NCBI GenBank assembly: GCA_035529595.1
Contig: DATKWK010000035.1
Span: forward strand, 1 to 47,066
Source of the DNA: Candidatus Bathyarchaeia archaeon
GTDB lineage: Bacteria; Patescibacteriota; Microgenomatia; PFEM01; JAFGMK01
Direction of reading: 5' to 3'
DNA: 47,066 bases
Shown: positions 1 to 47,066 of the stretch, in pieces
Layout: every line of letters starts with the position of its first letter
How positions within the stretch are numbered: the stretch's first letter is position 1
Notes under the pieces: model-generated
What the model was told of the DNA's origin: nothing
The model's input: the letters and a program-made list of their open reading frames with translations, nothing else
Database searches by the model: none
Program-made: the position numbers and the translations under genes

Positions 1-255
1 GGTAGAAAAATCGGTCTATTCACCACAAGGAAAACCAGGTGTATATTAGATTCATATTTTAGCGAGAAAACAGAAACATCGATAGGAACTATTTACTTCT
101 CTATACAAAAATTTTCGAACTCTGTCCACGGTTCGCAGCCAAAAACAAAAGGCCCAATAATTTGGGCTTTCGAACCTCAACTCCACCCAACTTCCAAACT
201 AAGAAAATATTACTAATAAACGAATTAAGATCTCCGAATTAATATGGGAGGTTAG

Positions 256-513
256 GGCCCGTCGAGTCCTAGCCCCGCAGCAATCCTTCGCCAAGGCTAC
301 GGGATTGCAATCAATGTCGCCTCAAGAAGACTGGATATTCCCAATGTCAGCCACGTTGCTAACTATGATTTACCAGAATCTTATGATGCATGTATCCACA
401 GAATTAACAGAACAGGAAGAGCTTACAAGAAAGGGGTTGTTCTTACTTTTATAGACCAAAATTCTGCGAAGGCGGATCAATATAAGAATTACCTATACCT
501 AGGCTTTAATATA
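256..513 (+). pseudogene. Relic of the C-terminal (RecA-like domain 2) part of a DEAD-box RNA helicase
   Basis: Frame-1 translation of 301-462 reads GIAINVASRRLDIPNVSHVANYDLPESYDACIHRINRTGRAYKKGVVLTFIDQN. This matches DEAD-box motifs V/VI (ARGLDIP.V..VINYDLP....Y.HRIGRTGRAG..G). The frame is closed upstream by TAA, TAA, TAA and TAG at 214-255. It has no ATG/GTG/TTG between 256 and 514. Frame 1 of 1-213 is also open and may be a more decayed upstream part. Confidence 0.55.
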
Positions 514-597
514 ATGTATAATTCAGGGTACAGGCCACATAAAAATATTCCTTCTCCCTTAGGGTTTATTTTGTGCTTTATTAGTAAAAACTTTTTT

Positions 598-1770
598 ATG
601 GATCAAATCACCACATTTGACGTTTTGATTGTCTACTCTGAAAGACTTGCCACCAGTGCCAATTCTCTATTCGAAGACGTTACTGCACCATTTGCCAAAG
701 GGTCTGGTAACGAAAATTACAACCTAGTTTATAGTTACTTTTTGAAAACCTGCCGAAAAAACAATTTAAAAGCAGCTTTTACAACATCTGCTGATATTGT
801 GGGTGCAGGAAAATGTCAAGGTTATTGGCTTTTCGAAAATGAAACTTGGACAAAGATCCGAAAAACAGGCTTTTCGAAAATGATTTTTGACAAATTCTCT
901 CCTACAAGTAAAAGGGTAAAGGTGAGTCGTAATTTGCTTTTTTCTTCAAAAATAGTCAGAGCATTTAATAATCCACACCTTTTTAATCTTTGTTTTGATA
1001 AACAAAAAACTTACAATAAACTCCACAAATTCTCTATTCCTACAGTAACCATTGATGACCGTACCAGAAAAAGAGTTGATAAGGCGTTAAAGATACTAAA
1101 GGAAAAAATGGTTAGACATCAACATAAAGACGATTTTTCCGAGGAACTCATAATGAAAGACAGATTTGGAGCTGGCGGGATAAATGTCTACAAGTTTAAA
1201 GCCAGTCAGTCCAATATGATGATTATGTCGATGAAAAAGCATAAAAAGATATCATTTATTATTCAACCATTTATAAAATTTAATAAAGGTTTCAGTTACA
1301 AAAACTCTTTAGTTTCAACCGATATCAGGTTGATACACCTCGGAAATAAGATTATTCAAGCATATATAAGAATGGCTAAGAAAGGGGACTTTAGATGCAA
1401 CGAGCACAAAGGCGGATTGCTAAAATATATACCCAAAAATGAAGTGCCTTCAAAAGTGGTGGCGGTTTCTAGAAATATCGCTAAGATTTTGAATAAAAAA
1501 TCTTCTCTATTTACTCTTGACTTCATTATTAGTAATAACGGCAATATCTATCTTCTAGAAGCGAATACCGGACCAGGGTTGGATTGGAATTTATCAATCA
1601 AGGAAAACGAAATCGAAGCCAAGAAACTAATGAGAATAATTATAAAAGAAATAGTTAGACGGATTAGCTCGTCAAAAAATACTTCTGAAAGAAAAGCTGT
1701 AGTAGCTACGGTAAATACTTCTATGATTAGCGAGTACCCAGTATCACCAAATATATTAACAAAAATATAA
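598..1770 (+). CDS. ATP-grasp fold ligase (RimK / YheC-YheD-like), substrate unknown
   Basis: This is ORF 514-1770. The C-terminal half has ATP-grasp hallmarks: KDRFGAGGINVYKF, FIIQPFI, DIRLIHLG, RCNEHKGG and IYLLEANTGPGLDW. I moved the start to ATG 598 (MDQITTFDVLIVYS). The 514-597 stretch is in frame with the helicase relic, and a perfect TATAAT lies at 517-522 inside it. The start remains uncertain. Confidence 0.6.
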   Translation: MDQITTFDVLIVYSERLATSANSLFEDVTAPFAKGSGNENYNLVYSYFLKTCRKNNLKAAFTTSADIVGAGKCQGYWLFENETWTKIRKTGFSKMIFDKFSPTSKRVKVSRNLLFSSKIVRAFNNPHLFNLCFDKQKTYNKLHKFSIPTVTIDDRTRKRVDKALKILKEKMVRHQHKDDFSEELIMKDRFGAGGINVYKFKASQSNMMIMSMKKHKKISFIIQPFIKFNKGFSYKNSLVSTDIRLIHLGNKIIQAYIRMAKKGDFRCNEHKGGLLKYIPKNEVPSKVVAVSRNIAKILNKKSSLFTLDFIISNNGNIYLLEANTGPGLDWNLSIKENEIEAKKLMRIIIKEIVRRISSSKNTSERKAVVATVNTSMISEYPVSPNILTKI

Positions 1771-1877
1771 ACTACTTAATTTTTTGTTAGTAGCTTAACA
1801 CGTTTCCTTAAAAAATCTAAGTTCGCTGGATCAAAAAGTCCCAAAATAAGCCTTAGTGCACACCGAGCTCTTAGAAA

Positions 1878-3020
1878 ATGTCAGCTTTCAAGAGTATAAT
1901 CAACACAATGCTTTCATTGATTAAAAACCCAAAATTTATGTTAATTTCCCTGGTACCGTGGAATGAAAAAAGACAAAAGACGCAGGATAATCTTGATGAA
2001 GCAAAATCTTTAGTGACCACATTCGGTGGACGCGTGAGTGTGGTTATTGCCCAAAACGCGGCTCGTGCCGATAAATCTACCTATATTGGTAAAGGCAAAG
2101 CGCATGAATTGGCGAATGTCGTTGCGGATAAGAGCATTGATGTTGCGGTTATAAATGACAACCTCAAATCAAGTCAACTCTATACCTTAAAAAGTATTTT
2201 TGAAAAACTAAAACCGGAGATTTTTGTCTGGGATAGAACTGACCTTATTTTGCAGATATTTGAGAAAAATGCCTCAACCGCTGAGGCAAAACTTCAGATC
2301 AAACTTGCCAATACCCGCCATAAAGGTCCTGAATTGTACGGGATGGGGCTTACTATGTCGCAACAAGGAGGTGGTATTGGTACCCGTGGCGTCGGTGAAA
2401 CAAACTCAGAAATTATGAGGCGTCATTGGCGAAGTGAAATTAATAGCATTGAGAAACAGCTTAAAAAATTGACTGCGAGCCGGCAACGGCAAATGGAGAA
2501 TCGTCGTGAAACTAGCATACCGACGATTTCAATTATTGGCTATACCAATTCAGGAAAAACCACTTTGTTTAATTTAATGAGTAAAAAACACAACCTAACG
2601 AAAGACTCCCTTTTTGCCACTTTAGATAGCAGTGTCGGTAAATTTTATTTGCCTAAGGTTGGCCGGGTGGTGTATATCACCGATACGATTGGTTTTATCC
2701 AAAATTTACCGGCGGAGACGGTTAACGCCTTTAAATCTACTCTTATGGAGACTTTGAACGCTAATCTTTTATTACATATTATTGATATTTACGATCACTT
2801 AATGTTGAATAAAATTGCGGTTGTTGAGGAGGTGCTTTCTAGCTTAGGAATCGATACAAAGAAGCAGCTGTATGTTTTCAATAAAATTGATCGTCCAAAT
2901 CTTGTAACTAAAAGCGAATTGACTCAGCGTTTCGCCTCCTTTAAGCCGCAATTTATTAGTGCAAAAAGTGGGGAGGGTTACCCGCAATTAGTAGACGCGA
3001 TTCAAAAGGAATTATTCTGA
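1878..3020 (+). CDS. hflX: Ribosome-associated GTPase HflX
   Basis: The HflX N-domain motifs are present (YIGKGKAHEL, DRTDLILQIFEKNASTAEAKLQIKLA, GGGIGTRGVGETNSE). The G domain follows (G1 GYTNSGKTTLFN, DTIGF, NKID). Confidence 0.9.
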   Translation: MSAFKSIINTMLSLIKNPKFMLISLVPWNEKRQKTQDNLDEAKSLVTTFGGRVSVVIAQNAARADKSTYIGKGKAHELANVVADKSIDVAVINDNLKSSQLYTLKSIFEKLKPEIFVWDRTDLILQIFEKNASTAEAKLQIKLANTRHKGPELYGMGLTMSQQGGGIGTRGVGETNSEIMRRHWRSEINSIEKQLKKLTASRQRQMENRRETSIPTISIIGYTNSGKTTLFNLMSKKHNLTKDSLFATLDSSVGKFYLPKVGRVVYITDTIGFIQNLPAETVNAFKSTLMETLNANLLLHIIDIYDHLMLNKIAVVEEVLSSLGIDTKKQLYVFNKIDRPNLVTKSELTQRFASFKPQFISAKSGEGYPQLVDAIQKELF

Positions 3021-3192
3021 ATTTACCTGCAAACGATCGTTAGAAATGAAGTTTGCAAATTATGCCTATAATGATAAGAAGGTCCTATACGGATACGTTC
3101 AATACATATCAATCCCGAAAAACAAAAACTGTATATAAATAATACTTCATTTTATCTTTATTAAAGATCTCAGCTAATATTCAGAAAATAAT

Positions 3193-3201
3193 TGTTACAA
3201 T
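3193..3201 (+). promoter_or_regulatory. Extended -10 element TGtTACAAT, 9 nt upstream of ATG 3211
   Basis: The sequence attgttacaat ttttttgct ATG has no Shine-Dalgarno motif between the box and the start. Confidence 0.4.
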
Positions 3202-3210
3202 TTTTTTGCT

Positions 3211-4272
3211 ATGAACAAGCGAGTACTTATTGTGTCAATTACTGCCTTATGTATTGTCGTTGGGATTGTTGTATATAAACGTTTTTCAGTAAATACCGAC
3301 TTCTCCCAAACCAATACTATTTCAAGTCAAGCAAATTACGGTGGACCAATCAATGAACCTAATCCCCTCTCTATCGAATACATGCGCAAGCAGGAGTATC
3401 CCGGAAGCGATATAACTATCGAACAAACTCTTCCAGATGGTTTTAACTACAATCGGTATATTGTTTCGTATAAATCAGACGGGTTAAAAATTTATGCATT
3501 ATTGACAGTGCCGCAAGGTGAAAAGCCTGAAACAGGCTGGCCGGTTATTATTTTTAACCACGGTTACATTGCGCCTGAACAATACCGAACCACAGAAAAA
3601 TATATTGCCTATACCGATGCCTTCTCCAGAAATGGCTACATCCTCTTTAAGTCTGATTATCGGGGGCACGGCAATTCGGAAGGTCAGCCTGATTATCCCG
3701 AATATTCATCTTCTTATACAATTGACATTCTTAACGCCATTTCTTCAATTAAGAAATACAAAGAGACAGATCCAAACAGAATCGGCATGTGGGGCCATTC
3801 AATGGGCGGGACGATTGCACTTCGGTCATTGGTAGTTTCCAAAGATATTAAGGCGGCGGATATTTGGGCCGGGGTGGTTGGGACATATCAAGATCTTGCA
3901 GAAAATCATCACGGAAGATATACCAGTAGGCCTCATCCATCACCCTTACCCGGAGAACCCACAAGACGACCTAACGGAAGAACGTTGCTAACTGAACAAT
4001 ACGGAGACTTTAACACCAATCCCCAGTTTTGGCAGTCAATTGACCCGATGACCTACATCAAAGATATTGCCGCCCCAGTTCAAATCCAGCATGGCACTAG
4101 CGATGAAGAAGTGCCGTATGTGTTAAGTCAAAAGTTAGATACGGCTCTAAAAAATGCCAATAAGACGGTTGAATTTTATTCTTATGAAGGAGATAACCAT
4201 AATCTGTCAAACAACCTAGGTGTCGCCTTGCAAAGGTCGGTTGATTTTTTTGATAAGTATCTGAAAAACTAG
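3211..4272 (+). CDS. Membrane-anchored alpha/beta hydrolase, S9 prolyl-oligopeptidase / dipeptidyl-peptidase-like
   Basis: The N-terminal TM segment is VLIVSITALCIVVGIVVY. The nucleophile elbow is GMWGHSMGG. The C-terminal region has HGTSDEEVP and GDNHNL, consistent with the Asp and His of a Ser-Asp-His triad. Confidence 0.75.
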   Translation: MNKRVLIVSITALCIVVGIVVYKRFSVNTDFSQTNTISSQANYGGPINEPNPLSIEYMRKQEYPGSDITIEQTLPDGFNYNRYIVSYKSDGLKIYALLTVPQGEKPETGWPVIIFNHGYIAPEQYRTTEKYIAYTDAFSRNGYILFKSDYRGHGNSEGQPDYPEYSSSYTIDILNAISSIKKYKETDPNRIGMWGHSMGGTIALRSLVVSKDIKAADIWAGVVGTYQDLAENHHGRYTSRPHPSPLPGEPTRRPNGRTLLTEQYGDFNTNPQFWQSIDPMTYIKDIAAPVQIQHGTSDEEVPYVLSQKLDTALKNANKTVEFYSYEGDNHNLSNNLGVALQRSVDFFDKYLKN

Positions 4273-4284
4273 GGATTTTTGGGT

Positions 4285-5373
4285 TTACTGTAAAGACTGA
4301 AGTAATAGTTGGGCAGATTTTAGATTTTTATTGTAAAAAACCGCTTTTTCAAATTCCCTTTTAGCATCTTTAATATTTCCCTGCTTTTTAAAAATCTCGC
4401 CCCGCATAATATACAATTCTGAAAAGGCTTTATTTTGGTAATTGAATATCTTATTGCTTAGGTCGAATACTTTCTGATAATCGCCCAATACAAAATATGC
4501 CTGTATCGGTTCAATCTGATACCATAGCGTTCTGAAAGGAAGCTTATTTTCAACTGTTTCATATTCCGAAACAGCGTTTTTAAAATCTCCGTTATGGTAT
4601 AGCGCAACCGATAAATTAAATCGGGCATATATATTATCGGGATTTGACTCCAATTCTTTTTGAGATTTATCTACTGCTTTTTTCCATGATGTATTTAGAT
4701 CAGCATCTTCACCCAAAATAATTCTCGCTATTTGTTCCTTATCCTGAGGTACAAGAACTAAATATTCATAATTAAACATTAGCCATAGGCTCCTAAATCG
4801 CGAATATGAATACCTCAAATTGTGACCCTGCATTGAATCATCCTGTATGAATTCTGCGGTTGTATCGTCGTATCCTTTAACGACTCTGTAGTGTCCAATA
4901 TCATCATTTTCCGTAAGACGGGTTCTGGTTGTGACAGGAATATCATAAGCAATAAATTGCTTAATGAGTTCAATAGTACCGTTTGGACGGTGGAATGGGA
5001 CAAGGTTGTATTCTGTAGCTTTTTCTGCCAGTTCATCCAGAGTAACTGATTTATCATCATTATTTCCAAAAGGATTTTGATATGGTCTTAAGTCTTGCCC
5101 CAGTTCCTGCTGGCTTTTGTTGATTCCATAATACGAAAGGGCCATTGATAAAGCCGCAGGACCACAATTATTGAATGTTTGAAACACATGGTAGTTGTTT
5201 TCAATAATCTTAATCGTGGGAAGTGGCTGTAAAGTAGGAGTTGGCGTAGGAATATTAATAACAGTAGTGTTAATTGGAAAGACATTAGAAACAGGTGGTT
5301 TATTTCCATATCGGCTAAAAAACAGGATAATAGTTAAAACGATTATTGATGAAATAAGAGAACGCCTTACCAT
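4285..5373 (-). CDS. Membrane-anchored C39-like cysteine peptidase domain fused to TPR repeats
   Basis: The protein has an N-terminal TM segment. The FNNCGPAALSMALSYYG motif carries the C39-like catalytic Cys, and HYRVVKGYDD supplies the His. The C-terminal ~130 aa form TPR-like repeats (ARFNLSVALYHNGDFKNAVSEYE, MRGEIFKKQGNIKDAKREFEKAV). Confidence 0.7.
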   Translation of the reverse strand: MVRRSLISSIIVLTIILFFSRYGNKPPVSNVFPINTTVINIPTPTPTLQPLPTIKIIENNYHVFQTFNNCGPAALSMALSYYGINKSQQELGQDLRPYQNPFGNNDDKSVTLDELAEKATEYNLVPFHRPNGTIELIKQFIAYDIPVTTRTRLTENDDIGHYRVVKGYDDTTAEFIQDDSMQGHNLRYSYSRFRSLWLMFNYEYLVLVPQDKEQIARIILGEDADLNTSWKKAVDKSQKELESNPDNIYARFNLSVALYHNGDFKNAVSEYETVENKLPFRTLWYQIEPIQAYFVLGDYQKVFDLSNKIFNYQNKAFSELYIMRGEIFKKQGNIKDAKREFEKAVFYNKNLKSAQLLLQSLQ

Positions 5374-5379
5374 AGTGGT

Positions 5380-5388
5380 ATCTTATCA
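5380..5388 (-). promoter_or_regulatory. Extended -10 element TGaTAAGAT, 6 nt upstream of the C39-TPR start codon (5373)
   Basis: The reverse complement of 5374-5388 is tgaTAAGATaccact, followed directly by ATG. There is no SD. Confidence 0.4.
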
Positions 5389-5403
5389 AAATCATCTGCG
5401 TTC

Positions 5404-5412
5404 TGATAAAAT
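5404..5412 (+). promoter_or_regulatory. Extended -10 element TGaTAAAAT, 7 nt upstream of mltG ATG 5420
   Basis: The sequence is ctgataaaat agatcaa ATG. There is no SD. Confidence 0.45.
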
Positions 5413-5419
5413 AGATCAA

Positions 5420-6421
5420 ATGAAATTAATTAACGGCTTTAGGATTGCACCAATTTTATTAATAGGATTACTTTTAGTTACCACTACCGGTTGCTTGCTT
5501 ACTTATTTTATGTTATTTAGTGCTCCGCAACCTCAATCCAAAAAGGAAGAGGTTTTTACAGTGGCAGCAAAAACTACAGAAACAGGAATAATCGATAAAC
5601 TGAAAAATCAGGGATTTATTCGAAATGCTTGGGCATTTAACTTGGCGTTAGCCATTAAGGACAAACACAACAAAATCGAGCCGGGAGGATATTATCTTTC
5701 AAAAAACTTAAATGTTTGGCAGGTCGCAGATAAACTTACAAGCTCACCCGGTATGAAATGGGTTGTTATTCCGGAGGGGCTAAGGAAAGAAGAAATCGGT
5801 GAAATTCTAGCTAAAACTTTTAACTGGAGCAATGATGATTTAGACAAATGGAATAATACCTACACCGCCATGAAGTTTGATTATCTCGAGGGAGTTTATT
5901 TTCCCGATACTTATCTTATTCCTGCTAAAGAAAATGGATTGGATATCGCAAATCGCATGATTAACCGTTTCAATGAAAAATTTGCTTCTTATCTTGACCA
6001 GTTTGTAAAACAAAATATCATTTGGACAACCGGGTTAAGACTTGCTTCTGTAATTCAAAGAGAGGCAGCAGGGAAAGAAGATATGCCACTTATTGCCGGA
6101 ATCCTTTGGAATAGACTATCAAAAGAAATGAAATTAGAAGTGGATGCTACGGTTCAATACGCCAGAGGTAAAACCGATAAGGGCTGGTGGACACCTATTA
6201 AGCCCGAGAATATAACGGAGATTGATTCTCCTTATAACACCTATAAATATAAGGGTTTGCCTCCACATCCAATTGCTAATCCGGGAATTGATGCTATTGA
6301 AGCCGTTTTAAACCCGACGGAAACAAATTGTCTATATTACCTGCATGATAGCCATAGACAAATTCATTGTTCCAAGACTTACGAAGAACATAAAGCTAAT
6401 ATTGAGAAGTATTTAAAATAA
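5420..6421 (+). CDS. mltG: Endolytic murein transglycosylase MltG (YceG-like)
   Basis: The protein has an N-terminal TM segment (IAPILLIGLLLVTTTGCLLTYF). YceG motifs follow (IPEGLRKEEI, EGVYFPDTY, LASVIQREA, LEVDATVQYA, YNTYKYKGLPPHPIANPG). The ORF-track start at 5195 overlaps the opposite-strand gene, so I used ATG 5420 (MKLINGF). Confidence 0.85.
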   Translation: MKLINGFRIAPILLIGLLLVTTTGCLLTYFMLFSAPQPQSKKEEVFTVAAKTTETGIIDKLKNQGFIRNAWAFNLALAIKDKHNKIEPGGYYLSKNLNVWQVADKLTSSPGMKWVVIPEGLRKEEIGEILAKTFNWSNDDLDKWNNTYTAMKFDYLEGVYFPDTYLIPAKENGLDIANRMINRFNEKFASYLDQFVKQNIIWTTGLRLASVIQREAAGKEDMPLIAGILWNRLSKEMKLEVDATVQYARGKTDKGWWTPIKPENITEIDSPYNTYKYKGLPPHPIANPGIDAIEAVLNPTETNCLYYLHDSHRQIHCSKTYEEHKANIEKYLK

Positions 6422-6540
6422 ACAATAAGGCACATTGGTTATTTTCAAGGTAAAAGAGCCAAAAAACGAATTATACCGAGATGTGGAATCACGCAAAGTC
6501 GTATAGAACATGGAATGAATGTATTAATAAAATCGAAAAA

Positions 6541-6987
6541 ATGACTACAGCCTACGATCTTTTCGGAAATAAATACCAACGCCAACTAAAAAACTTCAAA
6601 TTTAGGGTAAGCGTCTACGGCATTTTGAGTAAGGGGGATAAAGTTTTGATGCAACGGCATCCCTTGCTTAAAAAATACGGGCTCCCTGGCGGCGGTATCG
6701 ATTTAGGCGAATCAATTTCTTCCGCCTTGTTAAGAGAATTTAAAGAAGAAACAGGCTTAATAATAAAGTTAAGAAAACTACTCGACGTCACGGAGGATTT
6801 TTTTACTTACGAGGATGAAGACTTTCATTCCATTCTGATTTTCTACGAGGTAGAGAAAGCCGGTGGTAAATTAATAACTATGGGAAACCAGGAAGATACC
6901 GCTGAGGTTAAATACATTAAGCTAACTAAACTTAGCCGGAATAACACGCAAAGAGTTTTTTGGAAAACTATTGCAAAATTATTTTAA
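6541..6987 (+). CDS. NUDIX hydrolase
   Basis: The Nudix box is GLPGGGIDLGESISSALLREFKEETGL. I preferred the start at ATG 6541 (MTTAYDLF) because TAAAAT (6528-6533) lies 7 nt upstream. ATG 6481 is the alternative. Confidence 0.75.
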   Translation: MTTAYDLFGNKYQRQLKNFKFRVSVYGILSKGDKVLMQRHPLLKKYGLPGGGIDLGESISSALLREFKEETGLIIKLRKLLDVTEDFFTYEDEDFHSILIFYEVEKAGGKLITMGNQEDTAEVKYIKLTKLSRNNTQRVFWKTIAKLF

Positions 6988-7035
6988 ACTGTTGTCTCTT
7001 CTTATGGGAAGGAACAATTAGCCGGAAACTTTATA

Positions 7036-7860
7036 ATGAAAACCAGAAATCATTACAGTCAGGTTCCTAATGCCGGTATTTTAAGAAAGATACTGAAAAA
7101 GGAACAGGGACGGCCAATACCGGAAGTAAAACAAAATCTTCACTTTGTCGATTTTAAATTGCTTGAGTTGTGGCTGAAAGCGGTAAATATCAAAGACGAT
7201 TTTTTAAAGCAAGCAGATTGGCAAGTTATGTTAGACCAGGGTAGAAAGCTCCAGCCTGAAGTTATCAAAGAAACATTCAAACTGGTCTCTAAAAATGATT
7301 TTTATCTTCTGAAGATACTGAAAAATATTGAAAAATATCTTGGCAGACAAGATGAAAAAGAAAAAGTTGATATCATTTTCGTCTTTGGCAGTAAAGATAT
7401 GGGGAGAATAACAAAAGCCGTTTCTTTATGGCAGCAGGATTTAGCTGGTAAGATCTTAATCACCGGTGGAGCCAGATTCGATGAAAGAGAAACAAAACAA
7501 CCTGAAGCAATCATCTTTAAAAAAGAAGCTTTAAAACTTGGTGTTCCGGAAAAGGATCTTATTATAGAACCAAAGTCGATTACCATTGCCGACAATGTTC
7601 GTTCCGGCTTGAATCTTCTTGATAAAAGGAAAATCAAATATAAATCAATCATGACGATGGTTGCCTGGTTTGCTCAAAGAAGAGCTTGGTCGCATCTGAT
7701 AAAATATGTTCCAGAAAAGACAGTAATAGTGAGGGTCAATTCTGATATGAAAAATGAACTACTGATGCCGGGCCAGTGGTATCAAAACGAGATTGGCTTA
7801 AATGTTGTTTTTAGTGAATTTTTAAAAATGAAGATGGGAGTGATACTGGATACAAATTAG
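7036..7860 (+). CDS. DUF218 (YdcF/ElyC-like) domain protein with a ~110-aa N-terminal extension
   Basis: The DUF218 core motifs are IIFVFGSKDMG, ILITGG and IIEPKSITIADNV. Confidence 0.6.
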   Translation: MKTRNHYSQVPNAGILRKILKKEQGRPIPEVKQNLHFVDFKLLELWLKAVNIKDDFLKQADWQVMLDQGRKLQPEVIKETFKLVSKNDFYLLKILKNIEKYLGRQDEKEKVDIIFVFGSKDMGRITKAVSLWQQDLAGKILITGGARFDERETKQPEAIIFKKEALKLGVPEKDLIIEPKSITIADNVRSGLNLLDKRKIKYKSIMTMVAWFAQRRAWSHLIKYVPEKTVIVRVNSDMKNELLMPGQWYQNEIGLNVVFSEFLKMKMGVILDTN

Positions 7861-7867
7861 CCACTGC

Positions 7868-7896
7868 TTGTTTATTCACCTCAAAGAAAGTATAAT
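7868..7896 (+). promoter_or_regulatory. Candidate sigma70-type promoter for typA (TTGTTT-17-TATAAT)
   Basis: TTGTTT lies at 7868-7873 and TATAAT at 7891-7896, giving a ~44-nt leader to ATG 7941. Confidence 0.4.
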
Positions 7897-7940
7897 TTAT
7901 TCTTAATGTTCCCTCGCGAGCATTTTTTTATTTTTAATTT

Positions 7941-9749
7941 ATGAATATCCGAAATATTGCCATTATTGCTCATGTTGATCATGGAAAAACGACGCTGGTA
8001 GATTCTTTACTGCGTCAGTCCGGTACCCAACTGGGGAAAGAGGTTGTTAACGCTACCTGCATTCTGGATAGTAATGAATTGGAAAAAGAAAGAGGGATTA
8101 CTATTTTTTCCAAAAATGCTTCGGTCGTTTGGAAAGGTGTCAAAATTAATATTATTGATACTCCCGGACATGTGGATTTTGGCGGAGAAGTGGAACGGGT
8201 GTTGAAGATGGCTGACGGCTCTTTGCTTTTAATAGATGCCAGCGAGGGTCCTATGCCCCAAACTACCTTTGTTTTAAGAAAAGCTCTCGAGATGAAACAT
8301 CGAATCATCGTCGTTATCAATAAAATTGACCAACCTAATGCCAACCCCGGCGAAACCCTGAATAAGACTTTTGACTTATTTATTGATTTGGGAGCCAATG
8401 ATCAAACAGCCGACTTTCCGGTAGTTTACACTTCAGCCAAGCTGGGAAAAGCCGGATTAACGCCGGATCTATCTAAAATGACTGACATTTCACCGTTATT
8501 TGATGAAATAATCAGGTATATTCCCGAACCCGGGGGCGATCCCGCCGCTCCGCTGCAAATGCTCGTTACCTCCATCAGCCGCGATAATTTCAAAGGCAGG
8601 CTGGCTAGAGGAAGAATTAAAAACGGAACTCTTCATTCCGGCCAAGAAGTGATGCACATCAACAGACAGGGTCAAATGAAAAAATACCAACTGACTTCTT
8701 TGGTTACCTTTAGCGGATTGGGCCAGATAGAGACTAATACGGTCGAAGCAGGAGAAATTGTGGCGGTGGCGGGAATACCCGACATTACTATCGGTGAAAC
8801 CATTGCCGATATTATAGAACCGCAGGCTTTGCCTCTTTTGAAAATTGAAGAGCCGACGGTTAAAATGACTTTTAGCGTTAATTCTTCCCCATTTGCCGGA
8901 AGAGAAGGAAAATATACCAGTTCCCGTCAAATTAGTGAAAGACTATTTAAGGAATTGGACAACGATGTCGCCTTAAGAATTAAAAACAGCAAAAAGGGAG
9001 GCTGGATAGTTTCCGGCAGGGGTGAACTGCATTTGGCGATACTGATTGAGCGTTTAAGACGTGAAGGCTACGCTCTTCAAATCTCCCAACCTCGAGTAAT
9101 CACCAAGACCATTAATGGCCAAAAACTGATCCCTTACGATGAAGTGTTTTTTGAAGTTCCGGAAGAATATTCCGGTTCCGTGATCCAAAAATTCCAAAGC
9201 CGCCATGCTGAAATGAGAAAAATGAAAGTTAAAGAAGGAATTGTTTATCTGGAATTTATTATTCCAACCCGCGGCCTTTTTGGTTACCGGAGCCAATTTA
9301 TGACCGATACTCATGGCCGTGGTATTATGAATATAGCCTTTTACAAATACCTGCCAGAGAAAGGTGAATGGCCAGTACGTGAACGAGGTTCAATGGTCGC
9401 TTGTGAAACAGGCATTACCCGAATCTACGGCTTAACTAATGTCCAGGATAGAGGAGAGTTATTTGTCGGTCAGAGCGTTAACGTCTATAAAGGTCAAGTA
9501 GTCGGCCAAAACAGCCGGTCAGGTGATATGGGAGTGAATGTTTGCAAGGAAAAGCAACTCTCCAACATGCGCTCCAAGGGCGAAGGTGTCACCAGGCATC
9601 TTGACGTCCCCAGAGTTATAGATCTAGAACATGCTTTGGCCTATATTGATAATACTGAACTGGTAGATGTGACTCCGGCAGCGATTAGGGTCAGAAAAAT
9701 TATTCTTGATAAGAATCTGGACAGAAGAAAAAATAAGGGGCTTATTTGA
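7941..9749 (+). CDS. typA: Translational GTPase TypA/BipA
   Basis: The N-terminus is typical: NIAIIAHVDHGKTTLVD, DTPGHVDFGGEVER and NKID. The length of 602 aa and the BipA-specific C-terminal domain also fit. Confidence 0.95.
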   Translation: MNIRNIAIIAHVDHGKTTLVDSLLRQSGTQLGKEVVNATCILDSNELEKERGITIFSKNASVVWKGVKINIIDTPGHVDFGGEVERVLKMADGSLLLIDASEGPMPQTTFVLRKALEMKHRIIVVINKIDQPNANPGETLNKTFDLFIDLGANDQTADFPVVYTSAKLGKAGLTPDLSKMTDISPLFDEIIRYIPEPGGDPAAPLQMLVTSISRDNFKGRLARGRIKNGTLHSGQEVMHINRQGQMKKYQLTSLVTFSGLGQIETNTVEAGEIVAVAGIPDITIGETIADIIEPQALPLLKIEEPTVKMTFSVNSSPFAGREGKYTSSRQISERLFKELDNDVALRIKNSKKGGWIVSGRGELHLAILIERLRREGYALQISQPRVITKTINGQKLIPYDEVFFEVPEEYSGSVIQKFQSRHAEMRKMKVKEGIVYLEFIIPTRGLFGYRSQFMTDTHGRGIMNIAFYKYLPEKGEWPVRERGSMVACETGITRIYGLTNVQDRGELFVGQSVNVYKGQVVGQNSRSGDMGVNVCKEKQLSNMRSKGEGVTRHLDVPRVIDLEHALAYIDNTELVDVTPAAIRVRKIILDKNLDRRKNKGLI

Positions 9750-10753
9750 TGGCCAGTAAAAATTATTATCGGCAAAATTTAGCCTTTATTCAGAAGTTAG
9801 CTAAAAAAAAGAACTGGCAGTTGGATCCGGGTTTAGTAAGAAAAGCAATCGGAAAACCCAATCCCCGATTCTGCTATTTCCCTCTGACTAACGTCTTGGG
9901 AAAGAGATTATTTTTTAAATCCTGTTTGCATGGAAAGCTGGACCTCAGGCCGCGAATTATCAAAGAATTCAAAATTCAAGACTGGCTTAAATCGCTTGGC
10001 GGTCCGGTGAGAAGAATTATCGAATCCGGACGGGAGGGACCGATATTTTGGTACACCGGGTCCGACTTATTGGGACAGGATGTTATTCATTGCCAAGAAG
10101 AGAATATTACTGGTCTAACCTTCGATCATATCACTAATTTGGCACGGCAAATTTGCTGGTTATGGGAGATCAAAAAAAATAACCTTCCTGCTGACTTAAA
10201 AAAAAGTCTTTTTCTGCGTTTGAAAAAAAGCGAACTCGTTAAAAACGTTGATCGTGAACTTCAAAGACATCTGGCAATATTAGACAGTGCCATTTCAGTG
10301 CCGGAAATTGGCTGGGGTAAAGAAGATAAGAAAAAAGTAATTGCCTTTTATGAAAACCATCGAAAAGAAGCCTTCAAAACAGACCAAGCCGATGGAGTCT
10401 TAGTTCACGGTGATTTGGCGCCAAACAATATTTTCTTCGGTACAAAAAAAATAGTGATTATTGACTGGGAAACGGCATACTGGGGTAATAATCTCTTAAT
10501 TGAACTCGGGATGGATGTTGCCAGTTTCTACACTCGATGCTGGGAAAAAGAAAAGTTGGGAATTAAACTGGTCAGAGAACTTCAAAAATCGTTGCCTACC
10601 AAAGTATCAATTTATCGCCAGGCTTTAAGATTTGCCATGATTATGAAGTCCTTGCAAAAACTTTGTCCCATGTTTGAAGAAGGTTTTTACCGAAGCGAAT
10701 ATGACCGTCGCCATATTTATTTTTTGGTTAATCTGATCAGAGAAAACGTTTAA
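9749..10753 (+). CDS. Aminoglycoside/choline-kinase-like phosphotransferase (APH family)
   Basis: The catalytic loop is LVHGDLAPNNIFF, followed by IIDWE. ATG 9749 overlaps the typA stop (TGATG). The ORF-track TTG at 9746 is less likely. Confidence 0.65.
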   Translation: MASKNYYRQNLAFIQKLAKKKNWQLDPGLVRKAIGKPNPRFCYFPLTNVLGKRLFFKSCLHGKLDLRPRIIKEFKIQDWLKSLGGPVRRIIESGREGPIFWYTGSDLLGQDVIHCQEENITGLTFDHITNLARQICWLWEIKKNNLPADLKKSLFLRLKKSELVKNVDRELQRHLAILDSAISVPEIGWGKEDKKKVIAFYENHRKEAFKTDQADGVLVHGDLAPNNIFFGTKKIVIIDWETAYWGNNLLIELGMDVASFYTRCWEKEKLGIKLVRELQKSLPTKVSIYRQALRFAMIMKSLQKLCPMFEEGFYRSEYDRRHIYFLVNLIRENV

Positions 10754-10780
10754 AATAAACGTTTTTATAATAAAAGAACA

Positions 10781-11548
10781 TCAGCGAATACAAAAAAGAG
10801 AACCAATCGGATTTAATTCTTTTAAAACCGACCGGTTTGATTTAAAAAAAGAGGCTGATCCCCCATCGAGATTAATGGCGTTTTCGATTACGAAACCTTC
10901 CAGGGTGCTAATTGTTTCCAAAATCGAGGGTAGGTCATTTAACCTTGGCCCGGATAATTCAGATTCAGGATTTATAAGGGTAAGAAAATAAAGAACCCCG
11001 GTTTCAGTTTGAAAAGCAACCATTCTCCTGGAAAATTTATCATTTTTGATGCTAAGATTAAGCTTTTCCCCTTGGTAAAAGATCATTGGCCCGGATTGTA
11101 GCGCAATTCTTGGCGAATTATTTTCCGGTTGATAAGAAATTGTTGCCTCGGCTGATGTATTTACTAACAGAAAGCCATTAAGAAGACTGCTTTTGGTTAT
11201 CTTGCTTTTAATGTCGCCATCGGCAATCAAGAGGCCAAGCGGATTCATATCGGTACCATAGAAACCGCCGTTAATTGCTTCTCGGCAAGAATATTTTTCA
11301 GATAGAATGTTACCTGATTCAAAGTTGTCGTTTATGATAAGTGATAGCTTGCTGATATCGTCAGTCCGAATAAGATCGTAGGCGTATTGTCTATCGAGAA
11401 AAGTAACCAAAGGTAATTTTTTGGACGTTACAACTACTGTTGGAACAATAGTGACGGCTGTTTGAGAATAATTAATACTTCCGAGTTTGGTTTGCCAAAG
11501 GAAAATAATGACCAACAATATTAGCAGTAAGATAATTTTATTTACCAC
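10781..11548 (-). CDS. Phosphodiester glycosidase family protein (DUF2233-like), membrane-anchored
   Basis: The signal anchor is IILLLILLVIIFLW. Family motifs are INGGFYG and AINLDGGSAS. The start is GTG, with TAAAAT (11556-11561, minus strand) 7 nt upstream. Confidence 0.6.
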   Translation of the reverse strand: MVNKIILLLILLVIIFLWQTKLGSINYSQTAVTIVPTVVVTSKKLPLVTFLDRQYAYDLIRTDDISKLSLIINDNFESGNILSEKYSCREAINGGFYGTDMNPLGLLIADGDIKSKITKSSLLNGFLLVNTSAEATISYQPENNSPRIALQSGPMIFYQGEKLNLSIKNDKFSRRMVAFQTETGVLYFLTLINPESELSGPRLNDLPSILETISTLEGFVIENAINLDGGSASFFKSNRSVLKELNPIGSLFCIR

Positions 11549-11594
11549 TGTAGATATTTTAAAACAATCGCCGGATCAAAACAAATCGTTTTTA

Positions 11595-11603
11595 TGTTAA
11601 AAT
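11595..11603 (+). promoter_or_regulatory. Extended -10 element TGtTAAAAT, 7 nt upstream of ruvC ATG 11611
   Basis: The sequence is tatgttaaaat ctgagta ATG. There is no SD. Confidence 0.45.
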
Positions 11604-11610
11604 CTGAGTA

Positions 11611-12090
11611 ATGATTATCTTAGGGATTGATCCGGGATTGGCCTCAACAGGTTGGGCAGTAGTCGAAAATCTACTTGAACCGAAACTTATAGCTTACGGC
11701 CTCATTAAAACCATAAAAAATCTTTCGCAAGAGAAAAGATTCCTGCAAATTTACGAAGAGTTGCATGAATTAATTGAAAATTATCGACCGCAAGTTTTAT
11801 GTCTTGAAAAAGTGTTTTTTAATACTAATGCTAAAACTGCCTTGATTGTTGGTGAAGCCCGCGGTATTGTCAAGATCTGTGCTCTTTTAAAAAGGGTTGC
11901 CCTGGCGGAATTTACTCCTTTACAGATAAAATCTGCAATCACCGGTTACGGTCGAGCCGAAAAAAAACAAATTCAGGAAATGGTTAGAATTCTACTCCGT
12001 CTTGATCAAATACCAAAACCGGACGATGCTGCTGATGCAGTCGCAGCAGCGCTTACTTATTGCTTTTATAAGAAAGATCTGGAAAAATAA
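11611..12090 (+). CDS. ruvC: Holliday junction resolvase RuvC
   Basis: The RuvC motifs are ILGIDPGLASTGWAV, CLEKVFFN and PKPDDAADAVAAAL. Confidence 0.9.
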   Translation: MIILGIDPGLASTGWAVVENLLEPKLIAYGLIKTIKNLSQEKRFLQIYEELHELIENYRPQVLCLEKVFFNTNAKTALIVGEARGIVKICALLKRVALAEFTPLQIKSAITGYGRAEKKQIQEMVRILLRLDQIPKPDDAADAVAAALTYCFYKKDLEK

Positions 12091-12097
12091 CTTTGTC

Positions 12098-12661
12098 ATG
12101 ATCGGTTATCTTGCCGGTATTATTATTAAAAAAGAGAGTAATAGCCTAATAATCAATGTAAGGGGCGTCGGTTACCGGATTTTTGTTCCTTTGTATATCT
12201 GGGAAAATTGTCAACTTGAAGATAAAAAAGAATTTTTTATCTATACTCACGTCAGGGAAACTGAGATCAGCCTTTTCGGGTTTCTTACTCCAGCCGAAGA
12301 GGAGATTTTTATCGAGCTTATTTCTGTTTCCGGCATTGGCCCGAAGCTGGCATTAAATATCCTCTCTTATTCCCATGGCGCCAGCCGCATAATTAGAGCT
12401 ATTCAAGAGGCCGATGTCGATTTTTTTTCCTCCGTTAAAGGGCTAGGCAAGAAGAACAGCCAACGGGTAATAGTTGACTTAAAACCGAAGCTCGGTGGAT
12501 TAAAAGAGATTGAATTTGAATCAGAGCAGGATCAGGACCTAATTGAGGCTCTTAAGGGCCTTGGTTTTTCCAGAGAGGAGATTAAGAAGTCAGTTAAGAA
12601 TATTAATAAAGACTTACCTTTAGCGGAAAGAATCCGGCAGACATTAAAAAATAATCAATGA
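12098..12661 (+). CDS. ruvA: Holliday junction branch-migration protein RuvA
   Basis: The N-terminus MIGYLAGII...GVGYRIFVP is typical of RuvA. HhH motifs follow (VSGIGPKLALNIL, VKGLGKKNSQRV). The ORF-track start at 12002 overlaps ruvC, so I used ATG 12098. Confidence 0.9.
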   Translation: MIGYLAGIIIKKESNSLIINVRGVGYRIFVPLYIWENCQLEDKKEFFIYTHVRETEISLFGFLTPAEEEIFIELISVSGIGPKLALNILSYSHGASRIIRAIQEADVDFFSSVKGLGKKNSQRVIVDLKPKLGGLKEIEFESEQDQDLIEALKGLGFSREEIKKSVKNINKDLPLAERIRQTLKNNQ

Positions 12662-13665
12662 AAAAGCCAAAAACGAAAGAAAAAACCGCTGAATTATTGG
12701 AAGAAACTCTCCGGCCAAAGAGAATGGCTCAATTTCTGGGACAGGAAAAAATTAAGCAGAAACTGGAAATTTTTATCCAAGCCACTCAGAAGAGAAATGA
12801 AGCTTTAGATCACCTGCTTTTATATGGACCTCCAGGATTGGGAAAAACGACTTTAGCTCATCTGATTGCTCAGGAGTTGGGTGTCAATATCCGCATCACT
12901 TCCGGACCTTCGCTTGAAAGAAGCGGTGATCTTGCCAGTATTCTGACAAATCTCAAAGAACACGACATTCTGTTTATTGATGAAGTACATCGGCTCAATA
13001 AGCCGGTCGAAGAAGCTCTCTATCCGGCAATGGAAGAATTTTGCCTGGATATTGTTTTAGGTAAGGGACCATCGGCCCGGACTGTAAGACTGGAACTGCC
13101 TAAATTTACGATTATTGCCGCGACAACACGGATCGGTTTAATTTCTTCGCCAATGAGAGACCGATTTGGCGCTGTCTTCCGAATGGAATTTTATTCGGAA
13201 GAAGACTTGGCTCTAATAATCGACCGCTCGGCACGCATTTTAAAGGTGCCAACGGAGAAAACCGTCTTTTTAAAATTAGCCAAAAGGTCACGCGGGACGC
13301 CCAGAATAGCCAATCGCCTGCTCAGAAGGATTAGAGATTTTGCCCAAATTAAGGGCCAGGGAATTATTAATCTGAATATTTTAGAAGAAGCCTTGGAAAT
13401 ACTGGAAATCGATCAGATGGGTTTGGATAAACTTGATCGTGACTTGCTCACTGCTCTATGCCTTGATCATCAAGGAGGTCCGGTGGGACTGGACACTCTG
13501 GCCGCAACCGTATCTGAAGATCCCGGCACCATTCAGGACGTTGTCGAACCGTATTTGATGCAAAAAGGTTTTTTAAAAAGAACCAAAAAAGGGAGAATGG
13601 CCACGCCTAAAGCTTTCAAACACTTGTGTCTGCCAATGCCTAAGGGACAAAATGCTCTTTTTTAG
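12658..13665 (+). CDS. ruvB: Holliday junction ATP-dependent DNA helicase RuvB
   Basis: The Walker A motif is GPPGLGKTTLA, the Walker B motif is LFIDEVHRL, and RGTPRIANRLLRR follows. The start overlaps the ruvA stop (ATGA). Confidence 0.95.
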   Translation: MKKPKTKEKTAELLEETLRPKRMAQFLGQEKIKQKLEIFIQATQKRNEALDHLLLYGPPGLGKTTLAHLIAQELGVNIRITSGPSLERSGDLASILTNLKEHDILFIDEVHRLNKPVEEALYPAMEEFCLDIVLGKGPSARTVRLELPKFTIIAATTRIGLISSPMRDRFGAVFRMEFYSEEDLALIIDRSARILKVPTEKTVFLKLAKRSRGTPRIANRLLRRIRDFAQIKGQGIINLNILEEALEILEIDQMGLDKLDRDLLTALCLDHQGGPVGLDTLAATVSEDPGTIQDVVEPYLMQKGFLKRTKKGRMATPKAFKHLCLPMPKGQNALF

Positions 13666-13668
13666 ACT

Positions 13669-13923
13669 TTAGCCGTATTTAGTAAGCAGATTAAAGATAA
13701 AAAAGGCCAAGAAGCTGGCTATAAACAAAATCAAAAAAATACCGGACCAGGACTTAATTTGCCGAAACTCGATTTCCCTGGCTTCACCAATGAGCATAAT
13801 CACCATTAAGGCAATCCAAATAACAAAGATTATGACTACAAAGAGCCCGGAATGTTCCAGAAACTTTTCGCCAAAAGGAAATTTTTTTAACGCCTCTACA
13901 AAATGATTCTTAAATTGATTCAC
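13669..13923 (-). CDS. Small two-TM membrane protein, function unknown
   Basis: This is an 84-aa ORF with two hydrophobic spans (LFVVIIFVIWIALMVIMLI, IFLILFIASFLAFFIFNLL). It has a GTG start and no recognisable motif. Confidence 0.4.
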   Translation of the reverse strand: MNQFKNHFVEALKKFPFGEKFLEHSGLFVVIIFVIWIALMVIMLIGEAREIEFRQIKSWSGIFLILFIASFLAFFIFNLLTKYG

Positions 13924-14044
13924 TGTCTATCCATTTAAACAGAATCTATTAGAAAAATCTATCAGTGATTTTTTTCGTATCGACCCCGGACTTGTTAGTA
14001 ACATAACCCCAGGCACTTTTAAGGAAAGTAATTATTTCTTCCTA

Positions 14045-14073
14045 TTGAAGATTTAGCCAAAAATATTTATCAT
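14045..14073 (+). promoter_or_regulatory. Candidate promoter TTGAAG-17-TATCAT ending 7 nt before galE ATG 14081
   Basis: TTGAAG lies at 14045-14050 and TATCAT at 14068-14073, followed by taaacaa and the ATG. There is no SD. Confidence 0.45.
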
Positions 14074-14080
14074 TAAACAA

Positions 14081-15088
14081 ATGAAAATTCTGGTAACCGG
14101 CGGTGCTGGCTATATTGGTTCTCACGCAGTGAAACTACTCTTGGAAAATCATCATCAGGTTTTTGTAATTGACAATCTCTATCGCGGCTTCCGGGAATGC
14201 ATAGAAGTTCTTCAAAAAAAATATGGCAGGGAAAATCTCGCTTTTGCCGAAATCGACTTGAGAAATTTTACCGCCATTAATGCGATCTTGGAAAAGGAAA
14301 AACCGGCTGGAGTGCTTCACTTTGCTGCTCTTTGCTTGGTTAGCGAGTCAATAGAAAAACCGCAGGACTACTTTGATAATAATCTTATTGGAAGCCTTAA
14401 TCTTTTAAAAGCAGTCCACTGTAATGGTATCAATAACTTGGTTTTTTCTTCTACCTGCGCTGTTTACGGTGAGAGTCAATATCTGCCTATTGATGAGATG
14501 CACCCTCTGAATCCGACCAATGCTTATGGTGATTCCAAATTAATGGTTGAAAAAATGATCTTTTGGTTTGGAAAAGTTTATGGTCTGAGATACGCAATCT
14601 TGCGTTACTTTAATGTTGCCGGAGCCGCCTCCGACGGATTAATCGGTGACAGTAAAAAACCGTCCGAGCTTTTGGTTCAAAATGCAGTCCGGGGTGCGCT
14701 GGGAATAGAAACTTTTCGGTTGACATGTCCAAAGGTTAAAACCAAAGACGGCACACCAATCAGGGATTATATTAACATTGAAGATTTAGTCGAAGCACAT
14801 CTTGATAGCCTAAATTATCTTGAAAAGGGCGGCAAGAGTGAAACCTTTAATCTCGGTACCGGAAATGGCAATTCGGTTCTGGAAGTTGTTGATCAGGTTA
14901 AAAAATTAACCGGCAAAAATTTTCTGGTCGAAAAGAGCCGGCCCCGCAAAGGCGAGTATGCTCATGTTTATGCCGATATTGGTAAAGCTCGAAAACTTCT
15001 TGGTTGGCAGCCGAGTAGGACACTTCGTGACTCGGTTCAATCGCTAATCAAATGGTATAAAAGTCATCCGCACGGCTGGCAATATTAA
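14081..15088 (+). CDS. galE: UDP-glucose 4-epimerase
   Basis: The Rossmann motif is VTGGAGYIGSH. The SDR catalytic residues are in FSSTCAVYG and NAYGDSKLMVE (YxxxK). The length is 335 aa. Confidence 0.85.
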   Translation: MKILVTGGAGYIGSHAVKLLLENHHQVFVIDNLYRGFRECIEVLQKKYGRENLAFAEIDLRNFTAINAILEKEKPAGVLHFAALCLVSESIEKPQDYFDNNLIGSLNLLKAVHCNGINNLVFSSTCAVYGESQYLPIDEMHPLNPTNAYGDSKLMVEKMIFWFGKVYGLRYAILRYFNVAGAASDGLIGDSKKPSELLVQNAVRGALGIETFRLTCPKVKTKDGTPIRDYINIEDLVEAHLDSLNYLEKGGKSETFNLGTGNGNSVLEVVDQVKKLTGKNFLVEKSRPRKGEYAHVYADIGKARKLLGWQPSRTLRDSVQSLIKWYKSHPHGWQY

Positions 15089-15155
15089 ATAACATTATTT
15101 CGGATTATTAATCTTGATCTTCGCTGTTTACGCTTCAGCATAATTAAGCCGGTTT

Positions 15156-15164
15156 TGATATAAT
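15156..15164 (+). promoter_or_regulatory. Extended -10 element TGaTATAAT upstream of the tRNA cluster
   Basis: The sequence ttttgatataat ends 14 nt before the first tRNA 5' end (15179). Confidence 0.45.
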
Positions 15165-15178
15165 CAAAAATAATAAAT

Positions 15179-15261
15179 GCCGGGGTGGCGGAACTGGCAG
15201 ACGCGCACGGTTCAGGGCCGTGTGCCCAAAAGGCATGTGGGTTCAAGTCCCACCCTCGGCA
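15179..15261 (+). tRNA. tRNA-Leu(CAG), type II with long variable arm
   Basis: The acceptor stem is GCCGGGG/CCTCGGC. The anticodon loop is TTCAGGG, the variable arm is tgcccaaaaggcat and the T-loop is GGTTCAAGTCC. No CCA is encoded. Confidence 0.9.
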
Positions 15262-15294
15262 CATTAAATCAAATGCAATTTTATATATAAGTTC

Positions 15295-15376
15295 GGGCGG
15301 ATGGCGGAACTGGCAGACGCGCAGTCTTGAGGAGGCTGTGGGGCAACCCGTGGAGGTTCAAGTCCTCTTCCGCCCA
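15295..15376 (+). tRNA. tRNA-Leu(GAG), type II
   Basis: The acceptor stem is GGGCGGA/TCCGCCC. The anticodon loop is TTGAGGA. It has a long variable arm and a GGTTCAAGTCC T-arm. No CCA is encoded. Confidence 0.9.
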
Positions 15377-15394
15377 CAAGATATTTTTTATACA

Positions 15395-15467
15395 GGCCGC
15401 TTAGCTCAGTTGGTAGAGCGTCCCGTTTACATCGGGGAGGTCGGGGGTTCAAGCCCCTCAGCGGCCA
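15395..15467 (+). tRNA. tRNA-Val(TAC)
   Basis: The acceptor stem is GGCCGCT/AGCGGCC. The D-arm is GCTCAGTTGGTAGAGC and the anticodon loop is TTTACAT. The length is 73 nt. Confidence 0.9.
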
Positions 15468-15514
15468 CAAAGTTAATATGATAAAATATATGACAAAACT
15501 CAGGTACCAAAAGA

Positions 15515-15587
15515 GCCAGGGTAGCCAAGGAGGTCACGGCGCGTGTCTGAAAAACATGAGATCTCGGTTCGACTCCGAGCCCTGGCA
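15515..15587 (+). tRNA. tRNA-Phe(GAA)
   Basis: The acceptor stem is GCCAGGG/CCCTGGC. The anticodon loop is CTGAAAA and the T-arm is CTCGGTTCGACTCCGAG. The length is 73 nt. Confidence 0.85.
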
Positions 15588-15593
15588 CACAAG

Positions 15594-15666
15594 GCGGGAA
15601 TAGCTCAGTTGGTAGAGCGTTTCGTTGCCAACGAAAAGGTCGCGGGTTCGAATCCCGTTTCCCGCT
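15594..15666 (+). tRNA. tRNA-Gly(GCC)
   Basis: The acceptor stem is GCGGGAA/TTCCCGC. The D-arm is GCTCAGTTGGTAGAGC, the anticodon loop is TTGCCAA and the T-loop is GGGTTCGAATCCC. Confidence 0.9.
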
Positions 15667-15731
15667 CCCGGCAGAATTTCAAGATATAAAGGAGAATAGG
15701 TAAAGATCACCAGTTAATGCTTCAAAAAGAA

Positions 15732-17066
15732 TTATTCACGGTTAACAGTATAAACCGTCGGATGATATAGAAAGATCGTCGAGGCATCTTCAACTAAAAA
15801 TCGCTGAAAATCAAGATAAAGCTCTCTTCTTTTGTCTTGGTCGAAAGTTTTTCTTCCTTCCTCCAGAAGCTTGTCAATCTGAGGACTGTGATAACGACTT
15901 AAATTGTTTGGCTGGGTAGAATGCCAAAGAAGATACTGATCCGGATCCGGCGGAATATCTTCGGTAACTAAAAACGCCTGAAAGGTATCAGGGACCGAAT
16001 TGGTAACCTGAATTTCCGTTTCAAATCCCAGTTCCTGCCAATCGCCGGTAATCGCTTCTGCTATGGAAAATAGACTGGGAAAAGTAGTTAGTACTATCTT
16101 TTTTCCAGCCTGGTTGTCTTCACTTGAATTTTTCTCTAAAAGCTCCCGGGCTTTAGGTAAGTCATATTCGTATCTTTTTAGATTTGGATTATACGCCCAA
16201 GATTGAGGATTAATCGGTCCATAGGCACGATTTGGCCAGTTTTTTTTAAGCATGTATGCTAGTGCCTGCCTAATCGGTTTTTGCGAAAGAAGTGAGTTTT
16301 GAGTATTAAATATAATCGCTGTAAATTGATCGTTTTTTACTTTACTTTCAATTTTGATATTCGGCCAATTGCTGAACTCGTCAGGAAAAGAAAGATCCTT
16401 AATAATATCAATTTCTCCAAGTTTAAAAGCTGTTTCTGCCATAGTCTCGGAAGGGTAAAATTTAAAAAACAACTTTTTCTTTGACGCATCTAGCGGTGTC
16501 AAGAGTAAATTCTCAACTATCTGACCATTTCTCTTTACTGATTTTACCCGATAATCACCAAAACCTATAATTACCTTTTTCAATAATGGTCGTGAGACGA
16601 CGCTGGGAAAAGGCGAAAAAAATTCTTTCAGTTCAAACTCTACTGTTTGATCATCAATCTTTTTTACTGCTACGTCACTAAAATTATAATTAATGTCAGC
16701 GGCAGTAACTGGTGTACCATCATGCCAAACCAGTCCAGATCTCAGACTGAAGCGATAAATCTTACCATCTTGGCTAATATCCCAAGAAGAAGCTAAAGCC
16801 GGACTAACGGACCCGTCGTTATTAATAGTGGTCAATCCCTGACTTAAGTATTTAATAACTTCGTCTGGCAAATCGGCTAGTGTGTATTTCCCTACTAAAC
16901 CAATTTTGACCGGTTTCCTTTTCAGGAACAAATTAACTAAATTTGGGGAGATAACGGTGATAAATGCTCCAACAAAGCCCGCCCATATGATTGTTTTCTT
17001 ATGGGTTCGGAAAAAAGCCGTTGTCAGACGAAATAAAAATCTTCCTTTTTTAAAAAGCGTTAACAT
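15732..17066 (-). CDS. ABC-transporter substrate-binding protein, family 5 (peptide/nickel type), TM-anchored
   Basis: The N-terminal TM segment is IIWAGFVGAFITVI. The family-5 signature region is NNDGSVSPALASSWDISQDGKIYRFSLRSGLVWHDGTPVTAADINYNF. No permease or ATPase genes are adjacent. Confidence 0.7.
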   Translation of the reverse strand: MLTLFKKGRFLFRLTTAFFRTHKKTIIWAGFVGAFITVISPNLVNLFLKRKPVKIGLVGKYTLADLPDEVIKYLSQGLTTINNDGSVSPALASSWDISQDGKIYRFSLRSGLVWHDGTPVTAADINYNFSDVAVKKIDDQTVEFELKEFFSPFPSVVSRPLLKKVIIGFGDYRVKSVKRNGQIVENLLLTPLDASKKKLFFKFYPSETMAETAFKLGEIDIIKDLSFPDEFSNWPNIKIESKVKNDQFTAIIFNTQNSLLSQKPIRQALAYMLKKNWPNRAYGPINPQSWAYNPNLKRYEYDLPKARELLEKNSSEDNQAGKKIVLTTFPSLFSIAEAITGDWQELGFETEIQVTNSVPDTFQAFLVTEDIPPDPDQYLLWHSTQPNNLSRYHSPQIDKLLEEGRKTFDQDKRRELYLDFQRFLVEDASTIFLYHPTVYTVNRE

Positions 17067-17072
17067 CGGTAG

Positions 17073-17288
17073 TTAAAGCAGAAAAGCATTAATCAGCGAG
17101 GTAGTTAAAAATAACGCGGCAAAAATAATAGTACCGACATAAACTATCCTTTCAATTCCTTTTTTTGAATGGTATGATTCAGCTCCGCCAAAACTGCTTC
17201 CTAATCCCGAATCCTTCGATTGCAATAGAACCAGACCGATTAAACCGAGTGAGATTACTAATTGAAAAATAATTAATCCTTGTTTCAT
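17073..17288 (-). CDS. secG: Preprotein translocase subunit SecG
   Basis: This 71-aa protein has two TM segments. The sequence LVLLQSKDSGLGSSFGG is typical of SecG. Confidence 0.8.
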   Translation of the reverse strand: MKQGLIIFQLVISLGLIGLVLLQSKDSGLGSSFGGAESYHSKKGIERIVYVGTIIFAALFLTTSLINAFLL

Positions 17289-17295
17289 TTATAAT

Positions 17296-17700
17296 TTATT
17301 TTTTAAAAGACCAGTACAAAAAACTGGTGATAAAACTTATTATAAACGAACAGGCGACCAAAGTCCAAAAAAATGACAACTGTATGGGGGGAATGGTATA
17401 ACCTGAATGGCTGAATCCGGGGAAAAGAAATGGTTTAACGCTAAATTGGGGCACAATTAGAATTACCAAATAGAAAGCAAATACGCTAGCAAACCAACGG
17501 AATAAACCCAGAGTTATCAGGTTAACCGGCAAAAGTAAAAGACTGATAACCGGCTTGACAAAGAAGTTAATGACAGTAAATACGAAAGCCGTTATCAGTA
17601 CCGTCTTTTCTCCCTCACCGAAACTAATAGTGGAAATCAATCGGGCAGCGATAAATAGCGAAGCAACGGTAATCAGGTAAGATTTAAGATATTTTTTCAT
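17296..17700 (-). CDS. DUF360 / phage-holin-family-4-like four-TM membrane protein
   Basis: This 134-aa protein has 4 hydrophobic spans. The family motif is LLLLPVNLITLGLFRWF. Confidence 0.6.
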   Translation of the reverse strand: MKKYLKSYLITVASLFIAARLISTISFGEGEKTVLITAFVFTVINFFVKPVISLLLLPVNLITLGLFRWFASVFAFYLVILIVPQFSVKPFLFPGFSHSGYTIPPIQLSFFWTLVACSFIISFITSFLYWSFKK

Positions 17701-17730
17701 TATTTTTTTAAGCTAACAGAAATTAATCGA

Positions 17731-19032
17731 TTAGTCAATTTTTGATCGTAGCCAATGATGGTAACTAACTGCAAATCGGTGAGCCTCATCTCTTATTCTT
17801 TGCAATAGATGAAGCGCTGGTGATTTACGGCTAATTCTCAGAGTCTGATAGCGCTTATTATTTAAAATAATCAACTCCTCGTTTCTCTTAGCCAGGCCGA
17901 TAACGATGGTTTTAATCTTTAGTTTTTCAAAAAGCGACACGCTGGCTTTAACTTGAGGTTTTCCGCCATCAACAATAATCAGGTCAGCTTTGCCCCAATC
18001 CCGATGGCCGAATCTTCTTTTTAAAATTTCAACCATCATTGCTGGATCATCTCTCTTTGTTCTTTTAATCTTAAAGCGTCGATAATAATTTTTTTTTGCT
18101 TCACCATTAATAAAGGTTACCATCGCTCCTGTCGCCTTGGTTCCGCTTAAATTCGAGACATCAAAAGCCTCAATTCTCCGAAGAATCCCTTTTATTTTCA
18201 GGCCATTTTTTCTAAGTATTTCAAGGAGACTAGTTAACTCGAGATTCCTTTGGTCAGCTAAAAGATTAGGATTTTTCAAGTAATACGAGGGGGAGCGAAA
18301 AGCTTGAGTAATATAATGTAATGACCGAATTTGATCACGTAACTTACTGGCTCCTTCGTAATTTTGTTTAGCTGATTCTCTGCACATTTTTTTTTCTAGG
18401 CTGTTGATCAATTTCTGTTTTTGGCCACGAAGAAAGCTAACGAGATGACTGATATTTTCCCGGTAAATTTTAGCTTGCTCTTCTTCTTCCTTTCCGGAAA
18501 GCAAACGAATTGTTCTCGGTGAAGGCATACAAAGTCCAAGATCGGAAAATAGACATGGTTTTCCAATATCTTTCTTACATGAACAGTAGGGAAAAAGTTT
18601 CCTTAAAAAACGCAAGACAGATTTAACTGTCTTTGATGAGGGAAACGGTCCAAAATTGCAATCGCCTTTATTTACTTCTCCTTTACGAACAATTAGTACT
18701 TTCGGATATTTCTCATTGGTTATTCTAATGTAAAGAGGGCTTTTATCATCCTTCGCTCGGGCGTTAAACTTCGGCAGATATTTTTTTATGAGACGTGCCT
18801 CCAGCAAAATAGCTTCAATCTCCGATTCGACCAGAATTGTTTCTAGTCTTCGGGATGAGTTTATCATTGTCCGGGTTTTATCACCTAAAAGAGAAGCATT
18901 TCTGAAATAAGAACTGATCCGGTTTTTTAAATTAATGGATTTACCGACATATAAAACTCGGTCATTTTTGTCACGAAAAACGTAAACGCCCGGAACAGAA
19001 GGAATGACTACAGCTTGTTGATTTAGCTTCAT
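17731..19032 (-). CDS. uvrC: Excinuclease ABC subunit C, short form lacking the C-terminal (HhH)2 domain
   Basis: The GIY-YIG domain is GVYVFRDKNDRVLYVGKSINLKNR. A Cys-rich segment and a UVR domain (YEGASKLRDQIRSL) follow. The RNase-H-like endonuclease domain is present (IEAFDVSN, LIIVDGGKPQV, IGLAKRNEEL, RIRDEAHRFA). The protein ends 14 aa after that last motif, at 433 aa. Confidence 0.9.
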   Translation of the reverse strand: MKLNQQAVVIPSVPGVYVFRDKNDRVLYVGKSINLKNRISSYFRNASLLGDKTRTMINSSRRLETILVESEIEAILLEARLIKKYLPKFNARAKDDKSPLYIRITNEKYPKVLIVRKGEVNKGDCNFGPFPSSKTVKSVLRFLRKLFPYCSCKKDIGKPCLFSDLGLCMPSPRTIRLLSGKEEEEQAKIYRENISHLVSFLRGQKQKLINSLEKKMCRESAKQNYEGASKLRDQIRSLHYITQAFRSPSYYLKNPNLLADQRNLELTSLLEILRKNGLKIKGILRRIEAFDVSNLSGTKATGAMVTFINGEAKKNYYRRFKIKRTKRDDPAMMVEILKRRFGHRDWGKADLIIVDGGKPQVKASVSLFEKLKIKTIVIGLAKRNEELIILNNKRYQTLRISRKSPALHLLQRIRDEAHRFAVSYHHWLRSKID

Positions 19033-20873
19033 CTATGAAACTTTTTCAAAATCCATCTGGCAGTAGCAACCAGTAAAAAGGCCCATAAGATACCTAAGCA
19101 TATACCTGACGTTGAGAAAATTAACTGAGGCCAAAGCAAGGTTTCAATACGAAAAGGGAAAGTATATTCTTTACCTTTAACCGTTAGAGATAAACTGGCC
19201 GGACCGAAATTATATATTTTCGGCTTAACTATAGGTATTGTAATTTCAATCTTTCCAAAGGGAGGAATAACCTTGATTGTTTTTTGGCGATCGAAAACTT
19301 TTTGGATTTCTACGTCTTTGGACGCAAATTTAAGAACCAATTGATAAAGAGCTACCGGTCCCGGATTTCTAATAACCACTTTCGGAAAAGGTTTATCTTG
19401 AGGCGAATCTTTAACCAGGACAAATTTAATATCTAGCTCCTTTTCTTGATATGGTTGATACCGGCCAATCTTTACCTCGATATCCTTGGCTGTTTCTGAA
19501 TTACTCTTATACGATCCTGCAGGAAGAGGAGATTCGCTGTCTGAACCATGAATCGCAAATACAAAATGATTTAAATCTGAGCGAGAAAAATAGTTGCGGC
19601 CGCCGGTAGTTTTTTCCCACGTCGGATCTACGGGGATCCAAACTCCCTTTTCCTTGTCCCAGTACTCCGGCCAGGAATGAAGTACGTCCGAAATCAAATT
19701 AAGCGGCTTTAACCGGGAGTTTGTTGTATAGGCATATCCATTCAGTTCTCTGGCAGGAATTCCGGCTGCTCGGCAAAGCGCCACAAAAAGATCAGTAAAT
19801 TCCATGCAAATTGACGCTTTAGGATTTTCCAATGCAAAGAGGGCACCTTTACGAACCGTTTCATTATCGATTTGATTATAGTCATAGTAAAGATGATCAA
19901 CTACAAATCGATAAATTTTATCAACCTGTTTAAGTTCAGCCGCCAGCGCATTGATCTTCGGCTCATTTACTTCCCAGTATTTTTTGGCCAATAAATCTCT
20001 TTCAAGAATTTCTGCATCGAACTTAGGATATTCTTCCCAAGGCTCAGCAAAGACCTTTGCTGAGCCAACAAGACGAATGTCTAAAGCTTCGCCACTGCCA
20101 AGATAGTAAAGAGCCAGCCAATTTCCGTCTGCATCTGTGACTACATTTTCCGGTTTTGGATAAACCTCAGTTAAATAAACATGCTGATAACTAGTATCGG
20201 GCGGAAAAGCAATTTCAATTTTTCCTCGATAAGAATTTGGATTCTGAAGATGATAACTTAAAGAAAAATCAAAACTCTGAAACTGACCGAAAGCAGCACT
20301 TATCCCAAGAGATCCTAAACCACCCTGATTAAAGGTGTAATAACGCCAATCAGTATCGCTACTGGACTGATAATAAGAAGAGGTGATGAATACCAGAGGA
20401 CCAAAGATCTTCGGGACAGCCAAAACAAGTGATTCATTTTGGAGATTTTCTAAAGCAGGCATGCGCGGCAAGTTAACTTCCCAGACTTCCCCGTTTTTAG
20501 ATAGAATATTAAGAAGCCGGTAAGAAACAGAAAAATTAAGTTGCTTTCCTTGACCGATGATTACCTCATTAAATTTAAGTTTAATTTTGAGCCAGTTATC
20601 TTTTTTTTCGATTTCGGGGATGATATCGCCGCCCCCATCGGAAGCCTTAATATCTTCGATCGTAACTCCTTCCATTTGGAGAACATATTCTGTTGGATAA
20701 ACGTCAGGAAGCTTATTAATTAAAGTAATCCGTTGACTCGTAGCTACTTTTTCGTCCGTTTGAAGCCGATAGCTAACTTGATAGCTGGTCTCGAAATCTT
20801 CCGAAGCGCGAATAGATGACGTCGAGAAAAAGGAAAGTATGAGAAAAATAAACACTGATAGTGAACGACGCAT
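19029..20873 (-). CDS. Secreted, C-terminally anchored transglutaminase-like protein
   Basis: The signal peptide is MRRSLSVFIFLILSFFSTSSIRA. The transglutaminase core is CMEFTDLFVALCRAAGIPARELNGY, HSWPEYW and PVDPTW. The C-terminal TM segment is ICLGILWAFLLVATA. Its stop overlaps the uvrC start (ATGA at 19029-19032). Confidence 0.75.
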   Translation of the reverse strand: MRRSLSVFIFLILSFFSTSSIRASEDFETSYQVSYRLQTDEKVATSQRITLINKLPDVYPTEYVLQMEGVTIEDIKASDGGGDIIPEIEKKDNWLKIKLKFNEVIIGQGKQLNFSVSYRLLNILSKNGEVWEVNLPRMPALENLQNESLVLAVPKIFGPLVFITSSYYQSSSDTDWRYYTFNQGGLGSLGISAAFGQFQSFDFSLSYHLQNPNSYRGKIEIAFPPDTSYQHVYLTEVYPKPENVVTDADGNWLALYYLGSGEALDIRLVGSAKVFAEPWEEYPKFDAEILERDLLAKKYWEVNEPKINALAAELKQVDKIYRFVVDHLYYDYNQIDNETVRKGALFALENPKASICMEFTDLFVALCRAAGIPARELNGYAYTTNSRLKPLNLISDVLHSWPEYWDKEKGVWIPVDPTWEKTTGGRNYFSRSDLNHFVFAIHGSDSESPLPAGSYKSNSETAKDIEVKIGRYQPYQEKELDIKFVLVKDSPQDKPFPKVVIRNPGPVALYQLVLKFASKDVEIQKVFDRQKTIKVIPPFGKIEITIPIVKPKIYNFGPASLSLTVKGKEYTFPFRIETLLWPQLIFSTSGICLGILWAFLLVATARWILKKFHR

Positions 20874-20877
20874 GTTA

Positions 20878-23799
20878 TTATTTTAAGATCTTTCTTAAGA
20901 ATCTTCCAGTATAAGACTTCTCGCAGTTAGCAACAATCCTAGGTGTGCCTTGGGCGACTAAATATCCGCCATCATCACCGCCTTCGGGACCCAAATCAAT
21001 AATCCAGTCAGCATTCTTGATTACGTCCAAATTATGTTCGATTACAATTATGGTGTTGCCGGCATCAACCAAACGCCTAAGAATCTCCAACAGTTTTTTT
21101 AGATCGTCAAAATGAAGGCCAGTCGTCGGCTCATCTAAAACATAGAGGCTACTGCCAGACGTTTTTTTTCCCAAGTGGCGAGATAGTTTAATCCGTTGAG
21201 CTTCTCCTCCTGATAGGCTGGGTGCCGGTTGTCCTAATTTAATATAACCAAGACCAACGTCACTTAGCGTCCGTAATTTTAAGATTAACCCGGGAATATT
21301 TCTTAAGAAAAACGATGCTTCCTCAATGCTCATCTGGAGGACTTCAGCAATATTTTTGCCTTTGTATTCAACCTCAAGCGTTTCCTGTTTATATCTTTGA
21401 CCTTTACAGACATCGCAAGTAACATAAACATCGGCTAAAAATTGCATTTCAATTTTGATCTCTCCTGCACCTTGGCAAGCATCACAACGCCCACTTGGAA
21501 CATTAAAAGAGAATCGACCCGGTTTAAAGCCACGGATTCTTGCTTCTGGTGATTGAGCAAATAGCTCTCGTATATGGGTAAAAATACCGGTATAAGTGGC
21601 GGGGTTACTCCGAGGTGTCCTTCCAATAGGTGACTGATCAATTAATCGGACATTATCAATCTGATCTAAACCTTCAAGGGAACGGTATGTTCCCGGTTTG
21701 TCTCGAAAAGTCGAAGAAAAATGGCTTGCTACGGCCCGATAGAGAGTTTCGTTAACTAAAGTTGATTTTCCCGAACCCGAAACACCGGTAACACAAATAA
21801 ACTGTCCGAGAGGAAAAGTAACGTCAATATTTTTTAAGTTATATTGTGAGCAACCTTTAATCACTAAAGAACCTCGATTTTTTTTATTGACCGATGTAAG
21901 AACGGTAATTTCTTCTTTTCCGGAAAGATATTTGCCGGTTAGTGATTTGACGCTACTCAATATTGACGAAACTGTTCCAGCGGCAACGATCTGGCCACCT
22001 TGATCTCCTGCTCTCGGACCGAAGTCAACTAGCCAATCAGCATTTTCCATCATTTCTCTGTCATGCTCAACCACGATGACCGTATTACCCAGATCGCGTA
22101 ATTTTTTTAAAGTACCAATGAGTCGCTGATTGTCGCGTTGGTGAAGTCCGATTGTCGGTTCGTCAAGAACATATAACACGCCTGTCAAACCGGTTCCAAT
22201 CTGACTTGCCAGCCTGATTCTTTGTGTTTCCCCACCAGCCAGGCTTTCAGCTGGCCGGTCAATCGTGAGATAATCTAATCCCACTGACTGCAAAAAACTG
22301 ACTCGGGTAAGTAGATCCTTTAAAATCGGTTCGGCAATGGTTTTCTCCTTATTCGATAAAATAACTGAGCTTGTCTGGATTTCCCTCAACCACTCCAGCA
22401 AGTGCTTAATTTGCAGCGAAGCGATTTGAGCAATGGAATTCCCATTAATTGTAACTGATAATGCCTCTTTTTTAAGTCTGTTCCCCTGGCATAACCGACA
22501 GACTTCCTTTTTCATAAATTTGCCGATTTCCTGCCTGATATAATCGGACTGTGTTTCCTTAAACCTTCTTTCCAGGTTAGGAACGACGCCTTCAAAAGTC
22601 GTCTCAAAGTCAAAAAGTTGCCCTTTCCTATTATAACCGTTAACTCTGATAATTCGGTCACTTGTACCGTAGAGCACTTTTTCGAGATCCTTTTTTTTCA
22701 TTTCTTCAATCGAAGTCCGCAGGGAAAAACCGTCTTCTTCAGCAATTCTTGATAAAATTTTCCCCCACCAGGTACTGTTTTCGCCAATCCGGTTAAAAGG
22801 AAGAATACCGCCTTCAGAGATAGATAGTCGCGGATTAATAATCGATTCCGGATCGATTTTCAGCAACGTCCCGATTCCATTACATTCAGGACAAGCGCCA
22901 TGCGGAGAATTAAATGAAAAAGATCGCGGTTCAATTTCTGGTAAGCTGATCCGGCAAAGAGGACAGGCAAAATTTTGTGAAAAAAGAAAATCCTCAACCT
23001 GTTTAGGTTTTTCGGGAAAGGTAAACGCTGCATCTCTGACCATAGCAACAATTACTAACCCATCGGAAAGGTTTAAGGCCGTTTCAATTGATTCAACCAA
23101 CCGACCTTTGAGATTCGCTAAAGCAATTTCGCTCTTTAATTGTCTTCTTTCCAGAGAAAGACGGTCAACGACAACGTCAATGGAATGTTTATTAGTTTTA
23201 ATCAAAACCAGATCATCAGTTAATGAGAAAAGCTGACCGTCAACTCTTGCACGGATAAAACCTTTTTTTCTTAAAGATTCAAACAGTTGGTTAAATTCAC
23301 CTTTCCGATCTCGTACAACGGGCGACAGCACTAAAAATTTCACTAGCTTGGAAGAAGCATCACTGGAAGTAATCAGATTAATTACGTTTTCCGAAATTTG
23401 CTCAATTGATTGACGGCTGATTTCCCGATTGCATGAAGGACAATGAGGGTGTCCGATACGAGCAAAAAGCAACCTCAGATAATCATAGTTTTCGGTTACT
23501 GTTCCTACTGTCGATCTCGGATTATGAGACGAAGATTTCTGACTAATTGAAATAGCTGGAGAAAGTCCTTCAATTAAATCAACATCCGGTTTATCCATTA
23601 CTCCTAAGAATTGCCGTGCATAAGAGGAAAGGGATTCGACATAGCGACGCTGACCCTCGGCGTAAATTGTATCAAAGGCAAGAGATGTCTTGCCGGAACC
23701 GGATAAACCGGTAAATACAATCAATTTATTTTTGGGCAATTCCAAATTAATATCTTTAAGATTATGCTGGCGCGCACCTCTAATTATTATTTTATCCAT
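20878..23799 (-). CDS. uvrA: Excinuclease ABC subunit A
   Basis: The 973-aa protein has two ABC ATPase modules (GLSGSGKTSLAFDT, GVSGSGKSTLV, LSGGEAQRIKL), Zn-finger cysteines and a typical N-terminus (IRGARQHNLK). Confidence 0.97.
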   Translation of the reverse strand: MDKIIIRGARQHNLKDINLELPKNKLIVFTGLSGSGKTSLAFDTIYAEGQRRYVESLSSYARQFLGVMDKPDVDLIEGLSPAISISQKSSSHNPRSTVGTVTENYDYLRLLFARIGHPHCPSCNREISRQSIEQISENVINLITSSDASSKLVKFLVLSPVVRDRKGEFNQLFESLRKKGFIRARVDGQLFSLTDDLVLIKTNKHSIDVVVDRLSLERRQLKSEIALANLKGRLVESIETALNLSDGLVIVAMVRDAAFTFPEKPKQVEDFLFSQNFACPLCRISLPEIEPRSFSFNSPHGACPECNGIGTLLKIDPESIINPRLSISEGGILPFNRIGENSTWWGKILSRIAEEDGFSLRTSIEEMKKKDLEKVLYGTSDRIIRVNGYNRKGQLFDFETTFEGVVPNLERRFKETQSDYIRQEIGKFMKKEVCRLCQGNRLKKEALSVTINGNSIAQIASLQIKHLLEWLREIQTSSVILSNKEKTIAEPILKDLLTRVSFLQSVGLDYLTIDRPAESLAGGETQRIRLASQIGTGLTGVLYVLDEPTIGLHQRDNQRLIGTLKKLRDLGNTVIVVEHDREMMENADWLVDFGPRAGDQGGQIVAAGTVSSILSSVKSLTGKYLSGKEEITVLTSVNKKNRGSLVIKGCSQYNLKNIDVTFPLGQFICVTGVSGSGKSTLVNETLYRAVASHFSSTFRDKPGTYRSLEGLDQIDNVRLIDQSPIGRTPRSNPATYTGIFTHIRELFAQSPEARIRGFKPGRFSFNVPSGRCDACQGAGEIKIEMQFLADVYVTCDVCKGQRYKQETLEVEYKGKNIAEVLQMSIEEASFFLRNIPGLILKLRTLSDVGLGYIKLGQPAPSLSGGEAQRIKLSRHLGKKTSGSSLYVLDEPTTGLHFDDLKKLLEILRRLVDAGNTIIVIEHNLDVIKNADWIIDLGPEGGDDGGYLVAQGTPRIVANCEKSYTGRFLRKILK

Positions 23800-23824
23800 G
23801 GAAATTAGTATTATAAATCACCGG

Positions 23825-25858
23825 TCAACCGAAGGTCTCTATTAACATTATTTTATCCCGGATCTCTGCTGCCAATTCAAATTCCAGCTCGGCAGCTGCT
23901 TGACGCATTTTTCTTTTCAAATCTTTGACTATTTCCTTTCGTCCTGCCGGAATCAGCTGGGCTGGGTCAATTACATCGAGCATAGAATAAACTTTCCGCC
24001 GTCTCAAAATCCGATTCTTTTCCTCGTTTACCCGCTTAATCAGTTTTTTCCTAACCGGCTTCTGAATAGTACGAGGATCGATATTATGTTTACGATTATA
24101 TATTAGCTGGTAACGACGGCGTCTTTTGATTTCAGAAATTGCCCGCTCCATCGAGCCGGTAATTTGATCCGCGTACATAATTACCTGACCTTCAACATGT
24201 CGGGCAGCTCTTCCCATAACTTGAATCAAGCTAGTTTCACTTCGCAAAAACCCTTCCTTATCAGCGTCAAGAATAACAACTAAGGAAACCTCAGGTAAAT
24301 CCAAACCTTCACGAAGAAGGTTTATACCCACAATAACGTCATATTTACCCAACCGTAGATCGTCAAGAATATCGCTGCGGTCTAAAGTATTAATCTCGCT
24401 ATGAAGATGATGAACTTTGATTTGCCTTTCTTTTAAGAAATTACTTAATTCTTCGGCCATTCTTTTAGTCAAGGTTGTTACCAAGATCCGCTGAGAACGC
24501 ACTATTCTTTTACTGATTTCACTAATAAGATCATCAATTTGACCTTTGGTTGGTCGAATTTCAATCTCCGGGTCAATGATTCCGGTTGGTCTAACTAATT
24601 GTGAAGTCACCCCATTATAGTCTGCCTGGTAATCAAATAGCCGGGCTGATTGCCGGGCTTTTTTCAATTCCCAAATATCAGGCGTAGCCGACGTATAAAT
24701 GATTTGATTGACACGATCTAAAAATTCATCAAATTTCAGGGGCCGGTTATCACGGGCCGCCGGCAGACGAAAACCGTAATCGATCAAAGTTTCTTTTCTT
24801 GATTGATCACCATTAAACATCCCCCTAATCTGAGGAATAGTCATGTGAGACTCATCAATTATTGTCAAATAATCTTTCGGAAAATAATCAAGTAAGGTAA
24901 AAGGCGGCTCCCCCGGTTTTCTGCCGTCAAAATATCGGGAGTAGTTTTCAATCCCGTTAACGTAACCAAATTCGGCAATTTGCTCAAGATCATAATTAAC
25001 TCTTGTCTCTAAGCGATGGGCTTCCAGCAACTGCCCTTTTTTCTTAAAACCAGCAATCTGATTTTTAAGATCCTTCTTGATGTCGCAAAAGATTTCCTTT
25101 TGCCGCGACAAATCTGAAACGTAATGCTTGGCGGGATAAAGGCTGATGGCATTAATTTCGTTTTCGGTTCTGCCTGAAACCGGATGTAAAATCAGAAGAT
25201 TATTTATTTTTTCTCCATCAAACATCAGACGCACGGCTTGATCGCTATCTGCCGGAAAGATATCAAGAATCTCTCCCCTGACCCGGAAAGTGCCTCTTAT
25301 AAAATCATTGTCAGATCTTGCGTAATAAATAGAAACAAGTTTTTTCAGTAAATCTTTTCGATTCCATTGATCACCTTTTTTCAACTCAACCGAGGAGCGG
25401 GTATATGCCTCTGGTGAACCTAAATTATAGATGCATGAGACTGAAGCGACGATAATCACATCCTGGCGGTTCAATAGACAATTAGTTGCATGTAACCTCA
25501 AGCGATCAATATCTTGATTGATATCGATCTCTTTTTCAATATAGGTATCTGTTTGAGGCAGATAAGCCTCCGGTTGATAGTAATCATAATAAGATACAAA
25601 ATAAGAAACCGCATTTCCCGGAAAAAAATCACGGAATTCCTGATAGAGCTGAGCCGCTAGTGTTTTGTTATGAGAAATAATCAAGGTTGGTTTCTGGATT
25701 TTTTCAATGACCTTAGCCATGGTAAATGTTTTGCCGGAACCGGTTACGCCGAGTAAAACCTGGTGGGTCATCCCCGATCGGAGGCCCTGGACGAGCCGAA
25801 CAATCGCTTGGGGTTGATCACCGGTCGGTTTAAAATTTGCCTTAACCTTAAATTTCAT
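23825..25858 (-). CDS. uvrB: Excinuclease ABC subunit B
   Basis: The motifs are PTGDQPQAI, helicase motif I GVTGSGKTFTMA, DESH, and a C-terminal UVR domain (ELEFELAAEIRDKI). The length is 677 aa. Confidence 0.97.
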   Translation of the reverse strand: MKFKVKANFKPTGDQPQAIVRLVQGLRSGMTHQVLLGVTGSGKTFTMAKVIEKIQKPTLIISHNKTLAAQLYQEFRDFFPGNAVSYFVSYYDYYQPEAYLPQTDTYIEKEIDINQDIDRLRLHATNCLLNRQDVIIVASVSCIYNLGSPEAYTRSSVELKKGDQWNRKDLLKKLVSIYYARSDNDFIRGTFRVRGEILDIFPADSDQAVRLMFDGEKINNLLILHPVSGRTENEINAISLYPAKHYVSDLSRQKEIFCDIKKDLKNQIAGFKKKGQLLEAHRLETRVNYDLEQIAEFGYVNGIENYSRYFDGRKPGEPPFTLLDYFPKDYLTIIDESHMTIPQIRGMFNGDQSRKETLIDYGFRLPAARDNRPLKFDEFLDRVNQIIYTSATPDIWELKKARQSARLFDYQADYNGVTSQLVRPTGIIDPEIEIRPTKGQIDDLISEISKRIVRSQRILVTTLTKRMAEELSNFLKERQIKVHHLHSEINTLDRSDILDDLRLGKYDVIVGINLLREGLDLPEVSLVVILDADKEGFLRSETSLIQVMGRAARHVEGQVIMYADQITGSMERAISEIKRRRRYQLIYNRKHNIDPRTIQKPVRKKLIKRVNEEKNRILRRRKVYSMLDVIDPAQLIPAGRKEIVKDLKRKMRQAAAELEFELAAEIRDKIMLIETFG

Positions 25859-25865
25859 GATTACT

Positions 25866-25894
25866 ATTATACCTGACCTGGATCAGAAAGTCAG
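25866..25894 (-). promoter_or_regulatory. Candidate uvrB promoter (CTGACT-17-TATAAT) ending 7 nt before the ATG, spanned by the inverted repeat CTGAC-N12-GTCAG
   Basis: The reverse complement reads CTGACTttctgatccaggtcaggTATAATagtaatcATG. The inverted-repeat arms lie at 25873-25877 and 25890-25894. Confidence 0.45.
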
Positions 25895-25942
25895 AATTTA
25901 AATAATTTTGTCTTATCTGGATGAAGAAACCGAAATTCGCTC

Positions 25943-25971
25943 TTGACAGATTCTGTCTTTTCGGGTAATCT
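25943..25971 (+). promoter_or_regulatory. Candidate lexA promoter TTGACA-17-TAATCT with an embedded perfect 13-bp palindrome GACAGATTCTGTC (25945-25957)
   Basis: TTGACA lies at 25943-25948 and TAATCT at 25966-25971. The palindrome overlaps the -35 box and the spacer. Confidence 0.55.
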
Positions 25972-25993
25972 TTGGGTTAGAAAGAAAAAAACA

Positions 25994-26605
25994 ATGCCAG
26001 TAACCATTTATACCCGCCAGAAACAAATTCTTGAATATATTGCCCAATACATTCAGAAGAATCATTTCTCCCCAACTCTTAAAGAAATCGCCCGGATGCT
26101 TAAGGTCAACTCCTTGGCAACAGTACATGAACATTTAGAAGTGCTGGAGAAAAAAGGACTGGTGAAACGATACCGGGGATCGGTCAGGGGAATTAGACTT
26201 CTTAAAGTGAACATTAACCAGTTAGGGAGTGTCGAACTACCTCTGCTTGGATATATCGCGGCCGGAAAACCAATCGAACCTTACACCGATCCCGAGGCTT
26301 CGATTTCTGCACCGCCTAATATGTTTTCGGGAAAAAATCGTGCTTATGTTCTTCAAGTTAAGGGTGATTCAATGATCGAGGAAGGAATTCTTGATGGAGA
26401 TTTTGTGGTGGTTGAGGAACAGGAAACAGCCGCTGACGGCGATACGGTAGTGGCTCTTTTAGAAAATGGTTTTGCCACATTAAAAAAGTTTTATCGTGAA
26501 TCTACGCGGGTTCGCTTAGAACCAGCAAATAAAGCCATGAGGCCGATTTTTGCCCGGAATGTCAGAATCCAGGGAAAAGTTGTTGGTGTAATACGAAGAT
26601 TTTGA
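25994..26605 (+). CDS. lexA: SOS repressor LexA (self-cleaving S24 peptidase)
   Basis: The winged-HTH region is SPTLKEIARMLKVNSLATVHEHLEVLEKKGLV. The Ala-Gly cleavage site is YIAAGKPIE. The Ser/Lys dyad lies in VKGDSM and ATLKKF. I used ATG 25994 (MPVTIY) downstream of the promoter. The ORF-track start at 25943 lies inside the promoter. Confidence 0.9.
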   Translation: MPVTIYTRQKQILEYIAQYIQKNHFSPTLKEIARMLKVNSLATVHEHLEVLEKKGLVKRYRGSVRGIRLLKVNINQLGSVELPLLGYIAAGKPIEPYTDPEASISAPPNMFSGKNRAYVLQVKGDSMIEEGILDGDFVVVEEQETAADGDTVVALLENGFATLKKFYRESTRVRLEPANKAMRPIFARNVRIQGKVVGVIRRF

Positions 26606-26631
26606 CCTTTGATGCAGTATGTATCTTGTAA

Positions 26632-27273
26632 TCAAGACGATTTCTTACTTCTAATTTTTTTTAATTTATGCCTTACGTAAATAAACACTAGCCCTGATAA
26701 AAACAAAAGGATAACAAGTTGAAATTTTCGAAAATAAACTTCAAGTACAGCCCAATTTTCACCCAAGACTAAGCCGAGGTAAGCCAGAACGGTTGACCAG
26801 ATCAGAGAACCAAAGAAAGAATAAACCGAAAATCTTAGCACGTTCATTTGGGAAAAACCGGCCGGCAAAGAAATAAAAGTTCTGACTACCGGTAATAAAC
26901 GGCTGGTAAAAGCAATCAATTCACCTCTTTTTCTGAACCATCGTTCAGCCTTTTCAATCTCCCCATAATCAATTAACAGATATTTCCCGAAATTATTAAC
27001 TAATTTTTTTACTAATTTTGCTTGTCCCCAAAAACCAAGAGCATAAGCGGCCAATGAACCACCTAAATTAGCCAAGCTGCCGGTTAATATTACGAGCCAA
27101 AAATTAAAAAATCCTTTCGCGGCCAAAAATCCGGCAAAGGGCATCGTCACCTCAGAAGGGATGGGAACTAAAGCCGATTCTAAAAACATTAAGACAAAAA
27201 TTGCCGGATAGCCTATTTTGGAGATAGAATTCGTTATCCAATGAACAAGAAAAGTAATAATTGAATTAATCAT
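26632..27273 (-). CDS. DedA/VTT-family membrane protein
   Basis: DedA-type motifs are present (FLESALVPIPSEVTMPFAGFLAA, RLLPVVRTFISLPAG), with multiple TM spans. Confidence 0.75.
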   Translation of the reverse strand: MINSIITFLVHWITNSISKIGYPAIFVLMFLESALVPIPSEVTMPFAGFLAAKGFFNFWLVILTGSLANLGGSLAAYALGFWGQAKLVKKLVNNFGKYLLIDYGEIEKAERWFRKRGELIAFTSRLLPVVRTFISLPAGFSQMNVLRFSVYSFFGSLIWSTVLAYLGLVLGENWAVLEVYFRKFQLVILLFLSGLVFIYVRHKLKKIRSKKSS

Positions 27274-27317
27274 GTTGTATAATAAAATATAACTAAAATT
27301 AACTTGTCTTTAATTCT

Positions 27318-28052
27318 ATGGGAACTTTATACCTAGTGTCAACGCCGATCGGAAATCTCGAGGATATTACGATCAGAGCAGCCAAGACTCTTTACTCTGT
27401 TGACTATCTTGCCTGTGAGGACACGCGAAAAACCGGATTACTTTTAAAGAATTTAAGGGAAAAAAACCTAACTTGTTTAACCGGTGAAACCGCTACCGAT
27501 AAATCAAAATCTCCAAGATTGATTTCTTATTATGAAGGCAAAGAAGATCGGAAAATTCCCCAAATTATCAAACTTCTAAAGGAAGGAAAAGAAATTGCCC
27601 TAACCAGTAACGCCGGTACCCCTTTAATATCCGATCCGGGATTTAAATTGGTTCGGGAGTGCCTCAGCCAAAAAATTAAGGTTGAGACAATCCCGGGAGC
27701 CTCAGCCGTTCTGACCGCTTTGACTGGTTCAGGACTGCCGACCGACAAATTTATATTTATAGGTTACCTGCCCAAAAAAGCGGGAAAACGAAAGAAAATT
27801 CTTGACCATCTGGCTGCAGCAATGAAAATTTTACCGGCAACGGTGGTAATTTATTTGACTCCTCACCGACTACTCAAGGATCTGGAAGTTATCCGTAATA
27901 TTTTCGGCGATATAAATATTGTTCTTTGTCGTGAGCTAACGAAGATTTACGAGGAAATCAGGCGCGAAAGAATAACCTGCAGCCTGGCTTTCTTCAGCCA
28001 AAATAAACCCAAAGGCGAATTTACACTAGTCTTTCGAACCGAAGAAGCCTAG
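27318..28052 (+). CDS. rsmI: 16S rRNA (cytidine1402-2'-O)-methyltransferase RsmI
   Basis: The N-terminus GTLYLVSTPIGNLEDITIRA, with ACEDTRKT and SDPGFKLV, marks a tetrapyrrole-methylase-fold RsmI. Confidence 0.85.
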   Translation: MGTLYLVSTPIGNLEDITIRAAKTLYSVDYLACEDTRKTGLLLKNLREKNLTCLTGETATDKSKSPRLISYYEGKEDRKIPQIIKLLKEGKEIALTSNAGTPLISDPGFKLVRECLSQKIKVETIPGASAVLTALTGSGLPTDKFIFIGYLPKKAGKRKKILDHLAAAMKILPATVVIYLTPHRLLKDLEVIRNIFGDINIVLCRELTKIYEEIRRERITCSLAFFSQNKPKGEFTLVFRTEEA

Positions 28053-28059
28053 AATCTTT

Positions 28060-29793
28060 CTAAAATTTTTCTAAGGTCGAGGTATCGCCGACCGGCAAGC
28101 CCAATTCTTTGGCCTTTAAGAACCTCCGGACAATTTTTCCTGATCGAGTTTTTGGTAAAGATTTAACAAATTCTATCTCTCGTGGATACGCGTGTCCAGC
28201 TAAGTGAGATTTAACATATTTTTGCAGCTTCGTCTTTAACACTTCCGAAGGTTTTACCGTGGAAGTCAGGACAACAAAAGCTTTGATAATTTCTCCTCTT
28301 AAAGGATCCGGTTTTCCAATTACTCCCGCTTCAATTACCGCAGGATGAGAAATCAGTGCCGATTCGACTTCGAACGGACCGACTCGTTCACCGGCGGTTT
28401 TAATCACATCATCACTTCTTCCTACGAACCAAAAATAGCCGTCTTCGTCTTTATATGCCAGATCCCCGCTAATATACCAGTTATTAACGAAGTAGCTTTG
28501 GTATTTCTGGGGACGGCGCCAAATTTTACTCATCATTGATGGCCATCCCGGACGTAGGGCCAAATTTCCTATCTTTCTAACCGGTAGTTGATTGCCTTCG
28601 TCATCAACAATATCAGCTTCGACTCCAGGAAAGGGTTTTCCCATCGAACCAGGTTTAATAGCCAGACAGGGATAATTCGCAATTAAAATCCCACCTGTTT
28701 CTGTTTGCCACCAATTATCATGAAAGGGTAGATTAAAAGCTTCTAAACCCCACCAGATAGCTTCAGGATTCAACGGTTCACCAACAGACGCCAAATGGCG
28801 AAGAGAAGAAAAATCATATTGATGTAAAAGTCGCTTGTCGGCTGCGGCCAACATTCTAATAGCTGTTGGTGCAGTATACCAAACGTTAACCCGATATTCT
28901 TCTATTAAGGCATACCATTCTTCGGGATCGAATCTACCTTCATATATCAGGGTAGAAGCACCATTACTCCAATTTCCCAAAATCTCGTAGGCGATACCGG
29001 TCACCCAACCTGGATCGGCCGTGCACCAATAAAGATCTTCATCGGTTAAATCCAAAACCCATTTTGCTGTCATGTGCTCTTGAATTATCGCCTGATGGGC
29101 ATGGACAACGCCTTTTGGCTTACCGGTTGTTCCTGAAGTATAAAGCATAAACGCCGGTTCAGCCGGATCCATTTCGGCTACTTTATAGTCTCGCGAGCTA
29201 TTTTTTATCAGTTCGCTTAATCCTAAAATTGTCTTTGATTTGGTTTTTCCGTCAATAAGGATGATATGTTTTAAATTTGGTAAAGATGATCTGATTTGAT
29301 CAACGCGGGAATAAAGTTCGTTGTTGGTAACCAGCAGGCAAGCATCCGAACTTTCGAGACGATCCTGAAGGGCTTGAGGGCCAAAGGCCGCAAAAAGACT
29401 ACCGGCTATCGCCCCTCTTTTTAAAACGCCAAGAAAACCCCAGTAGAGTTCGGGTACCCGGGGAAGGAAAAAGAATACTCTATCGCCTCTCCGTATCCCT
29501 AATTCCCTCAAGACATTGGCAAATTGGCTTGAAAGAGATGATATTTCTGCAAACGTATATTTTTCTTTTTTTCCTTCACCGTCGCGCCAATATAGAGCTA
29601 CCTTATTTTTACGAAAATTTATGGCATGACGATCAACTGCATTATAGGCGGCATTAAGCTTATTACCGGAAAACCAGACGATTTCATTATGAACATTTTG
29701 CCAATGGAAGTTTTTATAAGTATCATCATAATTAGCAAGATTGGGTTCTCTTTTTAGATTTTTTTTTGATTTTTCAATTATTTTGTCTTCCAT
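28060..29793 (-). CDS. acsA: AMP-forming acetyl-CoA synthetase (Bacillus AcsA-type, 577 aa)
   Basis: The AMP-binding motif is YTSGTTGKPKGV, followed by WWQTETGG and YISGDLAYKDEDGYFWFVGRSDDVIK. The C-terminal PKTRSGKIVRR carries the catalytic Lys. An SD (GAGAGGAG) lies just upstream. Confidence 0.8.
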   Translation of the reverse strand: MEDKIIEKSKKNLKREPNLANYDDTYKNFHWQNVHNEIVWFSGNKLNAAYNAVDRHAINFRKNKVALYWRDGEGKKEKYTFAEISSLSSQFANVLRELGIRRGDRVFFFLPRVPELYWGFLGVLKRGAIAGSLFAAFGPQALQDRLESSDACLLVTNNELYSRVDQIRSSLPNLKHIILIDGKTKSKTILGLSELIKNSSRDYKVAEMDPAEPAFMLYTSGTTGKPKGVVHAHQAIIQEHMTAKWVLDLTDEDLYWCTADPGWVTGIAYEILGNWSNGASTLIYEGRFDPEEWYALIEEYRVNVWYTAPTAIRMLAAADKRLLHQYDFSSLRHLASVGEPLNPEAIWWGLEAFNLPFHDNWWQTETGGILIANYPCLAIKPGSMGKPFPGVEADIVDDEGNQLPVRKIGNLALRPGWPSMMSKIWRRPQKYQSYFVNNWYISGDLAYKDEDGYFWFVGRSDDVIKTAGERVGPFEVESALISHPAVIEAGVIGKPDPLRGEIIKAFVVLTSTVKPSEVLKTKLQKYVKSHLAGHAYPREIEFVKSLPKTRSGKIVRRFLKAKELGLPVGDTSTLEKF

Positions 29794-29804
29794 AACTCCT
29801 CTCC

Positions 29805-31442
29805 TTAATGAGCTTTTAATAAGTCTCTGCCGGACATATTCGTTGGTTTATTTATATTCATTAAGTTCATAATTGTTGGAGCCACGTCGGCTAAAATACC
29901 TTTAGGCAAAACCCAACCGCCACGATCAAATTTCTTGTCGACGATAATAAAAGGGACTGGATTAGTAGAATGTTCTGTATCTACCTCACCTGTCTGAAGA
30001 TTAATCATCTCCTCGACATTTCCGTGATCAGCCGTAATGACGGCCGTTCCGTCAAGAGCTAAAACGGAATTAACTATTTTTCCCAGACATTCGTCGGTTA
30101 CTTCGCAGGCTTTGATAGCCGCTTTCAGGACGCCGGTGTGGCCGACCATATCAGGATTGGCAAAATTAACTAATATGAATTGATAAATTCCTGATTTAAA
30201 CCTTTTAAGCACCTCCTCGGTTACCTGATAAAGCGACATCTCCGGTTTTAGATCATAGGTGCTAATCTGAGGCGAATTGATCATAACTTGATCTTCTCCT
30301 GGAAACTTCTCCTCACGACCTCCGTTAAAAAAATAGGTAACGTGGGGAAATTTTTCCGTCTCAGCAATGTGCAATTGGCGAACCTCGTTTTCAGCCAAGA
30401 TTCGAGCTGTCGGCATGGACACCAAAACTGGGGAAAAAGCAACATTCACAGGCAATCCTTTTTCATATTGAGTCATAGTCGCAAAAAAAAGATTGGAGAG
30501 AACTTTCGCGCGCTTAAAGGTTGTTGTTCCTTCCGGAGCCTCAAATTGCTTCATGCCGTATCTTTCAGCATATGGGTCAAATTCGGTTGTTTCAGGTTTT
30601 AGATTTTCAAAATCAGGTAAAATAAAAGCTTTAGTAAGCTGGCGTGGCCGGTCGATTCGGAAATTAAAAAAGATGACCGCATCATTATCACCGATCAAAC
30701 CTCGGGGTTTACCCCCTTCATCAACTAAAACAACCGGTTCGATAAACTCATCAGTTTTCCCATCCTCGTAGGAAGAATTAATCGCTTGTTCGACGGATAA
30801 TGCTTGTCTACCCTTTCCTAGTACTAAAAGATTATAAGCTTTCTGAATTCTTTCCCAATGATAACTCCGATCCATCGCGAAATACCGTCCGATTAAGGTA
30901 GATATTTCGCCGATGCCGATTTCTTCAATTTCCCGTTGGACATTATTAATATATGTGAGCGAAGAAGTCGGCGGTGAATCTCGACCATCAACAAATAAAT
31001 GAATGAAAACTCTCTTCAGCCCTTGGTCTTTGGCAAAACGCATCAAAGCAAAAAGATGGCTTTGCTGGGAATGAACCCCAGCATCGCTGATTAATCCCAT
31101 CAAGTGAAGTGCAGAATTATTTTTTCGCACATGCTCGGCTGCGGCAAGGAAAGCTGGCAACCTGAAAAAAGTACCTTCGGCGACAGCCATATTAATCCTG
31201 GGCAAATCCTGATAAACAATGTTACCTGCTCCCAAGTTTAAGTGTCCGGTTTCCGAATTGCCATCCTCACCACGAGGCAGTCCCACTGCTTCACCGGAAC
31301 AAGCCAGTTGAGTATGAGGATAAACGATCCAATATCGATTAAAATTGGGAGTCTTGGCTAAAGTAATCGCGTTTCCTGGTCCAGCCGGAGCCAATCCCCA
31401 ACCATCAAGAATAATCAATACCAGAGGCTTTCTATCTTTCAT
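29805..31442 (-). CDS. gpmI: 2,3-bisphosphoglycerate-independent phosphoglycerate mutase
   Basis: The motifs are LIILDGWGLA, the catalytic-Ser motif GNSETGHLNLGAG, ANPDMVGHTG and TADHGN. The length is 545 aa. Confidence 0.9.
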   Translation of the reverse strand: MKDRKPLVLIILDGWGLAPAGPGNAITLAKTPNFNRYWIVYPHTQLACSGEAVGLPRGEDGNSETGHLNLGAGNIVYQDLPRINMAVAEGTFFRLPAFLAAAEHVRKNNSALHLMGLISDAGVHSQQSHLFALMRFAKDQGLKRVFIHLFVDGRDSPPTSSLTYINNVQREIEEIGIGEISTLIGRYFAMDRSYHWERIQKAYNLLVLGKGRQALSVEQAINSSYEDGKTDEFIEPVVLVDEGGKPRGLIGDNDAVIFFNFRIDRPRQLTKAFILPDFENLKPETTEFDPYAERYGMKQFEAPEGTTTFKRAKVLSNLFFATMTQYEKGLPVNVAFSPVLVSMPTARILAENEVRQLHIAETEKFPHVTYFFNGGREEKFPGEDQVMINSPQISTYDLKPEMSLYQVTEEVLKRFKSGIYQFILVNFANPDMVGHTGVLKAAIKACEVTDECLGKIVNSVLALDGTAVITADHGNVEEMINLQTGEVDTEHSTNPVPFIIVDKKFDRGGWVLPKGILADVAPTIMNLMNINKPTNMSGRDLLKAH

Positions 31443-31461
31443 TTTATTCTACCGGATTAAA

Positions 31462-32721
31462 TTACCGTGGGGTTTTTAATTCAGTTTCTATTTCTAACAA
31501 GCGATTATACTTCGCCACTCTCTCACCCCGAGCGGGAGCGCCGAATTTAACCAAGTTGGCACCAACGCCAACGGCAAAATCAGCAATAAAGTCATCCGTT
31601 GTTTCCCCTGAACGATGAGAAACAATAACTTTCCAACCGGCAGTCTGGGCGACTTTGACGACATCTATAGTCTCGGTGATAGTACCGACCTGATTAGGCT
31701 TAACTAATATTGCTGAACAAGCTTTTTCTTTAACGGCTTTTTGGGTTCTTCCCTTGTTGGTTACCAATAAATCGTCTCCGACAATAAAAACATCTTTCAT
31801 TTCCGCCGTAATTCTAACCCAGTTACCCCAGTCGTCCTCGTTTAGAGGATCTTCAAGCAAGTACAGGGGATACTGTTGGTGCAAATCAACAAAATACTCG
31901 ATCAATTCTTCCGTTGTTAAAGGCATTGTCCGGTCACGAATCCGATATTTACCGTCTTTAAAGAAATGGGAACCGGCAACATCTAAACCAAGAAAAACGT
32001 CTTTACCGAAAATCCTCCCCGCTTCTTTAATTGAATCCACCAATATTTCCAAGGCGTCTAAATTAGTAAACAGATTCGGGGCAAAGCCTCCTTCATCGCC
32101 AACGCTGTGAATTGCACCATGGCGAATAAGTACCTCTTCAACTGAATGATAGATTTCTTCTCCGGTCTGGAGTGCATGGGCATAACTTGGAGAACCTAAA
32201 GGTACGATGTGAAACTCCTGAAAATCAAGATTGCCGGCACCGTGCTTGCCGCCGCTAATCAGATTAAAAAGCGGTATAGGTAAGGCGTATTTTTTCAGAC
32301 CGGAAAGTTCGGCAACATGTTGATAAATAGGAATTTTTTTGGCGGCTGCACCGGCTTCGCAAACACCCTGAGAAACCGATAAAATCGTGTTAGCGCCCAA
32401 AGATGATTTATTCTTAGTCCCATCCAATTCAATTATCAACTGGTCAATTTTTTTCTGTTCGCGCGGATCGAAACCGATTAATTTCGGAGCAATTTTCTCA
32501 TTAACATTAGCAACCGCCCCTAGAACTCCTAAGCCGTTGTAACGTTTAGGATCATTATCACGAAGTTCCAAGGCTTCATGTTTTCCGACTGATCCTCCGG
32601 ATGGTACAGAGGCAACAGCCGTTGAACCATCTGATAGCCAAACTTTTGTTTCAACTGTCGGACTTCCCCGTGAATCCAGAATTTCCCTTGCTTTTATGGC
32701 TTTAATTGTTGCCTGATTCAT
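31462..32721 (-). CDS. eno: Enolase
   Basis: The motifs are REILDSRGSPTVE, SGG..G, GGKHG, QEF, VGDEGGFAP, LEDP, GDDLLVTN, KPNQVG, SHRSGET and KFGAP. All canonical catalytic and metal residues are present. The start overlaps the ppsA stop (ATGA). Confidence 0.95.
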   Translation of the reverse strand: MNQATIKAIKAREILDSRGSPTVETKVWLSDGSTAVASVPSGGSVGKHEALELRDNDPKRYNGLGVLGAVANVNEKIAPKLIGFDPREQKKIDQLIIELDGTKNKSSLGANTILSVSQGVCEAGAAAKKIPIYQHVAELSGLKKYALPIPLFNLISGGKHGAGNLDFQEFHIVPLGSPSYAHALQTGEEIYHSVEEVLIRHGAIHSVGDEGGFAPNLFTNLDALEILVDSIKEAGRIFGKDVFLGLDVAGSHFFKDGKYRIRDRTMPLTTEELIEYFVDLHQQYPLYLLEDPLNEDDWGNWVRITAEMKDVFIVGDDLLVTNKGRTQKAVKEKACSAILVKPNQVGTITETIDVVKVAQTAGWKVIVSHRSGETTDDFIADFAVGVGANLVKFGAPARGERVAKYNRLLEIETELKTPR

Positions 32722-35027
32722 TTTTTACCCTCTTTTTTAACCAATCTGGTCTCTAAGGAATAAATAAGTTCTCTAGTAGAATCAATGGCGTCCGGAGAAA
32801 CGGAAACACTGGTAATTCCCAGTTCAACTAATTTTTCGGTTATCTCAGCATAAGAAGAAGGCGCCTGACCGCAGATAGAACAAGTGATCCCTCTTTCTTG
32901 GCAGACGTTAATTGTCTTTTCGATTGCCCAAAGAACAGCTTCTTGCCGCTCATCGAAAACATCTTTAAGTTGTGAATTGTCACGATCAACCCCTAAAATA
33001 AGCATGGTTAAATCATTACTGCCAATTGAAACACCGTCTATCCCGATGTTAACAAATTTTTCCAGCAGAATTACGTTTGAGGGAATCTCGACCATCAGCC
33101 ATAGTTTGAAGGTGGAACTACGAGTCAAACCATTACTTACTACAATTTTTTTGACTTCCAGAAGTTCCTCCGGAGTCCGAACAAAAGGAATCATCAGCCA
33201 CAAATTTCTAAAACCCAGCTTGTTTCTGACCTTTTTAATAGCGGCTAATTCCAATTCGAACACTGCCGGATCCGACAGGTAACGAAAAGCACCTCGAAAA
33301 CCAAGCAGTGGGTTTTCTTCTTCCGGCTCGTAATGAGAACCGCCTTTCAGATTTCGGTATTCATTGGTCTTAAAATCTGTCGCCCGATAAACAACCGGCC
33401 GAGGATTAAAAGCCCGGCAAAACGTCGCTAACCCGGCTGTTAACTGGTTAATAAAAACCTGCTGTTTTTTCTCACGAATCATCCTCTTAGGATGAATGCC
33501 AATTTGAGCAATCATAAATTCCGCTCTGAGAAGACCGACACCGTCGACATTCATTTTAGCCACTTCTTCTGCTTTTTCGGGTTCAGCCAGATTGACATAA
33601 ACTTTTGTCGCCGTTCTGATTATCGAAGTCTCCGATTCGACTGACAGATCCTTTGGAGTGCCTTTAAGGATTTTCCCCGTCCAGGCGAGAGCTCCTTTGT
33701 AAATAATGCCCGTTTTCCCGTTAACAGTAATCAGCTGATCATTTCTTAACTTTTTAGTCCCCTCTTTTGTCCCCGTAATACAAGGAACGCCCAGCTCCCG
33801 GCTAACAATAGCGGCATGGGAAGTTTGACCCCCTAAATCGGTAACAATAGCGGCTACCTTCTTCATCACCGGAACAAAATCAGGCGTCGTCATTGAAGTA
33901 ACCAATATGTCACCGCGTTTGACCTGTCCAATTGATTTAACGGATTTAATCAGCCGGACCGGTCCGGAGGCAATTCCCGGAGAAGCCGATTCGCCTCTTA
34001 GTAAAATGGGTAAACCGATTCTCTTTTCGTCTGCCTGTTTTTTTTCGGTTTTTCCCTTCAGTGTAGTAATGGGCCTTGTTTGCAAAATATATAATTTTCT
34101 CCCCTTATATGCCCATTCGATATCTTGCGGGAAAAAATAATGCTGATGAATTTTTTTACCTAGTTTTGCCAATTCGATTATTTGGCTATCGGTAATTTTC
34201 TGCTTTCCTTTTTTTGAACGGGGAACCTCGATTCGTTTATTTTTTGTACCTATCTTTTTCATTTGGACTACTTGGTCACCGATATGCTTAGTAACAACTT
34301 TAAGGCGTTGTCTATCAATAATATACCGGTCAGGAATTACTTCACCCCGGACGATTAATTCTCCTAAACCGTAGATTGCCTCAATTAGAATTTTATCCTT
34401 TTCGCCGGTAATCGGATCGACAGTAAACATTACCCCGGAAATATCCGATTGAATCATCTCTTGAACCGGAACCGCAATCCCTACCTTAAAATGATCAAAC
34501 TGATGCTCTTTCCGATAAAAAATTGCCCGCGGTTCAAACAGAGACGCCCAGCATGATCGAACACGATTAACTACGTTAGCCTCGCCTTTGATATTTAAAA
34601 AAGTAGCCTGCTGGCCCGCAAATGACGCCGTCGGTAAATCTTCCGCAGTTGCTGACGAGCGAACGGCCACTAAAACATTTCTTAATCCTCGTCCCATAGA
34701 CAGATAAGCCTTCATGATATCAAGCGCAATCTCTTTGGGAATTGTTCCCTTTTCAATCAATCTCTTTATTTGTTGCGAAGCCTCGTTATATGCCTCAGTC
34801 TCGTCTGTCTTTATCTGATTTAAAATTTTGATAATCGGATTTTTCAGTTCATTTTTTAGTATAAATTCAAAATAGGCTTTCACGGTAACGACGAAACCCG
34901 GTGGTACCGGTAAACCGATCTTAGTCATCTCTCCCAGATTTGCCCCCTTGCCTCCGACCAAAGGCAGATCATTTTTATCTATCTCATTAAACAGCAAAAT
35001 ATTTTTTTCTGCTTTATTATTTTTCAT
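32718..35027 (-). CDS. ppsA: Phosphoenolpyruvate synthase (pyruvate, water dikinase) family enzyme
   Basis: The N-terminal nucleotide-binding domain has VGGKGANLGE. The phospho-His swivel domain has GGQTSHAAIVSRELGVPCI. The C-terminal PEP-utilising barrel has GSNDLT and CGQAPS. The AAGGAG SD favours ATG 35027 over the TTG at 35033. Confidence 0.85.
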   Translation of the reverse strand: MKNNKAEKNILLFNEIDKNDLPLVGGKGANLGEMTKIGLPVPPGFVVTVKAYFEFILKNELKNPIIKILNQIKTDETEAYNEASQQIKRLIEKGTIPKEIALDIMKAYLSMGRGLRNVLVAVRSSATAEDLPTASFAGQQATFLNIKGEANVVNRVRSCWASLFEPRAIFYRKEHQFDHFKVGIAVPVQEMIQSDISGVMFTVDPITGEKDKILIEAIYGLGELIVRGEVIPDRYIIDRQRLKVVTKHIGDQVVQMKKIGTKNKRIEVPRSKKGKQKITDSQIIELAKLGKKIHQHYFFPQDIEWAYKGRKLYILQTRPITTLKGKTEKKQADEKRIGLPILLRGESASPGIASGPVRLIKSVKSIGQVKRGDILVTSMTTPDFVPVMKKVAAIVTDLGGQTSHAAIVSRELGVPCITGTKEGTKKLRNDQLITVNGKTGIIYKGALAWTGKILKGTPKDLSVESETSIIRTATKVYVNLAEPEKAEEVAKMNVDGVGLLRAEFMIAQIGIHPKRMIREKKQQVFINQLTAGLATFCRAFNPRPVVYRATDFKTNEYRNLKGGSHYEPEEENPLLGFRGAFRYLSDPAVFELELAAIKKVRNKLGFRNLWLMIPFVRTPEELLEVKKIVVSNGLTRSSTFKLWLMVEIPSNVILLEKFVNIGIDGVSIGSNDLTMLILGVDRDNSQLKDVFDERQEAVLWAIEKTINVCQERGITCSICGQAPSSYAEITEKLVELGITSVSVSPDAIDSTRELIYSLETRLVKKEGKK

Positions 35028-35047
35028 AATCAATCTCCTTCACAAGC

Positions 35048-36118
35048 TTATTCGGCTAATCTTTCCTTAAAGTAATCAACCCAGGGTATCAACACTGGAT
35101 TTACACCATTCAAAAAGGCTAAATAAAAACTCAAAAAACCACCGAAATAAACTGCTTCCAGCGCTTGTATCAATTTGGTTTTTCCTTGGACTGTAAAACT
35201 CTCATAGCCAAGCTTATTTTTCTTGACCACGTCCTTGGTGATTTTAATTCTCTTTTGAATCTTATCCTCGTAGAGATCCGAGTCGATAAAAAGAAACTTC
35301 AAGATTTTTCTATTTAATGCCGGATTACTTAATCCTTCAAGAAGATGATGATTCATTTCCGGTAGACTAAACCAGATCGACATCATTTTTGAATTTTCGT
35401 TTATCATATTGGCAATAGCGTGATTGGCTCCCGCCAAATGCTGTCCCGAAATAAGAACCGGGATCTTATCCTGTAGCGAAAGAGAAAGCCTTTTAGCGGC
35501 ATTCCCCTCAATGGGCGTTTCGGCAGCAAATTGAGTTTTTAGATTACGCAAATAGGTTATGGCTTCGATGAGCCAAGTTTCCTCCAAATCAATAAAGCCG
35601 CACTTCTTTAAAAATGTCAGTTGAGCAGCCATCGAATAGCCTAAGCCTAAACGCGGTTGGCCGGCGGGGTTAAATTTCGGCTCAATAAAGTAGGCCATAA
35701 GCTTGTTTTTTCTAACCATCTCTCTCAGCTTGCCGCCGGTGGTTATCACAAAAATCTGGCATTTCCTGTTGATTGCTTCTAGCGCACAAGAGAGCGTTTC
35801 TTCGGTAGTTCCGGAATAACTTGAAATAATCACTAGTGAATCTTGACCGGCGTAAGCAGGTAAATGATAATCATTAAAGACCTCTAAAGGCAGCCTAAGA
35901 TTTTCCAGGCATAAAGAGTCAATTATTCCCGCTCCTAGAGCGGAACCACCCATACCGGCAACGACAATATTTTTGGCTTGGTGAAATCGGAGCGGAATGC
36001 TTAATTGATTAACGGCTGACCACGCTTGTTCAATCTGATCGGGAAGTAATCCGATCGACTCAAGAACGGATGCTTTATCAAATTCCTTAATTTGGGCAAG
36101 ATCATCAAGCGAATTCAT
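35048..36118 (-). CDS. Bifunctional phosphoglucose/phosphomannose isomerase (archaeal-type SIS-domain PGI/PMI)
   Basis: The SIS motifs are VVAGMGGSALGAG, VIISSYSGTTEETL and ITTGGKL. The length of 356 aa and the C-terminal PGI/PMI-like domain also fit. Confidence 0.7.
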   Translation of the reverse strand: MNSLDDLAQIKEFDKASVLESIGLLPDQIEQAWSAVNQLSIPLRFHQAKNIVVAGMGGSALGAGIIDSLCLENLRLPLEVFNDYHLPAYAGQDSLVIISSYSGTTEETLSCALEAINRKCQIFVITTGGKLREMVRKNKLMAYFIEPKFNPAGQPRLGLGYSMAAQLTFLKKCGFIDLEETWLIEAITYLRNLKTQFAAETPIEGNAAKRLSLSLQDKIPVLISGQHLAGANHAIANMINENSKMMSIWFSLPEMNHHLLEGLSNPALNRKILKFLFIDSDLYEDKIQKRIKITKDVVKKNKLGYESFTVQGKTKLIQALEAVYFGGFLSFYLAFLNGVNPVLIPWVDYFKERLAE

Positions 36119-36127
36119 AATTAAACC

Positions 36128-36156
36128 ATTGTAAGCAAAATATCCAAAGTTAGCAA
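36128..36156 (-). promoter_or_regulatory. Candidate promoter TTGCTA-17-TACAAT ending 9 nt before the PGI/PMI ATG (36118)
   Basis: The reverse complement reads TTGCTAactttggatattttgctTACAATggtttaattATG. There is no SD. Confidence 0.5.
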
Positions 36157-36163
36157 GTAGAAA

Positions 36164-36961
36164 TTAGATTAATAAATGTATTAGCTGATTGTGAATTTTT
36201 CCGTTTGAAGCGACAAAAGATTTTGATTTTACCCTCCACGGGTTGCCTTTCCAATCAGAGACATAACCGCCGGCTTCTTTGACTATGACGGCACTGGCAA
36301 CCGCATCCCATGGATCGACCATACCAAGATAACCATCGATCCGGCCGCTGGCGAGCAAAACGCAGCTTAGCGGAGTCGAACCAAATTCACGTAGTTTATA
36401 AGCACTCGTTATTAACCTGCCGGCTATTTTTGAGGTTAGAGCTCGATTTTCTTTGGTTTTTCCCAAGTCAAAAGCAAGCATCGCCCGGCTTAAGGAATTA
36501 ACTTTAGAAATTTTAATTTGTCTTTGGTTAACAAAAGCGCCTTGATTCAGGCTAGCGGTATACAACTCACGATCAATCGGTAAATAAATTACTCCCAAAA
36601 CCGGATTATTTTTATACAATAATCCGATTGAAACGACAAAAAGAGGTATATGATTGATAAAATTAGCCGTTCCACATAAAGGATCAAAAACCCAGGTAAA
36701 ATCAGACTTACCAAATTCGTGGTAGCCGGTTTCTTCCCCTAACAGATTATGTTTGGGATAAAACCGACCGATTATTTTTTTAATATTATCCTCCGAGGAC
36801 AAGTCAGCCGCCGAAACAAAATCCTGAATTTCATGATTCTTTTGCCTGACAGAATTTTCTTTATGGTATTGGTCGAGGATAATTTTACCGCTTGATTCAG
36901 CTGCTTTTCCAGCAATTTGCAAAGCCTGTTGGATAAATGATTTGCTTAATAAAAAACTCAT
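36164..36961 (-). CDS. Inositol-monophosphatase / FBPase-family protein with an atypical DPLCGT motif
   Basis: The IMPase-family motifs are LLGEETG, WVFDPLCGTANF (canonical W.iDP.DGT.NF) and WDAVASAVIVKEAGG. The Cys codon TGT lies at 36674-36676 on the minus strand. Confidence 0.75.
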   Translation of the reverse strand: MSFLLSKSFIQQALQIAGKAAESSGKIILDQYHKENSVRQKNHEIQDFVSAADLSSEDNIKKIIGRFYPKHNLLGEETGYHEFGKSDFTWVFDPLCGTANFINHIPLFVVSIGLLYKNNPVLGVIYLPIDRELYTASLNQGAFVNQRQIKISKVNSLSRAMLAFDLGKTKENRALTSKIAGRLITSAYKLREFGSTPLSCVLLASGRIDGYLGMVDPWDAVASAVIVKEAGGYVSDWKGNPWRVKSKSFVASNGKIHNQLIHLLI

Positions 36962-36977
36962 TCCGAAACGGCCGAAT

Positions 36978-39107
36978 TTATAAATTCAGATACTCATATA
37001 TGGATTGTCCGTATTTAGCGGAAAAAGCCTTATCAACTTTCTTAATCGGATCTGATCCTAAAAAATCGAGCTTAGCATCAAGGCGTTTTTTTCTCATTTG
37101 TTTATTCTTTACTTTTCTTAAACGGATAATTTCCTTTTCGATCTCAAAATAGCGCATCTTTATTTTAGCCGGCAATTGCCAGAAAAGTAAAAATCCACGA
37201 TCCGGAAAATCAATCCCGATAATTTTATAGCAATATTTCATAAATGCTCTTTCAAACTCAGACATGATCTGGTTGACCTCTCCTTTCCGTTCCTTAATCT
37301 CTTGAATATTAAAGGGATGTGTTCCAATTTCAAAATACATTTTTATTTTCGGGTCAGTGCCTGAAGGCCTAACCGTAATTCTCATTTGAGAAATTTTCCC
37401 GGTCGGTTTCATGTAAAAGACTAAAACATTTCGTGAGGCAGTGTCCGTAGCTGAAAGATGCGGTTGAGGCGGTCCCTCCCATCGATCCCATATTTTGTTA
37501 ACCAGAAAATTACCGAAATTTTTAGGTTTTGTCTTTCTAAGGACTGACTGAATTTTGTTAATTTCCTCCATCCCTTCTGCTCCGAGAAGACGTATCTCGG
37601 TTAAATAGTTTTGGAAATAACCGTATCGGGCATAAATCTCATCTAAATAGTGAAGTAATGTCTGCCCGTTTTCTTTAAGCTCACCGGCAAGTTCGCTTAA
37701 CCAAACAGCCGGAATCGTGGCGTCTTTATCACGCAGATAATTTCCTGAAATATAGCCGTGACTTTCTTCAGCTCCAAAAAGAAAATTACCAATCAGCCCT
37801 TCTCTTTCAAGTTCATCCATTATTTGGCTGATATATTTATAACCAACCAATAAATCACCAATGATACGAATATTACATTTCTTGGCTATGACTGAAATTA
37901 AAGAGCTGGTTACATCCGTCTTAACAATCACCTTAGCCGGACTCAATTTACCTCTGGTTTTATATTTAGAAATGACATATTCGGTCAAAATAACCGCAAT
38001 TTCCTGGCCATTTAAGTATTGCCACTTATTATTGCCTGAATTGACCATGATACCAATCCGATCCGCATCGGGATCGGATGAGAGTAAAATATCGGCCTTA
38101 ATTTTTTTAGCGAACTCAAGTGATGTCTCGAATGATTCAACTACCTCCGGGTTAGGGATATGAAAAGTAACGTTTTCAAATCTGGGACTGGGAAAAGAGG
38201 TTTTTGGATCAAGGAATACTTTGAATCGTAACCGCTTCAGTACCTTATAAACCGAAGTTGTACCAACACCATGAAGCGGAGTGTAAGCAATAATCGCCTG
38301 ACGATTGCTAGAGAGCGATATTTTAACCGATTTATTAATATACGCTTTATCTATCTCCCGACCGACAATTTGAATCAGTCTTTGTCTAACCGCTTTCTTA
38401 AAATTAAGGCTCTCAATCTCCATAACACCTTGTGTCACCTCATTTACCAATTCTTGATCAGCGGGAGGAATCAACTGGCCGCCGAATTGATCATAGACTT
38501 TTTTGCCGTTATCACTCGGGGGATTATGACTGGCACTGAACATATCGCCACCGATAGCTCCAAGATGTCGAATAGCAAACGAAAGTTCAGGGGTGCTTCT
38601 AACATCATCAAAAAAATAGACCTTTAATCCATTAGCGGCATAGACTTCGGCCGCGGCTTTTGCCAGATCCTTACACGAGAGTCCGTAAATTGGGTTAGTT
38701 AATTTCGGGTCATAAATATCTTCCTCAAGATAAACTCTCACATCATAGGTCAAAACGACTCCTCTTTTTTTGGCGATTTGACCGAATTTCTTAACCAAAA
38801 ATTGACTGTGCCCCTGGGCTGACGACATAATCGTCCAACGATTAATTCGATTGGGGCCGATACCCACCAATCCCCGACGTCCGCCGGTACCGAAAGGAAT
38901 AATTTGGTAAAACGAATCGAGAAGAAAATCCCATTTTTTTTGCTTGATCAAGAATTTAATCTGGGGGACATAGCTTTTAAATTCCCTCTCGCTTAACCAC
39001 CGCTTCAGATAAAATAAGGCTTTTTTTTGATATTTCCCGGACACGCTCAGGGTACTAAACCCGGCTTTGGCTTTCTTAATTAAGCTTTCAAGATTACCTG
39101 CGACCAT
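36978..39107 (-). CDS. Phosphoglucomutase/phosphomannomutase (PgcA-like) with extended termini, 709 aa
   Basis: The motifs are FGTGGRRG, the phospho-Ser loop SASHNPPSDNGKKV, the metal loop SSDPDADRIG, the sugar loop GAEESHGY and the phosphate loop RPSGTDPKIKMY. About 135 aa follow the last motif. Confidence 0.8.
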   Translation of the reverse strand: MVAGNLESLIKKAKAGFSTLSVSGKYQKKALFYLKRWLSEREFKSYVPQIKFLIKQKKWDFLLDSFYQIIPFGTGGRRGLVGIGPNRINRWTIMSSAQGHSQFLVKKFGQIAKKRGVVLTYDVRVYLEEDIYDPKLTNPIYGLSCKDLAKAAAEVYAANGLKVYFFDDVRSTPELSFAIRHLGAIGGDMFSASHNPPSDNGKKVYDQFGGQLIPPADQELVNEVTQGVMEIESLNFKKAVRQRLIQIVGREIDKAYINKSVKISLSSNRQAIIAYTPLHGVGTTSVYKVLKRLRFKVFLDPKTSFPSPRFENVTFHIPNPEVVESFETSLEFAKKIKADILLSSDPDADRIGIMVNSGNNKWQYLNGQEIAVILTEYVISKYKTRGKLSPAKVIVKTDVTSSLISVIAKKCNIRIIGDLLVGYKYISQIMDELEREGLIGNFLFGAEESHGYISGNYLRDKDATIPAVWLSELAGELKENGQTLLHYLDEIYARYGYFQNYLTEIRLLGAEGMEEINKIQSVLRKTKPKNFGNFLVNKIWDRWEGPPQPHLSATDTASRNVLVFYMKPTGKISQMRITVRPSGTDPKIKMYFEIGTHPFNIQEIKERKGEVNQIMSEFERAFMKYCYKIIGIDFPDRGFLLFWQLPAKIKMRYFEIEKEIIRLRKVKNKQMRKKRLDAKLDFLGSDPIKKVDKAFSAKYGQSIYEYLNL

Positions 39108-39145
39108 TTTTCTAACTTAATAAATATCTAGGGTAACTGTTGATT

Positions 39146-39838
39146 TTATAAATCGGTAATCAGTAAATCAAGAGCTGACTTAAGCGGAAGGCTTGCTCGA
39201 CCGGTTTTCTGCTCACAGTCTATTTTAAGCAACTGCCGATGAAAATTTAACAATTTTTGCCAGGAAAATAAACTGCCTTGGCGTAATAGATTTCCCAGTC
39301 GCCAAGGCGCCAGGCCGGATAGGCCAGCTTTACCCAAGTCTTTACCGACTAATAAATCACGTGTTCGCCTGGCTAACATGTAAAAAACAAGTTCTGTAGC
39401 CTCGGTTTTCAAGGTCTGATGCATCAAATCTAAAATTAATCTGGCATTGCCAGGTTTAAATGAATCTAAAAATTTAAAAAGCAGGGGTGAGAGCTTAAAG
39501 TTCGTAATTTTTACTTTCACCGGGAAACTTTTCAAAAGTCGTCCGTCAATCTGTTTTTTATCCCAAAGAATTAGGGATGTTTCGGCCGGTAGAGCCTTTA
39601 AGTAATGTAAAAGTGTCTGTTTATCTCTGCTTGCGGGTAGAGAAAAAAAATTCTCGATAATCACCAGACGATCCTGGCCAAAAAGGGACCGGGATTCAAA
39701 TATTTGCTTCATTAACGCCAAGTCAAGTTTTTTTTCCGGAAGTTCGATCACTTCCTTGCCAGAGCCTTTAGCAGCTTCTTTGATTTTTATTAAAGCCTGA
39801 CGGCTAGCAACAATGTTGGCACCGTGTAGGATTTGCAT
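39146..39838 (-). CDS. holA: Probable DNA polymerase III delta subunit (short HolA-like)
   Basis: The N-terminal pattern is HolA-like (ESRSLFGQDRLVIIENF, LHYLKALPAETSLILW), followed by a helical C-terminal half. At 230 aa it is shorter than canonical HolA, and similarity was judged by eye only. Confidence 0.45.
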   Translation of the reverse strand: MQILHGANIVASRQALIKIKEAAKGSGKEVIELPEKKLDLALMKQIFESRSLFGQDRLVIIENFFSLPASRDKQTLLHYLKALPAETSLILWDKKQIDGRLLKSFPVKVKITNFKLSPLLFKFLDSFKPGNARLILDLMHQTLKTEATELVFYMLARRTRDLLVGKDLGKAGLSGLAPWRLGNLLRQGSLFSWQKLLNFHRQLLKIDCEQKTGRASLPLKSALDLLITDL

Positions 39839-39855
39839 TCTGTTCTTGACAATAA

Positions 39856-40224
39856 TTACTTAATCTTTTGAAATAATTTCTCTACCTCTCGGGCATCGAT
39901 TCTCCGACTACGACCCCGATGGGAAAGGAGAGCCCCGGAAAAATTTCTGGGTATATGTAATAATTCATGAATCAAGATCCGCGTCTGTTCTTCTCTCGTG
40001 AGATGGTCAAACCGCTCTTTCATAACTTCAATGCAGTAATAAGGAGACAAACCCAAAGCCTGTTGCCAGATGCGCGGAAAACTCCAGATTCTGGCTCGCG
40101 CACGGGCTTTTGAACCGGAGCTGCGGAAAGTAATTATTTTTCGTGGATCAATATAGGAAAGGGATAATTGTTTAACTAAAGAAGTGACTTTCTTTTGAAT
40201 GTCGGGTGCTTTTTGAAAAACCAT
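39856..40224 (-). CDS. Small putative zinc metallopeptidase (HExxH)
   Basis: The 122-aa protein has a single ILIHELLHIP HExxH motif near the C-terminus. The family assignment is uncertain. Confidence 0.45.
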   Translation of the reverse strand: MVFQKAPDIQKKVTSLVKQLSLSYIDPRKIITFRSSGSKARARARIWSFPRIWQQALGLSPYYCIEVMKERFDHLTREEQTRILIHELLHIPRNFSGALLSHRGRSRRIDAREVEKLFQKIK

Positions 40225-40259
40225 TTAAGCTTATTGATTAAAGGTAAATTATTTGTCTC

Positions 40260-40290
40260 AAAAAAAAACATATCCTTGATTCAACAAGAT
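40260..40290 (-). terminator. Rho-independent-terminator-like hairpin plus T9 after the 83-aa barrel protein gene
   Basis: The minus strand reads ATCTTGttgaatCAAGGATatgTTTTTTTTT. It is a 6-bp AU-rich stem with one bulge followed by a 9-T tract (plus-strand A-run 40260-40268). Confidence 0.4.
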
Positions 40291-40329
40291 TTGTTTTTCT
40301 TGCCTAATCCAAGCAAGTTTGCCGTTTTC

Positions 40330-40581
40330 TTACCCGGATATTTTTATAATCGCATCGCCTTCCTTAACCGGCTGGTCGACCTTTAAACCGACTACAGCTC
40401 CCTTTTCTGCTTGCTGGATTTGCTCATGTTCAACCTGCAATGAAGCTATTACCTGCTCAAACTCATTACTGCCGGAAATTTTGATCTTATCTCCTATTGC
40501 AATGGGTGCTAAAACTTCAATGACAGCAACGCCAATCTTATTATAATAATGATTGATTTTACCTACTTTGAAATCGGCCAT
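40330..40581 (-). CDS. Stand-alone EF-Tu-domain-2-like beta-barrel protein (translation elongation factor-like small protein)
   Basis: The 83-aa sequence is IGVAVIEVLAPIAIGDKIKISGSNEFEQVIASLQVEHEQIQQAEKGAVVGLKV...GDAI. It resembles the translation-factor domain II barrel. It has the strongest SD in the window (AAAGGAGGTG; GGAGG at 40588-40592, 6 nt before the ATG). Confidence 0.55.
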   Translation of the reverse strand: MADFKVGKINHYYNKIGVAVIEVLAPIAIGDKIKISGSNEFEQVIASLQVEHEQIQQAEKGAVVGLKVDQPVKEGDAIIKISG

Positions 40582-40633
40582 TGTTCACCTCCTTTCGCCA
40601 TTTTCATCTTCATCGTAAGACAGGCTTATTAAG

Positions 40634-43030
40634 TCAACCAGAAGTTTTTTGCTTGCCTAACAATACTTTTACCAGATGCTTGCCTTCCCGAAAATCAGGC
40701 AGAATCTTACCCTTAATTTCTTTTCCGTCTACCTGGATCTTATTGACTCCTTTACTTATTTTTTCGGGATTTCGGACTTCGATTTCATAGCGAGCTTTCC
40801 GGAATTCTCTTACTACCTGGTATTTCTTCCATCCGGGAGGAATACAAGGATCAATTAACAGGCCATCTAAGGTCGGCCTGATTCCTAAAATCCAATCTAA
40901 GCAAGCACGAAAAAACCAGGCGGCACTGCCCGTAGTCCAGGTAAACGATCCTTCACCAAAGAGCTTGCTTTCAGGGCCGTAAACAAATTCCGCATAAACA
41001 TAAGGCTCGGCCTTGTACAGTTCAGGATCCTGACCTCGAGTCATAAAAGAAGTTTTTCGCCAATAGTTATAAGCTTTTTCACCCCGTCCCAGAATACATT
41101 CGGAAATTACCGCCCAGCTCACTGGATGATTAAAAATAGTCCCATTTTCTTTAGTCCCGGGAGAAAATTGGGATATGATCCCGAGGGCGCTGTTCAAGTA
41201 AGTGTACGAAGGCAGAAATAAGCATGGCCCATAAGGGGTATTTAATAATTTATCAACCGAGTCCATCGCCTGTTTGCCTCTTTTTTCATCAGCTACCCCG
41301 CTCATTACCGGCCAAATTTGGCCATCCAAAAAAATCTTACCTTCTTTTTTGCGGTGGCTCCCAATCGCTTCACCATCATCACGGGTAGCCCGAATATACC
41401 AGGCTCCGTCCCAACAATATTTATTCAAAGCTTGTTTAATCTCTTCATAAATTTTCTTATATTTTTTAAAAAGATCACGCCTATTTTTTGCTTCCAAAAT
41501 AGGCAGCAGACGGATAATATTCCAGCACATTTGATTGGAAACCATCATTGATTCGCCCCGGCCTAAGTAACCCCCAGCCAAAGCATCATTCCAATCAGCC
41601 GTCCGGTGAAGCGCCAAGCCACGGCTACTCCTGTTGGAAACGGTATAATCAAGAGCGCTAAGTAAATGCTCAAAAACGGTATCCTTACCTCCGTTATAAT
41701 ATTTTACTTTCTGATTAAGAATTGTCAGATCACCGGACTCATTAAGATAGTCTATAATGGACATCACCAACCACTGACAATCATCGGCATGACCGGTAAT
41801 AGCGCCTTTATTTGTGAATACGTCAAAATTATGAAAAACTTTGCCATCAGTAAACTGATGTTCCAGGAGATAAATGAGCTTACTTTTGGCAAATTCAAGG
41901 TCATGTGGCAATATTCCTAATAAATGCTGGCACTCGTCACGGAATCCATAAGTAGCTCCTCCGGAAATGTAATAGGAGTCCATTTCAGACCAATGAGGTG
42001 TAATCCAAGCTTGGTATTTATTCCAATAATTAACGGAAATATCAAATTCCGGATCAGGGGTTTTTACCCTAATTTTCTCAAGATACTTTTGCCAATAAAG
42101 CTGAAGTGATTCCCATTCCGATTCAATTGCTTCGTGCCGGCTGAATTGTCGACAGCGTTTTTTAATCTCTTTCTTACTAGGCCCAACTCCTAAACAAATG
42201 TCAAAAATTATCTCCTCACCGGGTTCAACCTGAAACTGTTTCATCAAGACACCAACAGCATCTTCTCCTTGTCCACAACTTTGGCTACATCTTCCTTCTT
42301 GAATTATTTTCGGTGCAGAAAGATATTTGAAAGGCCCAAGAAATTCCCGCTTGCTACAATCGAAACCGTCAGCGCCAAGATTAGAATAGAGAAAGGCAAT
42401 CTTATCCCAGGGTAAATCTTGTCTATCAGGACGAATCCAACGACGTTTTGTGGCAAAAATTATTTCTTCCTCACACTCGGTAACATTAAAAAGCGTGTCA
42501 AAACTTCGGTCAACCAAATCTGATTGATAGTTACCAAGGCACCACTCGACATAGGTAAAAATACTGAGATTCCTTTTCTTCCAGCCAAGATTCTTTAATC
42601 TGACTGTCCAGAATTCATGCAAGCCTTTAACCGGAACAAAAAAACGAAGACTGCTCTGAATTTCTTTATTAACCTGGCAGATCTGGGTATATCCGAGACC
42701 ATGTCTTGCTTCCCAAAAATCAAACGGACTCTGAACCGGCTGCCAGCCTAAGCTCCAAAACTCCCCCGTCTCATTATCCCTGAGATAAAGATACCTACCC
42801 GGCCGGTCTTCTATTAATTCATCACCCGGCTTTTCTCTTAAAATCCGATTATAACCGGAGTCATCGACAAAAGAATAACCGCCACCGGAGTGTGAGATTA
42901 AAGCGCAATACCGTTCATTGGAAAGGTGATTAATCCAGGGCTTAGGAACATCCGGCCTGATAATTACATACTCTAAACCATCAGGCGTGAAATAGCCATA
43001 TTTTGATTTACAAATTCCACTTGAACTCAT
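40634..43030 (-). CDS. GH94 glycoside phosphorylase (cellobiose/chitobiose/laminaribiose-phosphorylase family), substrate unknown
   Basis: The N-terminus is YGYFTPDGLEYVIIRPDVPKPWINHLSN. The motifs are HGLGY, YGFRDECQH, the catalytic-Asp motif RTADWNDAL, ENGTIFNHPVSW, EPYVYAE and TWTTGSAAW. The length of 798 aa fits the family. Confidence 0.88.
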   Translation of the reverse strand: MSSSGICKSKYGYFTPDGLEYVIIRPDVPKPWINHLSNERYCALISHSGGGYSFVDDSGYNRILREKPGDELIEDRPGRYLYLRDNETGEFWSLGWQPVQSPFDFWEARHGLGYTQICQVNKEIQSSLRFFVPVKGLHEFWTVRLKNLGWKKRNLSIFTYVEWCLGNYQSDLVDRSFDTLFNVTECEEEIIFATKRRWIRPDRQDLPWDKIAFLYSNLGADGFDCSKREFLGPFKYLSAPKIIQEGRCSQSCGQGEDAVGVLMKQFQVEPGEEIIFDICLGVGPSKKEIKKRCRQFSRHEAIESEWESLQLYWQKYLEKIRVKTPDPEFDISVNYWNKYQAWITPHWSEMDSYYISGGATYGFRDECQHLLGILPHDLEFAKSKLIYLLEHQFTDGKVFHNFDVFTNKGAITGHADDCQWLVMSIIDYLNESGDLTILNQKVKYYNGGKDTVFEHLLSALDYTVSNRSSRGLALHRTADWNDALAGGYLGRGESMMVSNQMCWNIIRLLPILEAKNRRDLFKKYKKIYEEIKQALNKYCWDGAWYIRATRDDGEAIGSHRKKEGKIFLDGQIWPVMSGVADEKRGKQAMDSVDKLLNTPYGPCLFLPSYTYLNSALGIISQFSPGTKENGTIFNHPVSWAVISECILGRGEKAYNYWRKTSFMTRGQDPELYKAEPYVYAEFVYGPESKLFGEGSFTWTTGSAAWFFRACLDWILGIRPTLDGLLIDPCIPPGWKKYQVVREFRKARYEIEVRNPEKISKGVNKIQVDGKEIKGKILPDFREGKHLVKVLLGKQKTSG

Positions 43031-43073
43031 TAGGCAGTTTTCTTGATTGCTAATAAAGATCTATTAAAAAAGA

Positions 43074-45347
43074 TTAAACATTCGAATCATTGCTTATTGT
43101 AACATAAGAATAAGCTTGACTACCAAGAACCAGCTCTATTCCTAATCGGTTAAGGTCATCCTTAACAATTGTTTCTTTACCATTTAAAAAAACATTGCAT
43201 TCCCCGCCTGGCGGCTGTTTGAACTTTAATCGAAATCGGCAGTTAACTTCGGTAGGATTATAAACAATGAAGTCTTGTTTGCCATCAAGCCTGGTGATTA
43301 TCGACGGCTCCAGGTAATCTAGACGCATCGTCATGATTTCCCTTACCGAAGCCTCGGCAAAAGCTTCAAAAAGTAAATAAAGCCAAATAGCTTCACCTGC
43401 CCCGTAGATTGCGTGACCGACTCCTCCACCGCGGTGCCTTGAGCCGCTAGCACGTAAGGCAGGTAGGGATTCTAGGGGGATGAAACAAGGGTCGGTTACT
43501 TTTTGATACGTATCAAAGAAATAAAAGTTGTTCCGGCGAGCTAAATTTAAAAACATCAAAAGTGGTCGGGTAAACTTTTCATCACCCAGAAGGATTATCC
43601 AAGGTAAGATTGATTCCACATTCTCCTTAAAAGCCGGGTTTTGTTTGACAACCGGATAAATTTTGGAAGGAAACGAACGAACCATACCGGCACAATCACA
43701 ATTAAGCTCTTTTTTGAGACTTTTATCCGTATACCAGTAAAACATCCGTAGTTGCTGCGCAATAAACTCCCAAGCCCACTCTCTAAATTCAGAAGACCCA
43801 GTCTTCTTGAATAGGCGGTAACTGGCAGCCGCGGCATAAGAAAGCTGCTGCGGTTCGTGGAAAAGCCAATCAAGCGGGAGTTGACGGATGGTTCTAAGTG
43901 AAACTTCGGCTTCGGTAAGAAATTTAGTCTCCGAAGTTAATTCAGATAATAAACACATTCCGTAACTGTAAAGCCCCGCGGCAGCGAAGTTCTTTCTTTC
44001 GCCATGAGCTTTTTCGTTCTGCCAATCATAACGCAACGGAAATAAATAGCCGCAATCCCGGGCAATGCCGATTATTTTTTGGCAAAATTTAATATAAATT
44101 GACTTTAATGTTTTGTCGCCGGATAGAAACGCAATCCAGCCGAACTTAATTAAACCATTTTCCAAAAAATACCAAGTTTCCTCGTCCTGACACATAAGCT
44201 GATCGTCTAGCGGGTACCAGTTAGCCAAAAAAAGCTTCTTTTGGTTAAAAAAACCGGGAAGGATTAAAAAAAGTTTCTCATATAAATGTTTGATTGCTGT
44301 ATCCGGCTGCAGGCGCAAATAATGGAATAATGGCCATAGAACGTCAACTTGAGTCATTAGCTCAACCCGAGAAGGCGGATTTGAAGAAGCAAAATCACCG
44401 ATCTGGGCATACGCCCGCAAACCGGTTTCCTTGTCGGTTAATTTGATTTGGGACATTTCTTCTTTTGCTAAATCCTGAAAGCATTTTTTGGCAAAATCCG
44501 TCCAAGAATATTTTCCTTTCCAAATAGACTTTTTTGATTTCAAAAGCGGAGAAAGTTGGCCTATAAACCGGGAAATCCCCAGCCATTGATCCGGCTGTTT
44601 TTCGATCGATTGGCTCCTGATATAATAAGAGAATCTTTGCTGGCCTTTGGGGAGGAGCTGCCCCAGATAATCAATATTTTCCGGCCAAAAACCGACATAT
44701 CTTTCCCGCAGCGGTTGGTCTTTTCCTCTTTTTAAAATTGATTTCAGACCGCACCGGCCGCCTAAAAAGCCAAAGATGTTACTATTTGAAGTCCAATTAA
44801 GACTCTCCCAATCTAAAAAGAACATCACTTCGCTTCGCGTGCAAGGATCATAATAGTAGACAGCGGGCAAGTCACTGCTTTGAACACCAAGATTGTCGGT
44901 AGCCGGATTGGCAATTAAAACCTGATTCCAAATAAAGCTACCTTCTTCTTGAACCGAGACGGTTGGCAGCTTAAAAACAATCTGTGGTTCGCTCTCACGT
45001 TGATATCTAAGCCGCATTGAGTCTTTGAGGTCAATAAAGACATCAAATTTAAACCAATCGCTATCCAGGAGCTTAATGTTGGCATTCCAAGAGTAAGCGA
45101 AAGGTTTGTTTTGAAGATTTACGGCCGTTGAAGTCCCGCTCAAAGAAAGACAATCAGACGACTGTTGATTAATCTTTTGCGCACGAAGGTTAAAACTTGG
45201 CCCCCAAATAAGGGGGTTATCATTTGAGGTTGTCGGTGTCCATTCCACGCCTCTTTTACTAAAAAGTTGCCAACCAAAACCGTTTTTTCCCGAATTAAAA
45301 CAAATCTCCTGGTTGCCTCCTTCAATTTTGAAGCAGCTATTTTTCAT
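43074..45347 (-). CDS. 757-aa cytoplasmic protein of unknown function (possible beta-sandwich / alpha-alpha-toroid / beta-sandwich glycan-active fold)
   Basis: This is a long uninterrupted ORF. I preferred ATG 45347 (MKNSCFKIEGG) to the TTG at 45356. It overlaps the upstream gene by 11 nt. I saw no signal peptide, no TM segment and no motif I can assign. Confidence 0.7.
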   Translation of the reverse strand: MKNSCFKIEGGNQEICFNSGKNGFGWQLFSKRGVEWTPTTSNDNPLIWGPSFNLRAQKINQQSSDCLSLSGTSTAVNLQNKPFAYSWNANIKLLDSDWFKFDVFIDLKDSMRLRYQRESEPQIVFKLPTVSVQEEGSFIWNQVLIANPATDNLGVQSSDLPAVYYYDPCTRSEVMFFLDWESLNWTSNSNIFGFLGGRCGLKSILKRGKDQPLRERYVGFWPENIDYLGQLLPKGQQRFSYYIRSQSIEKQPDQWLGISRFIGQLSPLLKSKKSIWKGKYSWTDFAKKCFQDLAKEEMSQIKLTDKETGLRAYAQIGDFASSNPPSRVELMTQVDVLWPLFHYLRLQPDTAIKHLYEKLFLILPGFFNQKKLFLANWYPLDDQLMCQDEETWYFLENGLIKFGWIAFLSGDKTLKSIYIKFCQKIIGIARDCGYLFPLRYDWQNEKAHGERKNFAAAGLYSYGMCLLSELTSETKFLTEAEVSLRTIRQLPLDWLFHEPQQLSYAAAASYRLFKKTGSSEFREWAWEFIAQQLRMFYWYTDKSLKKELNCDCAGMVRSFPSKIYPVVKQNPAFKENVESILPWIILLGDEKFTRPLLMFLNLARRNNFYFFDTYQKVTDPCFIPLESLPALRASGSRHRGGGVGHAIYGAGEAIWLYLLFEAFAEASVREIMTMRLDYLEPSIITRLDGKQDFIVYNPTEVNCRFRLKFKQPPGGECNVFLNGKETIVKDDLNRLGIELVLGSQAYSYVTISNDSNV

Positions 45348-46389
45348 TATCGGCAAGAGCCAGATAGGCCAACAAATAACAAATGGAGCTTTCGGCTCCT
45401 TTATTCAAGTTCACTTTCCAAGGTTCTAAACCATCATAACATCCACCATCCTTTTTATCAATCAAGCTTAATCCAGCCAGATTTTTCCCGTGGAACCAAG
45501 TAAACCACTCCCAGGCTAAACCTGAATAATACTTGTTCCCGGTAATCTCACCGGCAGCAAGCGAAGCTAGTACCAGATAACCTGCTTCTATCGGTTGTTG
45601 ATCATAAATAGCCCGGTTACCTCTTTTCGCATACCAGCCGCGTTGGCCGATCGGAGCAGGAATATTATTGATAGTCGAAACCTTAATTAAGAACCTAAAA
45701 CTTTCCGAAGCTACCTTTAAAAGACTTCTATCACCCAATATTTTAGCGGCGATAAAAAGAGAATAAGGTAAAATAGCATTGGCATAAGTTAATATGTTTT
45801 CAAACCAGCGCCAATCAGCCGTCCGGTTTTCCTGATATTGCTTTATCAGCCGTCCGGCTAACTCAGTTGCCCGTTTTCTGACTTGGAGATTTTCTCCCGT
45901 CCGGAGATAATAACAAAGACCAGCCAACGAATAAGCCTTAGTCCGAAGACCAGTAAATTCAAGTATTCTAGGCAGACAGCGATTAAAAATTTTATCTATC
46001 TTTCCGTCAAGGTTTTTCGTGTAACCGAGCGACCGGAGAAATCCAAGAGCCCAAACTGTCTCCCCAAAACTATCCTCAGCCAACTCGTGACTGAAAAACG
46101 ACTGTCCGTATGACCGCCAAAGATAATTATGAAACCTGCCATCGTCTATTTGAGTCTCTTCAATGAAGTTTAAAATCTTGCCGATTAAATCATAAAAAGT
46201 CTTCTGCCGGTAAAGTTTATAGTGCCAAGCTGCAACAATTAAGCCTCGAGCGTTATCATCAAGACTATAACCCATCACTTGTTCAGGTGACGAAAAACGG
46301 CTATGCTGAAGAATTCCATTTGCATCAGCCAATTTCAAGAAAAAAGTAGTTTTGGGAGCCTGCTTCAGGTTGGGGAGAATAAGTTTCAT
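45337..46389 (-). CDS. 350-aa helix-repeat protein of unknown function (possibly six-hairpin / (alpha/alpha)6-like)
   Basis: The ORF start overlaps the stop of the upstream glycosyltransferase (TAATG at 46389). Repeated aromatic-rich helical segments are present (GYSLDDNARGLIVAAWHY, FGETVWALGFL, AYSLAGLCYYL, ANAILPYSLFIAA, AGYLVLASLAA, ESSICYLLAYLAL). The fold assignment is inference. Confidence 0.65.
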   Translation of the reverse strand: MKLILPNLKQAPKTTFFLKLADANGILQHSRFSSPEQVMGYSLDDNARGLIVAAWHYKLYRQKTFYDLIGKILNFIEETQIDDGRFHNYLWRSYGQSFFSHELAEDSFGETVWALGFLRSLGYTKNLDGKIDKIFNRCLPRILEFTGLRTKAYSLAGLCYYLRTGENLQVRKRATELAGRLIKQYQENRTADWRWFENILTYANAILPYSLFIAAKILGDRSLLKVASESFRFLIKVSTINNIPAPIGQRGWYAKRGNRAIYDQQPIEAGYLVLASLAAGEITGNKYYSGLAWEWFTWFHGKNLAGLSLIDKKDGGCYDGLEPWKVNLNKGAESSICYLLAYLALADNEK

Positions 46390-47066
46390 TATTTTCGCTT
46401 CAGTTTTTTCCTTTGTGCTCGCTTCTTAAGTATCAGCCGGAAGAGATCAAGATGCCGAAGTGCAACGTTATGCCAGATCATTTTCCGACCAAAATTATAG
46501 GCTTCAAGTTTCATCTTTTGCATTACCAACGGGTGTTCCAGTTGAAAATTGATTGCCTGAGCAATTTGGTCACAATCACGAAAATCAACCAGCAATCCCC
46601 GTTTATCAGCCAAAGTTTCTTTAGCATATATGTAAGGAGTCGAAATACACACCTTACCGGCGGCCAAAGCATAAGCCAGGGTACCGCTGGCCGTTTGGTC
46701 AGGGCCAAGATATGGCGTAATATAGAAATCAGTCGCCATCAAATATTGAATTAATTCTTCCAGGGTGATATACCGGTTATCAAACTTAACGTAATCTTCA
46801 AGCTTCAGATCCTGGATTAGTTTCTTCAGCCGGTTCCGATAAACTTCGTCTTGCCATTTGATCACTTCGGGATGAGTCATACCGGCAATGAGAAACAATA
46901 TTTGCGGATGTCGACGGACTATTGTGGGGAGTGCCTGAATGACATATTCAAGGCCTTTATTTTCACTCAATAAATTAATGGCGGATATTAAGATTCTTCC
47001 TTCAAACCCAAGGTCTTTCTTATAGGGCTCAGAAGAGGTAAAAGCAACGTCAGGTACTCCATGAGG
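46389..47066 (-). CDS. GT-B glycosyltransferase (GT4/GT5-like), C-terminal domain; the 5' end lies outside the window
   Basis: The frame stays open to the window edge (PHGVPDVAFTSS...ILISAINLLSENKGLEYVIQALP). The pattern is GT-B C-domain: ILFLIAGMTHPEV, DYVKFDNRYITLEELIQYLMATDFYITPYLGPDQTASGTLAYALAAGKVCIST, RGLLVDF. The usual E-x7-E is replaced by Q-x7-Y. Confidence 0.7.
   Translation of the reverse strand, partial: PHGVPDVAFTSSEPYKKDLGFEGRILISAINLLSENKGLEYVIQALPTIVRRHPQILFLIAGMTHPEVIKWQDEVYRNRLKKLIQDLKLEDYVKFDNRYITLEELIQYLMATDFYITPYLGPDQTASGTLAYALAAGKVCISTPYIYAKETLADKRGLLVDFRDCDQIAQAINFQLEHPLVMQKMKLEAYNFGRKMIWHNVALRHLDLFRLILKKRAQRKKLKRK

Follow-up and report, generated by a model that had tools for sequence, protein, structure and literature searches.

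Gene arrangement at the locus

The window, that is, the whole stretch of 47,066 nucleotides that was analyzed, carries on its minus strand an ORF that begins with ATG and encodes a protein of 757 amino acids (aa) (Table 1). An in-frame TTG at 45356, upstream of this ATG, gives a protein of 760 aa as an alternative. As pointed out in the sequence-only reading, this is the largest gene of the window without a family match, the other large ORFs being those of UvrA, UvrB, a transglutaminase-like protein, GH94, PPDK/PEP synthase, and PGM. Homologues with 44 to 56% identity and E-values down to 1e-280 are found in identical gene order. Because these homologues keep the gene order, a chance ORF is ruled out, and the gene is a genuine conserved one. 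The highest 19-residue Kyte-Doolittle mean of the protein is 1.25, reached at residue 646 within a barrel helix, and the N-terminus is polar; the hydropathy scan and the inspection of the N-terminus therefore gave no transmembrane segment and no signal peptide. This supports the cytoplasmic location that had been presumed for the window copy.

Table 1. Positions of the genes, domains, and conserved codons in the window
Feature	Position	Strand	Basis
CDS, 757-aa protein, member of an unnamed, predicted six-hairpin family	43074..45347	-	ORF, homologues, AlphaFold2 model
N-terminal β-sandwich, residues 1-250	44598..45347	-	DSSP strands 5-247
Helical toroid core, residues 254-660, twelve main helices	43368..44588	-	DSSP, Foldseek
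C-terminal β-sandwich, residues 664-752	43092..43358	-	DSSP strands
Glu498 codon, motif HEPQQ, N-terminus of a barrel helix	43854..43856	-	Counts over 101 members
Glu575 codon, motif PAFKENVE, candidate catalytic carboxylate	43623..43625	-	E in 100/101; codon checked
Glu626 codon, motif IPLE, candidate catalytic carboxylate	43470..43472	-	E in 100/101; codon checked
Tyr648 codon, motif YGAGE	43404..43406	-	Y in 100/101; codon checked
(α/α)6 protein, 350 aa, upstream	45337..46389	-	AlphaFold2, Foldseek, overlap in sequence
GT4 glycosyltransferase, C-terminal part	46389..47066	-	Pfam Glycos_transf_1, E 8e-16
GH94 phosphorylase, 798 aa, downstream	40634..43030	-	Pfam catalytic domain E 5e-115, supersandwich E 4e-68
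Sugar-phosphate gene block (the next three genes)	35048..39107	-	Pfam
PGM	36978-39107	-	Pfam; downstream, co-directional
Inositol-monophosphatase family gene	36164-36961	-	Pfam; downstream, co-directional
PGI	35048-36118	-	Pfam; downstream, co-directional

The gene is closely packed between its neighbors. The stop of the GT4 gene, whose frame is open to the window edge and aligns with the full-length GT4 of a related locus (L006), shares 1 nt with the start of the gene for a 350-aa protein, and the stop of the latter, as read from the sequence, overlaps the start of the 757-aa gene by 11 nt. Given how closely it is linked to the GT4 and 350-aa genes, the 757-aa gene could have a biosynthetic or remodeling role, a counterpoint to any assignment of its product as a hydrolase. 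The GH94 gene starts 43 nt past the stop of the 757-aa gene. Farther downstream, on the same strand, Pfam identifies PGM, PGI, PPDK, enolase, and iPGM, and the block of PGM, inositol-monophosphatase family gene, and PGI also follows the cassette in the related loci L006, L090, and L092.

The protein family and its gene neighborhoods

The 757-aa protein had been called an orphan, which proved to be wrong: a word-indexed search retrieved 13 homologues, and a profile search gave 536 family clusters at E <= 1e-3 (128 at E <= 1e-30), mostly from Acidobacteriota. The window protein was the seed of the family alignments used as profiles, A1 and the broad A2; it is matched over its full length, as expected of the seed, and carries the triad Glu575, Glu626, and Tyr648. 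The locus scan was run with A1, A2 being too diverse. A second word-indexed search with A2 added no members or names. Fusions occur among distant members, with F5/8-type-C domains, a dockerin, or a T9SS sorting tail as the fused part.

No Pfam family matched the 757-aa protein at E <= 1, and Pfam and NCBIfam searches with the protein and 32 relatives returned only sporadic sub-threshold matches to toroid families (C5-epimerase, GH127, GH36C, and LanM). Searches of PDB sequences with the single sequence and with profiles A1 and A2 gave nothing below E 0.02, and the source names seen among the homologues are either "hypothetical protein" or derived from an accessory domain. The family thus lacks a name in Pfam, NCBIfam, and PDB sequences, in line with the earlier idea of an undescribed glycan-active family. 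The literature search found no characterized member, and nothing relevant on YPO2471, the structural relative of the 350-aa protein described below, on the GH94 context in Patescibacteria, or on a β-1,2-mannanase.

Residue conservation was counted over 101 diverse family members. For each of E575, E626, and Y648, the count is 100, which makes them candidate catalytic residues. Position 498 is mostly E (85 members), with Q in 8 others and D in 6, and E578 is kept in 84. Y164 and W185 are nearly invariant in the members that possess the N-terminal β-sandwich, and R604 is invariant among 32 full-length members. The Patescibacteria clade has two additional loops with K, R, and H, PVVKQN before E575 and SRHRGGG before Y648, which bear basic residues and glycines. 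Together with R604, these loops would also suit phosphate binding, a second counterpoint to a hydrolase.

The order GT4, 350-aa, 757-aa, GH94 is kept in five Patescibacteria loci (the window, L006/L008, L090, L091, and L092), the flanks of which differ. Loci outside Patescibacteria contain the family but no GT; they are uptake/degradation loci that combine a TonB-dependent receptor or an ABC transporter with GH130. Here, GH130 is present in 59 of the 75 loci with enough downstream sequence, for 56 of these 59 at <=400 bp downstream on the same strand. The partner GH130 enzymes are nearest to β-1,2-mannoside phosphorylases and keep Lys199, the β-1,2 determinant. A TonB-dependent receptor is found in 62 loci, and 58 of the 75 homologues have a twin-arginine-like (Tat-like) leader. 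Next to the cytoplasmic members (L003, L004, and L084), the partner GH130 bears the signature of a phosphorylase, and GH94 as the partner in the window is the parallel case. The sequence-only reading suggested that the protein could act on the product of the adjacent GT; across phyla, the partner that recurs with the family is GH130 or GH94 and no GT.

Predicted structure and comparison with known toroid enzymes

The AlphaFold2 model of the 757-aa protein (pLDDT 86.5, pTM 0.91) is composed of an N-terminal β-sandwich, a 12-helix toroid, and a C-terminal β-sandwich. The three-part β/helical/β layout proposed from the letters alone is thereby recovered, and the six peptides quoted for it are all present in the protein, at residues 83, 334, 392, 455, 502, and 649. 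In the toroid core, DSSP places turns of 2 to 3 residues within four of the six helix pairs and long loops between successive pairs. Judged by secondary structure, E329, W392, E498, W538, and E575 are among the conserved residues located at the start of a helix or within a long loop, and E626 and Y648 lie in or after a 38-residue loop between the last two helices, a placement that leaves their side of the barrel uncertain.

Foldseek returned 75 matches against the PDB with E <= 1e-3. Among the 50 matches listed, 49 are (α/α)6 glycan-active toroid enzymes, and a phage tail protein, at rank 2, is the one that is not. The structure prediction that had been suggested as a check thus gave a toroid and no confident match to a characterized non-glycan family. 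The top match is the GH94 cellodextrin phosphorylase 8hnu (E 4.5e-8, 974 alignment columns, TM score 0.28). The alignments to GH94, GH63, and GH65 enzymes extend over the full length, in agreement with the domain order of the GH15/65/94/63 type postulated earlier, and further matches of the core are GH127, GH63, GH76, and a polysaccharide lyase. The likeness is remote, with a whole-chain TM score of about 0.3 and an E-value no better than that of 8hnu, and for this reason the fold alone cannot assign a family.

The GH94 phosphorylases (cellobiose, chitobiose, and cellodextrin) have the same order of β-sandwich, (α/α)6 barrel, and β-sandwich. However, the comparison of family profile A2 with GH94 alignment A4 by hhalign gave a probability of 0.1% (E 0.41), and the 757-aa protein was rejected as a divergent GH94. 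Neither the GH94 catalytic domain (PF17167) nor the supersandwich domain (PF06165) was matched in the protein or in the 32 members scanned. By exact-string search, the motifs ADWND, GFRD, and TGSAAW are confined to the GH94 neighbor (at its residues 478, 362, and 700), and the earlier statement that the 757-aa protein is devoid of them stands. Moreover, the family conserves two Glu and a Tyr, whereas GH94 has a catalytic Asp and phosphate-binding residues.

GH15, GH65, and GH63 have in common with the 757-aa protein an N-terminal β-sandwich, an (α/α)6 barrel, and, as predicted for it, carboxylate catalysis. Full-length Foldseek alignments were obtained with GH63 YgjK (E 7e-6) and with the GH65 kojibiose phosphorylase 3wiq (E 1e-4, TM score 0.20), the latter being the only link to GH15 and GH65; the TM scores of these alignments are 0.2 to 0.3. 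The 757-aa protein has no match to GH15, GH65, or GH63 in Pfam or among PDB sequences, which for GH15 and GH65 (clan GH-L) includes the PDB searches with the single sequence and with A1 and A2. GH15, GH65, and GH63 act on α-glucosides, in contrast with the partners of the 757-aa family, which act on β-linkages.

The β-L-arabinofuranosidases of GH127 and GH146 also combine a toroid with β-sandwiches, and many of them are Foldseek matches (E 1e-7 to 1e-5); one family member has a sub-threshold Pfam match to GH127. GH127 enzymes use a Cys nucleophile in a Zn-Cys3-Glu site. However, no column of A1 or A2 that is invariant or nearly so holds a Cys, and neither does any column conserved at >=80% in the 101 members; the TM scores are only 0.25 to 0.34.

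The best superposition of the toroid core is with the AGE superfamily (N-acylglucosamine 2-epimerase, cellobiose 2-epimerase, mannose isomerase, and YihS), at target-normalized TM scores of 0.55 to 0.61. Enzymes of the AGE type are cytoplasmic single-domain proteins of about 400 aa with a conserved His pair. They are known partners of GH130, and the pairing of mannobiose 2-epimerase with GH130 is established in mannan catabolism (PMC12871903). This precedent would suit an epimerase or isomerase of the AGE or cellobiose 2-epimerase type that makes the substrate of the phosphorylase. We consider this very unlikely for the 757-aa protein, given that no His is conserved family-wide among the 101 members (H497 is found in 35), that Pfam gives no AGE match, and that most members are exported and carry two β-sandwich domains in addition to the toroid.

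A polysaccharide lyase with a toroid and a sandwich, BACCELL_00875, is also among the Foldseek matches (E 7.5e-7), and toroid lyases typically have an invariant Tyr. The partners GH130 and GH94 nevertheless act on neutral sugars, a uronate would be repelled by the two invariant glutamates, and no uronate-metabolism genes were seen in the loci of the family. The invariance of charged residues across the 101 members also argues against a noncatalytic carbohydrate-binding or scaffold protein. Either of these roles is highly improbable.

Predicted function

The 757-aa protein is most likely a glycan-cleaving enzyme, with that of a glycoside hydrolase as its predicted chemistry. We propose, with a probability of roughly 0.55, that this hydrolase works in the cytoplasm, represents a six-hairpin family not described before, and provides oligosaccharide to GH94, which in turn feeds PGM, PGI, and glycolysis. 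Its arrangement of a β-sandwich, an (α/α)6 toroid, and a second β-sandwich would be that of GH15, GH63, GH65, and GH94. Two invariant carboxylates are the usual signature of glycosidases; judging from their conservation, Glu575 and Glu626 may form the acid/base pair, and Tyr648 and Glu498 may belong to the sugar-binding site. The enzyme would trim or depolymerize a β-linked oligosaccharide into a form that GH94 could phosphorolyze, and the sugar-1-phosphate released would then enter glycolysis through the co-directional PGM and PGI. The export of most of the family, with Tat-like leaders, argues for hydrolysis over phosphorolysis across the family.

A functional analogy, and only that, is offered by the endo-β-1,2-glucanases GH144 and GH162, (α/α)6 enzymes that feed the exo-acting GH94 1,2-β-oligoglucan phosphorylase. 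Structures of GH144 and GH162 are absent among the 50 Foldseek matches listed, and the window GH94 is of the cellobiose/chitobiose type (these phosphorylases are its nearest solved relatives, E about 1e-151) and not of the 1,2-β-oligoglucan phosphorylase type (5h3z, E 1.5e-7).

Alternatively, the 757-aa protein, at least that of the cytoplasmic Patescibacteria clade, could represent a new family of glycoside phosphorylases. The domain order is as in the GH65 and GH94 phosphorylases, GH94 provides the top Foldseek match, and the window protein is cytoplasmic and encoded among sugar-phosphate enzymes; the invariant R604 and the basic, glycine-containing loops of the clade point in the same direction. 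In GH15/GH65, phosphorylases lack the base carboxylate of the hydrolases. The same applies to GH130, where the phosphorylases are without the base carboxylate of the hydrolases (PMC4599007). The Patescibacteria clade, however, keeps both family-wide glutamates. Phosphorolysis is also a misfit with the export of most of the family, and a dedicated phosphorylase, GH94, is already encoded next door. A phosphorylase is for these reasons quite unlikely.

The overlaps of 1 and 11 nt that join the GT4, 350-aa, and 757-aa genes, kept together in the five Patescibacteria loci, would fit a biosynthetic or remodeling enzyme (a transglycosylase, branching, or cyclizing enzyme) acting on the glycan of GT4, with GH94 for chain-length control. 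The window GH94 indeed matches the GH94 domain of cyclic glucan synthase (E 1.8e-104), an enzyme whose architecture is described in PMC10834661. This role is unlikely, since the family occurs outside Patescibacteria in GT-free uptake/degradation loci with GH130, and none of the 50 Foldseek matches listed is a cyclic glucan synthase. Glycosyltransferases of GT4 are retaining and form α-linkages, and GH94 and GH130 act on β-linkages; because of this, the product of GT4 is not an obvious substrate for GH94. A related and likewise unlikely idea is that the four-gene cassette of Patescibacteria forms a closed cycle in which an oligosaccharide, serving inside the cell as a reserve or compatible solute, is both made and recycled, the 757-aa protein being a transglycosylase or phosphorylase of a new family. 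Sugar-1-phosphate would then be recovered without ATP cost, loosely as in the mannogen cycle of Leishmania or with cyclic glucan synthase, and the cassette would amount to a carbon-reserve system in an ultra-small bacterium.

If the hydrolase prediction is true, the 757-aa protein would stand as the seed of a glycoside hydrolase family that is new and counts no fewer than 536 sequence clusters. The family is common in soil Acidobacteriota, where it is found between a TonB-dependent receptor and a GH130 of the β-1,2-mannosidase type. Such a placement would point to an unrecognized step in the turnover of a mannoside-containing, possibly fungal, glycan. In Patescibacteria, with their very small sugar metabolism, a second branch of the family would have been recruited into that metabolism. 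The analysis provides three residues for mutation (E575, E626, and Y648), defined partner enzymes, and homologues from several phyla.

The upstream 350-aa protein was also modeled with AlphaFold2 (pLDDT 89.9). Its best Foldseek match is 7tem, YPO2471 (TM score 0.78), followed by AGE-type barrels at about 0.75, so that it is nearer to these barrels than is the core of the 757-aa protein. The possibility that this core is a paralogue of the 350-aa toroid was not convincing (hhalign probability 18.7% over 118 columns). Teth514_1791, from the Thermoanaerobacter β-1,2-mannoside cluster, was rejected as a member of the 757-aa family because its score against a 98%-identical homologue is no more than 101 bits and it is, judged from this bit score, far too short. 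Teth514_1785, which adjoins a GT4, scores 699 bits against a 98%-identical homologue, and some of its homologues are named "glycosyltransferase"; from this score, these names, and the GT4 adjacency, it looks like the 350-aa family.

Predicted fold and extent of the family

The length of the open frame encoding the 757-residue protein, together with homologues at 44 to 56% identity and E values down to 1e-280, indicates that it is not a chance frame; an alternative in-frame TTG 9 bases upstream of the ATG would give 760 residues. This is the largest gene of the window without an assignable motif, as the sequence-only reading stated, the remaining large genes (UvrA, UvrB, UvrC, a transglutaminase-like protein, GH94, PPDK/PEP synthase, and PGM) all being assigned to families. 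The peptides quoted in that reading were all found in the protein, and the GH94 motifs ADWND, GFRD, and TGSAAW were confined to the neighboring GH94 gene. The maximum 19-residue hydropathy mean is 1.25, within a barrel helix, and the N terminus is polar, which bears out the view that this copy has neither a signal peptide nor a membrane segment.

The AlphaFold2 model, for which 12 homologues were used as input, has a mean pLDDT of 86.5 and a pTM of 0.91. Four of its helix pairs are closed by turns of 2 to 3 residues (330-346/350-361, 391-409/412-431, 457-471/475-488, and 499-516/519-533), and long loops connect successive pairs, so that the modelled arrangement is that of an (alpha/alpha)6 toroid. 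Foldseek returned 75 PDB matches at E ≤ 1e-3; among the best 50 of these, 49 were toroid carbohydrate enzymes, the second-ranked entry, a phage tail protein, being the sole exception. The top match was a GH94 cellodextrin phosphorylase (E 4.5e-8, full-length alignment), followed by GH127 and GH146 arabinofuranosidases, a polysaccharide lyase, GH63 YgjK, GH65 kojibiose phosphorylase, and GH76. The best core superposition was with AGE-type epimerases/isomerases (target-normalised TM 0.55 to 0.61), and no close structural match was found in the PDB by Foldseek (whole-chain TM about 0.3). Model and search confirmed the three-part glycosidase/phosphorylase-like layout proposed earlier, with the toroid present in the model and no confident match to a characterised non-glycan family. 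The gene is real, and its product is well predicted as a toroid enzyme. The rank-2 entry, 7xdi_F (tail protein of archaeal virus SSV19; E 6e-8, target-normalised TM 0.46), may contain a toroid domain, perhaps a glycan-binding/depolymerase module of the virus tail.

The earlier description of the protein as an orphan was wrong. An exhaustive profile search retrieved 536 clusters at E ≤ 1e-3, 128 of them at E ≤ 1e-30. The 13 proteins from a word-indexed search comprise the window protein, six others from Patescibacteria/Pacebacteria (44 to 56% identity), and more distant ones at 29 to 33%, with two from Aggregatilinea (Chloroflexota) and two from Acidobacteriota loci. Among GTDB species representatives 145 relatives were found, the best 80 overwhelmingly from Acidobacteriota, with one Paceibacterota genome. 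Neither the protein nor its profiles matched Pfam, NCBIfam, or PDB sequences, and a Pfam/NCBIfam scan of 32 relatives gave only sporadic sub-threshold toroid matches. The members seen are named "hypothetical protein" or after accessory domains (LamG, discoidin). Accessory parts of distant members include F5/8-type-C modules, a dockerin, and a T9SS tail, in keeping with extracellular glycan-active enzymes.

Coordinates of the features discussed (residues refer to the 757-residue protein; L numbers denote loci with homologues)
Feature	Location	Strand	Remarks
757-aa CDS	43074-45347	-	ORF, ATG start
N-terminal beta strands	residues 5-247		AlphaFold2 model
Helical part	residues 254-660		AlphaFold2 model; twelve main helices, six pairs
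C-terminal beta strands	residues 664-752		AlphaFold2 model
Insertion PVVKQN	43584-43601; residues 565-570 as given		Patescibacteria clade only; just ahead of E575
Insertion SRH within GSRHRGGGVG	43422-43442; residues 636-642		Patescibacteria clade only; just ahead of Y648
350-aa protein	45337-46389	-	upstream neighbor of 757-aa gene
350-aa family members	L088 6001-7044; L089 6001-7107		
Co-directional run, ~19 kb	28060-47066	-	glycan cassette, PGM, PGI, PPDK/PEP synthase, enolase, iPGM, AMP-binding (acetyl-CoA-synthetase-like) enzyme
Phosphoglucomutase (PGM), 709 aa	36978-39107	-	
122-aa "phage metallopeptidase" (PF18894)	39856-40224	-	between GH94 and holA
83-aa protein like EF-Tu domain 2 or U32 C-terminal domain	40330-40581	-	between GH94 and holA
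Family gene with oxidoreductase flanks	L084 8691-13617; L004 8003-12352; L065 7535-12181		
~864-aa unannotated protein	L083 13350-15944; 38 acidobacterial loci, e.g. L029 3320-5929		Tat-like leader

Conserved residues and known families

When 101 diverse members were aligned to the profile of the family, three residues stood out, each present in 100 of them: Glu575 (PAFKENVE), Glu626 (IPLE), and Tyr648 (YGAGE). Less strict columns are Trp538 (91), Trp392 and Tyr434 (88 each), Glu498 (85), Glu578 (84), and Arg604 (74). These members have no His or Cys in common across the family. In the model, most conserved residues sit in the long loops between helix pairs or at the N-terminal end of every second barrel helix, the places from which six-hairpin enzymes build their active site. 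The loops beside the presumed catalytic residues are altered in the Patescibacteria clade by two insertions, the only segments with pLDDT below 50. These contain basic residues and glycines beside E575 and Y648, and the specificity for substrate or co-substrate may therefore differ.

The layout is similar to those of GH94, GH65, GH63, and GH15, and the protein is a member of none of them; for GH94, there were no Pfam domains, motifs, or profile-profile homology. The family also lacks the His pair of AGE and the Cys/Zn site of GH127. An AGE-like epimerase is improbable, no histidine being conserved, and a lyase or a non-catalytic protein is marginally more so. The family is a candidate new GH family with a clear genomic signature, set apart from families with a Pfam model or solved structure, and a well-defined enzyme-discovery target, if unsurprising in principle.

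Genomic partners and proposed function

Neighboring ORFs of 87 loci were clustered. Where the sequence available downstream exceeds 1.2 kb (75 loci), GH130 is present in 59, and in 56 of these it is found on the same strand within 400 bp downstream. A TonB-dependent receptor occurs in 62 loci, and 58/75 family members have a twin-arginine-like leader. Judged by sequence against published criteria (Cuskin et al. 2015, PMC4599007), this GH130 is of the hydrolase type. Lys199, the beta-1,2 determinant, is retained, the residue corresponding to BT3780 Glu268 is also Glu ("VVEPGPP"), the His-Arg and Arg/Lys residues found in phosphorylases are absent, and there is usually an N-terminal anchor. Loci of cytoplasmic members (Chloroflexota L003 and L004, Symbiobacteriaceae L084) have GH130 with the phosphorylase signature, along with LacI, an ABC sugar transporter, and GFO/IDH/MocA oxidoreductases. 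In either compartment, then, the companion of the family is an exo-acting beta-glycoside enzyme.

In Patescibacteria, GH94 takes the place of GH130. The order GT4, 350-aa gene, 757-aa gene, GH94 is kept in the window and four other loci (L006/L008, L090, L091, L092) with differing flanks; a further sequence, L001, stops just past the family gene. In the window, where the GT4 frame is open up to the edge, the GT4 stop and the 350-aa start have one base in common, the end of the 350-aa frame and the start of the 757-aa frame overlap by 11 nt, and 43 nt separate the 757-aa stop from GH94. Such overlaps would suit an enzyme that remodels or transglycosylates alongside GT4, the sequence-only reading having proposed action on the product of the adjacent GT; loci elsewhere without a GT, and the mismatch of an alpha-forming GT4 with a beta-specific GH94, make this unlikely.

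Cellobiose and chitobiose phosphorylases match the window GH94 best (E ~1e-151), and 1,2-beta-oligoglucan phosphorylase is distant from it (E 1.5e-7). Downstream on the same strand follow PGM, an inositol-monophosphatase-family protein, PGI, PPDK/PEP synthase, enolase, and iPGM, and the whole amounts to a sugar-to-pyruvate gene run. We infer chemistry, residue roles, and substrate as follows. With a probability of about 55%, the 757-residue protein is a glycoside hydrolase upstream of an exo-acting partner: it would act on an oligosaccharide ahead of GH94, which would release a sugar-1-phosphate that enters glycolysis through PGM and PGI. This reading is favored by the two invariant glutamates and tyrosine on a six-hairpin scaffold, the export of most members, the carbohydrate-binding or sorting modules fused to distant ones, and the constant presence of a GH130 or GH94 partner. 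A new-family phosphorylase would be suited by R604 and by the basic loops peculiar to the clade, but it is somewhat less likely still than a GT4 partner, both glutamates being kept and most relatives exported.

The 350-residue protein and other neighboring genes

The upstream 350-residue protein is predicted to be an (alpha/alpha)6 barrel (pLDDT 89.9), closest among solved structures to the uncharacterised YPO2471 of Y. pestis (7tem), the sole solved relative of its family, and then to AGE-type barrels. This unnamed family is widespread (Patescibacteria, Bathyarchaeia, Bacillota, Chloroflexota), and its members adjoin GT4 or are fused with it and often bear the wrong label "glycosyltransferase". 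GH130 also occurs in both loci examined, with the phosphorylase signature in L088 and a partly different one in L089. Teth514_1785, part of the beta-1,2-mannoside phosphorylase cluster published for Thermoanaerobacter, probably belongs to this family as well.

GFO/IDH/MocA NAD-dependent oxidoreductases flank the family gene in Bacillota and some other loci. L084 has two tandem phosphorylase-type GH130 genes and PGM, echoing the two-phosphorylase Thermoanaerobacter cluster. A protein of ~864 residues, with no Pfam or PDB-sequence match, recurs in acidobacterial loci with the TonB-dependent receptor, the family gene, and GH130, and is possibly a further undescribed enzyme of this system that acts on glycans; a 441-residue unknown protein and TPR proteins recur there too.

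The window PGM is ~240 residues longer than its positional counterparts in L006, L090, and L092 (458 to 477 residues); Pfam PGM domains are limited to residues 144-495, leaving an extension at each terminus. The 122- and 83-residue genes keep their position in the same three loci. The uvrB, uvrA, uvrC cluster lies at 17731-25858 (-), with a 614-residue transglutaminase-like protein between uvrA and uvrC.
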